64,000 bases of DNA, from NCBI GenBank assembly GCA_963717005.1, contig OY970324.1, forward strand, positions 4,241,937 to 4,305,936, in the 5' to 3' direction. The DNA comes from an uncultured delta proteobacterium (GTDB taxonomy: Bacteria; Desulfobacterota; Binatia; Binatales; Binataceae). Of this stretch, positions 1 through 64,000 are shown piece by piece. The position numbers were made by a program, and so were the translations under genes. Below the pieces are notes generated by a model, which saw only the letters and a list, made by a program, of their open reading frames with translations, made no database searches and was not told the DNA's origin. How positions within the stretch are numbered: the stretch's first letter is position 1; each line of letters opens with the position of its first letter.

Positions 1-467
1 GTATCTACGCCGACTTCACCTGGGTCGCCTTCGCTGGCGACGAGGTTCCCGCCGAGCACGCGCGCGTGTTCAGGATTGTTGCGGATGCGCGCGATGCGGC
101 TGTGGATCTGATTCGGCGCCGCGTCGCCGCCGGCGAGCCAGTAAGCGGGCGCGAGGCGGATCGGGCGGCACGCTCGGTCATCGAGGCAGCCGGCTTCGGC
201 GATGCGTTTGTGCATCGCACGGGCCATTCGATCGGCCGCGAAGTGCATGGCGCCGGCGCGAATCTCGACTCGCTCGAGACGCTGGACGATCGCACTCTGA
301 TCGACCACACCTGCTTTTCAGTCGAGCCGGGAATTTATTTGCCGGGCGAGTTCGGCGTGCGCAGCGAACTCGACATGACGATCGAAAACGGCCGCGCACT
401 GGTCAGCGGCGAGCCGCGACAGCGCGAGATTGTCGCGCTCCTCGCGTCGCCCACTTCCAAGGTCTGA
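1..467 (+). CDS. M24-family metallopeptidase (Xaa-Pro aminopeptidase/prolidase-like), C-terminal part; the gene continues upstream of the window
   Basis: Frame open from the window start. The C-terminal pita-bread fold motifs are present (HRTGHSIGREVHG, SVEPGIYLPGEFGVRSE). Confidence 0.7.
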   Translation, partial: IYADFTWVAFAGDEVPAEHARVFRIVADARDAAVDLIRRRVAAGEPVSGREADRAARSVIEAAGFGDAFVHRTGHSIGREVHGAGANLDSLETLDDRTLIDHTCFSVEPGIYLPGEFGVRSELDMTIENGRALVSGEPRQREIVALLASPTSKV

Positions 468-492
468 CTGCGCGTGGCAACTTAGCCCGATC

Positions 493-1182
493 ATGATTCG
501 CGCGGTCATATTCGATCTCGACGGGACGCTGGTCGAAACCGAGCCGTTGCATTTCGCGGCCTTCAACCAGGTGCTGCGGCCCGAGGGAATCGAGATTGGC
601 TTCGACGACTACCTCGCGCGGCTGATTGGGCTTAACGATCGCGATTGTTTTGCGACCGTGCTGAACGAAAATCGCAAGGATGCAAGCGACCCGCATGTCG
701 CGGCGCTGATTGCGCGTAAGACGGCCGTGTATCAGGCGACTATTGCCGAGCGCGAGGTGCTCTATCCGGGAGCGGAGAAGTTCGCGCGCGATTGTGCGCA
801 GCGCTTTCCGCTGATGATCGTGACGGGCACACTGCGCGCCGAAGCTGAGGCGATTCTGCGCCGCGCCGGATTGCGCGAGTTGTTTCTCGACGTTATCGCG
901 GCTGAAGACGTTGAGCGCGGCAAGCCCGAGCCCGACGGTTTCATCGCGGCGCTCGGACGCATCGGTTATCTGCTGCGGCAGCGCGACCCGGTGCTGGCGG
1001 GCGAATGCCTGGCGGTCGAGGACACGCCGGCCGGAATCGAAGCGGCGCATCGCGCGGGCATGAAGGTGCTGGCGCTGTGCCACATGGCGCCGGCCAGCGA
1101 TCTCGCCGCGGCGGAAGTCGTGCGCGCTTCGATTTTCAATCTGGATCTCGACGACGTACTCCACGCACTAAGAGGACGATGA
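493..1182 (+). CDS. HAD-IA family hydrolase (beta-phosphoglucomutase-like phosphatase)
   Basis: Start taken at MIRAVIFDLDGTLVE (HAD motif I DxDGT). Motif III/IV-like residues follow. The N-terminal extension in the ORF track overlaps the upstream gene and is judged artefactual. Confidence 0.75.
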   Translation: MIRAVIFDLDGTLVETEPLHFAAFNQVLRPEGIEIGFDDYLARLIGLNDRDCFATVLNENRKDASDPHVAALIARKTAVYQATIAEREVLYPGAEKFARDCAQRFPLMIVTGTLRAEAEAILRRAGLRELFLDVIAAEDVERGKPEPDGFIAALGRIGYLLRQRDPVLAGECLAVEDTPAGIEAAHRAGMKVLALCHMAPASDLAAAEVVRASIFNLDLDDVLHALRGR

Positions 1183-1850
1183 TGGCGGCGAAGCTCTACC
1201 AGTTTCTCGGCAGCCCGTTCTGCGCCAAGGTGCGCAAGCTGCTCGCGTTCAAGGGTGTCGAGTTCGAGGTGGTCGAGGTTGACTACCTCGAGCGCAAGGA
1301 ATTGCTGCTGGCGTCGGGACAGCTGACGGTGCCGGCGGTGACCCTCGACAACGGCGAGACGATCGTCGATTCCGCGCGGATCGCGACCCGCCTCGAAGAG
1401 CTCTATCCCGAGCCGACGATTTTTCCCGCCGGATGGCGCGGGATGCACATGGTGCTCGCCGACTATATCGACAACCACCTGGAAGAGTCGGTGTATCCGG
1501 TCGCGCTCGCCGACGAGCTCGCGTACTACAGCCGCCAAGGTGCGGATCGCGGCGCGCTATGGCGTTTCATCCGCGAGCGCAAGTTTGGCAAAGGCTTCGT
1601 CGATCGAACTATCGCGGATCAATCGGCCAACTGGGCGCGCTTTCGCAGTGCACTGACGCCGTTCGAGGAGCAACTCGGCAATGCGCCGTTTCTGACCGGC
1701 AGAATTGGGCTGGCGGACTTCGCGCTCTACGGGCAGTTGTATTATTTGGCGTTCACCGGTGAGCTTAAGATTCCGGCCGAGATGAAAAATCTGCGCGCGT
1801 TTTTCGGCCGCGTCGATCGAATTAGTTCACTGGTCGAGCAAACCGATTGA
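1179..1850 (+). CDS. Glutathione S-transferase family protein
   Basis: Start MMAAKLYQFLGSPFCAKVRKLL has a GST N-terminal thioredoxin-like fold. The start overlaps the HAD gene stop. The rest of the ORF track extension is antisense junk. Confidence 0.7.
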   Translation: MMAAKLYQFLGSPFCAKVRKLLAFKGVEFEVVEVDYLERKELLLASGQLTVPAVTLDNGETIVDSARIATRLEELYPEPTIFPAGWRGMHMVLADYIDNHLEESVYPVALADELAYYSRQGADRGALWRFIRERKFGKGFVDRTIADQSANWARFRSALTPFEEQLGNAPFLTGRIGLADFALYGQLYYLAFTGELKIPAEMKNLRAFFGRVDRISSLVEQTD

Positions 1851-1859
1851 TAAGAGCTG

Positions 1860-2303
1860 CTAGACGATTTCGCTGATCGCGGTCGTCAGGAAGTGGCTGA
1901 AGAGCGCGCCGGTCGAATCGAGCGCTACATCATATAGCGACGCGGTGCGGCCGGGCACGAACACCTGATGGCCCTCGTCGGTCAGCGCGTACACGACGCA
2001 TAGCATCAGAGCGAGGTACGGCCGCTCCTTCATCGGGCCGCGCACCAGCAGCCAGAAAAGAATTCCGTACTCGGTAAAATGCGCGGCCTTGCGGGTGAGC
2101 GTGTGACAGACGTCAACCGACGCGGCGGAGATTCCGGGAATCAACCATCGCAGGATCGGGTCAATGATTCTGCTGGTGTTGGCCGCGGAAAACGCCGAGG
2201 TCGAGAGCGTGAAGATCACCGCGCCCCAGATCAGTGCCGGTATCCACTCGCCAAGCGGCGCGAGCTCGGGCGTCCCGGCCGACAATGATTTCGCTGACGC
2301 CAT
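1860..2303 (-). CDS. VanZ-like family membrane protein
   Basis: 147 aa with 4 predicted TM segments. Residue pattern is VanZ-like (WIPALIWGAVIF, TEYGILFWLL). Confidence 0.6.
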   Translation of the reverse strand: MASAKSLSAGTPELAPLGEWIPALIWGAVIFTLSTSAFSAANTSRIIDPILRWLIPGISAASVDVCHTLTRKAAHFTEYGILFWLLVRGPMKERPYLALMLCVVYALTDEGHQVFVPGRTASLYDVALDSTGALFSHFLTTAISEIV

Positions 2304-2437
2304 TTAGCCGGCCGCAATTTTCACGACGGCTGCCCGCGGCGTGAGGTCGCGTGTGATAGGGAAATATCGGGATTTCGGCTTTTTCATGAAGATCGGAAAC
2401 GTGCCAGACTTATCAATCATCGTTGCGAGTTACTAAT

Positions 2438-4003
2438 ATGAGCGCGCGTCTTGCGCGATCCAACATGGAAGGCGGCAACATGGACAACCTCATAACTATA
2501 CAACGAGCCCAGCAGGCGCCGCCATGCACCGTGGTGATCTTCGGCGCGTCGGGCGACCTCGCCAAGCGCAAACTGATTCCGTCGCTGTACAATCTGGTCG
2601 CGTGCGGCGCAGGCATGATGCCGCCGAAGAGCGCGGTGCTGGGATTTGCGCGGCGCGAGATGTCGCTCGACGATTTTCGCAAGAGTGCGCACGACTGGAC
2701 CATCCGCTTCTCGCGCCTCAAGGTTGACGAGGACTGCTGGGCCCGCTTCGCCGGCAACCTCGACTATCTGTCCGGTCTCGATCATCCCGACGGTTTCGTA
2801 AAACTTAAAGCTAAACTTGAAGCCTTGGAAAAGGCGCGCGGCCTCCCGCCCAACCGCGTTTACTACCTCGCGATACCGCCCGAGGCGATTATCGACTCGG
2901 TTCAGCGGCTGGCCGCAGCCGGACTGATCGACCACCCGGGCGCGCCGAACTTCACCCGCGTCGTCGTCGAAAAGCCCATCGGCCACGACTTGCCGAGCGC
3001 GCTCGAAATCAATCGCACGATGGTGAAGTATCTCGACGAGTCGCAGATTTTCCGCATCGACCATTACCTCGGCAAGGAAACCGTGCAGAACCTGCTCGCG
3101 CTGCGCTTCTCGAATAATATCTTCGAGCGCCTGTGGGGCGCGCGCAACGTCGATCACGTGCAGATAACCGTCGCCGAGGCGGAAGGCGTCGGCAGCCGCG
3201 CGATGTACTACGATCATTCGGGCGCGCTACGCGACATGGTGCAGAATCACATCCTGCAAACCTTGTCGCTGCTCACGATGGAGGCGCCGGTGTCGCTCGA
3301 CGCCGCGGCGATCCGCGAAGCCAAGCTCAACGTCCTGCGCACTCTGCGCCCGATAGCGGCTACCGATGCGCGCGCGAGCACCGTGCGCGCGCGCTACGCG
3401 CCCGGCGTCGATGAGAACGGCAAGCCCGCGCCCGCGTACATTGACGAGCAGGGCATCGCCGACAATTCACGCATCGAGACCTACGTCGCGCTCAAGGCCT
3501 ACATCGACAACTGGCGATGGTCGGGGGTGCCGTTTTTCATTCGCACCGGCAAGCGGATGAAGGCGCGCGCGAGTTCGATTTACGTGCAGTTCAAGGACGT
3601 GCCGCAAATCCTGTTCAATCGCGATTCGAAAATTCCCGCCAACGCCCTGACGATTCGGATTCAGCCTGACGAAGGTTTTTCGTTCGACGTCATGACCAAG
3701 CGGCCCGGGCTCGACCTGGTGCTGCAGCCGGTGCGGATGAATCTCAGCTACAACGCCGCGTTCGGCGATGGCGCGTCGCCGGAAGGATACGAGCGGCTGC
3801 TGCTTGACGTGATGGACGGCGACCATACGCTGTTCATCAGCGCACCGTTCGTCGAAAAGTCGTGGGAGTTCGTCCAGGGAATCCTGGACTCGTGGAGAGA
3901 CGCCGCACGCGTCCCGCTGGTCGAGTATCCCGCCGGAAGCTGGGGCCCGACCGAGGCCGACCAGTTGATTCGGTCCGCGGGAAGAGTATGGCATGAGCCC
4001 TAG
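2438..4003 (+). CDS. zwf: Glucose-6-phosphate 1-dehydrogenase
   Basis: Motifs IFGASGDLAKRKL (NADP binding) and RIDHYLGKE (active site) are present. ATG at 2438 is preferred over TTG at 2423. Confidence 0.9.
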   Translation: MSARLARSNMEGGNMDNLITIQRAQQAPPCTVVIFGASGDLAKRKLIPSLYNLVACGAGMMPPKSAVLGFARREMSLDDFRKSAHDWTIRFSRLKVDEDCWARFAGNLDYLSGLDHPDGFVKLKAKLEALEKARGLPPNRVYYLAIPPEAIIDSVQRLAAAGLIDHPGAPNFTRVVVEKPIGHDLPSALEINRTMVKYLDESQIFRIDHYLGKETVQNLLALRFSNNIFERLWGARNVDHVQITVAEAEGVGSRAMYYDHSGALRDMVQNHILQTLSLLTMEAPVSLDAAAIREAKLNVLRTLRPIAATDARASTVRARYAPGVDENGKPAPAYIDEQGIADNSRIETYVALKAYIDNWRWSGVPFFIRTGKRMKARASSIYVQFKDVPQILFNRDSKIPANALTIRIQPDEGFSFDVMTKRPGLDLVLQPVRMNLSYNAAFGDGASPEGYERLLLDVMDGDHTLFISAPFVEKSWEFVQGILDSWRDAARVPLVEYPAGSWGPTEADQLIRSAGRVWHEP

Positions 4004-4006
4004 CAG

Positions 4007-4060
4007 GGTGTTGAAACGCTCATATCGAAAGGCAGCCCGGGTTTCGAACCATTCAACACC
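4007..4060 (+). terminator. Nested stem-loop immediately after the zwf stop (GGTGTTGAA...TTCAACACC with an inner TCGAAA...TTTCGA stem)
   Basis: 9-bp outer and 6-bp inner inverted repeats are seen directly. No U-tract follows. Confidence 0.4.
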
Positions 4061-4129
4061 GTGCGTGAAAGATTGCTTCTTACCTACAACATCTCCCCCT
4101 TTGGGGGAGACAAGAGAGAGGGAGCAGGC

Positions 4130-4150
4130 GTTGAAAATTACTTTTTCAAC
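4130..4150 (+). promoter_or_regulatory. Perfect 8-5-8 palindrome GTTGAAAAttactTTTTCAAC, 20 nt upstream of the 4172 start codon; candidate operator or RNA hairpin
   Basis: Seen directly. It shares the GTTGAA/TTCAAC half-site with the 4007-4060 structure. Confidence 0.35.
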
Positions 4151-4171
4151 AGCCCGCTAGAGGACAAATTC

Positions 4172-4513
4172 ATGGCGACCAACGTTTGCTGCAATGTTGA
4201 AATCTTCGAGACGCCGCTCGCTTGCCGGCTCGATGCGATACCGGCGTCCGATCATCCGCGCTACAGCGAGTTGCGCCGGATGCTGGCCGCGGCTGCCATC
4301 GGCAAGTGCGATCTGCCCAACGGAATCGAGGTGCAAATCTCGACCGATCGCATGGCGCTCGCGCAACTCGCCGAGTGGATCACCTTCGAGCGCAAGTGCT
4401 GCCCTTTTCTGGATTTCAGAATCGACGTCGCGCCCGAGTCGGGGCCGGTATGGGTAAGCCTGACGGGCCGACCGGGCGTCAAGGAATTTCTGGCGCACGC
4501 CTTCAGGAAATGA
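4172..4513 (+). CDS. Hypothetical small Cys-rich protein (113 aa, 6 Cys including two CC pairs)
   Basis: Start MATNVCCNV with a GAGGA RBS 8 nt upstream. The longer ORF-track extension covers the structured upstream region. No recognisable family. Confidence 0.5.
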   Translation: MATNVCCNVEIFETPLACRLDAIPASDHPRYSELRRMLAAAAIGKCDLPNGIEVQISTDRMALAQLAEWITFERKCCPFLDFRIDVAPESGPVWVSLTGRPGVKEFLAHAFRK

Positions 4514-4530
4514 AGACAACGTGACGCTGC

Positions 4531-4590
4531 GTCCTGACCTCTCCCTGTCCGAGAGAGCTTTTTGCACAGCTCTCCTCGAACAAGGAGAGG
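4531..4590 (+). repeat. REP-like palindromic element, family 1, copy a (TCCTGACCTCTCCC ... CTCTCCTCGAACAAGGAGAGG)
   Basis: Near-identical to the copy at 9936-9999. Contains two hairpins. Confidence 0.6.
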
Positions 4591-4639
4591 TTATTTGGGA
4601 CAGAATTTGTTAGAAGTGTTGGCGTCGCAGGAGAGAAAA

Positions 4640-5491
4640 ATGAAAATCGGATTGCTCACCCCCTTCACCGGTAAAAATGCTCATCCTGCTGAATTTGCCC
4701 GCGTCGCCGAGGCGCTCGGCTTCGAGTCCATCTGGGTCCCCGAACATCCCGCGATGCCCGCGCATCCTCAGCAGCAGTTCCCCACCGGCGGTCCGATTCC
4801 GCCGCAATACTTCACGATGGCCGATCAGATGATCGCGCTCAGCATGGCGGCCGCCGTCACCAAAACTCTCAAACTCGCCACCGGCATCTGCCTCGTTCCC
4901 GAGCATGAACCGCTCGCCCTCGCCAAGCAGTTCGCCACGCTCGACGCATACTCGGGCGGCCGCGTGCTGTTCGGCATCGGCGCCGGATGGCTGCGCGAGG
5001 AGAGCGATTTGTTCGGCGTCGATTTTCCCCATCGATGGACCGAGACCGCCGAGATTGTCGCCGCGATGCGCAAGCTGTGGACCGAGGACGACGCCTCATT
5101 CGACGGCAACTACGTAAAGTTTCCGGCGGTCAAGTCACTGCCCAAGCCGGCGCAGAAGTCGGGACCGCCGGTTCTGATCGGCAGCCTCGACAAGAACGCG
5201 CTCAAGCGGGTCGCCAAATGGGCCGACGGATGGTGTCCGATCGCGCTGAACGCCGCGCAATTGAAGACCCGGGTCGATGAACTCAAGCGCGAGTGCACGG
5301 CGGTCGGAAGAAACTTCGCGCAACTCGACATCACGATCATGGGCGGCATCCGCGGCGATCGCGCAAAGGTCCAGGATGGCCTGAAAGAGTTCGCCGAAGC
5401 AGGCGCCGCCCGATTCGTCGCCGGCCTCGGCGATCTGACCTACGAGACTTCAGAAGGAATATTGAAGAAGCTAGCGGCCTTGTACGTTTAA
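4640..5491 (+). CDS. LLM-class (luciferase-like) flavin/F420-dependent oxidoreductase
   Basis: Starts MKIGLLTPFTG..FESIWVPEHP, with a TIM-barrel LLM signature. RBS gagag 8 nt upstream. Confidence 0.8.
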   Translation: MKIGLLTPFTGKNAHPAEFARVAEALGFESIWVPEHPAMPAHPQQQFPTGGPIPPQYFTMADQMIALSMAAAVTKTLKLATGICLVPEHEPLALAKQFATLDAYSGGRVLFGIGAGWLREESDLFGVDFPHRWTETAEIVAAMRKLWTEDDASFDGNYVKFPAVKSLPKPAQKSGPPVLIGSLDKNALKRVAKWADGWCPIALNAAQLKTRVDELKRECTAVGRNFAQLDITIMGGIRGDRAKVQDGLKEFAEAGAARFVAGLGDLTYETSEGILKKLAALYV

Positions 5492-5624
5492 GGGAATCGG
5501 GAAACAATTTTCATTTGACTTGACGCTCTTAACCGCTCCTCGTCCCAGAAACCTGTCGTATAACCCAACCCACAACTCTTCCCCCAATGTCATTCAGAGC
5601 CGCCGCGGCGAAGAATCCTTCTGT

Positions 5625-5663
5625 TCCCCTCTCCTGAAGGGAGAGGGGCGAGGGGTGAGGTCG
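5625..5663 (+). repeat. REP-like palindromic element, family 2, copy c (CCCCTCTCCtgaaGGGAGAGGGG + GAGGGGTGAGGTC)
   Basis: Related copy at 39832-39874. Confidence 0.55.
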
Positions 5664-5786
5664 CGCGCGATTTAAGATTTTGCTTGCGTCCGAGCACGCT
5701 CTCATCCCTGCCCGCGACCGCCACAGGAGTTCAGGGATGAACTGTTCAGCCTGATGTTCTCGCACCATGAATGTTACGATTCTCGA

Positions 5787-6467
5787 ATGAATAACAGTCA
5801 GGATGTCACCGAAGCGCCCGACCACACACTGCCCGCCATTTCACCCCGCCAACTCGCAGCGCGCCGCGCCAACGCCCTCAAATCTACCGGACCGCGCACC
5901 TCCGATGGCAAGGAAATCGCCCGCCAGAACAGTCTCAAGCATGGGTTCTTCTCATGCGATGTAGTCAACGCCGTACTCGATGGTCCCGCCCGTCTCGACG
6001 AATTCACCATGATGCTCGACGCTCTGCTCGAAGAATACGACCCGCAGACCGTCCGCGAGCGCATCCTCATCGATGAGGTCGCCGCATCTTGCTGGCGCAT
6101 CCGGCGAATCCTGCGCTACGAATGCCGCGAAACGTGGATCGACGATGACCGATATCGGCGCAAGGCCAAAACTGAAAGTCCCAGCGACGCGCTGCTCTCC
6201 ACCATGGGCTACGATCATCAAGGCAATCGTGACCGCATTTTCCGCAAGCTCCGCCGCGCCGGGCTCGATACCTTGATCCTGCCCGGCGGTTCGGACGTGG
6301 ACAAAATCGTCCGCTATGAACGGCTCATAAAGCGCAACCTGTACCGCGCGCTCTATACCCTCGAGCGCATCCGCGCCGCCCGCCAAGGTCCGCAATCATA
6401 CGACGCAGCTCCACTGCCCGAGCCGTTTAACCACGGGGGAGATCTGCTTGACGAAAACAAGTTTTGA
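5787..6467 (+). CDS. Hypothetical protein (orphan, 226 aa)
   Basis: Long ORF with normal codon usage and no recognisable motifs. The start is uncertain (5754 or 5787). Confidence 0.45.
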   Translation: MNNSQDVTEAPDHTLPAISPRQLAARRANALKSTGPRTSDGKEIARQNSLKHGFFSCDVVNAVLDGPARLDEFTMMLDALLEEYDPQTVRERILIDEVAASCWRIRRILRYECRETWIDDDRYRRKAKTESPSDALLSTMGYDHQGNRDRIFRKLRRAGLDTLILPGGSDVDKIVRYERLIKRNLYRALYTLERIRAARQGPQSYDAAPLPEPFNHGGDLLDENKF

Positions 6468-6569
6468 CGGAACGAAGCTACCGATAGGGGTATGCTATCG
6501 TCAGACCCCAACCTGTAGTAGGAACTGCCCCTCCTCAGACAAGTCTGGCAACGGGATGGCTCGGCAATG

Positions 6570-6710
6570 CTAACGGTTGACACTGCGCTTGAGGGGGGTA
6601 ATCTGCATTGGGATCCGCTCGGGGAAGCCGGTGAAAGGCCGGCGCTGCCCCGCAACTGTGAGTTGAGCGTTTACGACGCTCATCGAGTCAGGCGACCGGG
6701 CGAATCGATG
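6570..6710 (+). ncRNA. Cobalamin (B12) riboswitch
   Basis: The core at 6621-6662 (GGGGAAGCCGGTGAAAGGCCGGCGCTGCCCCGCAACTGTGAG) matches the conserved cobalamin-riboswitch core. A B12-box-like AGTCAGGCGACCGGGC lies at 6686-6701. It sits in the 5' leader of the TonB-like gene. Confidence 0.7.
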
Positions 6711-6841
6711 GAGCCGTACGAACCTTCGCGGGAGAGGGAGGCTTCAGGAGTTTTGTGGCTACAGCTGGCGTTTGAATTGCCGCGTAGCCGTCGCTCCTGG
6801 CCACTTCCATTTCAATCCGCGAAGTTCGGGCCGAAGCGACG

Positions 6842-7639
6842 TTGGACAACGAAAACAAATCGCATCCTCTATATGACTCGACGGTCGCGCGATCGCGCGG
6901 TCACGTCGCGTCGTTCGCAGCCTCGATTGCCGCGCATGCGGCAATCGTTGCGTTGATCGTGTGTTTCGCGTCGCCGGTTGCCCGCGGGCATAGCGAGTGG
7001 GTGCTGGCGTATCTGGTCGAGGGCGCGGACGGCGGCATCGGAAGCAGGGGCGCGAGCGTGGCGCCGCACGCGGCGGCACGCTCGGCGCCGCCGAAGGCGG
7101 CGCGCAAAGCGCGACGGCGCGTCGAAGACGCGCCGCTCGCGGTCGCGAGCGTTGCGCCGCAGCGTCGGGTCGCGCTGACGCGACCGATCGCGCCGGCGCC
7201 TGACGCACCGGCCGTGTCGCATGGCGACAACGAAACGGCCGGTGCGCATCCCGCCACGGCCGGTTCCGGCAGCGGCGGGACGAACCGCGGCGCGGCAGGA
7301 TCGTCCGCCGGCGCCGCCAATCGCGGCGCCGGCGACGACCCCAATTCCGTCGCCCATGCCGACTACGCCAGCAATCCGCCCCCCATCTATCCCGAAGCCG
7401 CGCGCCGCCGCGAGCAGCAGGGCACCGTCACCATCAGGGTGCTGGTCGGCGCCGACGGCGCCGTCGAGCGCGCCGAGTTGGCCGAGTCTTCCGGCTTCGA
7501 TTCGCTCGACGACGCCGCCCTCGAAACCGTCCGTTCCCGTTGGCGCTTTGTGCCCGCGCGACACGGCGGCCTCGCGGTCGAAAGCTGGGTCCTGGTTCCG
7601 ATACGATTCGCCTTGCTCGAAGCCAGCGCCGTTCGCTGA
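6842..7639 (+). CDS. Energy transducer TonB-family protein (C-terminal TonB domain)
   Basis: N-terminal TM anchor, Pro/Ala-rich linker, and C-terminal YPEAARRREQQGTVTIRVLVGADGAVERAEL...WRFVPA. The start is uncertain. Confidence 0.7.
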   Translation: MDNENKSHPLYDSTVARSRGHVASFAASIAAHAAIVALIVCFASPVARGHSEWVLAYLVEGADGGIGSRGASVAPHAAARSAPPKAARKARRRVEDAPLAVASVAPQRRVALTRPIAPAPDAPAVSHGDNETAGAHPATAGSGSGGTNRGAAGSSAGAANRGAGDDPNSVAHADYASNPPPIYPEAARRREQQGTVTIRVLVGADGAVERAELAESSGFDSLDDAALETVRSRWRFVPARHGGLAVESWVLVPIRFALLEASAVR

Positions 7640-7708
7640 GGCCCCGACGCCAACCGTGCTTATCCCGCCAAGCCGTGATATAAGCCCCATCCGAGGAGGG
7701 TAGGAAAG

Positions 7709-8221
7709 ATGGCCTCGAAAGCATGTACTACTCTGGCGGTGGCTGGCTTGATGGTTGCCGGGGCGATTCTTGCGCCCATCCGCGCAAGCGCGATCGAAGT
7801 CAAGAAGGATCTCTACAACAATAGCGGTCCGGCGGGTCCGAGCGCCGCGGGCCCCGCCAGGGAAAATCCCATCCCAAAGGCGCTGGCCAGTCAGCTCAGC
7901 GACACTATCGCAAGTGAGTCCGACAGTTACGTCAGCGACGAGAGCGAGAAGAAGTCGTCGGGCAAGACCTACGTCGATCTCGAGCACGCGAAATTTCTGT
8001 ATCTGCCGACGATGAAGGCGGGGCATTGGACCGTACTCGCGAAGCTGCAGGCGGCCGAGTACACCCCGTCCAAGAGCGGCGAGGGCAGGGGCAGGCCGAC
8101 CGGCAAGCAGAAGATCCTGGTGTTCAACTACCGCCTCGACGGCAACAAATGGACCGAAGTCGAGCAGCCGAAGTGGGAAGACGTTGACGTCACCGGCACG
8201 GCGGCGGCAGCCCATAAATAG
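7709..8221 (+). CDS. Secreted hypothetical protein (signal peptide, 170 aa)
   Basis: N-terminal MASKACTTLAVAGLMVAGAILAPIRASA. Probably co-transcribed with the TonB-like gene. Confidence 0.55.
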   Translation: MASKACTTLAVAGLMVAGAILAPIRASAIEVKKDLYNNSGPAGPSAAGPARENPIPKALASQLSDTIASESDSYVSDESEKKSSGKTYVDLEHAKFLYLPTMKAGHWTVLAKLQAAEYTPSKSGEGRGRPTGKQKILVFNYRLDGNKWTEVEQPKWEDVDVTGTAAAAHK

Positions 8222-8278
8222 TTTTTCGGTGACGCAAATTTACTTCGCGGCGGAACCAAAAAATCCGGCGCGGTTAAC

Positions 8279-8710
8279 GTGAAGAAGAAAATACAGGACG
8301 ACCTCAAGGCCGCGATGAAGAGCGGCGACAAATTGCGCATGATGGCGTTGCGCGGTGTGCTGTCCGAGATCTCGCGCCTTGAGAAAGACGTTCGCCGCGA
8401 TCCCAATGACGCCGAGATCCTGCAAATCATCAAGCGTGAGCGGGCCAAGCGCGAAGAGTCGCTCGAGTTTGCGCGCAAGGCGGCGCGCCAGGACCTGATC
8501 GATCAGAACGAGACCGAGGCGAAGGTGCTCGAATCATATCTGCCGGCGGCGGCCTCGGCCGACGAAGTGCGCGCGGAAATCGCGGCGGCGATTGCGGCGG
8601 GCGCGACCCAGATGGGCCCGTTGATGAAAGCGCTGCGCGACAAGTTCGGCGCCGGTCTCGACGGCAAGACTGCCAGCGAGCTGGCCAAGGAAGCGCTCGC
8701 AAAAAAGTAA
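8279..8710 (+). CDS. GatB/YqeY domain-containing protein
   Basis: GTG start. The conserved YqeY-like helical pattern is present (KAAMKSGDK..LRGVLSEI). Confidence 0.7.
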   Translation: MKKKIQDDLKAAMKSGDKLRMMALRGVLSEISRLEKDVRRDPNDAEILQIIKRERAKREESLEFARKAARQDLIDQNETEAKVLESYLPAAASADEVRAEIAAAIAAGATQMGPLMKALRDKFGAGLDGKTASELAKEALAKK

Positions 8711-8717
8711 GCTTCGA

Positions 8718-9875
8718 ATGACAACTGGAAAAATCGAACCCTTCCGTGTCGAGGTGCCGGTCGAAGTGCTGGCCGACTTGCGCGCCCGTCTCAGCAGCAC
8801 GCGCTTTCCCGACGAGGTGCCCGATACCGGCTGGGAGTATGGGACCAATCTCGCCTACCTGAAGTCGTTGGTCGAGTACTGGCGGACCAGTTACGACTGG
8901 CGCGCGCATCAACGCGAGATCAATCGCTTCGCGCAATTCAAGGCGAACGTCGATGGACTCGGAATCCATTTCATCCACGAGCAAGGCAAGGGGCCGAATC
9001 CGAAACCGCTTCTGCTGATTCACGGATGGCCGGGATCGATCTACGAGTTCATGCGGATTATCCCGATGCTCACCGATCCGGCTGCGCACGGCGGCAATCC
9101 GAAGGACTCGTTCACCGTGATCGCGCCGTCGCTGCCCGGCTACGGATTTTCAGATCATCCGCGGGCGCGCGCGATGAATATCCAGGCGATGGCGGATCTG
9201 TTTCACAAGCTGATGACCGCGACGCTCGGCTACCAGCGCTACGCGGTGCAGGGCGGAGACTGGGGCGCGGCGATTACCTCGCGAATCGGCGAAGTGCACG
9301 CCGACAGCGTCTTCGGCATCCATATCAATATGATTGCGATCGGTCCCGCTGAAGGACGCGGCGCGTCCGAACTGACGCCCGAAGAGAAAGTGTTTCTCGG
9401 CGACCTGGAAAAATTCCGCACCGCCGAGACCGGCTACCAATGGATTCAGGGGACCAAGCCGCAGACGCTCGCGTACGGGCTGAACGATTCGCCGGCCGGA
9501 CTACTGGCATGGATCGTCGAGAAGTTTCGCACCTGGAGCGATTGTCACGGCGACCTCGAGAAGAGCTTCACGCGCGATCAGATACTGACCAACGTGATGA
9601 TCTATTGGATCACGCAGACGATTAATTCCTCGACGCGCCTGTACTACGAGGCGCGGCATCATCCGTGGCGCCTGAAGCCGGGGACCCGAATCGAGGCGCC
9701 GACCGCGGTTGCGCTGTTTCCGGGCGAATTGGTGCGTCCGCCGCGCCACTGGGCCGAGCGCGTATATAATGTACGGCGCTGGACGCTGATGCCGAAAGGC
9801 GGACACTTCGCCGCGATGGAAGAGCCGGCCCTGCTCGCCGCCGACCTGCGCGAATTTTACCGGGAGGTGGGCTGA
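8718..9875 (+). CDS. Epoxide hydrolase (microsomal EH-like alpha/beta hydrolase)
   Basis: EH N-terminal domain (PFRVEVP..RFPDE) and HGWPGSIYEF oxyanion-hole motif. Confidence 0.85.
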   Translation: MTTGKIEPFRVEVPVEVLADLRARLSSTRFPDEVPDTGWEYGTNLAYLKSLVEYWRTSYDWRAHQREINRFAQFKANVDGLGIHFIHEQGKGPNPKPLLLIHGWPGSIYEFMRIIPMLTDPAAHGGNPKDSFTVIAPSLPGYGFSDHPRARAMNIQAMADLFHKLMTATLGYQRYAVQGGDWGAAITSRIGEVHADSVFGIHINMIAIGPAEGRGASELTPEEKVFLGDLEKFRTAETGYQWIQGTKPQTLAYGLNDSPAGLLAWIVEKFRTWSDCHGDLEKSFTRDQILTNVMIYWITQTINSSTRLYYEARHHPWRLKPGTRIEAPTAVALFPGELVRPPRHWAERVYNVRRWTLMPKGGHFAAMEEPALLAADLREFYREVG

Positions 9876-9935
9876 GGGTTTTCAGTTTCCGCAAACCTCG
9901 GTCCGGTTATTTCTTTTTCCTGGTCGTGGCGCGGG

Positions 9936-9999
9936 ATCCTGACCTCTCCCGCAGACACCGCTGCACGGCTTACGCCGACCTCTCCTCGGACAAGGAGGG
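9936..9999 (+). repeat. REP-like palindromic element, family 1, copy b
   Basis: TCCTGACCTCTCCC and CTCTCCTCGGACAAGGAGGG are shared with 4531-4590. It lies between convergent genes. Confidence 0.6.
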
Positions 10000-10006
10000 T
10001 TGGGAC

Positions 10007-10480
10007 TTACCAGCCGAAGAAATCTTTCGCCGCGACGAACTTCGCGACGCCGGCGGCTTCGCCGGCCAGGCGATCCACTTCCTGATCGCCGACCATTGTG
10101 GACGCGGTCAGATCGACGCCGTACATCTCGGCGAGTTCGGTGATCATGCCGCCCCTGGGCTTGCGGCATTCGCAGTTGTCGGCGTCGATGTGCGGGCAGA
10201 TTTGCCAGCCGGTCAGAATGTCGCCGAGCTGATGGTCGAGCTGCGCGAGCGCGGCTTCGACATTTTCCGCCTTGAGCCGGCCGCGTGCGATTCCCGCCTG
10301 GTTGGTCACCACGAACATCAGATGGTCGTGCAGCGGGCGCAGCTTTTCCGCGACGCCCGGCAGCAGCTCGATTACGATATTGCCGTTACTGTCGAGCGGA
10401 ATCTCGCGCGACTCGTTCAGCTTGACCAAAGTGCCGCCGAGGTCGAAGAACAGCGCCGCGTTGCCGTTCGGGTTGGCCAT
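10007..10480 (-). CDS. HAD-IIIA phosphatase, D-glycero-D-manno-heptose 1,7-bisphosphate phosphatase (GmhB)-like
   Basis: LFFDLGGTLV, VVTNQAGIARG, and the Zn-binding CxC..CRKP signature. Confidence 0.75.
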   Translation of the reverse strand: MANPNGNAALFFDLGGTLVKLNESREIPLDSNGNIVIELLPGVAEKLRPLHDHLMFVVTNQAGIARGRLKAENVEAALAQLDHQLGDILTGWQICPHIDADNCECRKPRGGMITELAEMYGVDLTASTMVGDQEVDRLAGEAAGVAKFVAAKDFFGW

Positions 10481-10495
10481 GAAAAAAGATCTCGC

Positions 10496-11866
10496 CTAGG
10501 CGTGGCGCCAGTCAACGTGATCGCGAACGTGCGCGAACACTTCGTCCAGGATCTCGACGCCCGCCTCGGCCTGCGCTTCGGTGATCACGAGCGACGGGTT
10601 GATACGAATCTTGGGGAAATAGGCCATCGTGACCAGCCCGCGCTTGAGGCATTCGGCGAAGATCAGCTCGGTGACTTTTTTGCCGAGCAGTTCCTTGGTT
10701 TCGAGATCGCGCACCAGCTCGACGCCTATCAGCAAGCCCTTGCCCCGCACGTCGCCGATAAATTCGTATTTTTCCTTGAGCTGCACCAGCCGCGACAGCA
10801 TCATCGCGCCGACCTTGCGCGAGTTCTCGACCAGATGCTCGCGCTGAATCGTGGCGATCGTTTCGGACACCGCGACCGCCGCCATCGGATTTCCGCCGTA
10901 GCTCGACGACGACGCGCTCGGCTTGCCGAATGGCTCCGCTTTGCCCAGCTCGTCGCTCAGCAACACGCCCGAGACCGGAAAGCCCGAGCCCATGCCCTTG
11001 CCGACGGTGACGATATCGGGGCGGGTGCCGCTATGCTCGACGCCCCACCATTTGCCGGTGCGGCCGAAGCCGGTGATCATTTCGTCGGCGATCAGCAGCG
11101 CGCCGAAATCTTTGGCGACCGACTTTACCGCGGGCAGCCAGTCGTCGGGAGGAATCACGTTGCCGGCCGTGCCCTGCATCGGCTCGGCGACGATTGCGGC
11201 GAGCGAGCCGCCGCTGCTCATCTTGATTTGCTGGCGCGCAAAATCGACGCAGTAAAGTCCGCAATCGGGATATTTCAGCTTGAACGGGCATCGGTAGCAA
11301 TCGGCGTAGGGCACCGTGTACTGGCCGCCTTGCAGCGGTCCGTAGCCTTGCTTCGATTCGTCGCCGATAAGGCCGAGCACACCGCCGGTCTTGCCATGGA
11401 AGCCGCCCCAGAAACTCACCGCCTCATGATGGCCGGTTGCGGAACGCGCCAGGCGCAGCGCGGCTTCGACCGCCTCCGCGCCGCCGCTATATAGATGAGC
11501 GCGAGTCAGCCCCGCGGGTGCGACTTCTGCCAGCGCTTTGAACGCAGCCGCGCGCTCTTTGGTGGCGAAGGTGCCGACGGTGAGCCGCGCCGCCTGCTTG
11601 GACAGCGCATTCGCCATTGCGGGATGCGCATGGCCGAGGCTCGCGACGGCGACGCCGGCGAAGAAATCGACGTAGGTGTTGCCGTCGGCGTCAATGAGCG
11701 TCGCGCCCTCGCCGTGATCGAAGGCGAGGCCTGCGAGCAGTGAAATTCGCTGGCGGCCGGGGGCGATATATTTTTGTTCGAGGTCGAAGATCTCCTTCGA
11801 CCTGGGTCCCGGAACGGATGTTTTGATCGAGGGAAGTTTTCCGTTGGTGCTTGTGGTGGTCTTCAA
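10496..11866 (-). CDS. Class III (aspartate-aminotransferase family) PLP-dependent aminotransferase
   Basis: 456 aa. AT-III fold with a PLP-lysine region (DEMITGFGRTGKWWG). Confidence 0.85.
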   Translation of the reverse strand: MKTTTSTNGKLPSIKTSVPGPRSKEIFDLEQKYIAPGRQRISLLAGLAFDHGEGATLIDADGNTYVDFFAGVAVASLGHAHPAMANALSKQAARLTVGTFATKERAAAFKALAEVAPAGLTRAHLYSGGAEAVEAALRLARSATGHHEAVSFWGGFHGKTGGVLGLIGDESKQGYGPLQGGQYTVPYADCYRCPFKLKYPDCGLYCVDFARQQIKMSSGGSLAAIVAEPMQGTAGNVIPPDDWLPAVKSVAKDFGALLIADEMITGFGRTGKWWGVEHSGTRPDIVTVGKGMGSGFPVSGVLLSDELGKAEPFGKPSASSSSYGGNPMAAVAVSETIATIQREHLVENSRKVGAMMLSRLVQLKEKYEFIGDVRGKGLLIGVELVRDLETKELLGKKVTELIFAECLKRGLVTMAYFPKIRINPSLVITEAQAEAGVEILDEVFAHVRDHVDWRHA

Positions 11867-11908
11867 TTGATAGCGTTCCGAATCCTTGTTTGAATTTGCG
11901 TCGCGATG

Positions 11909-12730
11909 CTAGCGCGCGCGGCCGAGCAGACTTAGCGCACGGCGCGCGATCGCGCGAGCGGCCGGTGCGCGCACCCGACTGTAGCTGGGCCAGTCGTTGA
12001 AATCGATAATCGCGAAACGATCGCCGCTCAGGACCGCGTCGCCGCCCCACGCCTGGAGACCGAGCGCGCCGGCGGCGGCAGTCGCTGCCTCCGAGAGCGC
12101 GCGCACCGCGGCTTCGGGGACTTCCTCGCCCTCGGGATGAACGCTGAAATGCGCGCCGCCGCTGACGCCGTAAAATTTTACGACGCGGCCGGCGACTTCC
12201 TGCTGCAGGTAGGCGAAGCGGACTCCGCGCCGCGTGAAGTCCGCGAGAATCGATTCGACTTCGGCGCGATCGGCCGCCCGCTGTACGTCCTCGGGCGCGA
12301 GTGCATGCAAGTCGCCGCGCTTGACGAATACCCCCGCCGACAAATCGAGGCCGGCCAGCTTGCGCGCATCGAGCGGCTCGTCGGCAGGTACCAGCGCGCC
12401 CGCGGGCGTGGGTACCCCGGCGCTCTCGAGTCCGGCGGCGAGCAAGTCGCGGTAGCAGTTGCGAATCGAGAGCGCGGAGTTGATAGAGATCGCGCCGGCC
12501 TGCTCGACTTCAGCCAGCCGCTTGAGCGCGCGCGGCCCCTGGCACATCGGCAGAACGAGATCGGCGCGTACTGGTGCGCCCGCGGCGAAGCTGGCCGCGT
12601 CCATCGCCTGGATCTCGACCCCTTCACGCTTCAGCTCGGACAAGACCGCGTCGAGAATCGCGGCGTCGGCCTCGACCTTGCCGGGCGAAAACTCAGGTTC
12701 CCGATAAATTCCCAAAGCTCGATTGCTCAT
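11909..12730 (-). CDS. ATP-grasp domain protein, resembling the inositol-polyphosphate kinase (ITPK1-like) branch
   Basis: 273 aa. Central VKRGDLHA and C-terminal IIDFNDWPSY are similar to the ATP-grasp Mg/ATP loop (IDINAFPGY type). The assignment is tentative. Confidence 0.5.
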   Translation of the reverse strand: MSNRALGIYREPEFSPGKVEADAAILDAVLSELKREGVEIQAMDAASFAAGAPVRADLVLPMCQGPRALKRLAEVEQAGAISINSALSIRNCYRDLLAAGLESAGVPTPAGALVPADEPLDARKLAGLDLSAGVFVKRGDLHALAPEDVQRAADRAEVESILADFTRRGVRFAYLQQEVAGRVVKFYGVSGGAHFSVHPEGEEVPEAAVRALSEAATAAAGALGLQAWGGDAVLSGDRFAIIDFNDWPSYSRVRAPAARAIARRALSLLGRAR

Positions 12731-13458
12731 GGCGTCTTCCGTATTGCGCGGCGTGCGGCCTCGAGGTCCGACGCTTCATCCACGTCGATCGTTCCTTGGA
12801 GCTCGATCGCATCGAGCCGCATCCCACGTGCGATTAGCAGCGCGAGGAAGCGGCGGAGTGCGTCAAGGCCGGCGCGGCGCGCGTCGGCGGCGTGATCGAA
12901 AATTCCGGTTGACAGGAAATAAACTCCCGCCGTCACGGTTGAAGTCTGACGGTTGCCCAGCCCGAGGATCAAGCCATTTTCTGTTACATCTGCAAAAAGC
13001 GGCCGGGCCTCGCCGCGCCATCGGGTGACGGCCAGCACGCCGGCGAGATTTTTCTCGCGGCACTCCTCGATTTTCCTGCGCGACTCATTAACAAAACGCG
13101 CGAGTTCACTCTGCGGAATTACGGCGTCCACCGTCGAGGCGATAAACCATCCCGGTTCGAGCACCTCGCCGAGCGCGAGCATCGTTTCCATCGAGTTGGC
13201 GGTATCGCGCACGACGAGACGAATCGGCGGCGCAATCTCGAGGGCAATTTTATTTTCCCCGGCGATACGCGCGGTCTCGGAGTTGATCACCGCGACCACC
13301 GACGAGGCGCCCGCGCCGAGCAGCGCGCGAGCCTGACGCGCGAGCATTGTCTCGCCGCCGAGCATGACCAGCGGCTTGGGGAGGTCGTCGCGGGTGGAGC
13401 TGCGCAGGCGTTCGCCGCGGCCGGCGGCAATTATCGCACCCTGTAATTCCTTCACCAT
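12727..13458 (-). CDS. Nucleotidyltransferase (sugar/cyclitol-phosphate cytidylyl- or guanylyltransferase, NTP_transf_3-like)
   Basis: N-terminal GAIIAAGRGERL matches the GxGxRL signature. Overlaps its neighbours by 4 and 7 nt, indicating an operon. Confidence 0.75.
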   Translation of the reverse strand: MVKELQGAIIAAGRGERLRSSTRDDLPKPLVMLGGETMLARQARALLGAGASSVVAVINSETARIAGENKIALEIAPPIRLVVRDTANSMETMLALGEVLEPGWFIASTVDAVIPQSELARFVNESRRKIEECREKNLAGVLAVTRWRGEARPLFADVTENGLILGLGNRQTSTVTAGVYFLSTGIFDHAADARRAGLDALRRFLALLIARGMRLDAIELQGTIDVDEASDLEAARRAIRKTP

Positions 13459-14180
13459 TGGATTTGCGCAATTTCATCGATACTTCGGATCAAGACGTCG
13501 GCGGCGGCAGAATCTTCACCGGGTCGCGGATCGGTGCGGAGCCATACCGTGCGCATTCCGAGTTTGCGCGCGGGCACGCAATCTTTTTTCAGCGAATCGC
13601 CGATCATCGCGGCCGATTCCGGGGCGCATTGTAAATTTTTAAGAGCGTGCTGGAAAATTCCCTCGTCGGGTTTGAAAATTCCGACGCGCGACGAATCGGC
13701 GACCGCTGCGAAAAATCGATCCAGCTTCGCCTCTTCGAGGATGCGATCGAGATTGCCGTAGAAGTTCGACACGATGCCCATCCTGAAACGGCTTTTGAGT
13801 GGGCCCAGAACCGCGCGGCTGTGCGCGAGACCGGCCGCCGTTTCGCGGACGAAGGAGTTGGTGACGGCCTCGACCAAGCGATGGCGTCCCGCAGCGCCGG
13901 AGTCGTCGAGCGCCACGCGCAGCAGGTCGGGACCGCTTTTGCGTAGGTATTCGAATTGGTGGCCGGCGAGAAATCGCACCAGGTCCGTCATCCCGAAGCG
14001 CGAGACTACGCGCGTTGCGCCGTAGCCGATTCGCGTCGCGTGATCGAAGGCGGGGTCGAGTTCGGCGCGCGCAATTTCGATTCCAGCCGCGCGGTAGCTC
14101 GACAGAAAGCGGTCAAGCCAATGCGCAGGCCCGTCAAGCGTGCCGCCGAAATCGAATAGCAGAGTGGTAATCGTGGCCAT
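13452..14180 (-). CDS. HAD family hydrolase (phosphatase)
   Basis: LLFDFGGTLDG motif I, with downstream SNF (motif II) and GDSLKKD (motif IV). Confidence 0.75.
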   Translation of the reverse strand: MATITTLLFDFGGTLDGPAHWLDRFLSSYRAAGIEIARAELDPAFDHATRIGYGATRVVSRFGMTDLVRFLAGHQFEYLRKSGPDLLRVALDDSGAAGRHRLVEAVTNSFVRETAAGLAHSRAVLGPLKSRFRMGIVSNFYGNLDRILEEAKLDRFFAAVADSSRVGIFKPDEGIFQHALKNLQCAPESAAMIGDSLKKDCVPARKLGMRTVWLRTDPRPGEDSAAADVLIRSIDEIAQIQW

Positions 14181-14369
14181 GAAACGGTCAGTTTACCAGC
14201 CCGAGTCGTCAGCCTCCAGTTTCGACGGGGTCAGGTGCCGCACCTATCAACAGCCGGGCTCATAATTGACGGTTGACGCTATCAGCGGGGCTACTTCCGC
14301 TGTGGTTTCCGCTATGTTACCGTTGCCGATCAATGATGGCGGTGGAAACCGGGCCCTAGTAAGACGACG

Positions 14370-15554
14370 TTGATTGAAACTGCCTTAATCGCCGCTCCTG
14401 ACCGCGCGGACAATGCGGTATTCGGCCGCCCGCTGTTAGAGCGGCTGATGATCAACTGCGAGCGCGCCGGGATTAAACGATTCGTCATCGCAGCGCCGCG
14501 TGAGAATTATTCGGACGTCGCGCGCGCGATGGGCCGGTTCAAAAATTTGGACTGCGTCTCGATGGTCGAGTCGTTCGACAAGATTCTGAATCCAACCGAT
14601 GCACAGGAATTGGGCATCGACCCGTCGTCGCCGTGCGTGTCTTTCTCGGGCAATCTGGTATTTGCGAAGTCTCAACTGAAGCAGATTCTCGACGCCCACG
14701 CTTCGAATCCGCAATCGGTACATCGGGCAGTCAGCACCGACCAGGACCGCGGCGGCGAAATTGCGACCGGACGAATCGCGGAGATCCTGAAGCGCGGCGG
14801 CATTTCCAATAGCGTCACGAGGCCGGCGGCGAGCCTGCTGCCTTTTGCGCTGAACGGGCGGCCCGAGGATCGCGAAGAAGCGGAGCTGCGGCTGGCGAAA
14901 TCGATTCGCGAGGAATCGGCGCATAAGGACGCGCCGATGGCGCGATGGGTGGACCGTAAGATTTCCTGGCGCATCAGCTATTGGCTCGCAACGCACACGC
15001 GCGCCACGCCGAACATGGTCACGGTTGCGAACACGATGTTCGGGATTGGGTGCGCGTGGATGTTCGCGGTTCCGAATTACTGGATGCGGCTGTTCGCCGC
15101 GATTTTCTTTTTGATCTCGATCACAATCGACGGGGTCGATGGCGAATTGGCGCGGCTCAAGATGGTAGAGAGCGATTTCGGCGGCCGACTCGACATCGCC
15201 ACGGACAACATCGTGCACGCCGCGGTATTCGTCGGCCTGCTGATCGGATGCTACCGGGTCGAGCACAGCCGCGCTTACCTGTACCTGATTCCGTTGCTGC
15301 TCGGCGGATTCGCAATGTGCGCTTACGCCACGTGGCGCGCCTTCGAGATAAGGGGCGCGCAGGCGGCAGCCTGGCTCGACAAAGTCGATCGATGGAGCGG
15401 GCGCGATTTCGCCTACCTGCTCGTGGTATTGGCCTTAATTAATCGGCTAGAGTACTTCGCCTGGGGGACGGCATTTGGCACCTATGTGTTTGCCTTCGTC
15501 CTGATTTGGATTACCGGCCGGACCGCGTCGTCAATGAAGACTGAAAGCCTGTAG
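14370..15554 (+). CDS. Fusion protein: N-terminal nucleotidyltransferase-like domain (signature degenerate) plus C-terminal CDP-alcohol phosphatidyltransferase membrane domain
   Basis: The C-terminal half has DGVDGELARLKMVESDFGGRLDIATDNIVH, which matches DG(x2)AR(x8)G(x3)D(x3)D. Several TM helices are predicted. In the N-terminal half the position of the GxGxR motif reads ALIAAPDRADN. Confidence 0.75.
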   Translation: MIETALIAAPDRADNAVFGRPLLERLMINCERAGIKRFVIAAPRENYSDVARAMGRFKNLDCVSMVESFDKILNPTDAQELGIDPSSPCVSFSGNLVFAKSQLKQILDAHASNPQSVHRAVSTDQDRGGEIATGRIAEILKRGGISNSVTRPAASLLPFALNGRPEDREEAELRLAKSIREESAHKDAPMARWVDRKISWRISYWLATHTRATPNMVTVANTMFGIGCAWMFAVPNYWMRLFAAIFFLISITIDGVDGELARLKMVESDFGGRLDIATDNIVHAAVFVGLLIGCYRVEHSRAYLYLIPLLLGGFAMCAYATWRAFEIRGAQAAAWLDKVDRWSGRDFAYLLVVLALINRLEYFAWGTAFGTYVFAFVLIWITGRTASSMKTESL

Positions 15555-15587
15555 GAAAGGAATCGAGGCCTGCATGGCGGAGGAAGT

Positions 15588-16919
15588 ATGAACGGCAAGA
15601 AGCCACGAATTCTCCTGGTGCAACCCACCACCGTCCATCTGGACGGCACACCGCACAAAACGCGCTGGCGGCTGATAATGGGTCTCATGATTCCGCTGAT
15701 GGCGGGACTGACGCCCGACGACTACGACGTGACGCTGTGCGACGAACGCCTCGAGGACATCAACTTCGACGGCGGATGGGACCTGGTCGGGATGACGACG
15801 ACGATCGGCGCGTCGCTGCGCGCGTATCAGCTCGGCGACGAGTTCCGCAAACGCGGCATCCCGGTGGTGTTCGGCGGATTCCATGCGACGCTGCAGACCG
15901 AAGAAGCGCTGCATCATTGCGACGCGGTGGTGAAGGGCGAGGCCGACCTGGTGTGGCCCGAGCTGCTGCAGGATTGGCGCGACGGCAAGCTCAAGCAGAT
16001 TTACAAAGCCGACAAGGTGCACGATCTGAAAAACCTGCCGCGCCCGCGCCACGAGCTGCTCAAGCTCAACCGCTACCTGTTCAAGGCGGTGCCGGTGCAG
16101 GCGAGCCGCGGCTGCCCGTATCGATGCTCGTTTTGCGAGATTCCGGTGTTCTACGACGGCGCGTATCGCACGCGTCCAATCGAGGACATCGTCGAGGAGA
16201 TCAAGCAGGTCATGAAGGTGACCGGCTTCAAGCGCTTCCAGTTTATCGACGATCAAATTACGGGCAAGCACAAGTTCGCGCGCGAGCTGTTCAAGGCGCT
16301 CGAGCCCCTCAACATCCGCTTCTCGTGCCTGTGGACGATCAACTCGAATCATGACGACGAGCTGCTCGACCTGGCGGCCAAGGCGGGAATCTTCCACGTC
16401 AATATCGGGGTGGAATCGATCAGCCAGGACAGCCTGCTGTCGATGAACAAGATTCAGAATCACGCGGGGCAGTACAAGAAGCTGCTCAAGAAGCTGGAAA
16501 AATACGGAATCTACTACTCGCTCAATTTCCTGTTCGGGCTGGAAGAAGATCACCCGGGAATTTTCGACGACACGCTGAAGTTCCTGCACGAGGTCAAGGC
16601 GCCCGAGGCGTTCTTCAACACCGTGACGCCGCGGGTCGGCACGCCGATGCGCACGCAGCTCGAGAACGAAGGCCGCGTGATAATCCCCGACGCCGACCTC
16701 TACACCAACAACTTCCGCTGCATGTTCGTGCCCAAGAACATGTCGCCGCAGGAAGTCGAGGAAGGCGTGTGGCGTTGCACCAAGGAGTTCTACTCGCTGA
16801 AGTCGATGTTCAAGCGGCTGCTGCTGCCGCCGGGCAAGTTCACCTGGCAGGGACTGACCGAGAACATGCTCTTCTATTGGGGCGCGAAGCGACAGATCGA
16901 TCCGGTTGATTATTATTAG
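15588..16919 (+). CDS. B12-binding domain radical SAM enzyme
   Basis: N-terminal Rossmann-like B12-binding region followed by CPYRCSFC (CxxxCxxC). Confidence 0.85.
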   Translation: MNGKKPRILLVQPTTVHLDGTPHKTRWRLIMGLMIPLMAGLTPDDYDVTLCDERLEDINFDGGWDLVGMTTTIGASLRAYQLGDEFRKRGIPVVFGGFHATLQTEEALHHCDAVVKGEADLVWPELLQDWRDGKLKQIYKADKVHDLKNLPRPRHELLKLNRYLFKAVPVQASRGCPYRCSFCEIPVFYDGAYRTRPIEDIVEEIKQVMKVTGFKRFQFIDDQITGKHKFARELFKALEPLNIRFSCLWTINSNHDDELLDLAAKAGIFHVNIGVESISQDSLLSMNKIQNHAGQYKKLLKKLEKYGIYYSLNFLFGLEEDHPGIFDDTLKFLHEVKAPEAFFNTVTPRVGTPMRTQLENEGRVIIPDADLYTNNFRCMFVPKNMSPQEVEEGVWRCTKEFYSLKSMFKRLLLPPGKFTWQGLTENMLFYWGAKRQIDPVDYY

Positions 16920-16938
16920 AGCATAGGCCAGTTCGGCT

Positions 16939-17253
16939 TTGATCCTGAAGACGCTCGCGGTCCTGGTGCTCGCCGCGGCACTCGAGGTGGGCGGCGATGC
17001 GCTAGTCCGCATAGGACTACATAGCTACGGCTACTCGCTCGCGGCGGGCGCGTTCGCGCTTTTCTGCTACGGGGTGCTGGTCAACCAGAGCGGCGTCGAT
17101 TTCAACCGCCTGATGGGCATCTACATCGCGGTGTTTTTCGTGGTGTCACAGGTAATCTCGCTGATTCTCTTCAAGCAAGTCCCCGACGACCGAATCCTGC
17201 TTGGCGGCGGCTTCATAGTAACCGGCGGCCTGTTGATTCTGTTGATGACGTGA
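16939..17253 (+). CDS. Small 4-TM membrane protein, YnfA/SMR-like (DMT superfamily)
   Basis: 104 aa with a TTG start. Hydrophobic, with a conserved Glu in TM1 (ALEVGGD). 20 nt downstream of the rSAM gene. Confidence 0.5.
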   Translation: MILKTLAVLVLAAALEVGGDALVRIGLHSYGYSLAAGAFALFCYGVLVNQSGVDFNRLMGIYIAVFFVVSQVISLILFKQVPDDRILLGGGFIVTGGLLILLMT

Positions 17254-17399
17254 CCGCGCCGCGAAACCACGGCAAACTTGCTAGAGCTGCCGCGGGTTTG
17301 AGGCGGCCACGGAGAGTATAGCGAGGTCAGTTGTTGTCGCTGCCAGAACCGGAACCGTTGCCGCCGTTTTCGTGGAAAAAATCGGTCCCTCGATCAGGA

Positions 17400-17633
17400 T
17401 TAGCGGGCAATGACGAACCCTGAGAGTTTGATCCGTTCGAACCCGCCGCCGGCCTGAGTCGAGGCTCCTTCGCTGCTAGGACTTTGCGTGGCGGTGTTCG
17501 ACTCCGAATTCACTGTATTGGCCTGCTGGTGGACGTTGTCACCAGTGTCTTGAGAAAAAGAACGTCCGCTGGATGCGACCAATAGGAAGGCTGGTCGTCA
17601 ACAGTGAAATACTAAAAAAGAAGCGGTTCATGA
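17400..17633 (-). pseudogene. Possible frameshifted small secreted protein (signal peptide MNRFFFSISLLTTSLPIG in one frame; S/T/Q-rich 60-aa ORF in the next frame)
   Basis: An ATG with a signal-peptide-like N-terminus at about 17630 runs into a stop after 31 codons. The adjacent frame continues as ORF 17400-17582. Confidence 0.25.
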
Positions 17634-17755
17634 TTTCCCTTCCCTATTGGTTACAGTTTCAAATCTTGGGCGGGCGGGCTCCTTGATAACGCGAATAGAT
17701 TCGAAATCGGAGTGCATCGGAGCGGCGTTCATCAAAACAAATGCTGATCCGCGCA

Positions 17756-18367
17756 TCAGAATAAATCGTCGAGTGCCAATGAATATTGGAAGCGGACGAA
17801 GCGATCGGCCGTGCCGTTCAGTTCTGCGCCAACGTCGAAGTCCAGAAGCTGCCTATCTGTTATCGTGCACTCGGCACCGCCGCCGACAGTCTGGCCGCCT
17901 AACGACTGATAAGAATAATTTCCGGTGTACTCTCCATACAGGCTGCCGCCAGAGTCGAGCTGCCTTTCGACAGTCAAAGTCGGTTCAGGGCCCGACCAAC
18001 TCGGAGAAGCCGTGCCATTAACGGTCCATCGGTCGTCGATCGGCTGTGACCAGGAGGGGACGTACGCAGAAGCAATGGAAGGATTGAAACCGCCGTTCCC
18101 TATTACCGGTCCGGTGCGATCCTGCCCACCCGCGCCCGGGATCGAAGCAGAGAAAGCGTTGCTCCCTGCTAGCGTCCCGGTGGAATCTAGCGAGCCTATG
18201 CTTGGCACAGAGGGAAGGCTATAAGAATTAGTCCGGATTCTCCGATGTGTGGTCCGATGACTGAAACTGGCGCGATAACCCATGTCGGCACTGTAGCCGC
18301 GGGCAAATCGACGCTCATGCCCCAAGCTACGGAGAGTCTTGCTGTCCAAAGAATCTCTCGAAACCAA
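17756..18367 (-). CDS. Hypothetical OMP-like protein fragment (G/S/T/Y-rich, C-terminal Phe)
   Basis: Alternating hydrophobic pattern and terminal ...FQYSLALDDLF typical of beta-barrel OMPs. No signal peptide, so possibly truncated or mis-started. Lower-GC region. Confidence 0.35.
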   Translation of the reverse strand: MVSRDSLDSKTLRSLGHERRFARGYSADMGYRASFSHRTTHRRIRTNSYSLPSVPSIGSLDSTGTLAGSNAFSASIPGAGGQDRTGPVIGNGGFNPSIASAYVPSWSQPIDDRWTVNGTASPSWSGPEPTLTVERQLDSGGSLYGEYTGNYSYQSLGGQTVGGGAECTITDRQLLDFDVGAELNGTADRFVRFQYSLALDDLF

Positions 18368-19667
18368 ACTCCTTTAAGGTCATCCTCACGCGATCCTGTT
18401 GCGTCATCTTTCGCGCGTTGGCGGGGCAAGCGGTGAGACAAGTTTCGTTTCCTGAGGTGCACGCGGAACAGGGGAGTTGATTGACAGAACACCCGCAGGG
18501 ATTGGTAAGACCCCCGGGTGTACATCCTATCGGGCCATAACAAAATCCTGTGCTGCCACCGCCGCCGGCGCTACCACCGCTACCACTTCCGCCACTAGAT
18601 GCAGCGTAAGCGCCGGCCGCGATCGCCCCACCCCCGAGTAAAACGCCACCTATGATCCAAGGAGCCCAGTTTGTGCCGCTGGAAGTTGATGTGCTCGATT
18701 GCACCGGTGGAAGCGGCGGAAAGTAGGGGGGCGGCGAAGAGGGTGGCGGATTCTCCGCAGTTTGCGGCGCACAGAACTGTCCGAGGCTGGTATTCAGGGA
18801 ATCAATGTCGGACATAATTCGCGACCGTGATTCAGAGAGTGAAGCAAGCGTGCGCTGGGCGTTGTTAATATCCTGCTGCGCAAGGTATCCCTTGCCCAAC
18901 GCGAAACCAACGTCTGTAACGACCTCTGTAACTTTGGTCGCGAGTATTGCCTCGGGTCCTAGAAGACCTGCCGCCGCGTCCGCAGTCTGGTTGCCGAGCG
19001 CGTCGTAGATTCCGCTATCGCCGAGGAATTTGTTGAATGCTTGGTACTGTTGGCTGATCTGCGTAGTTGCGGTCTGCAGTGACGTACCCAATGCGTTACC
19101 CGCCGTGTAGGAATCGCGGACGTTCTGCCAGTGGAGCGCGTATTCTTTGAGTCTCTTGAGCATTTCCACCGATGTAGTAATCGCGCTTTGGGAGACTCCT
19201 TTGGTAAGAAGGACTTGCTGCAGATTTTCCAGTTGGTTTGCTACCGCGCCGGATTGCGACGCGATTTCTGTGACCCCGGCGTCGGCCTGTTGGATCCCCG
19301 TCATGGCGAGATCGACTTCAGCTCTCGCTTTTTCCTCTATACCGCCTTGCAAAATGTTCTGCGTCCGCTTGATCGCATTGTCGATCGCGGGCAAACCAGC
19401 TTGGAGCCGATTGACAGCCGCAGTCATGTCTCCGCAACTGGCGGGCGCAACTGGTCCGCCGGGCGCCCCCGATTCCGGAGCGATCGGACTGCCGTTCCCG
19501 ATACCGGTGCCGCCGATCGACCCGCCTTCACCGGTGATCGGGGTGCCGTCCTGGGCGAAGACGTTAGTCAAGGGTGCGCCCATTGGCAGCATACATGCCG
19601 CCAAGATGAGACAGGTCAGTTTCTTGAGGAACCGTACCGATGCGCGTGACATTCTCAAGCTCGCCAT
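18327..19667 (-). CDS. Orphan secreted/membrane protein: signal peptide, about 330-aa helical Q/A-rich domain, Pro-rich linker, one TM helix, C-terminal 8-Cys cluster
   Basis: Strong RBS (AAAGGGGG) 7 nt upstream of the ATG. TM helix WAPWIIGGVLLGGGAIAAGAYAA. C-terminal CYGPIGC..CGC..CSAC..CLTAC. The local GC is clearly below the window average. Confidence 0.6.
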   Translation of the reverse strand: MASLRMSRASVRFLKKLTCLILAACMLPMGAPLTNVFAQDGTPITGEGGSIGGTGIGNGSPIAPESGAPGGPVAPASCGDMTAAVNRLQAGLPAIDNAIKRTQNILQGGIEEKARAEVDLAMTGIQQADAGVTEIASQSGAVANQLENLQQVLLTKGVSQSAITTSVEMLKRLKEYALHWQNVRDSYTAGNALGTSLQTATTQISQQYQAFNKFLGDSGIYDALGNQTADAAAGLLGPEAILATKVTEVVTDVGFALGKGYLAQQDINNAQRTLASLSESRSRIMSDIDSLNTSLGQFCAPQTAENPPPSSPPPYFPPLPPVQSSTSTSSGTNWAPWIIGGVLLGGGAIAAGAYAASSGGSGSGGSAGGGGSTGFCYGPIGCTPGGLTNPCGCSVNQLPCSACTSGNETCLTACPANARKMTQQDRVRMTLKEFGFERFFGQQDSP

Positions 19668-19936
19668 AACAATCCCCCTTTAGGAAAGGATATTGAATGA
19701 ACCGCAGCTAACCGAACGCCAAATGAACCGGCACGAATTAAGATCAGCGCCCTGAAGACAGGAGGTAGGGATCGTGGTTGAGAAGCGGGCGCACGCCGTT
19801 CAGCGGTGAAACCAAAGCATGACGCCAGAGTTAAGTCAAGCGACGACACTCAGTCATGAAGTTAACCAGACTGTGATAGCAAATCTACCAACTGATAGTT
19901 GACAGCTAATTGAAGCACTACGACAGGCAGCCTATG

Positions 19937-20782
19937 CTACGGATGAAGCACGGCGTTGTCTATCAGGCGGGTTTTGCCGACGCGGGCGGCGATTGCGATC
20001 AGGATTGGGCGGTCGAGCGACGGGTGGCGCGCGAGTGTTTCGGCGTCCACTGCTTCCACGTATTCGATCGCGATGCCTTTCATGCGCTTTAGGACGCGGG
20101 TGGCCGCGAACACTAATTCTTCGGCGCAGCATGGGTCGGCGCGATGCTTGTCGCGGGCGGCGCGGATCGCGAGATTTAGTGCGAGGGCGTCTTCGCGCTC
20201 GGTTGGCGAGAGGTAGGCGTTGCGCGAGCTCATCGCGAGGCCGTCTTTTTCGCGCACGATCGGCACCGGCACAATCTCCACATCGAAATTCAGATCGCGC
20301 ACCATCTTCTGGATCGCGCGAAGCTGCTGAAAGTCCTTCTCGCCGAAAACCGCCGAGTGCGGTTTCACGATGTTGAACAGCTTGGCGACTACCGTCGTCA
20401 CGCCGCGGAAATGGCCGGGGCGATGGGCACCGCATAGGCCGGCAGTGACTTCGCCCGCATCGACCCAGCTTTGCGAGTCGGGCGAGTACATCGCGGCGGG
20501 CTCCGGCGCGAAGACTACATCCACCGGCACCGTCTCGAGCATCGCGCAGTCGCGCTCGAAGTTGCGCGGGTAGCGCGCGAAGTCCTCGCCGGGACCGAAC
20601 TGCGTCGGATTGACGAAGATCGACGCGACCAGGACCGAGGACTGGCGGCGTCCCTCGCGCATCAGGGTCAGATGGCCGTCATGCAAGAAGCCCATCGTCG
20701 GCACCAGCGCGATGCGTTCACCGCGCTGGATCGCGACACTGGAAAAACGGGTCATCTCGTCGGGCGAGGTGATCACGATCAT
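19937..20782 (-). CDS. panC: Pantoate--beta-alanine ligase
   Basis: MIVITSPDEM...VPTMGFLHDGHLTLM (HIGH-like motif). Confidence 0.9.
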   Translation of the reverse strand: MIVITSPDEMTRFSSVAIQRGERIALVPTMGFLHDGHLTLMREGRRQSSVLVASIFVNPTQFGPGEDFARYPRNFERDCAMLETVPVDVVFAPEPAAMYSPDSQSWVDAGEVTAGLCGAHRPGHFRGVTTVVAKLFNIVKPHSAVFGEKDFQQLRAIQKMVRDLNFDVEIVPVPIVREKDGLAMSSRNAYLSPTEREDALALNLAIRAARDKHRADPCCAEELVFAATRVLKRMKGIAIEYVEAVDAETLARHPSLDRPILIAIAARVGKTRLIDNAVLHP

Positions 20783-21618
20783 CGCGAGGCCCTCCTCGAT
20801 TCGGCGTAGCAATGCTCCGGCGCAGGGAACGCGCGCGTTTTGACTTCGCGCACGTAGGCTTCGGTGGCGGACGCGGCGTCATTCCATAAATGGGCAAAGG
20901 GCTTGGCGAAGCGCGGCGCACACGACTCGTAGAGGCCGAGCATGTCGTGCATCACGAGCACCTGGCCGTCGCAATCGGGTCCGGCGCCGATGCCGATGGT
21001 TGGAATCGAAACGCTCGCGGTTATCTCGCGCGCCAGCGACGGCGGCACGCCCTCGACCACGATCGCGAACGCGCCCGCGGCTTCGAGCGCGGCCGCATCC
21101 TCGAGCAGCCGCTCGCGGCATCCGGCGGCGCGGCCGGATTTGCGGCCTTGCACGCGATGGCCACCCATCCGATGAATCGACTGCGGCGTCAGGCCGACAT
21201 GGCCCATCACGGGAATATCGACCGCGGCGATTCTCGCGACGGCGTCGGCGATCGCGACGCCGCCTTCGAGCTTCACCGCTTCGGCGCCGCCTTCCTTGAC
21301 CAGACGTCCGGCGTTGCGCAGCGCGTCTTCGGGACTCACCTGGTAGGAGAGGAACGGCATGTCGGCGACGACCAGCGCACGGCGCCGCGCGCGTGCGACC
21401 GCGCGGGTGTGGTAGATAACCTCGTCGATGGTGACAGCGAGCGTGGTCTCCTCGCCGCGCACCGCCATGCCGACGCTGTCGCCGATGAGCAGCACGTCGA
21501 TGCCGCAGTTGTCGAAGATTCGCGCGAACGGAAAGTCGTACGCCGTCAGCATCGTGATCGGCTGGCGCGCGGCCTTCATGCGGGCGAGATCGGGCACGCG
21601 AACTTTTTCTTGCGTCAT
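20779..21618 (-). CDS. panB: 3-methyl-2-oxobutanoate hydroxymethyltransferase
   Basis: MTQEKVRVPDL...TMLTAYDFPFA...GDSVGM. Overlaps panC by 4 nt (ATGA). Confidence 0.9.
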   Translation of the reverse strand: MTQEKVRVPDLARMKAARQPITMLTAYDFPFARIFDNCGIDVLLIGDSVGMAVRGEETTLAVTIDEVIYHTRAVARARRRALVVADMPFLSYQVSPEDALRNAGRLVKEGGAEAVKLEGGVAIADAVARIAAVDIPVMGHVGLTPQSIHRMGGHRVQGRKSGRAAGCRERLLEDAAALEAAGAFAIVVEGVPPSLAREITASVSIPTIGIGAGPDCDGQVLVMHDMLGLYESCAPRFAKPFAHLWNDAASATEAYVREVKTRAFPAPEHCYAESRRASR

Positions 21619-21912
21619 TTTCTCACTCACTCGCTTCGGTTGCTCCCGCCAAAAAACAAAATCGGGGCTGCCGCGCGATCGGCAACCCCGCATCGGAGCA
21701 AGCTCGAATGAACGAGTGCTCGAATCACTCGGAGTCCCGGTCCTCATCGGATCCAGGCGCGAGCAGACAACGAATCTATGTCCTCTCAACACCGTCTCGC
21801 CGGGAAAAACCTTCCTCGACGGACCAGTTCAAATATATAGGGAAAGCGGGCGGCCGCGTAAAGAAGAAATCAGGCCGCCCGCCGCGAAACTTGAGGCTAG
21901 CTCTCGCGGGCG

Positions 21913-24387
21913 TCAGGGGTTGAGCGTGCTGTTGACCAGGACGCCCCAGACGCCGCCGGGCTCGCCGGTGGACTGCCCGCGGGTCTTGAGACCGTCACTC
22001 CAGCTATAGTTGTCGGCCGTGAAGGAACCGCTGTGGATGTTGGTGTGGGAGTCCTCCGTGCATCCATCCTGACCTTCTTCGAAGGACGCGATGGGGTTCG
22101 TGGTCGAGAAGTTGGTATCGAAGATAGTGATGCTCCCGGTCTGGTTGGTGGGAGTGACATTGTCCTGCGCGAAGTACATCGTCGAGTAGCCGAACGGGCG
22201 CAGCTCCGCCCATGCCGTGCCCTTTAGACCACCGATACTGTAGCCGAAGTCGCTGTTAAAGACGCCGCCGTAGTTATCTCCCGGGCCGCTCTCTTCCCCT
22301 TGCTTGGTAGTGTAGTTCACCCACAGGTCGGCGGGAGTGTCGTTGAACAGGCTTACGACAACGCCTTCGCAAGTCAGGTTGGGATAGTAAACGGTCCCGG
22401 CCCCACCGCCCCATCCATTGATGCCGCTGAAGACTTCGAACGGATTGGCGCCCAGGTTCAGCAAGTCGTCCTGCATCACGGTGCTGTCGGGATATTTGAA
22501 GAACGCCGCGCCAAAGCCGCCCGTCTCCCAGAACCCCTGGTTGTAGTAACCGGCCCAATTGGTGGTGCCGTTGCCGCCGACGCCGGTGGTAGTGGAACCG
22601 CTTCCGAAGACCCATGCGTGTTGCGCATAGCTCGGTGGAAACGCGCTTGAGCTGATTCCCGGGAACTTGACCTCGGCACTGGTCTGTCCGACCACCTCAT
22701 GCAGGTTGTAGGTGAGTGGCAGCAGCGCCTTCATCACGCTGATCTCGTAGCCATTGACCATATAGGGCACGACGATGCCGGTGAGAGTGTCGGGCCAAAA
22801 CAGACCCCAGTACCCGACCTGTTGGGTCTCGGGACCGACCTCGCTCAAGCGCGACCAGTCGTACACGATCGTGTTGTAGTCGAGCGTCAACGCATCGCTC
22901 ATATAGTTGAATTGAGTGTTGAGATTGCCTGCCAACTCGCCGACCGTGCCGCCGACCTCCTGCTCGAAGGTGGGCTGAGCGGCGGCGGTGGTGTCAAACA
23001 CGGTCTGCATGATGTTGGCCACCACCCCGGCGGCTCCGCCGCCTTCGGCATTTCCTATCGCCGAGAGGAGCGTGTAGAGCGTCCCTTCGACGATCTGCGC
23101 CGCCACCGCGAGCGGATGCGCATCGGCGGATACACCGAGATCGGCAACCACTTTGGTCAGAGTATTGGTGTTCTGCCAAAACACGGTGGCCAGGACGGTT
23201 CTGGCGTTGGCGAACATACTCTGCACGTCGGCGACGTAAGTGAGTTCCAGGTTCAACTGGCTCTGCACCGCGGTCAGATCGGCAGGCGCGAAGAGGGAAT
23301 TGCCCGCGGGATATTGCAGGCCCTGGATGATAGCGTTGGTCGCGGTCGCGTCGAAATTTGAGTTTTGGTACTCGTTGCGCACGCCAGTGAAGCACTGGCC
23401 GGTTGCGGTCTGATTGGTTCCAACGCCAACCAGGACCGGGCTGCATGGGCCGGTGGCGTTGACTCCGGGCTGCTGGCTTATCCAGTTGTAAGCGGCCTGC
23501 TGGTTGTTGATCCATGGCGGGAACAGTGGCGAAGCATTTTCCCTGGTGGTCACGGAAACCAGGTGGTAGTTGGGCACCGGGTACCACTGGTTCCCCGGCG
23601 CCGACGATCCACCGCCTACGCCAAGACTGGACCCGCCGCTGCTGTACAGCTGGCCACCGATATACCAATTGGTGAGTTGCGCCGTGCTGGTGTCATACGA
23701 CCACTGCTGGAAGGCGCTATGGTCTCCGGTCGGCGAGTCCGCCTGGTCCAGGAAAATCGCGGGATGGTAGCCTGGCACAGTCTCAGCGCCCAGCACCCCC
23801 AGATCCAAATTCGCCTCGGTCGCGCCGTAGCCCAGCATCAGCGAGCCCACCGGGTTGTTGGTGGTATCGACGGCAAAGCTTTCCCCGCTGCGAAGATTAA
23901 AGTATCCCGGTTCGGTGCCCGGCACCGCCTGCCAGACCTGCGCTCCCGTGACCGCAAATGGCACCGCGGTGGCCACCGCCGACGGCGACGCCTGCGCCAC
24001 CGGCTTGGACACAAAGATCATCGGCGCGAGTGCCGCCAAAGTGCCGCCGTTGGGATTGGGCGCACCCGGCGGACCGGAGCCGTTGACGGTAAGCACGGAC
24101 GGAGTGAACTGCGCGATCGGGCTGGGCAGCGAATTGCCGTTCACCAGGAAGAACCAGCGCGGCAGGTTCGGGTCGGTAGTCACCGCGAAGTCCACAGCTT
24201 TGGCGGGGGCAAACGGCTTGTGGGTGGATCGTGTTTGCGATGGGGCGGGACCGCCGCCGCCTGATGAGCCGCAACCCGCCATCGCACCCATCCCGGCGAA
24301 CACCGCCAGAATCAACAGCACGCCCATCCTCGCACCCAGGTTGCGATATCGACTCACTTCTCCGTACCTCGGCAACATTTCTGCCAT
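21913..24387 (-). CDS. Large orphan lipoprotein (about 800 aa, G/N/T/Y/W-rich; no recognisable catalytic motif)
   Basis: Lipobox AMAGC after a hydrophobic N-terminus. An alternative start is MGVLLILAVFAGMGAMAGC at 24327. The composition is distinct from neighbouring genes. Confidence 0.6.
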   Translation of the reverse strand: MAEMLPRYGEVSRYRNLGARMGVLLILAVFAGMGAMAGCGSSGGGGPAPSQTRSTHKPFAPAKAVDFAVTTDPNLPRWFFLVNGNSLPSPIAQFTPSVLTVNGSGPPGAPNPNGGTLAALAPMIFVSKPVAQASPSAVATAVPFAVTGAQVWQAVPGTEPGYFNLRSGESFAVDTTNNPVGSLMLGYGATEANLDLGVLGAETVPGYHPAIFLDQADSPTGDHSAFQQWSYDTSTAQLTNWYIGGQLYSSGGSSLGVGGGSSAPGNQWYPVPNYHLVSVTTRENASPLFPPWINNQQAAYNWISQQPGVNATGPCSPVLVGVGTNQTATGQCFTGVRNEYQNSNFDATATNAIIQGLQYPAGNSLFAPADLTAVQSQLNLELTYVADVQSMFANARTVLATVFWQNTNTLTKVVADLGVSADAHPLAVAAQIVEGTLYTLLSAIGNAEGGGAAGVVANIMQTVFDTTAAAQPTFEQEVGGTVGELAGNLNTQFNYMSDALTLDYNTIVYDWSRLSEVGPETQQVGYWGLFWPDTLTGIVVPYMVNGYEISVMKALLPLTYNLHEVVGQTSAEVKFPGISSSAFPPSYAQHAWVFGSGSTTTGVGGNGTTNWAGYYNQGFWETGGFGAAFFKYPDSTVMQDDLLNLGANPFEVFSGINGWGGGAGTVYYPNLTCEGVVVSLFNDTPADLWVNYTTKQGEESGPGDNYGGVFNSDFGYSIGGLKGTAWAELRPFGYSTMYFAQDNVTPTNQTGSITIFDTNFSTTNPIASFEEGQDGCTEDSHTNIHSGSFTADNYSWSDGLKTRGQSTGEPGGVWGVLVNSTLNP

Positions 24388-24498
24388 TTCGCCGAACCTT
24401 GGCTCCAGCTTCGTGTTTAGACGCGCCCGGTGAATTTCCTGAAAGTTAATCTGAGCCGGCGATGAGTGTCAAGAACAAGCGTGCATCGTTAGTGCACG

Positions 24499-25155
24499 CT
24501 ACTGCGGGAGCTTTGATCGAGCGCGGCCTCTGCCGGCATCGCGGAGTGCGGCGTTCAGTATGGCCAGGGCGCTGCGCGTAATCAGATCGCGGGTCGCGCT
24601 GCACCCGAGTCCCTGATGCGAGCGCAGGGTCTCCCAGGAGGGCCACGCGCAAACCATGTGCAGCGCGAGCAACAATTTCCGTCGCTGATTCGGCGGCAGA
24701 CGATTCAGCGCGGGACGCACCGCCTGCCTGATGTCCCTCATGGCGGCGGTGCGGGCACGCTTCATCGCGGTCGCGGCCAGCGGATCGGTGCGCTCTACCT
24801 CAAGGGCGACCCGACGGAACGGTGCGATTTCCTCGAACATCGTGGTTTGCTGCTCTACGAAGAGACGCAGACCTTGAACCGCCGAGAGATCGAGGCCCGT
24901 CGGCCTTGGGATGAACGAGCGCGACTTAGCTTCGATTCGCGCTATTGCCGTGGCTCGAAGCTCGCTGAGATCCCCGAAACGCTTGAAGACAACCCGCAGC
25001 GACACCCCCGCGTGCTTTGCAATCTCGCGGGCGGTGGCGAACAGAATACCCTTGCGCAGCAGCTCGATATACGCGTTGAGGATTTTCTCGCGCACCTCCT
25101 CCTTGATGAGCCGCCCCCTGGCAGTGCGGCCATCCGTCGCTTTCACGAATCGCAT
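24499..25155 (-). CDS. TetR/AcrR family transcriptional regulator
   Basis: N-terminal HTH (REKILNAYIELLRKGILFATAREIAKHAGVSLRVVFKRF). Confidence 0.8.
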   Translation of the reverse strand: MRFVKATDGRTARGRLIKEEVREKILNAYIELLRKGILFATAREIAKHAGVSLRVVFKRFGDLSELRATAIARIEAKSRSFIPRPTGLDLSAVQGLRLFVEQQTTMFEEIAPFRRVALEVERTDPLAATAMKRARTAAMRDIRQAVRPALNRLPPNQRRKLLLALHMVCAWPSWETLRSHQGLGCSATRDLITRSALAILNAALRDAGRGRARSKLPQ

Positions 25156-25288
25156 CTGTTCCTTGGCCAAGCAGTCCTGGAGCTGGACGCCGGCTATGGG
25201 AAGACCCATCAGGCAAACAGCTCCGAGCCTGGATATTAGCGTGCATATATACTGCACGCAAAATCGGCAAGCAAACTGTTCGAGTGAA

Positions 25289-26050
25289 TCAGTTGTTGGC
25301 TTGCAGGGTGTTGGCGGTTACCGGCAGCGTGACTTGTATGCGCTTGCCGTTGCGCACCACGCTCAGGTAAACGATTTCGCCGGGCTGAAGGTCGCGCATC
25401 CGATCCTGGAAGTCGAGGAAGTTGGTCACGCGCGAGCCGTCAACCCCGATGATCATGTCGTAGCTCTCGCCGACCTGCATGTAGTCGATCGCGGGAATCA
25501 CCACCACGGCCAATCCAGCCGAGAAAACCGCGCCCACCATCGCGGCCGCCTCGATCGCGTCGTGCACGGTGTGCGTGTAAGGACGCAGGCCGACGGCGGC
25601 GGCGGGACTGCCCTTGGCGACGGCGGTGATCAGCAGGCCGTCAGCCTCTTCGCCGCTTTTGAGGGTGCGTTTCGCTTCGCGCAACTGCATTCCGAATGGA
25701 GTCGAAAGCTCGCCCTCGCTATCGAACTCCTGCAAGGCCTTGAGCTGCTCCGGCGGCATCCCGCTCTGCTCCTCCTGGTAGCGCGCGACTTCACTGCCAT
25801 CATTCGAGGTTTGCGAATCCGGCGCGATGCCGGCGGGCTGTTGCTGCGAGGCGTCGGCAGGATTGAAAGGAGCAATCTCCGCGGTTCCGGGCGGGGGCGC
25901 CCCGATGTTGTCCGGCGGCGTCGGAACGAGATTCGATGGGCCGGCGGCGGTCGAGCCTGGGTCGGCGGATGCGGCGACGGCCATTCGGGTCGTGGTATCG
26001 GCGCTGGACTGAGCCGATGCGAGGGCGGTCGCGGACAAAACCAGCAGCAT
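25289..26050 (-). CDS. Secreted PDZ domain-containing protein
   Basis: Signal peptide MLLVLSATALASA, a Pro-rich segment, and a C-terminal PDZ-like region (GLLITAVAKGSPAAAVGLR...GEIVYLSVVRNGKRI). An alternative longer start lies at 26119. Confidence 0.6.
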   Translation of the reverse strand: MLLVLSATALASAQSSADTTTRMAVAASADPGSTAAGPSNLVPTPPDNIGAPPPGTAEIAPFNPADASQQQPAGIAPDSQTSNDGSEVARYQEEQSGMPPEQLKALQEFDSEGELSTPFGMQLREAKRTLKSGEEADGLLITAVAKGSPAAAVGLRPYTHTVHDAIEAAAMVGAVFSAGLAVVVIPAIDYMQVGESYDMIIGVDGSRVTNFLDFQDRMRDLQPGEIVYLSVVRNGKRIQVTLPVTANTLQANN

Positions 26051-26093
26051 CGCGGCGAGCGATGCGACGAACGCGTGATGCCTGGGCGCGTTG

Positions 26094-26972
26094 CTAGTTA
26101 AGACTCCAGCGCTTTTCATGCTCCACCACGCGGCCCTCGCGCTCGAGCTTTCTCAGATGAGAGCGAATCGAGCTTGCGGCCGCAGCGTGCAGATACTCCG
26201 GATACTCGACGTAAATCTTTTTCACGATTGCCATAGCGTCGAGCGGTCCGGCACCTTCGCCGAGCGCCTCGAGGACCTGGCGCTCGCGCAATTCGCGATG
26301 CGCGATGTACTCGCCGATTTTTTCCTTCGGATTGCGGATAACGGGGCCGTGCGCCGGATAAATCGTCTCGAGATCGAGCGCGAGCAGGCGCCTGAGCGAA
26401 TCCATGTACTCGCCCAAATCGCCCGTATCGTCGGGAATGACCGTAGTACCGGCGCCCAGCACAACGTCGCCCGTGAACACCGCGCGTTCTTCTTCGAGAT
26501 AGTAGCATAGGTGATCGGGCGCGTGACCCGGGGTGAAGACCGCGCGCAGCGTGGCGCCCTCGGTGTGGACGACGGCGTCGTGGGCGATGGCGGAAATCTC
26601 GCCGGCGGGCGCATCGTGGCCGGCCCACGGCATCTTCAGGACTTCCAGCTCGCCGAATTTTTCAGTGACCTGCTTCACGCCGCCAAGGTGATCGACGTGC
26701 GCATGCGTGAGCACAATCCGCTCGAGTTCGGTGGCGCCGGAAAGTTCCTTGAGACCCGCTTCAAGCAGGTCGGCGTAAATCGCGACGCCCTGCCCGGTGT
26801 CGAGCAGAATCGGACGCTTCGAGGTGCCGACGATATAAGTGTTGGTGCCGGGGCCGGTGAACGGACTCGGATTCTGGCCGAGCACGGTCGCGACGCGCGG
26901 CGAGATCCGCGAGTAATCCGGCATCTTGAGACCGATCATCGAGTCGGTCACGACCCTGCTCTGCTTGCTCAT
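26094..26972 (-). CDS. MBL-fold metallo-hydrolase
   Basis: THAHVDHLGG zinc-binding motif, with downstream His/Asp ligands. Confidence 0.85.
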   Translation of the reverse strand: MSKQSRVVTDSMIGLKMPDYSRISPRVATVLGQNPSPFTGPGTNTYIVGTSKRPILLDTGQGVAIYADLLEAGLKELSGATELERIVLTHAHVDHLGGVKQVTEKFGELEVLKMPWAGHDAPAGEISAIAHDAVVHTEGATLRAVFTPGHAPDHLCYYLEEERAVFTGDVVLGAGTTVIPDDTGDLGEYMDSLRRLLALDLETIYPAHGPVIRNPKEKIGEYIAHRELRERQVLEALGEGAGPLDAMAIVKKIYVEYPEYLHAAAASSIRSHLRKLEREGRVVEHEKRWSLN

Positions 26973-27001
26973 CAGACGTTCCTCAAACCTTGCCTCAACC
27001 G

Positions 27002-27772
27002 CTAGCGCCGGTTGCGCTCAAATATCAGCCGTAAGCCTTTCAATGTCAAAAACTCATCGACCTCTTCAATCGATTCACTTTCGGGCGCGATCAGATCGGC
27101 GAGCCCGCCGGTCGCGATGACGCGCGTCTTTTCGCCGCGCTCCTTCAGGATGCGGGTGACGAGGCCGTCCACCAGCGCGGTGTAGCCGAAAATCAAGCCC
27201 GACTGAATCGAGCCGACGGTGGTGCGGCCGACCGCCTCGCGCGGGCGCACCAGTTCGACGCGATAGAGCTTGGCGGCGTGCTCGATCAATGCGTTCATCG
27301 AGACGCCAAGCCCCGGCGCGATCGCGCCGCCGGCGTACTCGCCCTTGCCGGTCACGTAGTCAAAGGTGGTCGCGGTGCCGAAATCGACGACGATAGTCGC
27401 ACACGCGTAGCGCTCGTAGGCGGCGACCGCGTTGACGATTCGGTCGGCGCCGACCTCCTTGGGATTTTCGTAGAGAATCGGCATCCCGGTTTTAATTCCG
27501 GGGCCGACCATCAGCGGCGCGCAATGGAAATAGCGCTCGGCGAGTTGCTCCATCACCTGGTTGAGCGGCGGAACCACGCAGGCGATGGCGACGCCCTCGG
27601 GCTTGACGCCGCCCTCGAGGCCGGCGCCGGCGAGCAGCGTGTTGAGCAGCGCGCCGTGCTCGTCGGTGGTGCGATCGGGAACGGTCGAGATGCGCCAGTG
27701 ATTGCGCAGGCGCTCGCCTTCGTAGATTCCAATCACGGTATGGCTGTTGCCAACGTCAACCGTTATCAGCAT
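27002..27772 (-). CDS. coaX: Type III pantothenate kinase
   Basis: MLITVDVGNSHT and the ATPase fold of the Bvg accessory factor family. Confidence 0.85.
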   Translation of the reverse strand: MLITVDVGNSHTVIGIYEGERLRNHWRISTVPDRTTDEHGALLNTLLAGAGLEGGVKPEGVAIACVVPPLNQVMEQLAERYFHCAPLMVGPGIKTGMPILYENPKEVGADRIVNAVAAYERYACATIVVDFGTATTFDYVTGKGEYAGGAIAPGLGVSMNALIEHAAKLYRVELVRPREAVGRTTVGSIQSGLIFGYTALVDGLVTRILKERGEKTRVIATGGLADLIAPESESIEEVDEFLTLKGLRLIFERNRR

Positions 27773-27872
27773 GAAAAAAATCCCCGTCCGACGGGCGTCG
27801 TCGATAGCGACGCGATCGGGCACAGATAATAGCGCGTGAACTCGATGGAAAAGAAACGGTGGGAGACGGGGG

Positions 27873-28484
27873 TTAGTGGTGAAATCCGAACAACGGACTC
27901 GACATCACCATTGGACTGCCCGCCGGACGCGAGAAGGCTGACATCGTGGGCGGATTCATCCAGGCGCCATGATTTAGCGGCGGGAGCGCAGCCTGAGTGA
28001 TCGGACTGCTCATCGGCACATAGGCGGACGCGGGCACCTGCGACCTTGGGTTCATCGTGCGTGCAACGGTTACCGGGTAAGGATAGACCGCATACGGAAC
28101 CGCATAGACCTGCTGGTTCTGATAGTCGTCGGCGTTAGCCCAATCCGAATCGGGCGTGCCGGAGCTGGCGGTGTCGTCATCGAAGACCGTCGGCGGAGCG
28201 CCCGGCGACGGCGCGTTAATGGCCTGGGTGTCGTCGTCGCTATCCGCGGCGGCGCTGTCGCAAGGAGCTGAAGCGTCGTTGCCGGCGCACGCTGCCTGTG
28301 GAATCTCAAGAACCTCGTTCGCTGATGCCGCGTCCTCATCCAGTGCGGGGCCGGCGCTGGTCCACCTCGCATCGACGCTGGTGCCAGACACCGGATCCTC
28401 CTGTGCGAGCAGCGGGCGCGCATTCACCAGTGCGGTTATCGCGAGCGCCGCGAAAATTGCCACGATTAACCGCGCATACTTCAT
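27873..28484 (-). CDS. Secreted acidic Pro-rich hypothetical protein
   Basis: Signal peptide MKYARLIVAIFAALAITALVNA. Low-complexity D/A/P-rich. Confidence 0.5.
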   Translation of the reverse strand: MKYARLIVAIFAALAITALVNARPLLAQEDPVSGTSVDARWTSAGPALDEDAASANEVLEIPQAACAGNDASAPCDSAAADSDDDTQAINAPSPGAPPTVFDDDTASSGTPDSDWANADDYQNQQVYAVPYAVYPYPVTVARTMNPRSQVPASAYVPMSSPITQAALPPLNHGAWMNPPTMSAFSRPAGSPMVMSSPLFGFHH

Positions 28485-28576
28485 AAAACAAAGCCTACCA
28501 GCAGATCAGCGGAGCGCCAAGACAAAATCTTTGCGGAGGTTTGCACGCACCTCGCGAGCGGCTAAGATTCCGCGCT

Positions 28577-29320
28577 ATGTCGGATGCAAAAGTCGCATTG
28601 GTAACCGGCGCAGGCCGCGGCATCGGCCGCGACATCGCGCTTCGCATGGCAAAGGAAGGCTACGCGGTCGGGCTGATCGCGCGGACCAAATCGCAGCTCG
28701 ACGAGACCGCCGAGCTGATTCGCGCGCAGGGCGGCAAGGCGGTGGTGACACCGACCGACGTCGCGCGCCGCGAGCAGGTCGTCGCCGCGGTCGAGACCGT
28801 CGAGCGCGAGCTCGGACCCATTTCGGTGTTGATCAACAACGCGGGCGCTTACTTACGCAAACGCTTCACCGAGATCACCGAAGAGGATTTCGACTTTCAG
28901 CTCAAGGTGAACGCCTACGGCCCGTTCTTCTGCACCCAGGCGGTCATCGGCAAGATGGCCGAGCGCAAGGCGGGCACCGTGATCTTCGTGCTGGGATCGG
29001 AGTCGCGCAGCGGACCCGCGCAATACTCGGCGTACAACGCGTCGAAGCTGGCGCAGCGGGCGATCGCGGAGTCGGTCGCGTACGAGTTCATGCATCTCGG
29101 CGTGCATGCCGCCGCGCTCGACGTTGATGGCGCGGTGGACAGCGCGCGAGTGCGCGAGTCGATGCCTGAGGTGGATCCCTCGCACTTCGTGCCGCCGTCG
29201 GCGATTTGCGATGAGATCGTGCATCTGATCAATCAGTCGAAAAGCGCGTGGACGTTCCAGGTCGATATGCGCGCGTTCGTGCAATGGCGTCCGCGGGTCG
29301 CGCCGAAGAAGAAAGTCTGA
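28577..29320 (+). CDS. SDR family oxidoreductase
   Basis: ALVTGAGRGIGRDIA (TGxxxGxG), NNAG, and a YxxxK-type catalytic region (YNASK). Confidence 0.85.
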   Translation: MSDAKVALVTGAGRGIGRDIALRMAKEGYAVGLIARTKSQLDETAELIRAQGGKAVVTPTDVARREQVVAAVETVERELGPISVLINNAGAYLRKRFTEITEEDFDFQLKVNAYGPFFCTQAVIGKMAERKAGTVIFVLGSESRSGPAQYSAYNASKLAQRAIAESVAYEFMHLGVHAAALDVDGAVDSARVRESMPEVDPSHFVPPSAICDEIVHLINQSKSAWTFQVDMRAFVQWRPRVAPKKKV

Positions 29321-29370
29321 CCGTCGCGCGGCTGGTCTTGGCGCAAGCGAATATATAATGATCGACGCGT

Positions 29371-29447
29371 CGGGGTGTGGCGCAGACTGGTAGCGCACTC
29401 GCTTGGGGTGCGAGTGGTCGCCGGTTCAAATCCGGCCACCCCGACCA
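29371..29447 (+). tRNA. tRNA-Pro (anticodon GGG)
   Basis: 77 nt. Acceptor stem CGGGGTG/CACCCCG, anticodon loop TTGGGGT, T-loop GGTTCAAATCC, 3' CCA encoded. Confidence 0.85.
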
Positions 29448-29616
29448 ATTTTCAAAGCTTGGTCAATCAAAGGATTTTCGTTTTCTTTGTCCGTCCCCGT
29501 ATTGTGCCTCCTCTGTGGCAGTTTCGGTATGTAGGGCCGTCTCCGCCGGACTCGGTTTCGGAAAATACCGATCGCCGTTCTCCGGGTTTGGACTCGGAGA
29601 CTCCGACGAGATTCCC

Positions 29617-29690
29617 TGATCTGGACCAACGATTCTGGAGTGTGCCGAGCTCCTGGCTGGCAACGATTGGCCATTGCTCGGAGACTGCCG
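29617..29690 (+). repeat. About 70-nt repeat, copy A (..ACCAACGATTCTGGAGTGTGCCGAGCTCCTGGCTGGCAACGATTGGCCATTGCTCGGAGACTGCC)
   Basis: Direct repeat of the 31200-31272 copy, at about 70-75% identity. Confidence 0.5.
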
Positions 29691-29908
29691 CCGTAGTATC
29701 AGCCGCGTCGCGCGCGAGCCACCTAGACCAGCGCCAGATCACAACCGCGGGCCACGAGGCTGTGAGCGACAACCTGTCCGATGCGCGCCCCATCGGTGAC
29801 TAGCGCCTCTTTGCCTTTTGGATCCATCTCGCTAGAGGTAGCTGAACAGACGCAATCGACTTTCCACTGCCCCACTCATTGGCTGGACCGCCGCCGGCGC
29901 GCTCGTGT

Positions 29909-30409
29909 TCAAACTTTGACTTCCCGTAGTCTGCCCGTGGCAACGTCGAAAATGGCGCCGCGCACGGGGACGTCTTTTGAAATCCAGGGATGCGACCTGA
30001 CTTTCTTGATCTGCTCCCGGGTATTTTGCTCGGGGTCCTTATAGGAGAAGAAGCGCATTGGAGCCGGCGAAGCATCTCCGGTCGAAGCGCTCAGCTTCGC
30101 ATTCAGCTCTTCATCTGTGAACGTCGTGAACCCGCAGCCGGTGTGGTTGAGGAGCAGTATCTCTGTGGTTCCGATTATGCGGTTGGAAACAATAAGTTCA
30201 CCGAGAACATCTTCGGTTACCGCGGGTCCGCCGGTTCGGATAACATCAAGATCGGCCTGCGGCAGGCCCAGGATTCCAGGGAGGTCTGAGATCCGTGGAT
30301 CCATGCAGGTTACAACTGCAATTTTGGGGGTCGGACGCCCCGCGTGCGTTGCATCGTAAGTTTTTACATAGTTGAGGTTTGCTTCCAGCGCTTTATCGAT
30401 AATGCTCAT
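29909..30409 (-). CDS. Beta-class carbonic anhydrase
   Basis: VVTCMDPR...HTGCG zinc-ligand motifs (Cys, Asp-x-Arg, His-x-x-Cys). Confidence 0.85.
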   Translation of the reverse strand: MSIIDKALEANLNYVKTYDATHAGRPTPKIAVVTCMDPRISDLPGILGLPQADLDVIRTGGPAVTEDVLGELIVSNRIIGTTEILLLNHTGCGFTTFTDEELNAKLSASTGDASPAPMRFFSYKDPEQNTREQIKKVRSHPWISKDVPVRGAIFDVATGRLREVKV

Positions 30410-30505
30410 ACGTTTGCTCCCGACGGGCGACCGATGCGGTCAAGCCCGTCATTAATAGTGTCGCTCTTCCGAAGAATTTATGGCCACTTCGATCTTCTTT
30501 AGCTG

Positions 30506-31024
30506 CTAGGCTTCCTGCTGCTCCGACGGCTTCGGCACCGGGCTTGACCGCCTGCTCATTAGCTGCAGGCTGCCACCTACGAGCCCGATCGCGAGCGCGG
30601 CAACGCCCCAGAAAGGACCTGACCAATCGATCCCAAGCGCCGCGTCGGCGGATATACCACCCGGACCCGCGAAGGCCACCGTCAGCGCACCAGTCGCGAG
30701 AGCGAGCGTGTACTCAAAGCCGCCGTTTTGCAGGAAGAAGCCTTTTGCCAGATGAACGCTCACTGCCGCCACAAACATGACCGAAATAAACGCGGCAGCG
30801 GCCAGCGGGGTCAAGAGGCCAGCAGCCAGCCCCAGGCCAGCAGCTCCCTCTACCAGGCCCGCCACCAAAGCTTGCAGCCGCGGTGGTCGAAAACCAAGTT
30901 GTTCCATCATCTGTGCGGTGCCGGCAATGCCGGAGCCCCCAAACCATCCGAATAACTTCTGAACACTGTGCGCCGTCAGAGTTAAGCCGAAAACAAGACG
31001 AAGGATCAAAAGTCCAAGATCCAT
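30506..31024 (-). CDS. DoxX family membrane protein
   Basis: 4 TM segments. MDLGLLILRLVFGLTLTAHSVQKL is typical of DoxX. Confidence 0.75.
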   Translation of the reverse strand: MDLGLLILRLVFGLTLTAHSVQKLFGWFGGSGIAGTAQMMEQLGFRPPRLQALVAGLVEGAAGLGLAAGLLTPLAAAAFISVMFVAAVSVHLAKGFFLQNGGFEYTLALATGALTVAFAGPGGISADAALGIDWSGPFWGVAALAIGLVGGSLQLMSRRSSPVPKPSEQQEA

Positions 31025-31199
31025 GATCTACCTCGATTTCAGATCTTCGGTGTAGCGGGATGCGCCCCGGCAGGCGCGTCCTTTTTTTGTAGTGGCGCTC
31101 TTCCGAAATCGGCTGCGATGGAGCGATTGTGCTCCGGGTAGTCAATTGCGTCAAACCGATCCTCCGATGAAGAGGGGACTGAATCGTCAGGCTCCCGGC

Positions 31200-31272
31200 C
31201 TGAACCAACGATTGTGGAGCGCGCTGAACTCGTTGGCTAGAAACGATTCGCGATTCCTCGGAGAGCTTTGCT
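31200..31272 (+). repeat. About 70-nt repeat, copy B
   Basis: CTGAACCAACGATTGTGGAGCGCGCTGAACTCGTTGGCTAGAAACGATTCGCGATTCCTCGGAGAGCTTTGC aligns with copy A. Confidence 0.5.
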
Positions 31273-31312
31273 ACAATCGACTCAGAAGGCGATTTCAGGG
31301 AGGTAATGGTTT

Positions 31313-32254
31313 ATGAGTGACACCGACGGCCTTCGTCATACAAAGATACCGCTCAACAACGGCTCCGCTGAGATTCCAGCGCTCGGCTTTGGCACGCTGA
31401 TTCCAGATCCGATCGCGACAAAAGAGGCAACGAGGACCGCGCTTGAAGCGGGCTTTCGTCAATTCGATTGCGCCGAGCGTTACCGAAATGAAGAACAGGT
31501 GGGCGAAGCGATGCAGGCGGTGTTCAAGGAGGGCAAGGTCAAACGGAAGGACGTTTTTGTAGGTACGAAGCTCTGGAACAACAATCATCGTCCCGAACGC
31601 GTTAAGCCCGCCTTCGAGGCAAGTCTGAAAAGACTGCAACTGGACTATGTCGATCTATACAGCGTCCATACCCCATTCGCTTTCAAACCTGGCGACGAGC
31701 AAGACCCGAGAGACAAGAACGGTAATGTAATTTATGACGACGCGACGACGCTGACGAATACCTGGAAGGCTTTGGAGAGCCTGGTCGATGAAGGTCGGTG
31801 CAAGGCGATCGGATTATCGAACGTCAGTTTGGGGCAGCTGAAAGAGGTGTTCGATATCGCTCGCGTAAAACCATCTGCGGTTCAGGTTGAATCCCATCCG
31901 TATCTCCCTGAATGGGATCTGCTCGACTATTGCAAGAAGAATGGCATCGTGATGCAGGCCTTCGCTGCCTTGGGTCATGGTATCGAACCCAAGTTGATCG
32001 ACAATCCTGTGATCACCGTGATTGCAAAGCGCGTCAACAAAACTCCCGCTCAAGTTCTGCTAGCCTGGGCGCTGCAGCGCGGCACGGCTCCTCTCACCAC
32101 CTCTACCAGCGTCCGCTACATTAACGAAAACTTTGATGTCTCGGCTCTTCCCGATGACGCCATCGAGGAGATCACTAAAGGGATAAGTACGCGAGTCAGG
32201 CTCAATTCGGTGGTTGACACGGGCATCCCGGGGTTCATTCCCAGGGGAAGATGA
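31313..32254 (+). CDS. Aldo/keto reductase
   Basis: AKR catalytic tetrad context (D..Y..K..H; SVHTP, GLSNVS). GC is clearly lower than the window average. Confidence 0.85.
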   Translation: MSDTDGLRHTKIPLNNGSAEIPALGFGTLIPDPIATKEATRTALEAGFRQFDCAERYRNEEQVGEAMQAVFKEGKVKRKDVFVGTKLWNNNHRPERVKPAFEASLKRLQLDYVDLYSVHTPFAFKPGDEQDPRDKNGNVIYDDATTLTNTWKALESLVDEGRCKAIGLSNVSLGQLKEVFDIARVKPSAVQVESHPYLPEWDLLDYCKKNGIVMQAFAALGHGIEPKLIDNPVITVIAKRVNKTPAQVLLAWALQRGTAPLTTSTSVRYINENFDVSALPDDAIEEITKGISTRVRLNSVVDTGIPGFIPRGR

Positions 32255-32380
32255 AGGTTCAAGCCGGAATTTCCCGCGGCGGATCCCGAAAATCGAGCAA
32301 TGCGGCGGTTTCAGCCCGCTGGCGTAACCTGATGGTCGCCGGCCGCGTCCTTATAGTGTCACCGATGCGTGGCAGTCTTT

Positions 32381-32905
32381 ATGTCAAGGGAGCATCAGAA
32401 AATTCGCGAGATACCTGCCGACTACGGTCACCGGGGAATTCTGTGTGCGCTCGTGTTCGCGACGCTGATGGTAGTTTCGATCGTTGTGACGACGCAGGCT
32501 GCTCCGGCCTTCGCTGATGTTTCGCCGATAGTCGAAGACGCGGTCGCAGGCCCTCGAATTGACGACTCGCAGGTCCAGTTGGCGCAGGCAGATCTTAACT
32601 CAGGCGTCGGCAGTCTGAACGACTACATGCACCAGGGGGGCGATGGGCCATCGACCGCAGCAGTTCCGCCGCCGGCGTATTCGCCGCAAGCAGCTGCCCC
32701 GCAAAGCTTTTATCCCCAAACTGTCCCATCGCAGGAGTGGAGCAATCAGTACGTGAATCCTAAGACTGCCCGCGACGTGCTGATCGGCGCAGCGGTTGTG
32801 GGCGCGATAACAGTGGGCTTGTGGGCATACCAGCAGCATGAGATGCATCAAGCTCAACAACGTGCCCGCAAACGATTCTATTGGCCGCGACGCGCGTACC
32901 GGTAG
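32381..32905 (+). CDS. Hypothetical membrane protein (2 TM segments, Pro/Gln-rich middle)
   Basis: Long ORF with hydrophobic segments ILCALVFATLMVVSIVV and VLIGAAVVGAITVGLWAY. Start ambiguous (GTG 32369 or ATG 32381). Confidence 0.45.
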   Translation: MSREHQKIREIPADYGHRGILCALVFATLMVVSIVVTTQAAPAFADVSPIVEDAVAGPRIDDSQVQLAQADLNSGVGSLNDYMHQGGDGPSTAAVPPPAYSPQAAAPQSFYPQTVPSQEWSNQYVNPKTARDVLIGAAVVGAITVGLWAYQQHEMHQAQQRARKRFYWPRRAYR

Positions 32906-33023
32906 CTGGAACGAATCGCCGTGTCGGCCTATGCGCCGTTCCGCCGACTGGCAGTCTTACTTGCTGCAAATTTCTGGGCAGTGCTAAAGGAATAAGCGGC
33001 TCTCACTGCACGGTCCCTCATCG

Positions 33024-33785
33024 TCACTTACCGGCAACCGCGGCGCTCAGGAATTCGAGCACGATCTCCTTGAAGCGCGGATCGGTCGGCGCCGTCATGT
33101 GATCGCGGCCTTCGAGCATCGCCAATCGCGCCCCAGGGATCATTTTCGCCAGGGGTTTGGGATCTCCGATCGCGTTGTCGTTTGTTCCAACGACAATCAT
33201 CACCGGCATCTTCACAGCCGCGAGCCTGGCCGGATCGAACGGTGCTCGATCCGCGTCGATTAAGGCAGCCAGCGCCTTGAGGTCGTTGGGCATCGATTCC
33301 GCGAATCGCCGATACGCTTTCGCCACCGGGCTTTTGATCGTCGCAGGATCGTCGGCGCGATAGGCCTGCGCGATCGCGTCGCGATCGGCTTTGTCCTCGA
33401 GACCGTCGTCGTACGCGATTCCGCCCAGCACCATCGCGCGAAATCGTTCAGGATGCGACAGCATCAGCTCGATCGCGATGCTCGCGCCCATCGAGTAGCC
33501 GATCAGGATCGCGCGCTCGACTCCGAGATGGTCCATCAGCCGCGTCACGTCAGAACCCATCTTGGAGTATCCGTAAGCCTCGGGCGCGTGTGGCTTGTCG
33601 CTGAGTCCATGCCCACGGACATCGGGCGCAATCACGCGGTACGTCTTCGACAGCGCCACGATCCAACCGGTGGCGCCCCAGTTGTGCTCAACCGTCGAAG
33701 CGAAGCCGTGCACCAGCACCACGGCTTCGCCGGCGCCGGCGTCATAGTAATGAATCCTGGTTCCGGCTGAATCGAAAAACGGCAT
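33024..33785 (-). CDS. Alpha/beta hydrolase
   Basis: VLVHGF and GYSMGA (GxSxG nucleophile elbow). Confidence 0.85.
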   Translation of the reverse strand: MPFFDSAGTRIHYYDAGAGEAVVLVHGFASTVEHNWGATGWIVALSKTYRVIAPDVRGHGLSDKPHAPEAYGYSKMGSDVTRLMDHLGVERAILIGYSMGASIAIELMLSHPERFRAMVLGGIAYDDGLEDKADRDAIAQAYRADDPATIKSPVAKAYRRFAESMPNDLKALAALIDADRAPFDPARLAAVKMPVMIVVGTNDNAIGDPKPLAKMIPGARLAMLEGRDHMTAPTDPRFKEIVLEFLSAAVAGK

Positions 33786-33874
33786 TCTTCATTCTCCGCC
33801 CGTCACAAGTGACGGAATTCCGCGTCTCGGCAATCTCGCCTGATACCTTAATCGCTGGCCGGCGTATCTGTATA

Positions 33875-34534
33875 ATGATGCTTGCGATGGCGATTGACCT
33901 CGAAAACGCGCGCGCGCGGATGGTGCTCGAGCAGCTCGAACGCCGCGGTATCAAAGATCCGCGCGTGCTGGCCGCGATGCGCACGGTCGCGCGGCATCGC
34001 TTCCTTCCGGCAGAGCTTCACGAGCACGCCTACGATGACGGCCCGCTACCGATTGGCGACTCGCAGACTATTTCGCAGCCGTACATGGTCGCGCTGATGA
34101 GCGAGGTGGCGGAACTGATCGGCACCGAGAAAGTGCTCGAAGTCGGCACCGGATCGGGCTACCAGACCGCAGTGCTCGCGCGCCTGGCGCGAGAGGTCTA
34201 TTCGGTCGAGCTCAACGCGCATCTTCACGATCGTGCACGGGTGATTCTGAGCGGCATGGGCGTCAGCAACGTCCATCTTCGATGCGCCGACGGTTCGGAG
34301 GGATGGCCCGAAGAAGCTCCTTTCGACGTCGTGATGGTGACGGCCGCGATGCCCGGAATCGCGCTGCCGCTGCTGAATCAACTGACCCCGCAAGGCCGAT
34401 TGATCGCGCCGATTGGCGAAGACGAACTTCAGACCCTGGTGCGGATCAGCCGCAAGACCGGCCACTGGAACGAGGAATATTTCGGCGAGTGCCGATTCGT
34501 GAAGATGAGCGGCAAGCACGGCTTCCAGGATTAG
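33875..34534 (+). CDS. pcm: Protein-L-isoaspartate O-methyltransferase
   Basis: TISQPYMVA and VLEVGTGSGYQTAVLA SAM-binding motifs. Confidence 0.85.
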   Translation: MMLAMAIDLENARARMVLEQLERRGIKDPRVLAAMRTVARHRFLPAELHEHAYDDGPLPIGDSQTISQPYMVALMSEVAELIGTEKVLEVGTGSGYQTAVLARLAREVYSVELNAHLHDRARVILSGMGVSNVHLRCADGSEGWPEEAPFDVVMVTAAMPGIALPLLNQLTPQGRLIAPIGEDELQTLVRISRKTGHWNEEYFGECRFVKMSGKHGFQD

Positions 34535-34605
34535 CGCACGGATATTTCATATTTCACGGGAGCCGCAGGGATGTGGTGCGGGGCGGTGATTGGACGGCGG
34601 ATGCA

Positions 34606-35373
34606 GTGATCGAGTCGTGGACAACGAAGACGCGATGGATTTCGCGCGTGAGCGTGGCGGTTGCGCTCGCGATTGCGATCGCGCTGTCGGGATGCGGCGA
34701 TACCGTTGCTCCTTCGACCGGCCTTCCCTTCGGATCTCAGCGTTCAGTCACTCACGTCGTCGCGCCGGGTGAGACGGTTTACCGCATCGCGACCAAATAC
34801 GGCGTCAGCGTCGGCCGCCTAATGGCGGCGAACGGAATCAGCGATCCGCGCGAGTTGCGCGTCGGCCAGGTGCTGACGATTCCCGGGGGATATCGCGGCG
34901 CGTCGATCGGCACGGCGTCCAGCGGAGTCCATCGCTATACCGGCGAGCGGGCGTCGCGCCAATTCCAATGGCCGGTGCAGAACGGAGTCGTTTCGTCGGG
35001 ATTCGGAATCCGCAACGGCGCGATGCACGACGGCGTCGACATCGCGGCCCCGGCCGGCACGCCGGTCTATGCCGCCGACACCGGGGTCGTCATTTTTTCA
35101 GGCACGCTGCACGGCTACGGCAACACCGTGATCATTCGTCACGACGACGGTTACGCCACGGTTTACGGCCACAACGAGAAAAACCTTGTCAGCGAAGGCA
35201 CCCGCGTCGCGCGCGGACAGGAGATCAGCGAGATTGGCCGCTCCGGCCGCACCACTGGCGCCAACCTGCACTTCGAAGTGCGGCGCGACAACATCGCCGA
35301 AAACCCGCTCGCCTATCTGCCCGAGCCCGCAACCTCCGACGGAATCAGCTTTGCCGCGGCTGGCGGCAGCTAG
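34606..35373 (+). CDS. LysM domain plus M23 family metallopeptidase lipoprotein
   Basis: Lipobox LSGC, LysM (HVVAPGETVYRIATKYGVSVGRL), and M23 HxxxD/HxH motifs (HDGVDI, GHNEKN..LHFE). Start ambiguous (GTG 34606 or 34648). Confidence 0.8.
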   Translation: MIESWTTKTRWISRVSVAVALAIAIALSGCGDTVAPSTGLPFGSQRSVTHVVAPGETVYRIATKYGVSVGRLMAANGISDPRELRVGQVLTIPGGYRGASIGTASSGVHRYTGERASRQFQWPVQNGVVSSGFGIRNGAMHDGVDIAAPAGTPVYAADTGVVIFSGTLHGYGNTVIIRHDDGYATVYGHNEKNLVSEGTRVARGQEISEIGRSGRTTGANLHFEVRRDNIAENPLAYLPEPATSDGISFAAAGGS

Positions 35374-35429
35374 TATCTTTGACCATCGCACGCGCGATGG
35401 CGCGCGACCTCAATGCGATGGGATCAAGG

Positions 35430-35951
35430 ATGACTGCCGAAGAAATCAAAAGACTGATTCGCAACGTGCCCGACTTTCCGAAGCCGGGAATAATGTTCAG
35501 AGACTTCACGCCGCTTATCGCCGATCCGCGCGGTTTCGCCGCGGTAGTCGATCAGCTGGCCGAGCCTTATCTCGGTAAAGTTGACGCCGTAGTCGGAATC
35601 GAGTCGCGCGGCTTCATCGTCGGCGCTCCGGTCGCGTATCGATTGGGCGTTGGCCTCGCGATTGCGCGCAAGCCCGGCAAACTTCCGTTCCATACTTACG
35701 ATCAGTCATACGATCTCGAGTACGGCAGCGCGACGCTGGAGATGCATCGGGACGCGCTCGCCGGCAAAGGACGTGTGCTGCTGGTGGACGATCTGCTGGC
35801 GACCGGCGGCACCGCCGCGGCGGCGACTCATCTGGTGGCAAAGCTCGGCGGCAACGTGATCGGGTGCGCGTTCGTGGTCGAGCTTGACGCGCTCAAAGGA
35901 CGCGATCGACTGGCGCCGGTAACCTGCTTCTCGCTAATCCACTATGATTAA
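35430..35951 (+). CDS. apt: Adenine phosphoribosyltransferase
   Basis: PRPP-binding VLLVDDLLATGGT. The long upstream ORF-track extension is artefactual. Confidence 0.9.
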   Translation: MTAEEIKRLIRNVPDFPKPGIMFRDFTPLIADPRGFAAVVDQLAEPYLGKVDAVVGIESRGFIVGAPVAYRLGVGLAIARKPGKLPFHTYDQSYDLEYGSATLEMHRDALAGKGRVLLVDDLLATGGTAAAATHLVAKLGGNVIGCAFVVELDALKGRDRLAPVTCFSLIHYD

Positions 35952-35954
35952 GCG

Positions 35955-36878
35955 ATGCGGACCTCGATGGACAATCACGACGCAGGCGCGCATGGACCTG
36001 CGCGCTCGGATCAGCGCCGCCTGCTAGTCGTCCTCGGCGTCACCTCGCTCTATTTTCTGACCGAGCTCGCCGGCGGCTACCTGACCGGCAGCCTCGCGCT
36101 GCTGTCCGACGCGGTCCACATGCTGACCGACATCGCCGCTCTCTGCCTCGGCATGCTGACTCTCTGGATATCGACGCGGCCCGCATCGTCGGCGAAAAGC
36201 TACGGCTATCTTCGCGCGGAAATTCTCGGCGCGCTGCTCAACGGCATCTTCCTGTGGGTGCTGGTGGTTTTCATCTGGATCGAAGCGGTGAGCAGGCTCC
36301 GAAATCCGCATCCGGTTGCCGGCCTGGGCGTGATGATCGTCGCGATCGTCGGCATCGGGGTAAACACTTTCTCGGCGTGGATGACCTCGACCAACGTGCC
36401 CGGCGACCCCAAGCGCGGGATGGCGATGCGCGCGGTGTTCGTGCACGTCATTTCCGATCTGGTCGGATCGATCGGAGTGCTCGCGTCGGGCGCGCTCACT
36501 TATTTCACCGGATGGATGCAGGCCGATCCCGCCGTCAGCATCCTGATTGGATGCCTGGTGCTGTACGGCTCCTGGGGCCTGGTGCGCGAAGGCGTGGACA
36601 TCCTGATGGAGTCGGTGCCGCGGCATATCGATCTCGACGAAATGCGCACCGACCTGCTCGCCGTCAGCGGCACCGAGGAAGTTCACGACCTTCACGTCTG
36701 GTGTCTGACCACTCGCCAGATTGCGCTGTCAGCGCATGCGGTCGTCGCCGCCGACGCGGACCGCGATCGGGTGCTCGCCGACATGTGCCATCTGCTGCAG
36801 ACCAAGTTCGACATTCATCACCTGACCTTGCAGCTCGAATGCGACAATCGCCGCCAACATGAGCCGGAACATTTCTGA
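35955..36878 (+). CDS. Cation diffusion facilitator family transporter (CzcD-like)
   Basis: 6 TM segments, SDAVHMLTD and HVISD metal-site motifs, and a C-terminal cytoplasmic domain. Confidence 0.85.
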   Translation: MRTSMDNHDAGAHGPARSDQRRLLVVLGVTSLYFLTELAGGYLTGSLALLSDAVHMLTDIAALCLGMLTLWISTRPASSAKSYGYLRAEILGALLNGIFLWVLVVFIWIEAVSRLRNPHPVAGLGVMIVAIVGIGVNTFSAWMTSTNVPGDPKRGMAMRAVFVHVISDLVGSIGVLASGALTYFTGWMQADPAVSILIGCLVLYGSWGLVREGVDILMESVPRHIDLDEMRTDLLAVSGTEEVHDLHVWCLTTRQIALSAHAVVAADADRDRVLADMCHLLQTKFDIHHLTLQLECDNRRQHEPEHF

Positions 36879-36887
36879 GTCAATCGG

Positions 36888-37523
36888 ATGAAGCCTGATC
36901 AGACCATCTTTTACGACATCAACACGCAGCGCGATTTCATTCTGCACGATGGGAAATTTCACATCGAGGGCGCTGAAGATCTTGTGCCGAAGTGGAAGGC
37001 GATTACCGATCTCGCGCGCGATCAGAAAGTGCGGATCGTATGCTCGGTTGACTGCCACCTTCCCGGCGACCCGCAGCTCAAGAGTTGGGGCGGCCCGTAT
37101 CCCGATCACTGCATGGCAAACACGCCGGGCCAGCTAAAGATCGACGAAACCAGGCCGCTCAACCCACTGATGCTCGAAAACCGCGAATACACGCCCGACG
37201 AAATTCAGAAGGTGCTCGACCATGAGGGAGAAATCGTTTTTCGCCGCCAGCAATTCGAGCAGCTCGCCGACAACGCCCACCTGAGCGCGATCCTGCGGCT
37301 CGTCCTGCGCCCATACAAGGACATTGTGATGTATGGCGTGTACACCGAATCATGCGTCGCGCGCGAGATCAGCGCACTCATCGGCGTCGGCCCGAAGCTC
37401 CACATTATCTCCGACGCCGTCGCGATTGTCGGCAGCGAATCGCCGACCTTCCACCAAACATTGCAGCAAGAGGGCGTCGAGCTCATCTCCTTCGACGAGC
37501 TGAAGCTCCGAATGCTCAACTGA
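36888..37523 (+). CDS. Isochorismatase-family cysteine hydrolase
   Basis: Fold pattern with a VCSVDCH catalytic-Cys region. Confidence 0.65.
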   Translation: MKPDQTIFYDINTQRDFILHDGKFHIEGAEDLVPKWKAITDLARDQKVRIVCSVDCHLPGDPQLKSWGGPYPDHCMANTPGQLKIDETRPLNPLMLENREYTPDEIQKVLDHEGEIVFRRQQFEQLADNAHLSAILRLVLRPYKDIVMYGVYTESCVAREISALIGVGPKLHIISDAVAIVGSESPTFHQTLQQEGVELISFDELKLRMLN

Positions 37524-38413
37524 TGGCCACCACGGAACCGGTCGATCCGGCGGTGGACGAGAGCGCGCCGGAATTTTACGACGAGCCCTGGGTTACGCCG
37601 CCGTTCCAGCCCCTGCGCGCGATCTGCGCTCTCATCCTGATCGCAAGCGGCTTCGGACTCTACGAATACGTGCTGGTCTCGTTCTGGTCGGTGCCGTGGA
37701 TGGGTATTCACGCGCGAATTCCGTGGCCCGCGTTCGCGATCCTCGCGGCCGCGATTGTGCTCTCGATCGCCGGACTGCGACTCGCGCTGGGGCTCGCTTC
37801 GCCGCACGGCAAACTCGGATTCGGCCTCTTCGCGTTCCTGGCATGCATCGTCGTCGGAGCGGGCGGCGGCCGCTTCGTCAGTTATGCGATGCGCGCGACG
37901 CTCAATCCGCCGTTCACGCTCAAGCTCGCGGTCGGACAACAATTCCCCAGCTTCGCGCTCACCGATCAAAACGACTCGATTCATCGCGGCCCGCTGCCGG
38001 CCGACGCGGCCGCCACGGTGATTTATGTCTATCGCGGCGACTACGATCCGTTCGCACGATTCGAGCTGGCCGAATTAACCGCGCACGCCGATGATTTTCG
38101 CCGCGCGGGCGTCGATACTCTTGCCATCAGCACCGATCAGATCGAGCGATCGAAGATGCTCGCGGGATTTCTGCGCACGAAAATCCCGCTGCTCAGCGAC
38201 CATAGCGAATCGCTCATGGCGGCGCTCGGTCTCGTGCAACATCATCGCAACGGCGAGCCGGACAACGCGATTCCCGCTTTTTTTGTGATCGATCGGAGCG
38301 GCGTCGTGCGATGGATCTTCACCTCGCCCTACTATCGTGAGTTGCCGCGCGCCGAAACTCTTCTCGACGCCGCGAAGTCAGTCATTTCAACGCCGACAGC
38401 ATCGCCGCGGTAG
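37523..38413 (+). CDS. Membrane-anchored redoxin-fold (AhpC/TSA-like) protein lacking the peroxidatic Cys
   Basis: 4 N-terminal TM segments, then FPSFALTDQNDS..VIYVYRGDYDPFARFEL in place of the T-x-x-C motif. 1-nt overlap with the upstream gene. Confidence 0.55.
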   Translation: MATTEPVDPAVDESAPEFYDEPWVTPPFQPLRAICALILIASGFGLYEYVLVSFWSVPWMGIHARIPWPAFAILAAAIVLSIAGLRLALGLASPHGKLGFGLFAFLACIVVGAGGGRFVSYAMRATLNPPFTLKLAVGQQFPSFALTDQNDSIHRGPLPADAAATVIYVYRGDYDPFARFELAELTAHADDFRRAGVDTLAISTDQIERSKMLAGFLRTKIPLLSDHSESLMAALGLVQHHRNGEPDNAIPAFFVIDRSGVVRWIFTSPYYRELPRAETLLDAAKSVISTPTASPR

Positions 38414-39038
38414 CCATCGCCGGCGAGTCGGCGCCGAATATCGCGCCGATCGATGCAACCCGCGCCGGTCGCGTCATGGGATCGGCCGATGCGACCAAAT
38501 CGCGCGCGCGTTCCGGCGTGATACCGCCGAGCGCGAAGACCGGAATCGCGCCTGCGCCGCACGCCGCCTTAAGCCCGCTCGCACCCCACGCGGGACCCGT
38601 CGCAGGTTTGGACAACGGATCGAAGACCGGACCGAAGACCGCGAAGTCGGCGCCCTCGCGCGCGGCGCCGGCAACGTCAGGCGGCGAGTGACTCGAGACT
38701 CCAATCAGCCGCTCGGCGCCGAGCAGCTTGCGCGCCATGCTGACGCCGATCGAGTCGAACGGCAGATGAATCCCATCGGCGTGCGCGGCGATTGCGATAT
38801 CGACGCGATCGTTAACTACGAGCGGCGCGCCGGCGCGCGTGCAAATCTCACGAAGCCGCAGCGCCAGCTGATAAAGATCGCGCGCTGGTAAATCTTTCTC
38901 GCGGAGTTGCAACGCGACTGCGCCGCGCGGCGCAGCTACCAGCGCGGCTTCGCAGGCCGCGATCAGATCGCCGCCCTTCACGACGTGTCGATCGGTAATC
39001 AGGTAGAGCCGAAAGCTGACGCGTGGACGCGACGACAA
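38382..39038 (-). CDS. thiE: Thiamine-phosphate synthase
   Basis: LYLITDR..., 219 aa. Only TTG is available as a start in frame after the thiG stop. The longer ORF in the track is a read-through artefact. Confidence 0.8.
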   Translation of the reverse strand: MSSRPRVSFRLYLITDRHVVKGGDLIAACEAALVAAPRGAVALQLREKDLPARDLYQLALRLREICTRAGAPLVVNDRVDIAIAAHADGIHLPFDSIGVSMARKLLGAERLIGVSSHSPPDVAGAAREGADFAVFGPVFDPLSKPATGPAWGASGLKAACGAGAIPVFALGGITPERARDLVASADPMTRPARVASIGAIFGADSPAMATAAMLSALK

Positions 39039-39046
39039 AGGGCGCC

Positions 39047-39823
39047 CTACTTTATCAAGCCCATCAGCGGACTCGACGCGGTCGCATACAGCTTGCGCTC
39101 GATTCGCCCCGCGCGATATGCGAGCCGGCCCGCTTCGACCGCGAGCTTCATCGCCCGCGCCATCGCAATCGGATCTTTCGCGCCGGCAATCGCGGTGTTC
39201 ATCAGCACCCCGTCGCATCCGAGTTCCATCGCCTCGGCAGCATCGGACGCCGTGCCCACGCCCGCATCGACGATCACCGGCACCTTGGCCTGCTCGATAA
39301 TGATCGCGAGGTTGAATGGATTGCGAATTCCCAACCCCGATCCAATCGGCGCCGCCAGCGGCATCACGGCGACGCATCCGATTTCCTGCAGCCGCAGACA
39401 AGTCACCGGATCGTCGGTGACGTACGGCATCACCTTGAATCCTTCCTTGACCAGCACGCGCGCCGCTTCGAGCGTCGCGGCGACATCGGGAAAGAGCGTC
39501 TGCTTGTCGCCGATAACCTCGAGCTTCACGAGCTCGCCGACGCCAACCTCGCGCGCGAGACGGCAGGTGCGAATCGCCTCCTCGGCGGTGAAGCATCCGG
39601 CGGTGTTCGGCAAAATCTGGTAGCGCTTGGGATCGAGGTAGTCGAGCAGGTTTTCCTTGCCGCGATCCGTGATGTTCACGCGCCGCACCGCGACGGTCAC
39701 GATTTCGGCGCCGCTCTCTTCGACCGCCGCCCTGGTCTCGGCAAAATCGCGATACTTGCCGGTCCCGACAATCAGCCGCGACTTGTATTTTCTGCCGCCC
39801 AATTCAAATTGCGTATCTTGCAT
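39047..39823 (-). CDS. thiG: Thiazole synthase
   Basis: [10 protein letters not shown]...KLEVIGD...VMPL (ThiG TIM barrel). Confidence 0.9.
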
Positions 39824-39831
39824 ATTTTTCT

Positions 39832-39874
39832 CTTCCCCTCTCCCTGCGAGGGAGAGGATCGAAGGTGAGGGTCC
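39832..39874 (-). repeat. REP-like palindromic element, family 2, copy d (CCCCTCTCCCtgcgAGGGAGAGG + GAAGGTGAGGGTCC), between thiG and thiS
   Basis: Related to 5625-5663. Confidence 0.55.
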
Positions 39875-39928
39875 GTTTTCAGCGCGCATTTTTTCGCGCG
39901 CGATTCAAGATTCTGTTTCTTCAAAAAA

Positions 39929-40147
39929 CTAGCCGCCGCCGACGAAGTTGATTATCTCGACCTGATCGCCCGCTCTCACAACCGTCGCGTCGTAGTTGGC
40001 CTTCGGCACGATGGCGCGATTGATCTCGACCGCCACGCGTCCGCGCCGCATCTTCAAGCGCTCGAGCAGCGCCGTCAGCGGCGTGTCCGCGCTGAGCGGA
40101 TACGGCTCGCCGTTGAGGGTGATCGAAGTTGCGCTTGAGTCCGGCAT
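39929..40147 (-). CDS. thiS: Sulfur carrier protein ThiS
   Basis: 72 aa ending in GG. Ubiquitin-like. Confidence 0.85.
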   Translation of the reverse strand: MPDSSATSITLNGEPYPLSADTPLTALLERLKMRRGRVAVEINRAIVPKANYDATVVRAGDQVEIINFVGGG

Positions 40148-40149
40148 TA

Positions 40150-40295
40150 TTGAGCCGCTTCTCCGGTGAGGGGAAGCGGCCCAGGCGCATTCGTGAACGA
40201 TGCGCCACTGGCTTCCCTACGCCGGCATTACCCGGATCAGGTTCGAGGGGTTCTCCCGCAGGAGCTCTCAGTGCGCTACGGCACACCCCCAGCCT
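40150..40295 (-). ncRNA. TPP (THI-box) riboswitch in the thiSGE leader
   Basis: The minus strand reads ...GGGGTGTGCCGTAGCGCACTGAGAGCTCCTGCGGGAGAACCCCTCGAACCTGATCCGGGTAATGCCGGCGTAGGGAAGCC.... This matches the THI element (CUGAGA, ACCUGAUC.GGUAAUGCC.GCGUAGGGAA). Two hairpins follow, GGCGCAT...ATGCGCC and GCCGCTTC..GAAGCGGC, the second next to the thiS RBS. Confidence 0.8.
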
Positions 40296-40451
40296 GTTGC
40301 GACTATACGACTCGCGCGGCGATCTGTCAAAAATGATGACGCTACAATCCCCTCCGATTGGCGCGCGGACCGGCGATTGTGGCCGGTTCGATCGAGCCCG
40401 CTTCACTGTGCTAATGCGAAACTCGAGGCTCAGGAAACGCGGGGAGACGCC

Positions 40452-41219
40452 ATGCCAGCTGCATCGGAAATCGTGGACCAACTCATCGACGGACCGGGAT
40501 TCGTGCTGATTCCGCGTTTGATGGATGCGTCCGAAGCGGCGCGGGCGCGTTCGAGCGCATTGGAAATAGCCGCCTCGCCTTCCGCGCTGACGCCCGGCAG
40601 ACGCAATGAAAACAACGGCCAACAGCATATTCGCGGGCTGCTCGGGCACGGCGAGATTTTCGAGCCTCTCGTGCAGCATCCTGCGGTGATCGAAATCGCC
40701 GGGGCGATGCTGGGCGACGATATGACCCTCGGCGCGTACTCCGCGCGGATTCTGTATCCGGGTGCCATCGAGATGGGAGTGCACATCGATTATCCGTACT
40801 GGGCGATGCGCGGACCGTTCACGCTGCGGCCGCCGCTCATGCTGCAAGTAATCTGGATGCTGCAGGATTTTACGGAACAGAACGGCGCAACGCTGGTGGC
40901 GCCGCGCAGCCAATTGCGATGTGCGCGGCCGAATCGCGCGGATTTCGCACGCGAGGCGATCAAGATTACCGGCGCGGCCGGCGACGCGATCATTTCACAC
41001 GGGCTGCTGTGGCATGACACGTCGCAAAATCACACCGATGAACCGCGCGTATCCCTGCTGATCAACTATGGCCTGAAGGTGATTCGGCCGCTCGATTCCG
41101 ACCTCGCGAAAGTTCCGACCGCGGTGCTGGAACGCGCGACCCCGAAACTGCGCCAGCTGCTCGGGCTCGAATTCGCCAATTCACTGTCGCGCGATCTGGC
41201 GCGCGGCGGGCTCTACTAA
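40452..41219 (+). CDS. Phytanoyl-CoA dioxygenase (PhyH) family Fe(II)/2-oxoglutarate oxygenase
   Basis: His/Asp...His region (GVHIDYPYW ... HDTSQNHT) in a double-stranded beta-helix context. The ORF-track N-terminal extension overlaps the TPP riboswitch and is an artefact. Confidence 0.7.
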   Translation: MPAASEIVDQLIDGPGFVLIPRLMDASEAARARSSALEIAASPSALTPGRRNENNGQQHIRGLLGHGEIFEPLVQHPAVIEIAGAMLGDDMTLGAYSARILYPGAIEMGVHIDYPYWAMRGPFTLRPPLMLQVIWMLQDFTEQNGATLVAPRSQLRCARPNRADFAREAIKITGAAGDAIISHGLLWHDTSQNHTDEPRVSLLINYGLKVIRPLDSDLAKVPTAVLERATPKLRQLLGLEFANSLSRDLARGGLY

Positions 41220-41222
41220 AAA

Positions 41223-42506
41223 ATGACGAATTCACGCGACAACTCAGGCGACAATGATATCTCCACTGCGCTGGCAGCGCTCGCGAAGGAGCGCGGATGG
41301 CCGCCCGATCTGACGCGGCGGATTGCTGAGCTGCGAGTGCCGCTCTCGTCGCTCTATTCGTGGAGCTGGTATGGGCTTTCGCCGGAGCAGACTGCGGCAC
41401 AACTCGGATGGTACGAGCGGATGACTACCGGCGATTTGCGCGCGCGCGATGCAACTTATGCCGACAACGAAGAATTTTCGGCGATGTGGTCCGATTCGCC
41501 CGAGGAGATCGCCGGATGGGAAATTATTGTCGAGCGCGGGCCCGACGCGTTCGCGCAATTCAAGCTGCAGCAGAATGTTCAAATCCCGATCCTGCTGCTG
41601 GGCCCGGAGATCGTGGCGTGCTGTGCGTTTTCGCGGCGCAAGGTGATAATCGATGGGCGCCCCTTCTCGGTGCAATACGGACAGGCGCTGCGAGTGAGGC
41701 GCGCCTATCGCCGGCTCGGCTACGGAGACCAGGTGCGGCGGCTCGCGCTGCCGCCGGGCCTGGCGCGCCCGTCGGTCGGGCAGTATGACATCATGCGCTC
41801 GCAGAATTTTGCGGTGGTGAACTGGTGGCAGAAGTACAGCCCCCAATTTTTCGAGAACACACCCACGCGCGAAGGTTCGGTGCCGGGACTGCCGATTTCC
41901 GTTTCGCAATTTCCCGCCGACGCGCGAGCCGATGACGATCGCGCTATCCGACCGGTCCGCCGCGAGGATCTCGCCGCGTGCGCCGCGCTCATAAACCGCA
42001 CTCACGCCGGCATGGATCTGTTCCGCCCCTACAGCGCCGAGTTTCTCGAAGATGTGCTCGACGAAGGCTTCTGGGGTGATCGTCCGAAACCGACCGGCAA
42101 TCCCCAGATGGATTGGTGGAAGAGCGTTTACGGATGGACCGACTACTTCGTGCTCGAACAGGCGGGACGCATCCGCGCGTGCGGCGGCCTATGGGATCGC
42201 GGCCTCGATATGCGCGAGCAATGGCGGCGCATCGGCGGCGATGAGCATCGATCGATAGCGATCGCGTGCGTGCTGGATTTCGGCTACGACGACGGCGCCG
42301 AGGAATGCATGGCGCGCCTGCTGCGATGGATGATCGGACGCACGCACGAGCTGGGCCGCGACTACCTCGCGATTCCGATCGAGCATCTGCCGAAGGTGGT
42401 GGCGGCGATGGAGAAATCGCGGCCGGAACTCGACACCCGGGCCTTGCGATGGGGCCTCAAGGAACCACCGATCACGCGCCCCTACACCGACCTTCGTTAT
42501 TGGTAG
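41223..42506 (+). CDS. Hypothetical 427-aa protein with a GNAT-like segment
   Basis: QYGQALRVRRAYRRLGYGDQVRR resembles GNAT motif A. Otherwise unrecognised. It starts 4 nt after the PhyH stop. Confidence 0.45.
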   Translation: MTNSRDNSGDNDISTALAALAKERGWPPDLTRRIAELRVPLSSLYSWSWYGLSPEQTAAQLGWYERMTTGDLRARDATYADNEEFSAMWSDSPEEIAGWEIIVERGPDAFAQFKLQQNVQIPILLLGPEIVACCAFSRRKVIIDGRPFSVQYGQALRVRRAYRRLGYGDQVRRLALPPGLARPSVGQYDIMRSQNFAVVNWWQKYSPQFFENTPTREGSVPGLPISVSQFPADARADDDRAIRPVRREDLAACAALINRTHAGMDLFRPYSAEFLEDVLDEGFWGDRPKPTGNPQMDWWKSVYGWTDYFVLEQAGRIRACGGLWDRGLDMREQWRRIGGDEHRSIAIACVLDFGYDDGAEECMARLLRWMIGRTHELGRDYLAIPIEHLPKVVAAMEKSRPELDTRALRWGLKEPPITRPYTDLRYW

Positions 42507-42537
42507 CGGCGCGAACCGTTTTTTATCGATCGCCGTC

Positions 42538-43023
42538 ATGAGCACCACGCATACAGTTGTCGTCAACGGAACGTCGCACCGCGTGACCGTTGACCATTAC
42601 GAGACGCCCCTCCTGTACGTCCTGCGCGACGACCTCGGTCTCAAGGGAACGCGCTTCGGATGCGGCAACGGTAACTGCGGCGCGTGCGCTGTGCTGGTTG
42701 ACGGGCATGCGCAGCGCTCATGTGAATTGCCGCTGTGGTCGGTCGAGGGCAAATCGATCACGACTGTTGAAGGGCTCGGCACGCTCGAGCGGCCGCACCC
42801 GCTGCAGCGCGCATTAATCGAGTTTCAGGCTGGTCAGTGCGGCTACTGTCTCTCCGGAATCATAATGACGGCCGCGGAATTAATCGGGAGCGGCAGCGAG
42901 CCATCGCGCGAGAAAATCGTCGCTGCGCTCGACGCCAATCTTTGCCGCTGCGGCGCGCATACGAGAATCGTGAAGGCGATCGAAGCAGCGTGGAAGGCCT
43001 CGATCGCGGGAGCGGCGCGATGA
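42538..43023 (+). CDS. (2Fe-2S)-binding small subunit of a xanthine dehydrogenase-family molybdoenzyme (IorA/CoxS-like)
   Basis: CGNGNCGACAV and GQCGYCLSG cluster-binding motifs. Confidence 0.9.
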   Translation: MSTTHTVVVNGTSHRVTVDHYETPLLYVLRDDLGLKGTRFGCGNGNCGACAVLVDGHAQRSCELPLWSVEGKSITTVEGLGTLERPHPLQRALIEFQAGQCGYCLSGIIMTAAELIGSGSEPSREKIVAALDANLCRCGAHTRIVKAIEAAWKASIAGAAR

Positions 43024-45143
43024 CTCCGGCAAAGCTTCCGTGGAGCATCATGGAAAATCCGCTGCTCAGCCGGTGGGTCGATTTCAGCGAAGCGGGAATC
43101 GCGCGGGTCTTTTCAGCCAAGGTCGAAATCGGACAAGGCATCGTCACCGCCATCGCGCAAATCGCGTCGGCCGAACTGCGACTCTCGATGTCGAAGGTGG
43201 TCGTCGTTTCGGGCGATACGCGAACCTGTCCGAACGAAAGTTACACGGCCGGCAGCATGTCGATTGAAGTCGGCGGTACCTCCGTCAGGATGGCGTGTGC
43301 CGAGGCGCGCCTTGCGATCGTCGAGCAGGCCGCGCGCATCCTCAACGTCGATGAGTCGCGCATTGGCGCCGAGGGCGGGCTCGTTCTTTTCGATGGGACG
43401 CCGTCGGGGCTCGACTATTGGCAGGTCGCGCGCCAGGTTGATTGGCAGCGTCCAGTCACAGGAACCGCACCGTTTGCGGCGCCTACGAATTCAACCCCGC
43501 TCGGCAAAAGCGTCGCGCGTCTAGATCTTCCCGCGAAGGTCGCAGGCGCCGCATTCATCCACGACCTCGAACTGCCGGGGATGCTGCATGGGCGTGTGAT
43601 GCGGCCGCCTTCCAACGGCGCACGGTTGGAATCGCTCGACACCTCCGCGGCCGAGCGGATGCCCGGCGTCGTCAAGATCTGGCGCAGCGGCGACTTCGCC
43701 GGCGTCTGTTGCGATCGCGAGTACCAGGCGGTCAAGGCGATCGAAGCGATCCGCGCGGGCGCGCGATGGCTCGAGAGCGAAGTATCCGCCGGCACTCGAA
43801 GCTGGCGCGAGCTGCTGCCGACGCTTCGTTCGATCGATTCGGAAACTGAGACTGGCGAGCGCGCGGCGGGAGCGGTGGCGATACGGCGGTTGTCCGCGAC
43901 ATATTCGCGACCGCCGATTGCGCATGCTTCGATGGCGCCGTCGTGCGCGGTCGCCATTTATGATGACGGACGCCTGACGGTATGGACGCATTCGCAGGGC
44001 GTCTTCCCGCTGCGGGGTGCGCTGGCGAACGCGCTGGGTCTCGACCAATCGCTGGTCGTGGTGATTCACACGCAAGGCGCCGGAGTTTACGGGCACAACG
44101 CCGCCGACGACGTCGCGCTCGATGCCGCTCTGCTCGCGCGCCAGGTCGCGTCGCGTCCGGTGAGAATCCAGTGGAGCCGCGAGGACGAGCTCGCATGGTC
44201 GCCGCTGGGCTCGCCGATGGTGGTAAAGATCGAGAGCGGGTTGAGTCCGGCCGGCGACATCGCCGATTGGTCGAGCGAGATTTGGAGCGGACCGCATGGC
44301 CAGCGTCCGCGAGCGTATGGAGCGGTCAATCTGCTGGCAGCGGCGCACGTCGATCCGCCGATGCCGTCGCCCGAGGCGTACGAAGTTCTCTCGGGATTTG
44401 CCGGCGGCGCGCGCAATTCCGAGCCCTCTTATGACCTGCCGCATCGAAAGATCGTGCTGCACAGCCTTCCGGGCCTGCCGTTTCGCACCTCCGCACTTCG
44501 TACTCTGGGCGGCTATGCGAACGTCTTCGCCGCCGAATCCTTCGTGGACGAATTGGCCGAGGCCGCGGGAGCCGATCCGATCGAGTTCCGGCTGCGTCAC
44601 TTGTCGGACCCGCGTGCGCGCCGGGTAATCGAGACCGCGGCGCGGTTATCGCACTGGCATTTCAACGGCGAGCGCGGTAAAGGCCGCGGCGCGGGAATCG
44701 GGTTCGCGCGCTATAAGAACACGGCAGCTTATGTCGCAGTGATCGCGAACGTGGAAGTTGACCGGGAGGTGCGCGTTTCCAGCGTGGTCGGCGCCGTCGA
44801 TGCGGGGCTAGTGATTAATCCCGACGGAGTGACCAATCAAATCGAAGGCGGCATCGTGCAATCGATCAGCTGGACGCTCAAGGAACAGGTTATCTTCGAC
44901 GGGCGCCGCGTCACTACGCGGACGTGGGAAGACTATCCGATTCTGCGCTTCGCCGAAGTGCCGGAAGTCAAGATCGAACTGATCGACCGGTCTGACTGCC
45001 CGCCGCTGGGAGTCGGCGAGGCTGCTCAAGGTCCCGCCGCCGCAGCCGTCGCCAATGCGGTCGCGCGGGCACTCGATATTCGCATCCGGGATTTGCCGAT
45101 TACACGCGAACGGATCGTCGCGGCGAGCGCCGCGTCTTCGTGA
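43020..45143 (+). CDS. Molybdopterin-cytosine-dinucleotide-type large subunit of an aldehyde oxidase/xanthine dehydrogenase-family enzyme (IorB-like)
   Basis: 707 aa. ATGA overlap with the small subunit. No FAD medium subunit in the vicinity, suggesting a two-subunit IorAB-type enzyme. Confidence 0.85.
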   Translation: MTPAKLPWSIMENPLLSRWVDFSEAGIARVFSAKVEIGQGIVTAIAQIASAELRLSMSKVVVVSGDTRTCPNESYTAGSMSIEVGGTSVRMACAEARLAIVEQAARILNVDESRIGAEGGLVLFDGTPSGLDYWQVARQVDWQRPVTGTAPFAAPTNSTPLGKSVARLDLPAKVAGAAFIHDLELPGMLHGRVMRPPSNGARLESLDTSAAERMPGVVKIWRSGDFAGVCCDREYQAVKAIEAIRAGARWLESEVSAGTRSWRELLPTLRSIDSETETGERAAGAVAIRRLSATYSRPPIAHASMAPSCAVAIYDDGRLTVWTHSQGVFPLRGALANALGLDQSLVVVIHTQGAGVYGHNAADDVALDAALLARQVASRPVRIQWSREDELAWSPLGSPMVVKIESGLSPAGDIADWSSEIWSGPHGQRPRAYGAVNLLAAAHVDPPMPSPEAYEVLSGFAGGARNSEPSYDLPHRKIVLHSLPGLPFRTSALRTLGGYANVFAAESFVDELAEAAGADPIEFRLRHLSDPRARRVIETAARLSHWHFNGERGKGRGAGIGFARYKNTAAYVAVIANVEVDREVRVSSVVGAVDAGLVINPDGVTNQIEGGIVQSISWTLKEQVIFDGRRVTTRTWEDYPILRFAEVPEVKIELIDRSDCPPLGVGEAAQGPAAAAVANAVARALDIRIRDLPITRERIVAASAASS

Positions 45144-45167
45144 AGCGGCATCGGCTGGTCGTTCTGA

Positions 45168-47447
45168 TTAGCTGCCAGTAAGTACGGTCGTGGCGGCGTT
45201 CAACCTGTCGCTGTAGGCGTTCAATGCGTCGGCGGTCAGCTTGACGTAGCGGTTGACGTCGGACCAGCGGCGGTCTTCGATTGCTTCGCGGACTCCGGGC
45301 AGGGTCTTGGCTTCATAACCGGTGTAGCGGCCGGGGGCGTAGATTAAGTTCCTGTACCAGTTCCTGTTCGGCAGTCCTACATTCTCCGGCGCAAGGGTTT
45401 GGTCTATGTCCAACATTAAAAGTTGCAGTCGGGCTATCTGAGAGGTGGATAGGTGTGAGGCGTTTTTCGCGAGCGCGTCGTCGTAAGTCTTCGCACTGCG
45501 CATCAGACGAGCGACCGCGTCGTTCAGCGGTGCAAACTCGAAATGCGGGACCGGGTCGAGCGCAGTTGGCAGACCGCTTGGCCTTGTTGGATCGGCAGCT
45601 AGCTGGAATGCATGGTCGTGTAACAGCTTGGCTTGAGTCTCGGCCTCCTTGCGCTCGTCATCGGCCAGCTTCTTAACCTGATCCAGATAGTCCGAGACCG
45701 CGTTTGCGAAAGCGCTCGCGTTCTGTGCCGGGAGATCGGCGTCAGCCACGCTCAGTACTATACGCCCAGCCGTCCTTGCCAGCGTCGCGTCATAGACGAA
45801 GCCGGGATCGACGAAGCGGCTGTGATGCTCGAAGGTGTCGTAGCGCGAGTGATAGACCCCGCCTGAGTGGCCTTCCTCGTAGAAGCCTACGTCCAGCACG
45901 GGGATACCCAGGTAATCGAGAAATGCCGAGAAATCGGAGCCTGATCCTAACGCCGCGATCGGGAAGTCTTTGTTCGGGTCTGCCGCGATCTTGGCCTCGC
46001 TCCTTGCGTGCTCGGTCGCATTGGGTGCGAGGGCAGCTACCCGCATTTTCGCGCGCAGCCGTTCGCCTATCGAAACTCCGGTTTCAGGATCGATCACGTC
46101 GGCGGCGACCCGATTAACCAGATGCTGAAAGTCCTGGCTGCCACCTACACCTAGAAAGCCGCGCTCATTGGAGTCGGAGTTTATATATAGGACTACTTTC
46201 TTCTTGAGTTCACTCGCGTGCTCCTCCGCCCATTCGGTCGAGCCCAGGAGCATCGGCTCTTCGGCGTCCCAGCTCGCGTAAACGATCGTGCGCTTGGGCC
46301 GCCAGCCTTGCCTGGCGAGTCCGCCAAAGGCCTTAGCCTCTGCCAGCAGAGCCACTTGACCTGACAAAGGATCGGACGCACCAAAGACCCATCCGTCGTG
46401 ATGATTGCCGCGGACTACCCATTGGTCAGGCCAGGTCGAGCCCTTCATGGTCGCGATGACGTCGTAAATGGGCTGTTGCTGCCAATCGGACTTTACCGCC
46501 AGGTGGACTACTGCGGGCCCCGGTCCTACCCGATAGGTTATAGGCAGTCCGCCGCGCCATGCAGGAGGAGCTACAGGGCCTGCCAAGGCGCCGAGGAATA
46601 CCTGCGCGTCGGCGTAGGATATGGGAAGCGTCGGAATCTTCATGATAGTCGGCGCGTCGGACATCTTCAGTCGCTTGGCGTCCTTGGTCGCACCTACGCC
46701 CGGCGTAAGAGGATCTCCGGGATAGAGACCCATATCGAGCACCGAGCCACGCTGTATGCCGTGGGGAGGGCGCATAGGACCATCGGGATAGGTCTCATCG
46801 ACGGAATAGCCATCTTGCGCCGGGTCGGAATAGATGATGCATCCGATAGCGCCGTGGTCCTCGGCTAGCTTGGGCTTCAGCCCGCGCCATCCGCCGCCGT
46901 AGCGCGCGATGACAATCTTGCCTTTGACACTTACGCCCAGCCGCTGGAGCATCTTGTAGTCGTCCAGCATCCCATAGTTCACGTAAACCAGCCCGGCGGT
47001 TACATCGCCGTCGCGCTGATAGTCAACGTAGGCAGGCAGCGCGGGATCGGTGGCCCTGGCGCTCGAATCGCCGGGAATCGGCGGCTCTTGCAACGTAGCT
47101 TTGAACGGCTTGGGACCTACCAGCTCCAGTGTCTCACTTACAGGCTTGGGATAGAGCACCCAGAAGGTTTCGATGTGCGCATCCCAGCCCCACTCCTTGA
47201 ACCATGCAAGTATCTGATCGGCGTTGGCCTTGTCGTGCGGCGAGCTTACGTGATTCGGCTCCGCGGCCAGCAGTTTCATCCAGTCGCGCAGTTCGTCCGG
47301 ATGAATAAGAGCGTCGAATTTGCGTCCAAGCGTGGCGCCGTCGGATGCGAGCGGAGTTGGCGCGCCGAACGCAGCACTTATGCAAAGATAGCCCGCCGCC
47401 GCGAGTATGACGGCGACCTTTGCGGCAATTTTAGATTTCCAGGGCAC
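45168..47447 (-). CDS. Secreted M28-family peptidase with PA and transferrin-receptor-like dimerisation domains (glutamate carboxypeptidase II-like)
   Basis: Signal peptide, PA domain, and M28 zinc ligands (HHDGWVFGASD, DAEE, SDSNE region). Confidence 0.8.
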   Translation of the reverse strand: MPWKSKIAAKVAVILAAAGYLCISAAFGAPTPLASDGATLGRKFDALIHPDELRDWMKLLAAEPNHVSSPHDKANADQILAWFKEWGWDAHIETFWVLYPKPVSETLELVGPKPFKATLQEPPIPGDSSARATDPALPAYVDYQRDGDVTAGLVYVNYGMLDDYKMLQRLGVSVKGKIVIARYGGGWRGLKPKLAEDHGAIGCIIYSDPAQDGYSVDETYPDGPMRPPHGIQRGSVLDMGLYPGDPLTPGVGATKDAKRLKMSDAPTIMKIPTLPISYADAQVFLGALAGPVAPPAWRGGLPITYRVGPGPAVVHLAVKSDWQQQPIYDVIATMKGSTWPDQWVVRGNHHDGWVFGASDPLSGQVALLAEAKAFGGLARQGWRPKRTIVYASWDAEEPMLLGSTEWAEEHASELKKKVVLYINSDSNERGFLGVGGSQDFQHLVNRVAADVIDPETGVSIGERLRAKMRVAALAPNATEHARSEAKIAADPNKDFPIAALGSGSDFSAFLDYLGIPVLDVGFYEEGHSGGVYHSRYDTFEHHSRFVDPGFVYDATLARTAGRIVLSVADADLPAQNASAFANAVSDYLDQVKKLADDERKEAETQAKLLHDHAFQLAADPTRPSGLPTALDPVPHFEFAPLNDAVARLMRSAKTYDDALAKNASHLSTSQIARLQLLMLDIDQTLAPENVGLPNRNWYRNLIYAPGRYTGYEAKTLPGVREAIEDRRWSDVNRYVKLTADALNAYSDRLNAATTVLTGS

Positions 47448-47452
47448 GCAGC

Positions 47453-48451
47453 CTAGGCGCGCAATCCTGCCAGGCAGCCGGTGGCATCCAGGATCGCATC
47501 CAGTGCGCGCTTATCGCTAACGGCCTGATACTTTTCGAGCAGGGTGGCGAGCGATTTCGCGTGATACTTCTGCGGCTTCTGAGTCCAGGTCCGTCCGCCC
47601 AGCTCGACGCTGAATTCTTCCTTGCCATTCGCGATAGCGGCCGCGTTCGCAACCGTCCACGGCACGAAGAGTCTTCCCACCTGGCGCTCGAGTAGCGGGG
47701 TCAACGTCGGTGCCAGGCTTGCCCACGGCTCGAAGCTCCCTTCGGCTCGCGGCCATAGCATGCGATGGATCCACGCCAGCGTATTTGGCGTGGTCGCGTT
47801 GATGATCGCGCCGGGAGTCGGATCGGTCCAGGCGTTGTAGAGCTGCCCCCACATCGCGAAGTCGCCAAACGCGGGACGATTACCGAACAGATAGGATCGC
47901 TGCGCAAGGTGAGGCTCGAGAATCGTGAGCGTGTCGCGGAACGAGTCCTCGATTTGCGGCGCCGTCTGCGGATTCGATCCGACAAAAGAGACGCGCGGAA
48001 CCATCCGCTCGCGCACCATCGCAATCCCGTTGGCCAGCTGCGCCTCGTCCACCCCCGGCATCATCGAGCGAGCGATGCGGCCGGCGGCCGAAAGGATATC
48101 CGCCTCGCGCGCCCAGCGATAGTGGAACATCCACTTGTTGCCCCATTCGTCGCCGAACTCCTCGAGCAGAGCCGAAATAAAACGGGCGCTCGGCTCGGCA
48201 GGATGAATCGAAGGCTCCGGATGACTCGCTTCAACCTGCTCGATGATCGGCGTGGAATCCTGGATTCCCTTGTTGTCGGGCGTGACGACCAGCGGCACCA
48301 GCGGAAGCTTCTGGTACTTCTGGTATTCGCCCTCGGTGTCCAGACTGCGCGGAATCCATCGATGCGGAATCGCCTTGTAGCGGAAGTACGAACGGACTTT
48401 CACGGAGTAGGGAGAAAGCTCGATGCCGTGAATGCGGTATTCGCTGGTCAT
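47453..48451 (-). CDS. Glutathione S-transferase-like protein
   Basis: GST N-terminal region (ELSPYSVKVRSY) and a C-terminal helical domain. Confidence 0.65.
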   Translation of the reverse strand: MTSEYRIHGIELSPYSVKVRSYFRYKAIPHRWIPRSLDTEGEYQKYQKLPLVPLVVTPDNKGIQDSTPIIEQVEASHPEPSIHPAEPSARFISALLEEFGDEWGNKWMFHYRWAREADILSAAGRIARSMMPGVDEAQLANGIAMVRERMVPRVSFVGSNPQTAPQIEDSFRDTLTILEPHLAQRSYLFGNRPAFGDFAMWGQLYNAWTDPTPGAIINATTPNTLAWIHRMLWPRAEGSFEPWASLAPTLTPLLERQVGRLFVPWTVANAAAIANGKEEFSVELGGRTWTQKPQKYHAKSLATLLEKYQAVSDKRALDAILDATGCLAGLRA

Positions 48452-48551
48452 GCTTCAATCCTCGACCGCGAGTATCGCACAGAGCCGGCGGATTTTGTAA
48501 ATGCTTCGGGCGCCGCGGATCCTCCCGCCCGCTCGGAGGTCAGACGCGACC

Positions 48552-48592
48552 GCCGGCGAACGGGGTTTCCGGTGCCCTCGCGCCAGAAACCC
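48552..48592 (-). terminator. 11-bp-stem hairpin AACGGGGTTTC..GAAACCCCGTT downstream of the small lipoprotein gene
   Basis: Seen directly. No U-tract. Confidence 0.35.
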
Positions 48593-48638
48593 CGTTGATG
48601 CCGGCGAAGCGCAATTTCGGGTGGGACGGTGCTCCCGC

Positions 48639-48902
48639 CTAGTATCCCTTTTCGGGGACGATCGTGTTCTTGTTGGTGTCGTGCTCCGGACCGTGGCAGG
48701 CCGTGACCTTATCGATCGAGGCGTTCAGATTGGACGCAATCTGCTCGTCGGTCTGGCCGGCTGCCGTCTGCGTCTTCACGACGTTACAATCGACCGGATC
48801 GTTCGACGGAGAAAACGTCGAGCAGCCGGAAAATCCCGCCGCTACGATCAACAGTCCTGAGATGCTTGCGACCCAAAGTCCGCTGCGTGTTTTTCGTTCC
48901 AT
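48639..48902 (-). CDS. Small lipoprotein (87 aa)
   Basis: MERKTRSGLWVASISGLLIVAAGFSGCSTF lipobox. Confidence 0.55.
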   Translation of the reverse strand: MERKTRSGLWVASISGLLIVAAGFSGCSTFSPSNDPVDCNVVKTQTAAGQTDEQIASNLNASIDKVTACHGPEHDTNKNTIVPEKGY

Positions 48903-49392
48903 GATTCTCCTCCCGAAGTCAGAATTGTCTCTTAGTTTTGCCCGCTCCCCACGGTCACAAGAGCAATCGCGCATTCTTATCATCTGCCGATGCGCTGGGA
49001 AAGCAAGACCACTGGACGGACAGGAGGCTTCAGGCGAGCAGATGCTATCAGCAGCCGAAACGAGACCGCTGGAGCTACTTGAAGATTTAAGGAAACTTCT
49101 CTTACGATTCCGGCATTCTCACCCTGAGCTGGCAATTTACTAGCGACAAGCCGAACAACGTATAATCAACTGAGAATACTATACGTTTGCGTCGCCGCGT
49201 TGCACACGATCGCGCGCAGCGGCGGCCGGCGTTCAGCGCCGTACTCGCGCGCGAAGTTCCGCACTGACTGATCTGCCAGCGATGATTACATTCCCGCAAA
49301 GTTGAGGGGAGCGGGCGGCCGGCCGGGCATCCACAGGGGTCCGATCCAAACGGCTTGCGTCCGCCCCCGCGAAGTTGGAAATTCAGCGTTCG

Positions 49393-50520
49393 ATGAAGAT
49401 TGAAAAGCAACGTCCCACCATCGCTGAGATCGATCTCGGCGCGCTGCGCTCGAACTTTCGCGCGCTGCGGGCCGTGGCCGCGCACGGCGAGCTGATGGTG
49501 GTGGTCAAGGCCGACGCTTATGGGCATGGCGCGGTGACGGTCGCGCGCACGCTGCTCGACGCAGGCTGCCGTCATTTCGGAGTGGCCACGCTCGACGAGG
49601 GCCGCGAGTTGCGCGAGGCCGGCGTTCATGCGCGCGTGTATCTGCAGGCGGGGTTCTTCGCGCAGCAGGTCGCCGAAATCGTCGCGCTCGATCTGACCCC
49701 GTTCGTTTTCGACGCCTCGCTGATTGGACTCCTCGATCGCGCGGCGGCATCCGCGGGCCGCAGCGACTTTCCGATCCACGTAAAAATCGACAGCGGTGCG
49801 ACGCGGCTCGGCGTGATGCCCGCGGACATCCCGGATTTGATCGAAGCGATGCGCGGCGCTTCGGCGGTGAGACTCGAGGGCCTTTGCACCCTGCTCGCCA
49901 ACGCCGGCGATCCGAAGAGTCCGATCACCGACGCGCAACTCGGCGTCTTCAATCAGGCAGTCGAGACGCTGAAGGCCGCGGGGATACGGCCCTCGGTGAT
50001 CCACGTCGCAAATTCGGCGGCGCTCGTGCTGCGCTACGATTCGCACTTCAACCTCGCGCGGCCGGGACTCGCGATCTATGGCCTGCCGCCCGTGGCCGCC
50101 GTGCGCGAGCGCGTCGATCTGCAGCCGGTCATGACCTTCAAGACTCGGCTGATGCAAATCAAGCGCGCACCGGCCGGCAGCGGGGTCGGCTACGGGCATA
50201 CCTTCGTCGCGCCGCGCGAAAGCCTGATCGGAGTGCTGCCGGTGGGCTACGCTGACGGCTACCGCAGGGGTCTGCAACACGGCGGCGAAGTAATCGTACG
50301 CGGCAAGCGGGCGCCGGTGGTCGGCGCGGTCTCGATGGATCTGACGACGATCGACGTCACCGACGTGGCGGGCGCGGCGGTCGGCGATGAGGTAATCTTG
50401 TGGGGTGAATCGGGCGGCGAGACCATCAGCGTGAACGACGTCGCGCGCCTGGCGCAGACAATTTCCTACGAGATGCTATGCACGGTCGGCAAACGAGTGC
50501 CGCGCGTGATTCGGAGTTAG
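49393..50520 (+). CDS. alr: Alanine racemase
   Basis: VVKADAYGHG PLP-lysine motif. 375 aa. An alternative TTG start lies at 49375. Confidence 0.9.
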   Translation: MKIEKQRPTIAEIDLGALRSNFRALRAVAAHGELMVVVKADAYGHGAVTVARTLLDAGCRHFGVATLDEGRELREAGVHARVYLQAGFFAQQVAEIVALDLTPFVFDASLIGLLDRAAASAGRSDFPIHVKIDSGATRLGVMPADIPDLIEAMRGASAVRLEGLCTLLANAGDPKSPITDAQLGVFNQAVETLKAAGIRPSVIHVANSAALVLRYDSHFNLARPGLAIYGLPPVAAVRERVDLQPVMTFKTRLMQIKRAPAGSGVGYGHTFVAPRESLIGVLPVGYADGYRRGLQHGGEVIVRGKRAPVVGAVSMDLTTIDVTDVAGAAVGDEVILWGESGGETISVNDVARLAQTISYEMLCTVGKRVPRVIRS

Positions 50521-50526
50521 AGGGCG

Positions 50527-52095
50527 ATGAAGAACGACAAGGTCGTGATAAGGCGCGCGCTGATCGGCGTCTCGGACAAGGCGGGGGTCGCGGATTTCGC
50601 CAGGACGCTCGCGCGGTACGGTGTCGAGATCGTATCGACCGGAGGCACCGCGGCGGCTCTGGAAGCAGCCGGCGTGAAAGTCAGATCGGTCGAGAATTTC
50701 ACCGGGCTGCCCGAGATGCTCGACGGACGCGTCAAGACGCTGCATCCGAAAATTCACGGCGGCATCCTGGCGCGGCGCGGCGACGAGAACCATCAGCGTG
50801 AGATGCGGCAGCACGGCATCGAGCCGATCGATCTGGTGGTGGTGAATTTCTATCCATTCGAGAAGACCGTGGCCGCGCCCCACGTCCGGCTGACGGACGC
50901 GATCGAAAATATCGACATCGGCGGTCCCACGCTGGTCCGCGCCGCGGCAAAAAATCATGACGACGTTGCGGTGGTGGTCGATGCCGCCGACTACGCAAGG
51001 ATCGCGGCCGAGCTCGACGCGAACAAAGGCGCAATCACCGCGGACACGCGATGGCGCCTCGCGCGCAAGGCCTTTGCGCGCGTGACGGCCTACGATGCCG
51101 CAATCTCGAATTATCTCGGCACTCATACTGAAGATAGCAACGCGCCCGCCCTCGGCGAGAGCTTCAGCCTTTCGCTCGAGCGCGAGCAGGCGCTGCGCTA
51201 CGGCGAAAATCCGCATCAGACCGGGGCGCTCTACGGCCGCTTCCACGAAATCGCGCATCAGCTTCACGGCAAGGAGCTGTCGTTCAACAACGTCGTCGAT
51301 ATCAGCTCGGCGATGAACCTGATGATCGAGTTCAACCACGAGCCGAACGCGGTCGTCGCGATCCTCAAACACAACACGCCGTGCGGCGTCGGCGTCGCCG
51401 ACACGCTTAAAGGGGCGTGGGACAAGGCCTTCGCGACCGATCCCGACTCGCCTTTCGGCGGCATCATCATAACCAATCGGCCGTGGGACATGGACTTCGC
51501 GCGCGCCGTCAACGAACTCTTCACCGAAGTGCTGATTGGCCCCGCTTATCCCGACGACGTGATCGCGTTCTTGCGCAAAAACAAAAATCGCCGCGTGATG
51601 ACGTTCGACTCGAAGGCGGTCGATCGCAACGAGTTCGACGTTAAGAAGGTGCTCGGCGGCTTGCTCGTGCAGACGCCGGACCTGGCGATCGAAGATCCGC
51701 GCAAAGGAAAAGTCGTGACGCGGCGCGCGCCCAGCGACGCCGAGATGCGTGCGCTCGCGTTCGGAATCAAGGTCTGCAAGCACATCAAGTCCAACGCGAT
51801 CGCGTTCGTCACCGAAGATCGCACGCTGGCGGTCGGCGGTGGCGCGACCTCGCGCATCGATCCGGTATACGCGGCGCGCGAGAAAGCTGCGCGGCTGAAA
51901 GTCCCGCTCGAGGGCTCGGTGCTGGTATCGGAGGCGCTGTTTCCGTTCCCCGACGGCCCCACGCTCGCCGCCGAAGCGGGCGCTACCGCGATTGCGCAGC
52001 CCGGCGGCTCACTGCGCGACGACAAGGTGATCGAAGCGGCCGACAAGTTCGGACTCGCGATGGTCTTCACTGGAGTGCGCCACTTCAGGCATTAA
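50527..52095 (+). CDS. purH: Bifunctional AICAR transformylase / IMP cyclohydrolase
   Basis: MGS-like N-terminus (ALIGVSDKAGV..VSTGGTA) and the AICARFT domain. Confidence 0.92.
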   Translation: MKNDKVVIRRALIGVSDKAGVADFARTLARYGVEIVSTGGTAAALEAAGVKVRSVENFTGLPEMLDGRVKTLHPKIHGGILARRGDENHQREMRQHGIEPIDLVVVNFYPFEKTVAAPHVRLTDAIENIDIGGPTLVRAAAKNHDDVAVVVDAADYARIAAELDANKGAITADTRWRLARKAFARVTAYDAAISNYLGTHTEDSNAPALGESFSLSLEREQALRYGENPHQTGALYGRFHEIAHQLHGKELSFNNVVDISSAMNLMIEFNHEPNAVVAILKHNTPCGVGVADTLKGAWDKAFATDPDSPFGGIIITNRPWDMDFARAVNELFTEVLIGPAYPDDVIAFLRKNKNRRVMTFDSKAVDRNEFDVKKVLGGLLVQTPDLAIEDPRKGKVVTRRAPSDAEMRALAFGIKVCKHIKSNAIAFVTEDRTLAVGGGATSRIDPVYAAREKAARLKVPLEGSVLVSEALFPFPDGPTLAAEAGATAIAQPGGSLRDDKVIEAADKFGLAMVFTGVRHFRH

Positions 52096-52105
52096 CCGGG
52101 CTGCG

Positions 52106-53413
52106 ATGAAAGTACTGGTCATAGGCAAAGGCGGGCGCGAGCACGCGCTGGTCTGGCGGCTCCATCAGAGCGAGACCGTGTGGAAGATTTTCTGCGCGAG
52201 CGGGAATCCGGGTATCGATCAAATCGCGGAAGCGGTGCCGATCGCGCCGAACGATGCGGCGGCGTTGGTGGAATTCGCGAAATCAAAATCGGTCGATCTG
52301 ACTATCGTCGGTCCGGAGGATCCGCTGGCCGCTGGAATCGTCGATCAGTTCACTCGCGCCGGACTGAAAATTTTCGGCCCGACCGCCGCCGCTTCGCAGC
52401 TTGAAACCAGCAAGTCGTTCGCGAAGGCGATCATGCGCGAGGCTCATGTGCCGACCGCCGATTTCGCCGCCTTCGACGATGCCGAGTCCGCGCGGTGCTA
52501 TGTGAAGTCGCGCCCCGGCTCGATGGTCGTCAAAGCCGACGGGCTCGCGCTTGGAAAAGGTGTAACGATCTGCCACGACACAACCTCGGCTCTGGAAGCC
52601 ATCGCCGATGCGATGGAGCGGCACCGCTTCGGCGCGGCAGGCACTCGCGTAATCGTCGAGGAGTTCCTTACCGGCGAGGAAATTTCGTTCTTCGCGCTGT
52701 GCGACGGCGAGAACGCGATTCCACTCGGCACGTTCCAGGATCACAAGCCCATCTTCGACGGCGATCGCGGCCCCAATACCGGCGGGATGGGCGCGTATTC
52801 GCCGGTGCCGCAATTCGGGCCCGCGATGGAAGCGCGCGTGATGCGCGAAGTGGTCACCCCGACATTGGCGGCAATGAAAGCGCGTGGCGTTCCGTTTCGC
52901 GGGCTGCTGTTCGTCGGATTGATGATCGACGGCGAACGAATCAACGTGCTCGAGTTCAACGTCCGCTTCGGCGATCCCGAATGCGAAGCGCTGATGATGC
53001 GGCTGGACAGCGACCTCGCGGAAAACCTGCTCGCTGCCGCTGAAGGCAACGTCGCGAATGCGTCGATCAGGCTCTCGCCGCGCAGCAGTGTCGCCATCGT
53101 GCTCGCGTCGGGCGGATACCCCGGCGAGTACAAAAAAGGAATCGCAATCCACGGGCTGGACCGGCTCGAAGGCAACGTGCCCTCCGACATCAAGATAAAA
53201 TGGGCGATGAAAAAAATCCGGGTTAAGGTTTTTCACTCAGGCACTGCGATGCGCGACGGACACCTGGTGACCGACGGCGGGCGCGTGCTGACGGTAACTG
53301 CGATGGCGCCGGAGCTGGCGACCGCGGTCGATGCGGCGTACGAGGCGGCGCAAATGATCGAGTTCGAGGGACGCCACTTCCGGCGCGACATCGCGCGCCG
53401 CGCGCTCGGATAG
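52106..53413 (+). CDS. purD: Phosphoribosylamine--glycine ligase
   Basis: MKVLVIGKGGREHALVWRL. ATP-grasp. Confidence 0.92.
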   Translation: MKVLVIGKGGREHALVWRLHQSETVWKIFCASGNPGIDQIAEAVPIAPNDAAALVEFAKSKSVDLTIVGPEDPLAAGIVDQFTRAGLKIFGPTAAASQLETSKSFAKAIMREAHVPTADFAAFDDAESARCYVKSRPGSMVVKADGLALGKGVTICHDTTSALEAIADAMERHRFGAAGTRVIVEEFLTGEEISFFALCDGENAIPLGTFQDHKPIFDGDRGPNTGGMGAYSPVPQFGPAMEARVMREVVTPTLAAMKARGVPFRGLLFVGLMIDGERINVLEFNVRFGDPECEALMMRLDSDLAENLLAAAEGNVANASIRLSPRSSVAIVLASGGYPGEYKKGIAIHGLDRLEGNVPSDIKIKWAMKKIRVKVFHSGTAMRDGHLVTDGGRVLTVTAMAPELATAVDAAYEAAQMIEFEGRHFRRDIARRALG

Positions 53414-53418
53414 CCGCA

Positions 53419-54009
53419 ATGCCGGGCGTCGAGGATGGAATTGCGGCGTTGCAGGCCGGCGAGCTGGTCGTCTATCCGACCGAGACGTTTTACGCAATCG
53501 GCGCCGACGCCGTTTCCTCGATTGCTCTGCGCCGGCTATTCCAGGTGAAGCGGCGCGAGCCGGGACGCCCCGTCGGACTGATCGCGGCTGACACTGCGAT
53601 GGCGTTTTCGGTGGCGCGCGAAATACCGATCGCCGCACAGCGGCTCGCGGACGCTTTCTGGCCCGGACCACTGACGATCGTGCTGCCGGCGCGCGGCGGG
53701 ATCGCGCCCGAGCTGACGGGAGTTGACGGCGTCGGCGTGCGTGTATCGCCAAACGCTGTCGCACGCGCGCTCAGCGCGGGGCTCGGCAGACCGATCACGG
53801 CGACCAGCGCAAACCTGAGCGGAGCGCCTGCGGCGAGCGAGCTCGAACAGGCGCGCGCGGGCCTCGGCGAAAAAGCTAAAGTTTACCTTGAAGGCGGAAA
53901 ATTGACGGCCTCAGTACCAAGCTCAGTCGTCGCGATCAACTCAAGCGGGTGGAAAATGGTGCGAGTGGGAGCGATATCAGAAGATCAAATCGCAGGGGCG
54001 CTGAAGTGA
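53419..54009 (+). CDS. tsaC: L-threonylcarbamoyladenylate synthase (YrdC/Sua5 family)
   Basis: YPTETFYAIG, with a K-R-R..P motif. Confidence 0.85.
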   Translation: MPGVEDGIAALQAGELVVYPTETFYAIGADAVSSIALRRLFQVKRREPGRPVGLIAADTAMAFSVAREIPIAAQRLADAFWPGPLTIVLPARGGIAPELTGVDGVGVRVSPNAVARALSAGLGRPITATSANLSGAPAASELEQARAGLGEKAKVYLEGGKLTASVPSSVVAINSSGWKMVRVGAISEDQIAGALK

Positions 54010-55301
54010 GCGGGCTCGGCAAAAGGATCGAGCCGTTTCGCGCGCTGATCTACAACCGCCAGGTCGCCGGCGAGCCGGCGCAACTGGTCGCGCCGCCGTA
54101 CGACTTGATCGGCGCCGCGCGTCAGAATCAGCTTTACGAACGCAGTCCGTATAATGTCGTGCGACTCGAACTCGCGCGCGAGGCCGATCGTTACGGCGCC
54201 GCGGAGAAAACGCTCGCCGCCTGGATCGCGGCGCGAGTCGTCGAGCGGTCGGCGCGCCCCGCCATTTTTCAATACACCCAGACCTTCGACGTCGAGGGCC
54301 GGCTGCTCCATCGCATCGGATTTATCGCGCGAGTCCGGCTCGAGGAATTCGATCGCGGACGTATCCTGCCGCACGAGAAAACTTTCCCGGCCGCCAAGGA
54401 AGACCGGCTGCGCCTGCTGACGGCGCTGCGGATCAACACCAGCTCGATCTTTGGCCTCTACTCGGGCGTACATCCCGAGATCGATCGATTGCGCGAACAG
54501 GTTTCCGCGCGCGAGCCGTTGATCGATCTCGTCGATGATCTCGGGATCCGCAACGAGTTGCGCCCGATCGAAGCAGCCGGCGAAATCGCGGTCATTCAAC
54601 GCGCGCTCGAATCGCCGCGCATCTTGATCGCCGACGGCCACCATCGCTACGAAACCGCGCTGAACTATCGGCGCGCGCGCCGCCGCGAGAACGCGGCGAG
54701 CGAGCTTGAGCCGTACGACTACACGATGATGACGCTGGTGGCGTGCGACGATCCCGGGCTGGTGATTTTGCCGACCCATCGCGTCGTCAAGTCCTTGCCA
54801 GCCGATGCGATCGCGTCGTTCACGCACCGCGCGCGCGAAGTCTTCGAGGTCGTCGAGATCGCGCATCGCGACGAATTTCGCGCGCGCCTTAACGACTCGG
54901 GCGCCGGCGCAATCGGGGTGACCCTCAAGGACAGCGCCAACTACTTCATTCTCCGGCTCCGCGACGCCGCCGCGATGAAGGCGGCGATGCCGGACGCTCC
55001 GGACGAAGTGCGCCGCCTCGACGTGTCGATTCTGCACGCGCTGGTGTTCGATCGAATCTTCGGGCTCCGCGCCGACGAGATTCGCAAAGGTGGAAATATC
55101 GAGTACACGATCGAAATCGGCGGGGCGCTCGGCACCGTCGCCGAGGGACACGCCGACGGCGCGTTCCTGATGAATCCGCCGTCGATTCGCGATGTCGAGC
55201 GGGTCAGCGACGCGGGCGCGACGATGCCCGAAAAATCGACCTACTTTTATCCCAAGCTGATCACCGGCCTCGTGATGAATCCGCTCTTCGACGACCAATG
55301 A
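54006..55301 (+). CDS. DUF1015 family protein
   Basis: GTG start overlapping the tsaC stop. 431 aa with a conserved PPYD..HHR pattern. Confidence 0.7.
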   Translation: MSGLGKRIEPFRALIYNRQVAGEPAQLVAPPYDLIGAARQNQLYERSPYNVVRLELAREADRYGAAEKTLAAWIAARVVERSARPAIFQYTQTFDVEGRLLHRIGFIARVRLEEFDRGRILPHEKTFPAAKEDRLRLLTALRINTSSIFGLYSGVHPEIDRLREQVSAREPLIDLVDDLGIRNELRPIEAAGEIAVIQRALESPRILIADGHHRYETALNYRRARRRENAASELEPYDYTMMTLVACDDPGLVILPTHRVVKSLPADAIASFTHRAREVFEVVEIAHRDEFRARLNDSGAGAIGVTLKDSANYFILRLRDAAAMKAAMPDAPDEVRRLDVSILHALVFDRIFGLRADEIRKGGNIEYTIEIGGALGTVAEGHADGAFLMNPPSIRDVERVSDAGATMPEKSTYFYPKLITGLVMNPLFDDQ

Positions 55302-55918
55302 ATCGGGGGGCGCGGTTGATTCTCGTGCGTCACGGCGAGACCGACGGCGAGTCGAGCATCAGGTATCACGGCCGCACCGACGTGGCGCTGTCGGAAGTGG
55401 GCCGCGCGCAGATGCGCCGCGCGGGCCGCGCGATCGAGGCGCGCCGCGGCGGCAAACCTTTCGCACACGTTTTTTCGAGTCCGCTGGTTCGCGCATCCGA
55501 GGGCGCGCGAATCGTCGCCGGCGACTCGATGCCGCTCGTCACGATCGATGAATTAGCCGAAGTGCATTTCGGGTTGTTCGAGGGACTCACCGCGGAGGAA
55601 ATTCGCGAGCGCTATCCCGACGAGTTCGCGCGCTGGAACGCCGATCGTCTCGCGCCCGGCTACACTTACCCCGAGGGCGAAATCCGCGCCGATTTTACCA
55701 AGCGTGTCGAACGCGGCCTCGAGCGTGTGCTGACTCTGTGGACCCCGCGCGACGACGACGCGTTGCTGATTGCGCATCGCGGTGTGATTCGCGCGATCGT
55801 GCGAAAGCTCACCCGTCAGGAGCCGATCGTCGAGCTCGGTTCGATTCAAATTCTGCGCTTCGACGGCAGTTGGCGCGCCGAGATGTTCGATCTCACCGAT
55901 CATCTCATCGACGACTGA
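55298..55918 (+). CDS. Histidine phosphatase (phosphoglycerate mutase) family protein
   Basis: LVRHGET (RHG catalytic motif). Overlaps the upstream stop. Confidence 0.85.
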   Translation: MNRGARLILVRHGETDGESSIRYHGRTDVALSEVGRAQMRRAGRAIEARRGGKPFAHVFSSPLVRASEGARIVAGDSMPLVTIDELAEVHFGLFEGLTAEEIRERYPDEFARWNADRLAPGYTYPEGEIRADFTKRVERGLERVLTLWTPRDDDALLIAHRGVIRAIVRKLTRQEPIVELGSIQILRFDGSWRAEMFDLTDHLIDD

Positions 55919-55920
55919 AC

Positions 55921-56709
55921 TCACACGCGGCGCAGCACTCCGAGCCAGCGGTAGCGGCATCGGTCGAGCGGCTTGCTGAACGAGAGGTCGCAGTAGGCCG
56001 CGATCATCTTGAACATCCCGGACGCCAGCGCCGCGAGCTCGAGGGTTGCGGGAATCGTGTAACGCACGGGGATCAAATCGCGCGTCGTCACGGCGCCGGC
56101 GGGAAAGTTGATCGTGCATTCCAGCTCGTAGATCGAATGCAGCGGCGAATGCCACGCGATCGGGCGATGATACTCGCGGATGTCGAGCGCGACGCCGGCG
56201 GCATGTGCCGAGCGTTCGCGCCACATCGTGCGATGCGGCACTCGCGCAATCGGGTCCTGGCGATCGATGTCGATGCAGTACAAGCCGCCGCGCTTCAGCG
56301 CACGGCCGACCGACTTGAGATGCGCGAGCAGGTCGGCATTCTCGACGACTACCGGAAACGTTTCGGACATGAAGATTGCGGCATCGAAGGCGCGCTCCGG
56401 CAGAGCGAACTTCTCGATCGGCCGGCGGTAGAAGCGAAGATTCGCGAGCGCGCCCGCTTTGCGGCGTCCCGCCGCGATCATCGTGGGTGAGCGATCGATG
56501 CCGACGACCTCGAATCCATTTTCGTTGCCCGCCAGCAGACGGCCGTGAGGTGAATCGCCGCAGGCGATGTCGAGGATGCGGCGCGTCGGAGCTTTGCGAT
56601 GCCGCTTCCAGACCTGTTCAAGAAACACGACTTCGGCCGGAATTTCGCCGGGACTTTCCAAATGCGCGCGCCGGAAGATGTCGGGATATTGGTAGATGCT
56701 CGGTTCCAT
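55921..56709 (-). CDS. Class I SAM-dependent methyltransferase
   Basis: ILDIACGDSPHG (motif I) and a Rossmann fold. Confidence 0.8.
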   Translation of the reverse strand: MEPSIYQYPDIFRRAHLESPGEIPAEVVFLEQVWKRHRKAPTRRILDIACGDSPHGRLLAGNENGFEVVGIDRSPTMIAAGRRKAGALANLRFYRRPIEKFALPERAFDAAIFMSETFPVVVENADLLAHLKSVGRALKRGGLYCIDIDRQDPIARVPHRTMWRERSAHAAGVALDIREYHRPIAWHSPLHSIYELECTINFPAGAVTTRDLIPVRYTIPATLELAALASGMFKMIAAYCDLSFSKPLDRCRYRWLGVLRRV

Positions 56710-56825
56710 CGGCGATGAGCGTACAAGCGCCGCGCTTTGAGATCGACGCTTGAGATTTCGCGGCGAAGCGCGGGATAATGCCCGCTCATCCGAGTTCCTG
56801 AACGACCGTTTAGGGGTGAGCCACG

Positions 56826-58037
56826 ATGAGCAAGCCACTCGAAGGAATCAAAGTCGTCGAGATCGCGCAGGAAATCCAGGGGCCGTTCGCGTCGCTGGTG
56901 CTGGCCGATATGGGCGCCGACGTGGTCAAGGTCGAGAACAAGGAGACCGGCGATCTGAGCCGTTGGATGCTGGCCGCGCTGATTGGGGGGCCGGAGGTGA
57001 AGAACGCTACGGTCTCGCACTATTTCATCGCGATGAATCGCGGCAAGCGCAGCATCACCGCCGATCTCAAAAAACCCGGCGCCATCGAGATGGTGCGCCG
57101 GATGGTGAAGTCGTACGACGTGCTGGTGACCAACTATCGCCCTGGTGTGCTCGACCGCCTCGGACTCGGCTACGACGACGTGCGCAAAATAAATCCGCGC
57201 ATCGTCTATGCGCAGGGAAGCTCGTGGGGACCGCGCGGTCCGTGGGTGACGCGACCGAGCCGCGACACGCTCGCGCAGGCGGCGAGCGGCGTGATGGCGA
57301 AGACGGGAATGCCGGCCGACCCGCCACTGGCGGCGGGGATGTTCGTCGCGGATCATTCGGGCGCGCTCAGCCTCGCGAGCGGAGTGCTGGCGGCGCTGTT
57401 CGCGCGCGAGCGAACCGGCAAGGGGCAAAAGGTTGACGCGTCTATTTACGGCACGATGATCGCGATGCAGGGGATGGAGATCAACTACACATCAATCACC
57501 GGCGTCGAGCCCGAGCGCGCCGGCCGCGGGCATCAGTTTCTGCGCGGCGTGTGGGGCGCGTTCCCGACCCTCGACGGTCACATCTGTATTGCGGGCGTGG
57601 ACGAGAAGCGCTGGCCGTCGTTCTGCAAGATCGCCGGCATTCAGCATCTCGAGACCGATCCTGAGTATTCGGACAACGTCGTGCGCAATTTTCATGGCGA
57701 GAAGATTCAGAAAGTGCTCGACGAGATCTTCCCCACGAAGACGAGCAAGGAGTGGCTGAAGGAACTCACCGACGCCGACATCCTGGCGACCGAAGTGGTC
57801 GATTACCGCACGATGCTGAAGAGCGAGCAGGCGCGCGTCAACGGATACCTGCTCGAACTCGATCATCCAGTGGCGGGCAAGGTGCTGGTTTCAGGCACGC
57901 CGATAACGATCAATGGCGAAGTCACGACCGCGGCGGAGGCGGCGCCCGAACACGGGCAGCATACCGAGGAAGTGCTGCTCGAACTCGGCTACACGTGGGA
58001 AGAGATCGGCGCGCTGCGCGACAGCGGCGCCGTGTAG
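56826..58037 (+). CDS. Family III CoA-transferase (CaiB/BaiF)
   Basis: N-terminal GIKVVEIAQEIQGPFASLVLADMGADVVKVE, with a conserved Asp-containing core. Confidence 0.88.
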   Translation: MSKPLEGIKVVEIAQEIQGPFASLVLADMGADVVKVENKETGDLSRWMLAALIGGPEVKNATVSHYFIAMNRGKRSITADLKKPGAIEMVRRMVKSYDVLVTNYRPGVLDRLGLGYDDVRKINPRIVYAQGSSWGPRGPWVTRPSRDTLAQAASGVMAKTGMPADPPLAAGMFVADHSGALSLASGVLAALFARERTGKGQKVDASIYGTMIAMQGMEINYTSITGVEPERAGRGHQFLRGVWGAFPTLDGHICIAGVDEKRWPSFCKIAGIQHLETDPEYSDNVVRNFHGEKIQKVLDEIFPTKTSKEWLKELTDADILATEVVDYRTMLKSEQARVNGYLLELDHPVAGKVLVSGTPITINGEVTTAAEAAPEHGQHTEEVLLELGYTWEEIGALRDSGAV

Positions 58038-58041
58038 CGGG

Positions 58042-58971
58042 TCACGGTCGCGTCACGCGATAGATGACGAAGGTCCCGCCGACGTTCAGGTGGTAGTAGA
58101 GAGATTTCTCGTCCGGCGACAACGCGGGAGCTTCGGCGAATCCCGTGATCGCTTCGATCTTGCGAGGCTTCCCAAATGGCTCCGACGTCTTTGCGCGGGT
58201 CGCGGTGTAGATCACAGGCGGCGGCTTCGGCTGCGAACCCTGTTTCGGAATCCGGGTAAAGAAGAACTCGAGTCCCGACTTCGAGACGTCGGGCGCGTAG
58301 TTGAGGTCGTGGGTGTTGATCTTGCGCATGATCTGGGCGCTCTTCTTAAGCCGCGCGAAGTGATCGCCGTTGCGCTTTGCGATCGCGATGCTCGCGTGTT
58401 CGGGAACGCTGCCGCCGTTGAAGACGCCGTCCACAAAGTACAGCGTGCCGCCATCGGGACTGATGCACTGGTCGAAATTGACGTCGCCCAGCTTGTCCTT
58501 TGAAATTCCCGGCACGATCGCGACGTTTGAAACGCTGCCGCCGGAAAACATGCTCCAATAGATGGTCGAATAGGTCTGCGAATAACTTCTGGTCGAGACA
58601 AAATAGAAAACGTTGTTGCTGTCCATCGACGCGACCGCGTTCAGGCCGGTCGCGTTGGCACCCGCGATTTCGCCCTGGAATTGGAACGTCAGGTCGTCGA
58701 TCCGCGTCGCGTAATAGAGATTGGTCTGCGGCAGCGAGTTCGAGTTGTTGAAGAACAAGTAGTTGCCGTCGGGACTGATGAACGGCTCCATCGCGTCCTG
58801 GCTATAGCCCTCGATCGTGACCGGCTCGGGATTGCTGAAGACCCCGAAGACCGGCTTGGCGTCGGGCGCGTCGGCGGCGCGGACGGTAAGTGGCGCGCAC
58901 ATCAGGAACCACGAAATCATCGCGAGCATCGAAATGCGATCAAGCGGAATCATTTTCAGCCTGCCTTCCAT
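58042..58971 (-). CDS. Secreted TolB-like beta-propeller (PD40 repeat) protein
   Basis: Signal peptide, then repeated SPDG..LYF/ISPDGGTLYF motifs. Confidence 0.65.
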   Translation of the reverse strand: MEGRLKMIPLDRISMLAMISWFLMCAPLTVRAADAPDAKPVFGVFSNPEPVTIEGYSQDAMEPFISPDGNYLFFNNSNSLPQTNLYYATRIDDLTFQFQGEIAGANATGLNAVASMDSNNVFYFVSTRSYSQTYSTIYWSMFSGGSVSNVAIVPGISKDKLGDVNFDQCISPDGGTLYFVDGVFNGGSVPEHASIAIAKRNGDHFARLKKSAQIMRKINTHDLNYAPDVSKSGLEFFFTRIPKQGSQPKPPPVIYTATRAKTSEPFGKPRKIEAITGFAEAPALSPDEKSLYYHLNVGGTFVIYRVTRP

Positions 58972-59029
58972 ATTGCATATTAATTCGATCGCGCGCGAGT
59001 TCACGACTGCGCGCGAATAATGGAGGCGC

Positions 59030-59740
59030 ATGGCGGAACGGCATATCGTTGCGATGGGTGGCGGCGGATTTTCGATGGAGCCGCGCAATCCGCGGCTCGA
59101 CGATTTCGTGCTGAGCCTCGCGCGGCGCAAGCGACGACCGCGCGTATGCTTCGTGGGGACTGCGAGCGGCGACAGCGATACGTACATCAGACGGTTTCAC
59201 GAAGCCTTTCCGCCATCGCGCGCCGCCGCGACTCAACTCACTTTCTTCGAGCGAAACGTCCGCGACCTCAAATCGTTTGTAATGGGGCAGGACGTCATCT
59301 ACGTCGGCGGCGGCAGCAGCGCGAACATGATCGCAGTGTGGCGTCTGCATGGACTCGACAAAGCTTTGCGCGCGGCGTGGAACGCGGGCGTCGTGATGGC
59401 GGGAATCAGCGCGGGCGCTATTTGCTGGTTTGAAGACGGCCTGACGGATTCGTTCGGCATGCCGTATCGCGCACTCAACGACGGTCTCGGCTTCGTGCGC
59501 GGCGCGTGCTGTCCGCATTACGATGGCGAGAAAGAGCGGCGGCCGAGGTTGATGCGATTGATCAAGCGCGGCTTCCCCTCGACACTCGCGCTCGACGACG
59601 GCGCCGCGGCGCATTTCGCCGGAACGCGGCTCAAGGAAGTAGTTTCGTCGCGGCCGCATGCACGCGCGATGCGCGTCGAGCTCATCAAGGGCGCGGCAGT
59701 CGAAAGGGCGCTGCCAGTGAGGTATCTCGGTGCGGGCTGA
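59030..59740 (+). CDS. Peptidase E-like / type 1 glutamine amidotransferase-like protein (S51 family)
   Basis: VGGGSSANM and GISAGA (nucleophile Ser). Confidence 0.7.
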   Translation: MAERHIVAMGGGGFSMEPRNPRLDDFVLSLARRKRRPRVCFVGTASGDSDTYIRRFHEAFPPSRAAATQLTFFERNVRDLKSFVMGQDVIYVGGGSSANMIAVWRLHGLDKALRAAWNAGVVMAGISAGAICWFEDGLTDSFGMPYRALNDGLGFVRGACCPHYDGEKERRPRLMRLIKRGFPSTLALDDGAAAHFAGTRLKEVVSSRPHARAMRVELIKGAAVERALPVRYLGAG

Positions 59741-59758
59741 AGAGGCGATCGCGCGTGA

Positions 59759-61110
<1,352 letters not shown>

Positions 61111-61111
<1 letters not shown>

Positions 61112-62676
61112 TGCCCGCGAGGCCGCCGGTTGCAGCGCTGGTAATTTTCGACGGCTGGGGAATCAGCAAGAGCCGCGCGTCGAATGCGATCGCGGCGGCG
61201 AAGACGCCAGTGATGGATCGGCTCTACACCACGCAGGCGCATACCGAGCTTGACGCGTCGGGCGAAGCGGTGGGACTGCCGCCGGGAGTGATGGGCAATT
61301 CGGAAGTCGGGCATCTGACGATCGGCGCGGGCCGGGTCATCTACCAGGACCTGATGCGAATCACGAAGGCGATCGAGAGCGGAGCGTTCGCGCGCAACCC
61401 GGCGATCGTCGGTGCGATCAAAAGGACAGTCAGTCTCGGAACCACGCTGCATATCTGGGGACTGCTCTCGGACGGCAGCGTTCACAGTCATATCGATCAT
61501 CTGATGGCGGTGCTCGAGGTTGCGGCGGCGAACGGCGCGACTCGGATCGCGGTACACGCGGTGCTCGATGGGCGCGACAAGCCGCCGCGATCGGCGCTGG
61601 CGTTCATCGATAAGCTCGAAGCGAAGCTGAAGGTGCTTGGAGGGGATGGCGGGCACGGCGGCGCGCCCAACTATCGAATCGCGACGGTCAGCGGGCGCTA
61701 CTATGCGATGGATCGCGACAAGCGATGGGAGCGCGTCGAGCGGGCGTGGCGCGGGATCGTCGAAGGTGAAGGTGTTGCGGCATCGAGCGCGCGCGAGGCA
61801 GTGGAGAAATCGTACGCCGCCGGCAAGAGCGATGAGTTCGTCGAGCCGCACGTGATCGGTGAGCGGGCGCCGATGGCGGACGGCGACGAGGTCATCTGCT
61901 ACAACTTCCGCGCGGACCGGGCGCGCGAGCTGACGGGCGCGATCGCGCTCGAGGGATTCTCGGAGTTTCGGCGGCGGCGAATCCCGAAGGTCGGCTACGT
62001 TTGCATGACCGAGTACGATCGATCGTTCGAGCTGCCGCTGGCGTTCGGTCCGGAAGATGTGCGCAACACGCTGGCCGAGGTGATGGCGCATGCGGGACTG
62101 AAGAATCTGCGCGTCGCCGAGACCGAGAAATACGCGCACGTCACTTACTTCCTCAATGGCGGCGTCGAAAAAGCGTTCCCACTCGAAGAGCGCGCGCTGA
62201 TTCCGTCGTCGAAGGTCGCGACCTATGACCTGGAGCCGCAGATGAAGGCGGCAGCGATCGCGACGCGCGCCGCCGAGGAAATCGCGGGGCGCAAGTTCGA
62301 CGTGATCGTGATGAACTTCGCCAATCCCGATATGGTCGGGCATACCGGCAAGTTCGAGGCGACGGTGGCGGCGGTCGAGGCGACGGACGCGGCGCTTGGG
62401 GTCGTGATCGACGCACTCGAGAAGCGCGGCGGGGTCGCGCTGATCACGGCGGATCACGGCAATGCGGAATTCATGGCCGACCCCGCGACCGGGCAGGCGC
62501 ATACGGCGCATACGACGAATCCGGTGCCGCTGATTCTGTACGATCCGAAGTTCAAGGGCCGGCTGAAGGACGGCGGCACGCTGGCGGATGTGGCGCCGAC
62601 GCTGCTCGGGATGCTTGAGGTGAAAGCGCCGACAGAGATGACGGGACACGACCTGAGAATCGAGACAGCGCGCTGA
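61111..62676 (+). CDS. gpmI: 2,3-bisphosphoglycerate-independent phosphoglycerate mutase
   Basis: LVIFDGWG...GNSEVGHL. A GTG at 61108 is an alternative start. Overlaps the eno stop. Confidence 0.92.
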
Positions 62677-62838
62677 GCCGTGTATTTGCGGTAGAAGGAG
62701 CGCGCGCAGCGCGCGATTGAGAGACCGGAACCGGCTTCGCGTGCGCGAAGCTGTCCGAGATTCTTCCTGCCGCTCGCGATGCTCGCTTCGTCAGAATGAC
62801 AGAGGGGGCGCGCTGCTGCTCTTATGGGAGAGGGAAAT

Positions 62839-64000
62839 CTACCAGCGGATTACTTGCTCGTAGATTTTCGGGAGCTGACGCGGGAGGGATGCGATGTCCT
62901 CGATGACGAGGTAGCGCGACGATTGGCACATCTGGCGCAGGTAGTCGTGGCCGGTTTTGTCCACCGTGATGCAGAACGGGAGGACGCCGGCGAGCTCGAG
63001 TTCCTTCAACGCGACCATCGTGTCCTGGATGCCGTAGGCGTTGGAGCGGCGGTCGTGGCCGTAGTCGAAATCCTGGGGGAAGCCGTCGCTGAGCAGGATC
63101 ATGTGCTTGGCGCGCGAGGCAACGTCCTTGAATTTCTCGCGCACGTGGCGAATCGCCGCGCCCATCCGGGTTGAGCGCTTGGGCTCGACGGAGCCGATGC
63201 GCGCCTTCACCTCGTCGCTGAGTTCCTGATCGAATTCCTTGATGACGTAGAACTCGACGTTATCGCGGCCGTGGCCGGAGAAGCCCATGATCGCATACGC
63301 GTCACCGATTTCCTCGAGCGCCTGGGCCATGATGACGAGCGCTTCCTTGTTCACGTCGATGATGCGGCGCGGGCGGTTCGCGGTCTGCGGGCGGCGCTGC
63401 CATGCCTTCATCCAGTCGTCGGCGTCGTCATCGTCGGTATGCTTGCGCGGCTCGCGATGGACCGGCTCGTCAGTCGAGGCCGACATATCGAGCAGGAACA
63501 GGGTGGCAACGTCGCGCGCTTCCTTCTTGCGCGCCTTGTACACGCGGTTGTCGGGCGTCTCGCCCATCAGGCGCGCGACGCGAGCCTCGATGGTGCGGTC
63601 GAGATCGATTTCCTCGCCGTCCTCGAGCCCGCGGACCATTCGGTACGACGCGGGGCGGATGCGCTGGAAGTTGCGGCGCACGCCGGGCAGCATCTCGGCA
63701 TAGCGGACGAGCGTGTTCTCGTAGAAATCACCTTCGTCGCCGGTGAGCGGAATCTCGCGCAGGCGGCACCAGTTGCGGCGGTAGTCGTTGAGCACGTAGT
63801 CCCATTCGTCGTAGGCGTAGTACGAATCCTGGCGGCCGCGGCCGATCATCAGGCGTCCCTGTCCGGCGACGGTGCCGACTTCGCCGAGCTGCTCGCGCAT
63901 CTGCTCGAGCTCGCTGAGCTGCTTGCCGGTGAGCTGGGTCAGGTACATGCCGTCGCCCTCGGCGCTGCCGTCGCCTTGCGAGGGTTTGATCTCGGCGCCC
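62839..64000 (-). CDS. vWA domain protein of the NorD/CbbQ-partner type, C-terminal part; the N-terminus lies beyond the window end
   Basis: vWA MIDAS region (FLLDMSAST ... SDG). The frame is open to the window edge. Confidence 0.65.
   Translation of the reverse strand, partial: GAEIKPSQGDGSAEGDGMYLTQLTGKQLSELEQMREQLGEVGTVAGQGRLMIGRGRQDSYYAYDEWDYVLNDYRRNWCRLREIPLTGDEGDFYENTLVRYAEMLPGVRRNFQRIRPASYRMVRGLEDGEEIDLDRTIEARVARLMGETPDNRVYKARKKEARDVATLFLLDMSASTDEPVHREPRKHTDDDDADDWMKAWQRRPQTANRPRRIIDVNKEALVIMAQALEEIGDAYAIMGFSGHGRDNVEFYVIKEFDQELSDEVKARIGSVEPKRSTRMGAAIRHVREKFKDVASRAKHMILLSDGFPQDFDYGHDRRSNAYGIQDTMVALKELELAGVLPFCITVDKTGHDYLRQMCQSSRYLVIEDIASLPRQLPKIYEQVIRW

Follow-up and report, generated by a model that had tools for sequence, protein, structure and literature searches.

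A conserved gene cassette of the Binataceae with a probable role in attaching a polar head group to a membrane lipid

Within a 64-kb stretch of DNA (the window) from an uncultured soil bacterium of the Binataceae (Candidatus Binatus), eight genes lie in two divergent operons and raise the question which product they make, a free solute or part of a membrane lipid. On the basis of the gene context in other genomes we lean, with some reservation, towards a Kennedy-type pathway that depends on a cytidine nucleotide and attaches a polar head group, most probably an aminated inositol or cyclitol, to a membrane lipid by a phosphodiester bond.

All eight open reading frames were confirmed at their coordinates and strands (10007-17253, Table 1), and profile searches with Pfam and NCBIfam essentially bore out the gene families of the original prediction. 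The minus-strand genes had been described as tightly overlapping, which holds for g5/g4 (7 nt) and g4/g3 (4 nt; the g4 stop lies over the g3 start and the g4 start over g5), while at every other junction the genes lie 15-42 nt apart. A promoter scan of the intergenic region gave a score no better than shuffled sequences. As already predicted, there is no MIPS gene in the 64-kb window (tblastn). Neither hpn genes nor a GFO dehydrogenase or lipid-backbone genes are found in it, and the lack of MIPS, GFO dehydrogenase and lipid-backbone genes counts against a lipid head group.

Table 1. Features of the locus (positions within the window).
Feature	Position	Strand	Description	Length
g1	10007..10480	-	small capless HAD-IIIA-type hydrolase	157 aa
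g2	10496..11866	-	class III (omega-type) PLP aminotransferase	456 aa
g3	11909..12730	-	ATP-grasp enzyme, uncharacterised family	273 aa
g4	12727..13458	-	sugar/polyol-phosphate nucleotidyltransferase (NT), GRGERL...PKPL	243 aa
g5	13452..14180	-	HAD-IA hydrolase	242 aa
Intergenic region	14181..14369	.	separates the two divergent operons	189 bp
g6	14370..15554	+	AF2299/IPCT-DIPPS-type membrane CDP-alcohol phosphotransferase	394 aa
g7	15588..16919	+	cobalamin-type radical SAM enzyme	443 aa
g8	16939..17253	+	small four-helix membrane protein	

About 80 loci were compared, which are the best tblastn matches and not a random sample. Synteny of g1-g7 is preserved in 17-19 of 20 Binataceae loci (about 18 genomes) at 45-95% amino-acid identity, and this arrangement is far beyond chance. 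A core module of HAD-IA hydrolase, NT, ATP-grasp and CDP-alcohol phosphotransferase was found in at least eight bacterial phyla. Its members are also fused to each other: NT and ATP-grasp in seven proteins, HAD, NT and ATP-grasp in one (P0283), ATP-grasp and CDP-alcohol phosphotransferase in another (P0371), and in one locus (L040) the ATP-grasp is fused to the aminotransferase. Because the genes are strongly co-conserved and partly fused, the two observations that had been named as speaking against the original prediction, missing co-conservation and a place of g6 in a phospholipid synthase clade with ATP-grasp and NT in unrelated families, were not made. With homologues in 17 of 20 Binatia loci and in none of the 61 others, g1 is a Binataceae-specific addition. 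The original set of eight genes has to be reduced at its other end: g8, which matches YnfA/UPF0060 only below threshold (21.4 bits, cut-off 24.9), has a homologue in just one of the 20 Binatia loci (L001, tblastn), so that its membership is doubtful.

The CDP-OH_P_transf domain of g6 (residues 213-367) carries an intact DGx2ARx8Gx3Dx3D motif, read straight from the sequence as DGVDGELARLKMVESDFGGRLDIATD, and six transmembrane helices are predicted. The cytoplasmic N-terminal domain is a degenerate NT-like domain, with Foldseek matches to CMP-Kdo synthetase, IspD and RmlA; as it lacks the GxGxR and PK motif on inspection, it is probably non-catalytic. The proposed fusion of an NT-like domain with a CDP-alcohol phosphotransferase is confirmed in its AF2299/IPCT-DIPPS-type architecture. 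The top NCBIfam matches are DIPPS, archaetidylinositol-phosphate synthase and PIP synthase, which all act on inositol phosphate, and this argues for an inositol head group. As to the closest relatives of g6, IPCT/DIPPS has soluble substrates and AF2299 is without a known one, which is a point against a lipid acceptor.

It is conceivable, but in our opinion quite improbable, that the locus makes a soluble, DIP-like phosphodiester as compatible solute: g4 would produce a CDP-polyol, g6 would join a second polyol phosphate to it, and a HAD would strip the remaining phosphate. The two-domain architecture and motif of g6 are those of DIPPS and Archaeoglobus fulgidus AF2299, a separate cytidylyltransferase-type enzyme (here g4) is present as well, and IPCT/DIPPS is the best match in Foldseek (4mnd, E 2.9e-7; AF2299 was also matched). 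By phmmer the best PDB sequence match is AF2299 (E 1e-13), followed by IPCT/DIPPS (E 6e-6). However, the best NCBIfam match, again IPCT/DIPPS, reaches 75 bits, far under the cut-off of 580, the GxGxR/PK residues are lost and MIPS is not adjacent here. DIP is a solute of hyperthermophiles and Binatus a soil lineage, which also counts against such a product.

Two HAD-type hydrolases would suit the final step of a DIP-like pathway, but both lack the Asp+2 residue, the general acid/base normally required by HAD phosphatases. In g5 (HAD-IA, E 7e-14) motif I reads DFGGT, with the nucleophilic Asp retained and Gly in place of Asp+2, and a census of 64 cassette homologues shows D-[FY]-G-G-T to be family-wide. 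In g1, which belongs to HAD-IIIA (TIGR01662, 73 bits, cut-off 44.6; TIGR01656, 87.8 bits, cut-off 84.2), it reads DLGGT. Phosphatase steps are therefore uncertain, also in the lipid reading, and the label "GmhB-like phosphatase" given to g1 lacks specific support, with 84 bits against a GmhB cut-off of 178.

The gene context of homologous cassettes points to lipids. MIPS lies beside the cassette in 23 of 36 Bacteroidota loci, where the order is MIPS, NT, ATP-grasp, CDP-alcohol phosphotransferase, LPG_synthase_TM and HAD, and also in Ignavibacteria, which supports the predicted link to inositol chemistry. In Runella and Dyadobacter (Cytophagales) the module is preceded by Spt (723 bits, cut-off 640), a GNAT and an epimerase-family gene; Spt and GNAT, a context of ceramide synthesis, are also present in Verrucomicrobiota loci. 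A single co-directional array in Ignavibacteriaceae (L027) comprises NT, MlaE, MlaF, MlaD, ATP-grasp, aminotransferase, CDP-alcohol phosphotransferase, a GFO dehydrogenase with IolG as best match, LPG_synthase_TM, HAD and MIPS. In 26 of 81 loci genes of the LPG_synthase_TM (MprF flippase) type occur together with the cassette. Several sister Binataceae have a MlaC/HpnM-like gene between the two operons next to g6 (matched to MlaC in Pfam with E 1e-19 for L003, and with homologues in L004, L005, L007, L013 and L018). Because homologous cassettes consistently lie among genes for lipid synthesis, flipping and transport, including the hopanoid genes described below, we favour a lipid head group, and the compatible-solute option of the original prediction is disfavoured.

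Among the closest described counterparts is the putative alternative inositol lipid cluster of Phocaeicola (Bacteroides) vulgatus with an NTP transferase (BVU_RS13095), a CDP-alcohol phosphatidyltransferase (BVU_RS13105) and a HAD (BVU_RS13115) (Heaver et al. 2022, PMC9246714). All three are homologous to the proteins studied here, including the DxGGT motif of the HAD-IA, and the proposed logic, transfer of a CDP-activated head group to a lipid, is the same. Species carrying only this type of cluster produce inositol-phosphoceramide (PMC9246714), a further argument against a DIP-like solute. The locus had been called possibly undescribed; this is true only in part, as the core of NT, CDP-alcohol phosphotransferase and HAD had been noted as a putative cluster in B. 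vulgatus. The ATP-grasp is not discussed there (PMC9246714), although a member of the same family is encoded between NT and transferase in P. vulgatus ATCC 8482 (L049). Unlike the Binataceae locus, the B. vulgatus cluster adjoins MIPS and has neither a class III aminotransferase nor a HAD-IIIA or B12-radical SAM protein; its CDP-alcohol phosphotransferase is short (about 310-350 aa) and has no NT-like N-terminal domain.

The aminotransferase g2 (Aminotran_3, E 1e-92) reaches the cut-off of no NCBIfam equivalog; its best PDB match is the GABA-AT-like protein 7vno (E 1e-73), and the aminotransferases encoded in the cassettes of Desulfobacterota, Verrucomicrobiota, Gemmatimonadales and Ignavibacteria have 45-59% identity to it. 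Outside Binatia, all 18 aminotransferase-positive loci of at least 7.8 kb contain a GFO/IDH dehydrogenase as well, compared with none of the 36 Bacteroidota loci having this pair, and this constant pairing suggests an aminocyclitol. In sister Binataceae a GFO/IDH-type dehydrogenase is encoded a few kb from the cassette. MIPS is widespread among Binataceae MAGs; in one of them (L082) it stands alone amid housekeeping genes with no adjoining CDP-OH_P_transf (PIP-synthase-type) gene.

Catalytic motifs are intact in g3, g4 and g6. The NT g4 (NTP_transf_3, E 1.7e-9, with the GRGERL motif) is predicted to make the CDP-alcohol donor, with CTP as its presumed nucleotide. No Pfam or NCBIfam model covers the ATP-grasp family of g3, for which the earlier label "ITPK1-like" found no specific support; we predict a polyol/cyclitol(-phosphate) kinase or, with much lower probability, a ligase. 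A ligase might join an amino acid or another carboxylate either to a hydroxyl of the head group or to the amine formed by g2, and the aminoacylated head group would be exported by a MprF-TM-like flippase. The ATP-grasp~aminotransferase fusion and the LPG_synthase_TM genes are compatible with this idea, which we nevertheless hold to be very unlikely: conservation of the ATP-grasp is just as high in Bacteroidota cassettes without aminotransferase, and the lipid reported for such species is plain inositol-phosphoceramide (PMC9246714). Moreover, its commonest fusion partner is the NT, which by analogy would reflect the kinase-NT logic of salvage and heptose pathways.

In Desulfobacterota the cassette sits within hpn operons (HpnJ, HpnH, HpnA, HpnL/HpnN-like). 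In L040 genes for HpnI-like and HpnJ (746 bits, cut-off 578) proteins diverge from HpnA (509 bits, cut-off 368), HpnH (505 bits, cut-off 225), HAD, NT, ATP-grasp~aminotransferase, GFO, CDP-alcohol phosphotransferase, HpnL-like, an unassigned gene, OEP and HpnN-like. The genes for HpnJ and HAD show translational coupling in Desulfoferrobacter suflitae and three further loci, and in five loci of Desulfobacterota HpnN-like transporters come after the cassette. In Binataceae, HpnH (381 bits, cut-off 225) and a polyprenyl synthase are encoded 4-6 kb from g1 (L001, L003, L015, L016). The acceptor might hence be a hopanoid instead of a glycerolipid or ceramide: a phospho-(amino)cyclitol would be placed on C35 bacteriohopanepolyol, e.g. 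on the terminal hydroxyl of bacteriohopanetetrol, or HAD, oxidoreductase and aminotransferase would process (phospho)ribosylhopane. The HpnM-like MlaC next to g6 would agree with this, but the HpnL, HpnM and HpnN matches remain under the curated cut-offs, the window is free of hpn genes, and the Bacteroidota loci with MIPS and the Runella, Dyadobacter and Verrucomicrobiota loci with Spt have none either. Furthermore, the literature consulted describes no phosphate-linked hopanoid, and we know of none. Hopanoid clusters (HpnH, HpnI/J/K for the BHT cyclitol ether, HpnO, HpnL, HpnM, HpnN) share with the locus a B12-type radical SAM protein and a class III aminotransferase, to which class the hopanoid aminotransferase HpnO belongs (PMC12324291). 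Their known pathways, however, use a glycosyltransferase and neither NT, ATP-grasp nor CDP-alcohol transferase (PMC13459092, PMC12324291). In sum we consider hopanoid elaboration unlikely.

The radical SAM protein g7 (Radical_SAM, E 3e-18, with CxxxCxxC) has a B12-binding domain slightly under the cut-off (29.5 bits, cut-off 32.1) and none of its NCBIfam matches reaches the curated threshold (BchE 102 bits and PhpK 88 bits, both far below). An assignment to HpnJ was rejected (79.5 bits, cut-off 577.6), which is also a point against the hopanoid alternative; with the HpnJ linked to the cassette in D. suflitae, g7 shares 24% identity. Across Binataceae g7 is better conserved than any other gene of the locus (87-95% identity, neighbours 45-83%). 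As its rate of evolution is several times lower than that of the neighbouring genes, g7 may have a different function, which weakens the lipid reading.

Returning to the lipid head group, its synthesis would start from a cyclitol or polyol precursor, probably an inositol phosphate supplied by a MIPS whose gene would lie in another part of Binataceae genomes. This would be oxidised by a GFO/IDH-type dehydrogenase encoded outside this window and transaminated by g2, while the ATP-grasp g3 and the HADs g5 and g1 would set the phosphorylation state. From the phospho-alcohol and CTP g4 would form a CDP-alcohol, and the membrane protein g6 would move the phospho-alcohol onto a lipid alcohol (diacylglycerol, ceramide or hopanepolyol). 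Finally, g7 may alter head group or lipid via C-methylation or radical rearrangement. In this scheme it is our inference which alcohol is used, which lipid accepts it, in what order the steps follow and what g7 contributes, if anything.

Parts of such a route have parallels. In the NDP-heptose pathway a kinase (HddA/HldE), the HAD-IIIA phosphatase GmhB and a nucleotidyltransferase (HddC/HldC) act together, and scyllo-inosamine in streptomycin biosynthesis is formed by a dehydrogenase, an aminotransferase and a kinase. By analogy, kinase, HAD and NT could yield a nucleotide-activated polyol here, and GFO/IDH dehydrogenase and aminotransferase an aminocyclitol. Apart from the deviating g1, the differences are that the predicted kinase is an ATP-grasp and not of the GHMP, PfkB or APH type, and that the aminotransferase is class III and not DegT-type. 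A CDP-activated donor for a bacterial non-glycerolipid is known from the ceramide diphosphoglycerate of Caulobacter, where CpgD, a soluble IMPCT-like cytidylyltransferase, makes CDP-glycerate (PMC12275187). In contrast to our proposal the head group is phosphoglycerate; no ATP-grasp, HAD or aminotransferase is named among the cpg genes, the term CDP-alcohol is absent, and the transferase CpgA is without established activity (PMC12275187).

The four-gene core, which includes a never-studied enzyme family, the ATP-grasp, is spread over at least eight phyla.

The eight ORFs of the locus lie exactly where the original prediction had placed them (see table), and most of the families proposed for them were recovered with Pfam and NCBIfam: g1 is a HAD-IIIA protein, g2 a class III aminotransferase (E 1e-92), g4 a nucleotidyltransferase (NT) with the GxGxRL signature, g5 a HAD-IA protein and g6 a CDP-alcohol phosphotransferase with a long N-terminal extension. 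In the same searches the small protein g8 resembles YnfA-like membrane proteins with a sub-threshold score. Close homologues are annotated as Candidatus Binatus or Binataceae, and the GC content is uniform throughout the locus. Co-conservation was found for g1 to g7, which are syntenic in 17-19 of 20 Binatia loci with 45-95% identity and form a unit. The order of all eight genes is kept in a 74%-identical relative; among the 20 loci a g8 homologue is present in the closest relative only.

Coordinates of the cluster, its surroundings and features of homologous loci (L numbers)
Sequence	Feature	Position (strand)	Remark
window	luciferase-like ORF	4562-5491	family by Pfam
window	cobalamin riboswitch RF00174	6622-6697 (+)	50.8 bits (Rfam); directly 5' of the TonB_C-domain ORF
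window	TonB_C-domain ORF	6842-7639	
window	antisense ORF	9926-11494 (+)	522 aa, over g1/g2
window	g1	10007-10480 (-)	HAD-IIIA
window	g2	10496-11866 (-)	class III aminotransferase
window	g3	11909-12730 (-)	ATP-grasp
window	g4	12727-13458 (-)	NT
window	g5	13452-14180 (-)	HAD-IA
window	g6	14370-15554 (+)	CDP-OH transferase, NT-like N-domain
window	antisense ORF	15531-17012 (-)	493 aa, over g7
window	g7	15588-16919 (+)	radical SAM
window	g8	16939-17253 (+)	small membrane protein
window	two ORFs, 203 and 446 aa	17756-19667 (-)	between cluster and panC; no Pfam match
window	panC, panB	19937-21792 (-)	separate, overlapping genes
window	tRNA gene	29371-29444 (+)	unrelated to cluster
window	TPP riboswitch	40197-40300 (-)	72.6 bits; unrelated to cluster
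L001	panC/panB	13591-15273	called as one 560-aa fusion (Pantoate_transf + Pantoate_ligase)
L040	cassette in hopanoid operon	3811-19949	Desulfobacterales MAG
L063	PfkB-family sugar kinase	13674-14654	after cassette

Unrelated housekeeping genes flank the cluster. One side carries G6PD, an oxidoreductase of the luciferase type, a TonB gene preceded by a cobalamin riboswitch, YqeY and an epoxide hydrolase; the other has two genes without known function and panC/panB. The longer of these two ORFs (446 aa) has a signal-peptide-like N-terminus and C-terminal stretches rich in Gly/Ser and Cys. Some 8 kb separate the cobalamin riboswitch from the radical SAM gene g7. Riboswitch and TonB gene lie between the luciferase-like gene and g1, which adjoin each other in L001, a Binataceae locus. 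Within the locus Rfam detects no riboswitch, promoter and terminator sites between 9700 and 17900 are no more numerous than in shuffled sequence, and the divergent intergenic region between g5 and g6 holds only short, unconvincing repeats. Both antisense ORFs were rejected as genes: they are artefacts of high GC, and their translations are of low complexity and rich in Arg/Ala.

Four of the genes, encoding HAD-IA, NT, ATP-grasp and CDP-OH transferase, constitute a module which is not confined to Binatia. A scan of the GTDB species genomes for the ATP-grasp family confirmed at least 595 among 600 candidates. In the best 80 loci HAD-IA, NT and ATP-grasp occur together, and the CDP-OH transferase is found in 69 of 81 loci (all gene counts across loci are based on tblastn). 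These best loci come from Binatota, Desulfobacterota, Verrucomicrobiota, Gemmatimonadales, Ignavibacteria, Elusimicrobiota, Bdellovibrionales and Bacteroidota, so that the module extends beyond gut Bacteroidota to at least eight phyla. Gene fusions tie the pathway steps together: seven proteins combine NT and ATP-grasp, P0283 combines HAD, NT and ATP-grasp, P0371 links ATP-grasp to the CDP-OH transferase, and in L040 ATP-grasp is fused to the aminotransferase (718 aa). The HAD-IIIA protein of the g1 type and the B12-radical SAM enzyme of the g7 type are restricted to Binatia within the loci compared.

The genetic neighborhood of the homologous cassettes is informative. In Sphingobacterium the order is MIPS-NT-ATP-grasp-CDP-OH transferase-LPG_synthase_TM-HAD, where MIPS is myo-inositol-1-phosphate synthase, a gene found in 23 of the 36 Bacteroidota loci among the best 80. 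Phocaeicola vulgatus ATCC 8482 has the same gene order, in agreement with the locus-tag spacing of BVU_RS13095, 13105 and 13115. These three genes were described by Heaver et al. as a "putative alternative inositol lipid cluster", for which CDP-inositol formation and transfer to lipid were proposed but not confirmed; inositol-phosphoceramide was reported in species with the alternative cluster alone, and the ATP-grasp protein was not discussed (PMC9246714). The window shares with that cluster the grouped homologous NT, CDP-alcohol phosphatidyltransferase and HAD genes: g4, g5 and g6 are 24-34% identical (tblastn) to their counterparts in P. vulgatus, Sphingobacterium, Runella and other loci, in conserved order and with ATP-grasp between NT and transferase. 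However, the B. vulgatus-type cluster has MIPS in its immediate vicinity (PMC9246714), whereas tblastn finds none in the 64-kb window, as originally stated, and none in 19 of 20 Binatia loci. In the Binataceae locus L016, MIPS is found about 5 kb past the g7 homologue. The gene is widespread among Binataceae MAGs; in one of them (L082) its neighbours are housekeeping genes, and no CDP-OH_P_transf gene of the PIP-synthase type adjoins it, so that another part of the genome must supply a consumer of inositol phosphate.

The module of Runella and Dyadobacter is preceded by serine palmitoyltransferase (Spt; 723 bits, cut-off 640), a GNAT gene and an epimerase-family gene, and Spt and GNAT are also present in the Verrucomicrobiota loci. 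In L027 (Ignavibacteriaceae) the co-directional array reads NT-MlaE-MlaF-MlaD-ATP-grasp-aminotransferase-CDP-OH transferase-GFO/IDH dehydrogenase (best match IolG)-LPG_synthase_TM-HAD-MIPS. Desulfobacterota harbour the cassette within hopanoid operons, adjacent to bona fide HpnJ, HpnA and HpnH; the cassette-linked radical SAM proteins of L023 and L040 pass the HpnJ model with 739 and 746 bits (cut-off 577.6), and the flanking HpnI-, HpnL-, HpnM- and HpnN-like proteins all score under their cut-offs. In L040 genes for HpnI-like and HpnJ diverge from HpnA-HpnH-HAD-NT-(ATP-grasp~aminotransferase)-GFO-CDP-OH transferase-HpnL-like-?-OEP-HpnN-like. Sister Binataceae have an MlaC/HpnM-like gene between the g6 and g5 homologues and, beyond g1, luciferase-like, GFO/IDH, TetR, HpnH (381 bits, cut-off 225) and polyprenyl synthase genes, a stretch that has been rearranged away in the window. 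tblastn searches of the window for GFO/IDH, HpnH/A/I/N, Spt, a GNAT ceramide-synthase-like gene and LPG_synthase_TM found none. The contexts of the cassette in other genomes all concern lipid synthesis, flipping or transport, and none indicates a compatible solute. A PfkB-family sugar kinase gene follows the cassette in L063, L075, L049 and L077; in Runella and Dyadobacter, which have no adjacent MIPS, this kinase could be an inositol kinase feeding the pathway.

Homologues of the aminotransferase g2 exist in every non-Bacteroidota group (45-59% identity). Among the best 80 loci, aminotransferase and GFO/IDH genes occur together in all 18 aminotransferase-positive non-Binatia loci of at least 7.8 kb and in none of the 36 Bacteroidota loci (tblastn). 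A dehydrogenase followed by an aminotransferase is the standard route from a hydroxyl group to an amine. This pair shares an array with MIPS in Ignavibacteria, L024 and L046, and the simplest interpretation is therefore a head group of the inosamine type.

With its intact catalytic motif D(x)2DG(x)2AR(x)8G(x)3D(x)3D, present as DGVDGELARLKMVESDFGGRLDIATD, and 50.1 bits against PF01066 (cut-off 22), g6 belongs to the CDP-alcohol phosphotransferase superfamily. It was rejected as PgsA, PIP synthase and archaetidylinositol-phosphate synthase (26, 46.4 and 51.1 bits versus cut-offs of 109, 170 and 180), so that a place in one of these phospholipid synthase clades, which would have spoken against the original prediction, was not obtained; indeed it stays far below every curated NCBIfam cut-off. 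Protein searches with g6 and g7 were saturated by matches to Binataceae relatives. The proposed similarity to IPCT/DIPPS, the system for di-myo-inositol phosphate (DIP), is partly borne out, as AF2299 (E 1e-13) and IPCT/DIPPS are matched in sequence and fold. However, the NF041135 model scores 75.4 bits instead of 580, and its match is confined to the transferase half (residues 184-379). The N-terminus of g6, ALIAAPDRADNAVFGRPLL, contains neither GxGxR nor PK. Its fold is NT-like according to Foldseek (CMP-Kdo synthetase, IspD and RmlA at E 1e-3 to 5e-2, with a model pLDDT of only 68.6), but the GxGxR...PK motif of the functional NT domain of IPCT/DIPPS is lost, and the domain is probably not competent as a cytidylyltransferase. 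As the neighbours of the homologous cassettes are all lipid-related, we regard a DIP-like solute as distinctly unlikely.

The ATP-grasp protein g3 retains the ATP-binding Lys, the Mg-binding D/E-x-N motif and the fold, and is a member of this superfamily. The specific label ITPK1-like could not be maintained, since g3 has neither a PF05770 match nor a structural preference for inositol-phosphate kinases, and structure comparison did not separate kinase from ligase. We nevertheless favour a kinase, because NT is the usual fusion partner of ATP-grasp. The family, for which neither Pfam nor NCBIfam has a model, comprises at least 886 clusters at 50% identity (E <= 1e-3), 568 of them with E <= 1e-10.

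Both HAD proteins replace the DxDxT motif I by D-x-G-G-T, retaining the nucleophile Asp and lacking the general acid/base Asp+2. In g1 the motif is DLGGT (DLAGT in some relatives) rather than DxDGT, and as the GmhB scores of g1, 84.3 and 63 bits, fall short of 178 and 149.6, the label GmhB-like first suggested is not supported. In g5 it is DFGGT, and D-[FYML]-G-G-T is found in 61 of 64 cassette HAD homologues across phyla. Elsewhere, dehalogenases, phosphonatase and P-type ATPases typically lack Asp+2. Neither protein passes as a standard HAD phosphatase with DxD in motif I; therefore the assignment is not secure, and g1 and g5 may not be simple phosphatases.

The g7 protein scores 66.8 bits against PF04055 (cut-off 29.5), with CxxxCxxC present as CPYRCSFC, and 29.5 bits against the B12-binding PF02310 (cut-off 32.1). 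Its best NCBIfam relatives are all B12-radical SAM families, and with the B12-binding domain at the borderline g7 is a probable radical SAM enzyme of the B12 type. It stays below the cut-offs of all curated NCBIfam families matched; HpnJ (TIGR03471, 79.5 bits versus 577.6), BchE, PhpK, HpnR, the ladderane-lipid radical SAM family and AprD4, each far under its cut-off, were rejected, and identity to the cassette-linked HpnJ is only 24%. Among Binataceae (L001-L018) g7 is 87-95% identical, compared with 45-83% for the neighbouring cluster genes, which suggests either unusually strong constraint or a role that is in part unrelated to the cluster. The first gene of the Desulfobacterota cassette operon, 5' of HAD, encodes HpnJ (L021-L023, L029) or an archaeal-type MIPS (L024, L031, L060), both of which are cyclitol-forming enzymes. 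That a B12-radical SAM enzyme substitutes for MIPS is no more than a weak lead, as the Prevotellaceae loci L061 and L070 carry MIPS together with an HpnJ-like radical SAM protein (177 bits).

Taken together, the observation behind the original prediction holds and its pathway idea is supported only in part. With slightly better than even confidence we propose that the cluster encodes a Kennedy-type, CDP-activated route, which would place a phospho-(amino)cyclitol head group on a lipid. The hopanoid operons of Desulfobacterota make a hopanoid acceptor a serious, if improbable, variant of this proposal. A more elaborate version is rather doubtful: the module would be a head-group machine which in Binatota and Desulfobacterota adds phospho-aminocyclitol to a non-glycerolipid, possibly bacteriohopanepolyol, with ATP-grasp as a new cyclitol(-phosphate) kinase and with HpnJ (Desulfobacterota) or g7 (Binatia) remodelling or C-methylating the cyclitol ring. 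If bacteriohopanepolyol were the acceptor, the product would be a phosphate-linked hopanoid, to our knowledge a lipid class without report in the literature.

The core module has been noticed before and never characterised. Nothing relevant was found in the literature on inosamine lipids or on MIPS combined with ATP-grasp and CDP-alcohol transferase, and the Binatota genome paper does not mention hopanoids or inositol. The ATP-grasp family, the form with aminotransferase and dehydrogenase, the link to hopanoids and the Binatia-only HAD-IIIA and B12-radical SAM proteins thus appear to be undescribed in the literature searched. The alternative route to bacterial inositol lipids, put forward in 2022 and still unconfirmed, gains in the ATP-grasp family a missing, universally conserved component. 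The module is wired to three lipid backbones, namely ceramide, glycerolipid/Mla transport and hopanoid, and its variant with aminotransferase and dehydrogenase predicts aminocyclitol lipids not yet described. The pathway is testable in culturable carriers such as P. vulgatus, Sphingobacterium multivorum, Runella defluvii, Dyadobacter endophyticus and Desulfoferrobacter suflitae. For the Binatota, an uncultured and globally distributed phylum, it would be a first clue to the lipid chemistry of the envelope.

Follow-up and report, generated by a model that had tools for sequence, protein, structure and literature searches.

An AF2299-type CDP-alcohol phosphotransferase from Candidatus Binatus with a putatively degenerate nucleotidyltransferase-fold cap, encoded next to an intact stand-alone nucleotidyltransferase

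Judged from its sequence, the 394-residue fusion protein of Candidatus Binatus described here is an AF2299-type class I CDP-alcohol phosphotransferase of predicted activity that carries a nucleotidyltransferase (NT)-fold cap at its N-terminus. Taken as a whole, the explanation that we consider probable is that the cap is vestigial, and that the membrane enzyme receives its CDP-alcohol in trans from the NT encoded in its immediate neighbourhood. All coordinates refer to the window, which is the whole 64-kb stretch of DNA that was analysed, and the fusion gene is divided as follows.

14370..15554, plus strand: NT-like/CDP-alcohol phosphotransferase fusion gene (AF2299-type), 394 aa, TTG start
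14370..14867, plus strand: N-terminal cytosolic NT-fold domain, residues 1-166, putatively catalytically degenerate (AF2, Foldseek, hhalign)
14382..14414, plus strand: ALIAAPDRADN, strand beta1 and remnant of the NTP-binding Gly-loop, residues 5-15 (hhalign alignment)
14868..15005, plus strand: linker and juxtamembrane helices, residues 167-212 (model helices 167-186 and 189-209)
15006..15551, plus strand: six-helix transmembrane CDP-alcohol phosphotransferase domain, residues 213-394 (Pfam, AF2 model)
15129..15206, plus strand: catalytic motif D254-x2-D257-G258-x2-A261-R262-x8-G271-x3-D275-x3-D279 (translation)

The TTG is the first start codon past the in-frame stop at 14334-14336. A homologue search with the fusion protein returned 912 homologues, and its relatives amount to 4245 cluster representatives at E<=1e-3. 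About one third of the homologues among the matches listed are annotated with 365-374 residues and start with MINCERAG. These database gene calls, together with the lack of an obvious Shine-Dalgarno sequence in front of the TTG, would favour translation from Met27 (368 aa), which would leave strand beta1 and the loop remnant outside the protein. Such a start is nevertheless hardly credible, since the 25 codons upstream of Met27 are conserved as protein down to 50% identity while the DNA further upstream is not, and most of the loci shown, including all of the closest, have a TTG or GTG at the position of the TTG of the fusion gene or one codon ahead of it. Furthermore, codons 2-26 display a dN/dS of 0.045, and the AlphaFold2 model (pLDDT 88.4, pTM 0.82) places residues 4-8 as a central strand with a pLDDT of ~90. 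For annotation this means that the many database entries beginning at Met27 cut off the first strand of the NT-like domain.

The C-terminal half had been credited with a perfect CDP-OH phosphotransferase motif in the preliminary description of this DNA, and this claim is borne out. Residues 254-279 read DGVDGELARLKMVESDFGGRLDIATD and contain the complete motif D-x2-D-G-x2-A-R-x8-G-x3-D-x3-D, all eight positions of which are invariant among 26 diverse homologues (alignment A1), and Pfam PF01066 (CDP-OH_P_transf) matches residues 213-367 with 50.1 bits against a gathering cutoff of 22 (E 5.2e-13). The helix boundaries are taken from the AF2 model only, which predicts a juxtamembrane helix (189-209) followed by six transmembrane helices (214-233, 237-264, 269-298, 302-326, 330-356 and 360-393), and thus a class I architecture. 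In Foldseek, the modelled membrane domain superposes on AF2299, DIPPS and PIPS. The linker and juxtamembrane segment contains three invariant columns of alignment A1 (D187, R196 and S199), and it is in this region that the alignment of the fusion protein to AF2299 and DIPPS begins. The curated equivalog scores of the CDP-diacylglycerol lipid synthases are not reached (PIPSynth 46 vs 170, PgsA 26 vs 109, PssA 24 vs 107), and the same holds for the archaetidylinositol-P synthase model (51 vs a cutoff of 180).

The best sequence match in the PDB is AF2299 of Archaeoglobus fulgidus (PDB 4O6M, 4O6N, 4Q7C), in which a "cytidylyltransferase-like" cap likewise precedes the membrane domain, with an E-value of 1e-13 (54.4 bits) for the single sequence and of 8e-38 (133.9 bits) for a profile. 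Foldseek aligns the whole chain to 4O6M/4O6N, the cytosolic NT-fold domain standing directly before the membrane domain in both, and an RDF motif near TM5-6 is common to the two proteins. In addition, a G-x-x-L-x-E-R helix motif occurs in the cap, in AF2299, in the IPCT of 4MND and in stand-alone NTs. AF2299 has ~9 native residues before EIYGEKLLGLTLRER, too few for a GxGxR...K loop, and its cap is reportedly catalytically inactive; the dead-cap layout already has a crystal-structure precedent in this protein. The two proteins differ in that their overall identity is ~17-18%, that the AF2299 cap has ~135 residues compared to ~165 in the fusion protein, and that AF2299 is archaeal and hyperthermophilic whereas the fusion protein is bacterial.

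A second relative of known structure is IPCT/DIPPS (AF0263, PDB 4MND, NF041135), with an NT domain also fused N-terminally to a CDP-alcohol phosphotransferase, which scores 28.8 bits against the fusion protein with the single sequence and 99.1 bits with a profile. It is the top Foldseek match, the C-terminal halves align, the G-x-x-L-x-E-R helix is present as GxPLLER, and an 'L.M.aDHV' strand is common to IPCT and some clades of the family. By these sequence resemblances, the cap appears to descend from an IPCT-type NT. IPCT is an active enzyme with an intact signature, whereas the fusion cap has neither signature nor Asp nor substrate lobe. The NF041135 equivalog gives 75.4 bits against a cutoff of 580, with only residues 184-379, that is the C-terminal half, aligned, and no inositol-phosphate synthase (MIPS) is found in the 64-kb window.

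That the N-terminus has NT-fold character had been proposed before, and several lines of evidence now agree with it. Residues 1-150 form an alternating beta/alpha domain in the AF2 model, for which Foldseek returns the 4MND IPCT-DIPPS first (7.5e-11), then AF2299 (4e-9) and then free cytidylyltransferases, the stand-alone enzymes KdsB, IspD, TarI and GlmU matching with E-values of 4e-5 to 1e-3. Profile-profile comparison of the cap with the stand-alone NT family in hhalign gives 95.8% probability and an E-value of 6.6e-9, and a profile search against PDB NTs likewise recovers the Rossmann-like NT fold. The size of 190 residues first given to this domain has to be corrected, as its globular part covers ~150-166 residues and residues 167-212 are linker and juxtamembrane helices.

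The catalytic parts of an NT are largely missing from this fold. The reported replacement of the Gly-rich loop by ALIAAPDRADN is confirmed at residues 5-15, which align to IIAAGRGERL of the intact neighbour family in hhalign; AAPDRAD stands where the NT has AAGRGER, and P10, R12 and D14 lie opposite G13, G15 and R17. A deletion of ~12 residues takes out the R17...K28 segment (RL....PKPL), and with it both catalytic residues, Arg and Lys. In HMMER, N95 of the cap aligns with the metal-binding Asp of GlmU ('GD'), hhalign places D111 of the neighbour NT opposite L96, one residue from N95, and the fusion family has the consensus GNLV at this position, with the Asp not conserved (alignment A1). The alignment of loop, Lys and Asp that the preliminary description had called for therefore finds the first replaced, the second deleted with its segment, and the third occupied by N95. 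The substrate lobe is also missing from the cap, since the alignment to the NT family stops at NT residue ~113-134 of 243, and the DDEKPL, VTAGxY and IDVD motifs conserved in that family have no counterpart in the cap in either the family alignment or hhalign. The cap is missed by every NT model of Pfam and NCBIfam; the intact fused NT of one relative (L059) scores 62 bits in Pfam. Having lost these elements, the cap would be without NTP-binding machinery and would be unable to make a CDP-alcohol itself.

None of 88 diverged family representatives has a GxGx[RK] loop, and on this evidence the loss is an old, family-wide trait that is neither a recent inactivation nor peculiar to the gene at 14370-15554. 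The loop sequence at this position varies between clades. One finding named beforehand as speaking against a pseudo-enzyme domain was a family whose active members are loopless by nature; such a family exists as far as the missing loop goes, but there is no sign that its members are active NTs. An active, non-canonical NT that does not need the GxGxR...K loop might be proposed from the fact that the entire family lacks the loop and the domain is nevertheless under purifying selection. This is very improbable, as deletion has removed the Arg/Lys segment, the domain lacks a conserved metal Asp and a substrate-binding half, and an intact NT is almost always provided by a gene of its own. To our knowledge, no NT of this fold works without the Gly loop, the Arg/Lys pair, the metal Asp and the substrate lobe.

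Codon-level comparison indicates that the cap is under purifying selection, with a dN/dS of 0.137 for the N-domain and 0.121 for the transmembrane domain, and in the family R25 is invariant and G19 and G34 are nearly so. The cap would thus be a vestigial NT domain, descended from an IPCT-like cytidylyltransferase, that lies on the cytoplasmic side of the membrane domain and may have been retained for a structural or ligand-binding role in the membrane enzyme. The low dN/dS of the loop remnant suggests that this segment matters, and non-canonical nucleotide binding is therefore possible. Rather than a passive scaffold, the cap could then be a ligand-sensing pseudo-enzyme whose binding of CTP, CMP or CDP-alcohol would control the membrane domain or the free NT, for which the inactive paralogue GMPPA, a regulator of GMPPB, provides a precedent. 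We regard this as unlikely: the very strong constraint on the loop remnant, the inheritance from active IPCT-type NTs of R25, which is invariant, and of G19, which is nearly so, and the presence of the GMPPA/GMPPB complex 7D74 among the Foldseek matches (rank 42) speak in its favour, whereas the acidic D11 and D14 stand where the phosphate-contacting Gly and Arg were, and the loop is not the same across clades. A sensing cap and a structural cap with trans supply of the CDP-alcohol are not mutually exclusive.

The presumed source of that CDP-alcohol belongs to a divergent operon upstream of the fusion gene, and the neighbourhood consists of the following features.

10007..10480, minus strand: HAD-IIIA (histidinol-phosphatase/GmhB-like) phosphatase, 157 aa (NCBIfam TIGR01656, 87.8 bits vs a cutoff of 84)
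10496..11866, minus strand: class III (omega-type) aminotransferase, 456 aa (Pfam Aminotran_3, 311 bits)
11909..12730, minus strand: ATP-grasp family enzyme, 273 aa, overlapping the NT gene by 4 nt (profile vs PDB, Foldseek)
12727..13458, minus strand: stand-alone intact nucleotidyltransferase, 243 aa, presumed CDP-alcohol-forming partner (Pfam NTP_transf_3, NTP_transferase)
13405..13440, minus strand: GAIIAAGRGERL, intact NTP-binding signature of the stand-alone NT, residues 7-18 (translation, family alignment)
13452..14180, minus strand: HAD-IA phosphatase, 242 aa, first gene of the divergent operon (Pfam Hydrolase/HAD_2)
14181..14369, no strand: divergent intergenic region with conserved blocks at 14278-14325 and 14344-14365 (alignment A5, 16 orthologous regions)
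15588..16919, plus strand: B12-binding radical SAM enzyme, 443 aa, directly downstream of the fusion gene (Pfam Radical_SAM, B12-binding)
16939..17253, plus strand: small YnfA/UPF0060-like membrane protein, 104 aa, last gene of the plus-strand unit (weak Pfam/NCBIfam match)

The product of the stand-alone NT gene begins MVKELQGAIIAAGRGERL and matches NT Pfam families above their cutoffs, in agreement with the earlier statement that this gene keeps an intact NT loop. The invariant positions of its family include G13, G15, R17, K28, D111, D225 and D227. With the profile of this family (E < 1e-10) as the criterion, 56 of 80 related loci (Binatia, Syntrophobacteria, Nitrospira, Nitrospina, Elusimicrobia, Verrucomicrobia and others) have a separate intact NT no further than 10 kb away. 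The other 24 loci have no separate NT within this distance, and several of them, not all, lie on short contigs. In the Nitrospira loci the NT is directly upstream of the fusion-type enzyme on the same strand; a HAD-NT fusion is found in L048, and an NT and an ATP-grasp enzyme co-occur in P0368. In two relatives, L059 and L081, the fused NT is intact and no separate NT lies nearby; a metagenome scan for further intact-fused relatives yielded 11 loci, mostly short, and the complementarity is thus based on these two cases. The co-occurrence and the pattern of L059 and L081 support the split of labour suggested in the preliminary description, in which a degenerate NT domain is combined with a trans-acting NT. 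We infer that the free NT takes CTP as its substrate and delivers its product to the fusion enzyme, and the cap may serve as a scaffold and pair physically with the NT.

The substrate of the neighbouring NT leaves room for a different arrangement, in which it makes a sugar nucleotide for use elsewhere and the phosphotransferase takes CDP-diacylglycerol or CDP-glycerol from general metabolism. The nearest curated specificity models of the NT are uridylyltransferases (UDP-glucose, MurU and GlmU types) and IPCT, all far below cutoff, which together with the 24 loci devoid of a nearby NT is consistent with such an arrangement, as is the binding of CDP-glycerol by AF2299, to which no physiological reaction has been assigned (Clarke 2015). 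It is distinctly improbable, given that the co-occurrence extends across phyla and three head-group gene sets, that the NT adjoins the fusion-type gene on the same strand in Nitrospira, that the intact-fused relatives have no separate NT, and that one divergent promoter region is common to both operons in all Binataceae loci.

Under the preferred reading, in which the intact 243-aa NT would supply the CDP-alcohol in trans, the NT substrate may be prepared by the class III aminotransferase, the ATP-grasp enzyme and the HAD phosphatases of the same operon. The HAD-IA phosphatase gene overlaps the NT gene by 7 nt and adjoins the NT in all syntenic loci, and the HAD-IIIA phosphatase is found only in the Binataceae versions of the cluster (synteny table). 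The aminotransferase shows 49-60% identity across phyla within the module and falls below every NCBIfam equivalog cutoff. The 273-aa protein has no Pfam or NCBIfam match; its profile matches RimK (3e-6), PsnB (5e-6) and ITPK (2e-3) in the PDB, and Foldseek matches from a poor model (pLDDT 62.8) are all ATP-grasp enzymes. As kinase- and ligase-type enzymes (RimK, Ddl, PsnB, ITPK) all appear, the assignment is to ATP-grasp only. On the plus strand, the B12-radical SAM protein is 88-99% identical across Binataceae loci, and the YnfA/UPF0060-like protein is conserved only in the closest Binatus loci.

A regulatory RNA in the conserved 5' leader was considered and rejected, as an Rfam scan of 14100-14450 gave a chance miRNA match only and RNAalifold returned 4 pairs with -0.89 kcal/mol and no supported structure. 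Similarly, a sigma-70 promoter and terminator scan of 9800-17800 gave counts at shuffle background, with no site in the intergenic region. The long antisense ORFs at 9926-11494 (plus strand) and 15531-17012 (minus strand) were dismissed as high-GC artefacts since they overlap well-supported genes on the opposite strand.

The module conserved among related loci comprises the HAD phosphatase, the NT, the ATP-grasp enzyme and the class III aminotransferase, to which other lineages add a Gfo/Idh/MocA oxidoreductase, an inositol-phosphate synthase and a flippase-like protein. One co-linear operon (L045) contains HAD, NT, ATP-grasp, aminotransferase, Gfo/Idh/MocA, fusion-type enzyme and MIPS, and L033 has the same module plus LPG_synthase_TM and YdjC. 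A cultured bacterium, Desulfoferrobacter suflitae DRH4, is among the organisms that carry a related cluster, at locus L030. The Nitrospira loci combine 2-aminoethylphosphonate (AEP) genes with the NT, the fusion-type enzyme and LPG_synthase_TM, and the Nitrospina loci combine MIPS, the fusion-type enzyme, an IPCT-like NT and LPG_synthase_TM. MIPS is found in the loci of some distant relatives and is clear in L045 and L050, and fusions to LPG_synthase_TM occur in homologues that are 44-49% identical to the window protein. The Binataceae cluster has the B12-radical SAM gene instead of LPG_synthase_TM, Gfo/Idh/MocA and MIPS. No homologues of these three were found in the 64-kb window, and the inferences on head group and lipid therefore come from relatives.

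The module suggests an uncharacterised pathway of the Kennedy type with an amino-polyol as head group. The membrane enzyme would hand the phospho-head group of the CDP-compound on to a hydroxyl of the acceptor with release of CMP, and by analogy with the related loci the head group is probably an amino-polyol and possibly an inositol-derived aminocyclitol. In the eukaryotic Kennedy pathway, labour is similarly divided between soluble CCT/ECT and membrane CPT/EPT of the same superfamily, and CPT1/CEPT1 structures are weak PDB matches to the fusion protein. The eukaryotic CPT/EPT enzymes have ~10 helices and no NT-like cap, and their cytidylyltransferases belong to a different fold family.

A closer bacterial parallel is the Bacteroides vulgatus-type "alternative" inositol lipid cluster, with a free NTP transferase, a CDP-alcohol phosphatidyltransferase, a HAD hydrolase and a lysyl-PG-synthase-like gene nearby, for which a route of the Kennedy type has been put forward that leads from a soluble CDP-head group to a lipid, all functions being proposed only (Heaver et al. 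2022, PMC9246714). The fusion-enzyme clusters can be read in the same way; they differ in that the head group of the Bacteroides cluster is inositol, while the fusion cluster adds the aminotransferase and the ATP-grasp enzyme and, in Binataceae, the B12-radical SAM enzyme.

The acceptor is probably a membrane lipid and possibly a soluble polyol phosphate. The six-helix architecture is reported to be typical of soluble-acceptor enzymes (Clarke 2015), which argues against a lipid acceptor. A more far-reaching proposal, tentative and rather doubtful at present, is that the HAD phosphatase, free NT, ATP-grasp enzyme, aminotransferase, Gfo/Idh/MocA oxidoreductase and capped phosphotransferase, often with inositol-phosphate synthase and an MprF-like flippase domain, form an undescribed Kennedy-type route to a new head group, most plausibly an inositol-derived aminocyclitol phosphate on a membrane lipid, with the cap docking the free cytidylyltransferase and channelling the CDP-intermediate. 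Our literature search found no paper that combines the component families of the cluster, and nothing relevant on phosphonolipid. An aminopentanetetrol head group was dropped as unsupported, the literature giving lipid surveys only and no biosynthetic genes.

To conclude, the fusion protein represents a bacterial member of a large, uncharacterised AF2299-like clade. AF2299 itself is structurally famous, and neither its physiological reaction nor the function of its cap has ever been assigned. The finding of a degenerate cap where a separate intact NT is present, and of an intact cap where it is not, makes the role of the AF2299 cap testable, whether in docking, regulation or stability. The clade sits in interchangeable head-group sets, based on aminoethylphosphonate, inositol, or aminotransferase and ATP-grasp enzymes, often with a flippase-like partner. 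These gene sets point to a still unexplored variety of polar lipids or solutes among bacteria of abundant soil and sediment lineages such as Binatia, Nitrospira, Nitrospina and Syntrophobacteria.

The preliminary description of this locus, which read the fusion as a nucleotidyltransferase (NT)-like domain joined to a CDP-alcohol phosphotransferase, proved essentially right, and its open reading frame was borne out exactly as given. The genes around the fusion, in window coordinates, are:

10007-10480, minus strand: HAD-IIIA phosphatase
10496-11866, minus strand: class III aminotransferase
11909-12730, minus strand: 273-aa ATP-grasp protein, no Pfam match
12727-13458, minus strand: intact NT (the free NT)
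13452-14180, minus strand: HAD-IA phosphatase
14370-15554, plus strand: fusion (394 aa), TTG start, the first start codon past an in-frame TGA at 14334
15588-16919, plus strand: B12-binding radical SAM enzyme, 3' of the fusion

The CDP-OH phosphotransferase motif claimed for the fusion is present as the full class I signature D-x2-DG-x2-AR-x8-G-x3-D-x3-D (residues 254-279), and PF01066 (Pfam) matches residues 213-367 with 50 bits against a cutoff of 22. Named homologues belong to Candidatus Binatus or to MAGs labelled Acidoferrum or Acidoferrales, which places the window in a relative of Candidatus Binatus; orthologous loci show 84-88% identity. Many database gene calls for homologues and orthologues start at Met27 (368 aa; range 365-374 aa), which drops 14370-14447 and with it the first strand of the NT-like domain. 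The sequence further 5' lacks the protein-level conservation of the 25 codons preceding Met27, whose protein sequence (IETALI.AP.R..N.IFGRPLLERL) persists down to an overall identity of 50%. Because of this conservation, a TTG or GTG at the same position or one codon earlier in most loci shown (always in the closest ones), a dN/dS of 0.045 over codons 2-26 in six gap-free orthologues, and a high-confidence modelled strand at residues 4-8, the upstream TTG is the best start call.

The fusion and the five minus-strand genes are transcribed divergently out of one 189-nt intergenic region, and the HAD-IA, NT and 273-aa genes overlap by 7 and 4 nt. The 243-aa product of 12727-13458, described earlier as an intact stand-alone NT, begins MVKELQGAIIAAGRGERL and is indeed matched by the NT families PF12804 and PF00483 (Pfam). 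The 273-aa protein is an ATP-grasp enzyme, either a kinase or a ligase, as seen from profile matches to RimK (3e-6), PsnB (5e-6) and ITPK (2e-3) and from fold matches, which are ATP-grasp proteins without exception and come from a poor model. A small YnfA-like membrane protein is also encoded downstream of the fusion, and the flanks are unrelated: genes for G6PD, a luciferase-like oxidoreductase and an epoxide hydrolase border the cluster on one side, those for PanC and PanB on the opposite side. The B12 radical SAM protein is far more conserved than its neighbours, with 88-99% identity across Binataceae loci, as against 50-88% for the transferase and 43-87% for the HAD protein in these loci, and it falls under the cutoff of all curated families, including HpnJ, PhpK-type P-methyltransferases and ladderane-type lipid radical SAM enzymes.

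The cap (residues 1-166 of the fusion) finds no match among the Pfam and NCBIfam NT models; three independent lines show that it has the NT fold proposed for it. An AlphaFold2 model of the fusion, built from 26 diverse homologues (pLDDT 88.4, pTM 0.82), places an alternating strand/helix domain at residues 1-150; two long helices (167-209) and then six membrane helices come after it. Foldseek ranks the bifunctional IPCT-DIPPS enzyme 4MND first in the PDB (E 7.5e-11), followed by AF2299 (4e-9) and, further down, by free-standing cytidylyl- and uridylyltransferases, among them KdsB, IspD, TarI, GlmU and CobY. In profile comparisons, the cap alone recovers GlmU (9e-4) and KdsB (2.5e-3) from the PDB, and it aligns with the family profile of the intact neighbour NT over 109 columns (hhalign, 95.8% probability, E 6.6e-9).

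Whether this domain is CATALYTICALLY dead was judged by alignment to the intact neighbour NT and to GlmU. The segment ALIAAPDRADN, which had been noted as replacing the Gly-rich loop, occupies residues 5-15, and hhalign pairs its AAPDRAD with AAGRGER of the intact NT, so that P10, R12 and D14 stand in place of G13, G15 and R17. A gap of about 12 residues in the cap removes the RL....PKPL segment with the catalytic Arg and Lys. In the HMMER alignment, SGNLVF of the cap pairs with YGDAPL of GlmU, which puts N95 at the position of the metal-binding Asp, and in the hhalign alignment D111 of the neighbour NT falls one residue off N95. GlmU-type enzymes depend on both the metal-binding Asp and the Arg/Lys pair. 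The cap alignment ends near residue 134 of the 243-aa NT, and the conserved substrate-lobe motifs DDEKPL, VTAGxY and IDVD have no counterpart in the cap. As a positive control, a verrucomicrobial relative (L059) with a 36% identical membrane domain retains IIIAAGRGSRL...PKPL, and its fused NT is detected by Pfam NTP_transf_3 with 62 bits. The conclusion that the cap makes no CDP-alcohol is thus strongly supported.

This state is shared by the family. At E <= 1e-3, an exhaustive profile-free search recovered 4245 cluster representatives, of which 111 reach E <= 1e-30; among the best 150, 88 align from the cap start, and none of these carries GxGx[RK] in the cap (0/88). The best sequence match among solved structures is AF2299 of Archaeoglobus fulgidus (4O6M, 4O6N, 4Q7C), with 54 bits by single sequence and 134 bits by profile, as compared to 29 and 99 bits for IPCT-DIPPS. 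AF2299 chains have only about 9 native residues ahead of EIYGEKLLGLTLRER, which leaves too little space for the signature loop. The original AF2299 paper of Sciara in 2014 reportedly described the domain as non-catalytic. The loss of the Gly loop was earlier taken as a sign of an inactivated enzyme; since none of the 88 representatives has the loop and the architecture has already been solved, the fusion is not newly inactivated but a bacterial member of the AF2299-like architecture. According to Clarke et al. 2015 (PMC4634129), Af2299 binds CDP-glycerol, neither it nor a second enzyme treated alongside processes lipids, and enzymes with six helices act on soluble acceptors.

Across relatives, identity to the window protein is lower in the cap than in the membrane domain (15-81% versus 31-87%), while dN/dS among close orthologues indicates similar purifying selection (0.137 versus 0.121). 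R25, in the G-x-x-L-x-E-R helix of the cap, is invariant; G19 and G34 come close to invariance. The helix recurs in AF2299 (GLTLRERI), in L059 (GITLLERT) and in free IPCT-like NTs of Nitrospina and Zetaproteobacteria loci, and the IPCT domain of 4MND has an Arg at the equivalent of R25; on these shared residues, the cap looks like a descendant of an IPCT-type NT.

The proposal that the inactive domain is paired with a trans-acting cytidylyltransferase agrees with the synteny of 80 loci encoding fusion relatives, in which a separate NT is present in 56 of the 80 (NT family profile, E < 1e-10). In L059 and L081, the two relatives whose fused NT is intact, the available DNA shows no separate NT, whereas three loci with a degenerate cap (L083-L085) do have one. 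Nitrospira loci carry an intact 239-aa NT directly 5' of the fusion on the same strand. The block of HAD, NT, ATP-grasp and aminotransferase genes lies beside the fusion in all Binataceae loci with enough flank, and also where the fusion is just 29-44% identical, in Desulfoferrobacter suflitae, Syntrophobacteraceae, Syntrophorhabdales, Desulfobacterales, other Binatia, Elusimicrobia and Verrucomicrobia. Members of the cluster are also found fused: HAD to NT (L048, 14016-15434), NT Pfam domains in a 454-aa protein covering 77% of the ATP-grasp query (P0368), radical SAM N-terminally to the transferase (P0191), and the transferase to the flippase-like LPG_synthase_TM domain (Pfam-confirmed in P0125, P0129 and P0173). 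The LPG_synthase_TM-fused homologues share 44-49% identity with the window protein. Judging by length and sequence only, P0135 and P0178 appear to be of the same kind; P0231 holds two transferases in tandem, and the 785-aa ORF of L039 has an N-terminal extension resembling that of P0191.

The transferase clade occupies exchangeable head-group contexts. In Nitrospira sp. NS4 (L074, 4751-11869), a phosphonopyruvate/sulfopyruvate decarboxylase subunit, a PhnW/AepZ-type 2-aminoethylphosphonate aminotransferase (356 bits versus a cutoff of 361), an intact NT, a capped transferase and LPG_synthase_TM form an operon that is a candidate pathway to a 2-aminoethylphosphonate lipid. In Nitrospina (L050), the transferase lies between inositol-phosphate synthase and an IPCT-like NT, with LPG_synthase_TM also present, and in Elusimicrobia (L045) one co-linear operon encodes HAD, NT, ATP-grasp, aminotransferase, Gfo/Idh/MocA oxidoreductase, transferase and inositol-phosphate synthase. 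LPG_synthase_TM and YdjC are additionally found in L033 and L040, and MlaC and an outer-membrane efflux protein in Desulfoferrobacter. Of 53 non-Binataceae loci, 37 have a homologue of LPG_synthase_TM, versus none of 27 Binataceae loci (L001-L027); the window has no homologue of it, of inositol-phosphate synthase or of Gfo/Idh/MocA, and carries a radical SAM gene in their place. Taken together, inositol-phosphate synthase, an IolG-like dehydrogenase (below cutoff) and an aminotransferase suggest that the head group may be an aminocyclitol. Among published systems, the nearest is the unconfirmed 'alternative' inositol lipid cluster of Bacteroides vulgatus, which has a free NTP transferase, a CDP-alcohol phosphatidyltransferase, a HAD hydrolase and a lysyl-PG synthase homologue nearby and was proposed to work in a Kennedy-pathway-like manner (Heaver 2022).

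Several further features were observed around the cluster. The divergent promoter region contains two conserved non-coding blocks (14278-14325 and 14344-14365), one a GTAGC-N3-GCTAC palindrome, imperfect in the window, followed by CGTTACCGCTATGTTACCGTG, and the other GAAACCGGGTTYTAAnAAGAC immediately ahead of the TTG start. They have no Rfam match and no supported RNA fold, and may represent an operator or a translation-initiation region of unusual type. None of the 80 related loci has a counterpart of the epoxide-hydrolase gene left of the cluster (8718-9875, plus strand), and in several sister genomes a Gfo/Idh/MocA oxidoreductase lies 6-7 kb 5' of the transferase instead, which places a synteny break near position 10000. 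Two minus-strand ORFs lack a Pfam match: 18327-19667 (446 aa), with an apparent signal peptide and Gly/Ser/Pro-rich low-complexity stretches, and 6869-8215 (448 aa), which is overlapped by two long plus-strand ORFs and may not be a gene. The very long ORFs 9926-11494 (plus) and 15531-17012 (minus), antisense to the aminotransferase and radical SAM genes, were rejected as typical high-GC shadow ORFs.

In the proposed pathway, the aminotransferase, the ATP-grasp enzyme and the HAD phosphatases would supply a phosphorylated amino-alcohol, which the free NT would join to CTP; this assignment of CDP-alcohol synthesis is made because the transferase family needs a CDP donor and because of the synteny. 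The membrane domain, with its complete set of catalytic residues, would then move the phospho-alcohol onto an acceptor hydroxyl with release of CMP, and a terminal phosphate might be removed by a HAD phosphatase, as is known from the DIP, PG and PI pathways. The cap is kept as part of the membrane enzyme, where it may form an AF2299-like structural lid on the active-site entrance, sense a ligand or dock the free NT. To conclude, the finding is real, yet it concerns a bacterial member of a solved architecture, and what remains of interest is that degenerate caps and free NTs systematically go together, and that the fusion is surrounded by an uncharacterised, widely distributed head-group cluster.

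Follow-up and report, generated by a model that had tools for sequence, protein, structure and literature searches.

Two overlapping open reading frames of Candidatus Binatus read as one gene interrupted by an extra T

Background

The DNA studied here, which we will call the window, is a stretch of 64,000 nucleotides from Candidatus Binatus (Binatota), a soil bacterium. It contains an islet in positions 17280-19930, with panC and a ynfA-like gene as neighbours. An initial annotation, made from the sequence without database searches, described there an orphan membrane protein of 446 amino acids, an overlapping fragment of an outer-membrane protein and a frameshifted mini-ORF. Are these ORFs separate remains, or do they belong to one gene, and what kind of protein do they encode? 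The best joint explanation, which we consider fairly probable, is a single split accessory gene which codes for a mosaic protein; this protein would be exported by Sec and tethered to the outer membrane by a half barrel. The product is rare, has no name and is predicted to be exported.

The drop in GC content noticed in the initial annotation is real: the islet has 0.563 against 0.621 in the window, which places it in the 0.8th percentile among windows of the same size. GC3 is 0.617 in the 446-aa ORF and 0.593 in the 203-aa ORF, whereas it is 0.76-0.85 in the flanking genes and 0.777 +/- 0.045 in the likely genes of the window (n=61). All features are given in Table 1.

Table 1. Features of the islet and the adjacent segment, with positions in the window
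Feature	Position	Strand	Remarks
446-aa ORF	18327-19667	-	ORF list
203-aa ORF	17756-18367	-	overlaps the 446-aa ORF by 41 nt; TTG start
Frameshift site	18348-18350	-	TTT, one T longer than L001: GAGAGATTC[T]TTGGAC vs GAGAGATTC-TTGAAC
Upstream non-coding region	19668..19925	-	conserved in blocks with L001 (pairwise alignment); no Rfam family
Start codon and Sec-type signal peptide, residues 1-38 (...NVFA/Q)	19554..19667	-	conserved in P0003-P0007; helix 3-26 in the model
Helical-bundle module, residues 78-299	18771..19436	-	six helices in the model; profile searches
Pro/Ser/Thr-rich linker, residues 300-333 (PPPSSPPPYFPPLPP...)	18669..18770	-	sequence, alignment
Gly/Ala-rich hydrophobic segment, residues 334-357 (WAPWIIGGVLLGGGAIAAGAYAAS)	18597..18668	-	"TM helix" of the initial annotation; marginally hydrophobic
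Gly/Ser spacer and Cys-rich knot, residues 358-414, eight Cys	18426..18596	-	alignment
Basic low-complexity linker, residues 415-525	18092..18425	-	predicted disordered; spans the frameshift
Beta module, residues 526-636	17759..18091	-	COG4313/PF13557 homology; stop codon 17756-17758
500-nt segment	17254..17755		absent from L001; contains the mini-ORF and the 60-aa ORF
Hydrophobic ATG-led mini-ORF	17539-17631	-	ORF list
60-aa ORF, different frame, continues the mini-ORF	17400-17582	-	ORF list

A single gene split by one nucleotide

Sequence comparison identifies positions 17756-19667 (minus strand) as a single gene of 636 codons, interrupted by the insertion of a single T. It is this insertion that makes the gene look like an ORF of 446 amino acids followed by an overlapping one of 203; the public record lists the 446-aa product. 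The syntenic relative L001 is collinear with the window and has an uninterrupted protein of 634 amino acids which starts at the matching ATG (641 codons from stop to stop). In the pairwise alignment one T is the sole difference in frame between them. A stop is found in the shifted frame 7 codons past the extra T, at 18327-18329, and the "446-aa protein" ends in seven residues, FGQQDSP, which are an out-of-frame read-through. There is no further stop in the 197 codons 3' of the frameshift. Four distant homologues of the split gene have the same order of parts from N to C terminus in a single frame: P0003 (559 aa), P0004 (628), P0005 (688) and P0006 (649). The two separate ORFs of the initial annotation should thus be replaced by one gene. 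Its claim of a strong ribosome binding site was correct: a Shine-Dalgarno sequence AAGGGGGA is found at 19673-19680, 5 nt before the ATG. The non-coding region upstream of it probably holds the promoter and the 5' UTR of the gene. Promoter and terminator scans of the islet gave matches at chance level only, and an Rfam scan of the islet found no family.

It is very improbable that we are dealing with two independent elements, a gene for a 446-aa membrane protein and an overlapping remnant of a COG4313 porin gene without its N-terminus. In the assembled window the two parts do not share a frame and each has a possible start codon, and the beta part spans just the C-terminal 43% of the barrel family. 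However both parts are in one frame in five diverged homologues, and a single base separates the junction from that of L001. Comparison of the window with P0003 shows the best conservation in the beta part (69% identity in A2), whose dN/dS is 0.17, and the TTG start of the 203-aa ORF sits within the coding sequence of the upstream part. The reading as two elements is already contradicted. Programmed +1 ribosomal frameshifting at UUC-UUU-G, which would give the full-length protein alongside a shorter isoform, the 446-aa product, is hardly credible. The run is U-rich and looks slippery, and a zero-frame stop follows 7 codons on, but the relatives (five homologues) are all single-frame without the extra T. 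The site has neither an in-frame stop nor an obviously rare codon, no stimulatory element similar to a Shine-Dalgarno sequence is seen directly upstream in the sequence, and Rfam was negative.

With the gene taken as a single one, the frameshift either arose very recently as a lesion or comes from an error of assembly. In the source genome the gene would be either newly inactivated or intact, with an indel in its assembly; it may be dead there. That the extra T is an indel of assembly or base calling, and the organism has an intact gene of 636 codons, is a quite real possibility, which we hold tentatively. The 197 codons past the shift are free of stops, and their dN/dS is 0.30 as a whole (0.17 for the beta module), as for an intact gene. 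The source assembly is a single contig of 4.58 Mb; many close relatives in the collection are MAGs with long contigs, named MFD, and the source genome is presumably a long-read assembly of the same kind. On the other hand the site is a mere run of 2 vs 3 T, not a long homopolymer, and about 30 kb of the window, screened for frameshifts against 14 related loci, gave no other convincing case in conserved genes. Inactivation of such genes does occur, since P0042, a member of the family, is clearly disrupted by an IS. Recurrent "frameshifts" which appeared in the screen around 10480 and 29320 are ordinary gene junctions viewed through antisense ORFs. For annotation the lesson is that one indel makes a single gene read as an "orphan" plus a "pseudogene fragment".

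A mosaic protein

The protein is a mosaic, formed by a signal peptide, a helical bundle of about 220 residues, a Pro-rich linker, a Gly/Ala segment, a Cys knot, a basic linker and a half barrel. Several features read in the initial annotation are confirmed: the N-terminal sequence similar to a signal peptide, the helical region, the single hydrophobic segment after the PPPSSPPPYFPPLPP linker, and the eight Cys of the tail.

In the helical module the first and last helices have about 60 residues each, with pLDDT above 90. The bundle is bracketed by C78 and C299, which are conserved in at least 90% of the sequences. It has no match in Pfam, NCBIfam, PHROG or PADLOC, and it represents a family without an entry in these collections. 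The matches of the N-terminal part or of full-length relatives to PRIMA1, TraP and JetC are sub-threshold noise. The protein is not strictly an orphan, as it had been called: 110 cluster representatives match at E <= 1e-3 (profile search, 1.84 billion entries), and about 95 of the sequences gathered match the profile of the helical module. The window protein has an E of 7.2e-99 with the A4 profile, which includes its own sequence; independent members have values from 1e-20 to 1e-4 with the A1 profile. It also has the features of the family, namely a signal peptide, a helical module of about 220 residues, the motif C..M...V.RL.AGLP.Q..I.R.E and a terminal second Cys. The module is found in three contexts: in one it precedes a hydrophobic segment and a Cys-rich tail, in another it stands at the C-terminal end of longer secreted proteins, and in the third, which is rare, it is fused to a COG4313 half barrel. 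This last combination is very rare. Two relatives of the N-terminal domain, P0112 and P0113, are found in contigs of about 2 kb, each with a DUF4919 neighbour.

Other searches were negative. In PDB sequence searches the A2, A5 and A4 profiles found no match for the beta module, and only coiled-coil noise for the helical module. A metagenome scan with A2 gave 156 pattern matches and no relative. A word-indexed search with A2 gave 0 matches, even for P0002 and P0003 which contain the query, so that this negative result is unreliable. A word-indexed search with an alignment of 63 sequences of the N-terminal domain, capped at 8000 candidates, gave at least 7 proteins. No paralogue of either the helical or the beta module is present in the window or in 80 related loci.

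A fold search of the helical module with Foldseek gave generic helical matches only. Those with the lowest rmsd, 10-11 A, are the HBM/4HB sensor domains of McpS, TorS and PilJ, which are also all-alpha, have about 220 residues and show two very long terminal helices with shorter ones in between. However the E values are 0.02-0.1 and the TM-scores at most 0.38, and there is no match to these sequence families in the window protein or in 109 relatives. Our bundle differs from them by a predicted disulfide which closes it, by a Pro-rich linker instead of a continuous signalling helix and by the absence of a cytoplasmic output domain. The layout is unlike that of chemoreceptors, as the initial annotation had stated: Pfam gave no match to 4HB_MCP, HBM, HAMP or an output domain.

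The beta module is homologous to the C-terminal 43% or so (about 6-7 strands) of the outer-membrane barrels COG4313/PF13557. These barrels are monomeric and have 12 strands (PMC4493636). The AF2 model of the module has seven strands with pLDDT 80-96, which follow about 95 disordered residues. A profile of the fused family matches stand-alone PF13557 barrels throughout the library, with E down to 1.6e-9. In the opposite direction, the profile of stand-alone barrels matches the window protein in positions 150-265 of 265 with E 1.9e-20, while positions 1-149, the N-terminal half of the barrel, have no match with filters off and E <= 10. A Pfam hmmscan of the 203-aa ORF found no family at E <= 0.1, PF13557 included, and P0003 had none either. 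The model superposes on barrels of 12-18 strands at 3.4-4.5 A, as against about 10 A for the 8-strand OmpX/Ail, and its column hydropathy correlates with that of true barrels (r = 0.72).

Residues 526-636 correspond to the last 115 positions or so of channels such as Pput2725, TcpY and SphA, with the same strand pattern and the motifs PWS, EPTL.ER, EY.G.Y, Q.DF and GYS..LD.L. A C-terminal strand of the GY(S/T)x(D/R)L type is retained in P0003, P0004 and P0006. Compared with the 12-stranded channel (PMC4493636), our protein has neither the N-terminal plug nor the strands of the first half; about 525 unrelated residues precede its beta module. A remnant of the COG4313 plug in the linker, suggested by MAFFT/hmmsearch, was rejected: that profile contained the window sequence itself, which made the match circular, and a non-circular test did not reproduce it. 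The linker of residues 415-525 is the fastest-evolving part of the protein, with dN/dS about 0.5. The fused module has lost hydrophobic residues in two strands and may therefore no longer sit in a membrane; it has also gained one conserved Cys. The initial annotation had seen the C-terminal fragment of an outer-membrane protein without its N-terminus. The origin in the C-terminal part of a PF13557/COG4313 barrel stands, but not the separate decayed gene: the beta part is fused in frame in L001 and in P0003-P0006, and it is thus a conserved module of the same protein.

Topology and export

The position of this module with respect to the membranes depends on the Gly/Ala-rich segment, which was described as a single transmembrane helix. 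This is doubtful. Its Kyte-Doolittle value is 1.7, its Hessa sum is about +2.6 kcal/mol, and AF2 does not model it as a helix. Across the family the median Hessa dG is +2.0 kcal/mol, with lower values in, for example, P0011 (-1.1) and P0056 (-0.1), and a positive-inside bias is lacking (+0.29 ahead of the segment, -0.62 behind it). The number of Cys in the tail is even in 36 of 48 members and zero in none; even counts suggest disulfides.

The topology which corresponds to the layout in the initial annotation, a type I inner-membrane protein similar to a sensor or anchor, with a periplasmic helical domain once the signal peptide is cleaved and a cytoplasmic metal-binding Cys tail followed by the rest of the chain, appears to us unlikely. 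It agrees with a hydrophobic stretch of about 23 residues, flanked by W334/W337 and Y354 like an aromatic belt, with the CxxC-like spacings in the tail and the strongly basic stretch after it. The least-bad superpositions of the ectodomain are also with periplasmic sensor domains. Since the segment has aromatic ends and a Kyte-Doolittle value of 1.7, and is more hydrophobic in some relatives, it could be a real inner-membrane anchor; the beta module would then be cytoplasmic, which would break the export model. Against this topology we have the energy and bias values just given, the even Cys counts, the lack of a modelled helix and the absence of any Pfam receptor or output domain. Unlike in signalling receptors, a Pro-rich linker separates the bundle from the segment. 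A conserved module derived from an outer-membrane barrel, which keeps the hydropathy pattern of membrane strands, makes little sense in the cytoplasm.

We favour export of the whole chain by Sec, to which the near-invariant C78/C299, the even Cys counts, the lack of positive-inside bias, the median dG of +2.0 and the non-helical segment all point. In the periplasm the helical bundle and the Cys knot would form disulfides as they fold. A half barrel cannot close alone; the one at the C-terminus would enter the outer membrane by pairing with its own copies or with another barrel. The half barrel would thereby tether the helical module to the outer membrane, by analogy with FapF or the trimeric autotransporters. 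An outer-membrane anchor formed through oligomerization seems the best interpretation, and our models represent the monomer only.

FapF combines a signal peptide and a periplasmic coiled coil with a disordered linker and a 12-stranded barrel similar to those of autotransporters (PMC5557850). The layout is similar: a signal peptide, a helical domain, a long disordered linker and a C-terminal barrel. We also count as a likeness that oligomerization of FapF is driven by its helical part (PMC5557850). However in FapF each chain has a complete barrel of 12 strands, a short coiled coil of 40 residues and a plug helix directly before the barrel. The likeness is one of layout; the fold search gave a weak match with 5o68 (E 0.27-0.5). 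FapF is found in the fapA-F operon, whereas the split gene has panC and a ynfA-like gene as neighbours, with no fap genes; no partner gene is visible nearby.

In trimeric autotransporters (type Vc, YadA-like) each chain gives 4 of the 12 strands and the barrel closes only in the oligomer. The concept is alike, a partial C-terminal barrel per chain after helical or coiled-coil regions, with an oligomer which in our case is hypothetical. The differences are clear: the 6-7 strands or so per chain come from another family of barrels, helices and strands have a hydrophobic segment and a Cys knot between them, and Pfam and NCBIfam gave no match to the YadA anchor or to an autotransporter family. It is a long shot that the proteins of the window, L001 and P0003-P0006 represent a new outer-membrane anchor, a halved COG4313 channel whose barrel is shared in a dimer or higher oligomer, with the bundle and the Gly/Ala segment assembling or plugging it. 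If true, the principle of a barrel split between chains, as in trimeric autotransporters and TolC, would have arisen a second time, independently. A shared barrel, if it does form, would be relevant to BAM-dependent assembly and to type V-like secretion.

Age and genomic surroundings

The rates of substitution between the window and L001 indicate the age of the gene. Its dS is 0.53, within the range of the flanking genes (0.26-0.73), so the cassette is not recent. For the helical module the dN/dS is 0.19, for the beta module 0.17; the latter value indicates purifying selection on the region downstream of the shift. By these measures the gene is neither recent nor heavily decayed. The decaying, horizontally acquired cassette of the initial annotation is right as far as an accessory gene of atypical composition is concerned (GC3 about 0.60 in the islet ORFs, 0.78 ± 0.045 in normal genes). 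Decay is not supported: the sign of it is a single 1-nt indel, possibly an assembly error, with no further stop downstream, and the beta module has a dN/dS of 0.17. No boundary repeats, integrase or att-like signature were found around the islet.

The mini-ORF in the segment downstream of the gene was thought to be split by a frameshift. It is hydrophobic and continues in another frame, but it has no homologue in any search and is therefore indistinguishable from chance ORFs. The segment has no match in 80 relatives, elsewhere in the window or in Rfam.

The gene is accessory, and the ynfA-like gene and panC are the borders of the variable hotspot where it lies. Vertical descent links it to the copy of at least one related lineage (L001); at this site the other species sampled do not have it. 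Among the 80 loci anchored on the adjacent rSAM gene there is no copy, nor is there one in the four closest relatives by anchor genes. In the 24 loci with both flanking genes the gap varies from 19 nt to 2.9 kb and contains unrelated cargo; in some species of Ca. Binatus the junction is empty. The ynfA-like/panC junction is thus a recurrent insertion hotspot in Ca. Binatus, where other species have BrnT/CopG, Gp49-like/HTH, an IS481-type transposase, HNH, ECH and PanD, with toxin-antitoxin pairs among the cargo.

Composition of the islet

The region 17280–19930 has a GC content of 56.3%, as compared with 62.1% for the window: it lies at the 0.8th percentile of windows of the same size. The 61 likely genes of the window have a GC3 of 0.777 ± 0.045, whereas the values are 0.617 for the 446-aa ORF and 0.593 for the 203-aa ORF; the flanking genes have 0.76–0.85. 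The low GC and GC3 bear out the islet of atypical composition described in the initial annotation, and the ORFs which it describes are present. The whole interval from the ynfA-like gene to panC is without a normal coding signature. Only two such stretches of multi-kb size are found in the window, this one and another at 29.3–33.0 kb. The latter (29321–33023, GC 0.571) has ORFs with a GC3 of 0.60–0.65 versus 0.78 typical, and is possibly another accessory islet. On the minus strand at 27873–28484 there is also a signal-peptide protein of 203 aa, unrelated to the islet gene, whose body is acidic, rich in Pro and Ala and of low complexity.

Features of the islet and cargo found by Pfam in the equivalent gap of related loci
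Feature	Sequence	Position	Strand	Remarks
ynfA-like gene	window	16939-17253	+	
60-aa ORF	window	17400-17582	-	
Short hydrophobic ATG-led ORF	window	17539-17631	-	carries on in another frame as the 60-aa ORF
203-aa ORF	window	17756-18367	-	overlaps the 446-aa ORF
446-aa ORF	window	18327-19667	-	AAGGGGGA Shine-Dalgarno 5 nt upstream of ATG
panC	window	19937-20812	-	
BrnT toxin and CopG antitoxin	L004	gap 11663-12390		
Gp49/HigB-like protein and HTH_37 protein	L024	gap 11656-13270		also in L068
IS481-type transposase	L006	gap 11656-14350		
HNH endonuclease	L009	gap 11663-14534		
Aspartate decarboxylase PanD	L022			
Enoyl-CoA hydratase (ECH)	several loci			including L001

One gene with one additional base

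A search of 5.8 billion proteins gave the exact 446-aa product, encoded on a contig of 4.58 Mb, and two longer homologues, P0002 and P0003, whose Cys-rich region is continuous with a C-terminus matching the 203-aa ORF (…RFQYSLALDDL). P0002 is encoded in L001, a metagenomic contig of 16.8 kb which has the gene order of the window: panB, panC, the gene, ynfA-like, B12-radical SAM and CDP-alcohol phosphatidyltransferase. The DNA identity of the two is 88–89% in the flanks and 80% in the gene. Aligned base by base, their frames differ by a single base: the window has GAGAGATTCTTTGGAC, L001 has GAGAGATTC-TTGAAC. The extra T lies within the run 18348–18350 and its deletion gives a protein of 636 residues (19667..18351 joined to 18349..17759); the final seven residues of the 446-aa product are wrong-frame read-through. 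The two separate entities of the original gene model are therefore one gene, in a single frame in L001/P0002 and P0003. L001 has an identical Shine-Dalgarno and an in-frame ATG further upstream, which give 634 aa, so the JGI call of P0002 started too late.

The frameshift is either a very recent lesion or an assembly artefact, because the beta module (residues 526–636), downstream of it, is under purifying selection and runs for 197 codons without a stop. We consider an assembly error, instead of a real mutation, quite possible but do not favour it: there is no long homopolymer at this position, and when about 30 kb of the window were screened against 14 related loci, no other convincing frameshift came up. 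The gene may be inactive in the source genome. In P0042, also a member of the family, the interruption by an rve integrase is clear: in this metagenomic protein a beta module of the fused type (…PDDHWSMSETTGAGWSGGPAVAPTLMVERELDSFGSIYAE) directly joins the integrase core. An IS has disrupted this copy of the gene family, which comes from another community.

Between the window and L001 the dS of the gene is 0.53 and falls among the values of its flanking genes (0.26–0.73), so it was present in their common ancestor and has not been recently exchanged. The gene as a whole has a dN/dS of 0.26 versus 0.01–0.12 in the flanks. For the helical module (residues 78–299) the value is 0.19, for the beta module 0.17, and for the Cys and linker regions about 0.5. 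To call it a decaying cassette overstates one indel: the gene has been under purifying selection and inherited vertically since before the two lineages split.

Protein family and modules

When 1.84 billion cluster representatives were searched exhaustively with a HMMER profile, 110 proteins matched at E ≤ 1e-3, and we sorted these into four groups. Group (a) has the full architecture of the window protein (P0003, P0004, P0005 and P0006); pieces of it are P0007 (123 aa), an N-terminal end, and P0042 (213 aa), a beta module. Group (b) contains many proteins of 360–470 aa with signal peptide, helical module, Pro-rich linker, hydrophobic segment and Cys-rich tail, and no beta module. Group (c) are longer secreted proteins with the helical module at their C-terminal end, and group (d) matches the beta module only. 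In 20 proteins of group (d) we found PF13557 (Phenol_MetA_deg, i.e. COG4313; best E 5.3e-20). The resemblance of the 203-aa ORF to outer-membrane proteins was correctly recognised from the start. Besides PF13557, no recurrent Pfam family is found in any member. All clusters looked up are singleton or tiny, and unnamed or "hypothetical protein". The window protein joins a Cys-bracketed helical module that has no annotation to half a COG4313 barrel, a fusion that is rare. Such a fusion is of interest to specialists in outer-membrane biogenesis; the case is computational throughout. Two proteins with the helical module only, P0113 and P0112 (341 aa; L082 191–853 and L083 384–1022), lie immediately 3' of a DUF4919 gene in short contigs.

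With 29 sequences, AlphaFold2 gives seven strands in residues 99–193 of the C-terminal piece (pLDDT 80–96), preceded by about 95 disordered residues. Foldseek matches of this model are nearly all outer-membrane barrels, every one with an E-value > 0.02. It superposes on barrels of 12–18 strands at 3.4–4.5 Å (R. blastica porin, DcaP, KdgM) but on the 8-strand OmpX and Ail only at about 10 Å, which indicates an open, gently curved sheet instead of a small closed barrel. Its hydropathy pattern matches the COG4313 family (r = 0.72 by column), and the last strand, GY(S/T)x(D/R)L, is retained in P0003, P0004 and P0006. The beta module corresponds roughly to the rear half of a COG4313-type barrel. 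Hydrophobic residues have been systematically lost in two strands (GMFTVTW→GTASPSW and LFVEYVG→LYGEYSG) and a conserved Cys has been gained.

The helical module, modelled by AlphaFold2 with 63 sequences, has six helices in residues 78–298; the first helix and the last are each about 60 residues long, with pLDDT > 90. The bundle is bracketed by C78 and C299, which at least 90% of the family members share; we infer that they form a closing disulfide, which would imply an oxidising compartment. Searches by fold and by sequence gave generic long-helix matches only. The lowest rmsd values were with the periplasmic sensor domains McpS, TorS and PilJ (10–11 Å, E 0.02–0.1), which we do not count as evidence of membership.

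Topology and possible assembly

The initial annotation described one TM helix followed by a short Cys-rich tail; a topology with a single membrane span and the tail in the cytoplasm we consider unlikely. The segment 334–357 is hydrophobic (Kyte-Doolittle mean 1.7), its Hessa sum is about +2.6 kcal/mol and the model shows no helix there. In 48 members we could locate a hydrophobic window C-terminal to the helical domain; among them the median Hessa value is +2.0 kcal/mol and a positive-inside bias is absent: the net charge is +0.29 before the segment and -0.62 after it. All 48 tails contain cysteines, in even number in 36; in six of the odd counts the window fell inside the helical domain and the closing Cys was also counted. 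Taken with the descent of the C-terminal module from an outer-membrane barrel, these statistics favour export of the whole chain.

In the mechanism that seems most likely to us, Sec would carry the entire protein to the periplasm, where the helical bundle and Cys knot would form disulfides on folding, and BAM would insert the half barrel into the outer membrane. Since it cannot close alone, the half barrel would have to pair with its own copies or with another barrel, and the helical module would thereby be anchored to the outer membrane. Possible roles of the Gly/Ala segment are those of a zipper for oligomerisation, a plug of the lumen or an insertion into the membrane. Such a layout has documented precedents. 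In trimeric autotransporters each chain supplies part of a single shared barrel. In FapF a signal peptide is followed by a periplasmic coiled coil, then by a disordered linker and a barrel of autotransporter/COG4313-like type (PMC5557850). The likeness is of architecture only: membership tests place the window protein outside both families.

Genomic site and distribution

With the adjacent radical-SAM protein as anchor we retrieved 80 loci of species-representative genomes, all of them Candidatus Binatus / Binataceae (Binatota) MAGs, many in long contigs. The gene is absent within ±10 kb of the anchor in 80/80 (tblastn). In the 24 loci with both flanking genes, the distance from ynfA-like to panC varies from 19 nt to 2.9 kb; the junction in L002–L029 and L068 has varied cargo or is empty (19–85 nt). 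Judged by identity of the anchor gene, the nearest relatives are L019, L004, L005 and L003 (90.6–93.2%); all four lack the gene, whereas L001 (90.2%) has it. The site is therefore a hotspot for accessory genes and the gene is patchy, which supports the idea of an islet. On either side of the gene, the window shows no repeats, no integrase and no other signature of a mobile element.

The 500 nt at 17254–17755 are missing in L001, where the stop codon is 20 nt from the ynfA-like gene. The split signal-peptide ORF noted there exists as a sequence pattern; its coding is unsupported, as blastn and tblastx gave no match for the region in any of the 80 loci or in the rest of the window, and it has no Rfam family. 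On the other side, about 230 nt 5' of the ATG (window 19668–19925, L001 4954–5232) are conserved in blocks between both genomes, for example TCGCTTGACTTAA, CCTCCTGTCTTC and TTTGGCGTTCxGTTAGCTGCGGTT. A promoter or a structured leader is conceivable here; Rfam gave no match for 19668–19925.

At window 14370–16919 and L001 7489–14492, the neighbouring B12-binding radical SAM gene is extremely conserved: it has a dN/dS of 0.01 versus L001, and its protein has 96–99% amino-acid identity across 26 of the Ca. Binatus-like loci. The gene lies in a conserved cluster whose other genes encode a CDP-alcohol phosphatidyltransferase, HAD phosphatases, a nucleotidyltransferase and an aminotransferase; the cluster has the look of one for lipid or head-group biosynthesis.
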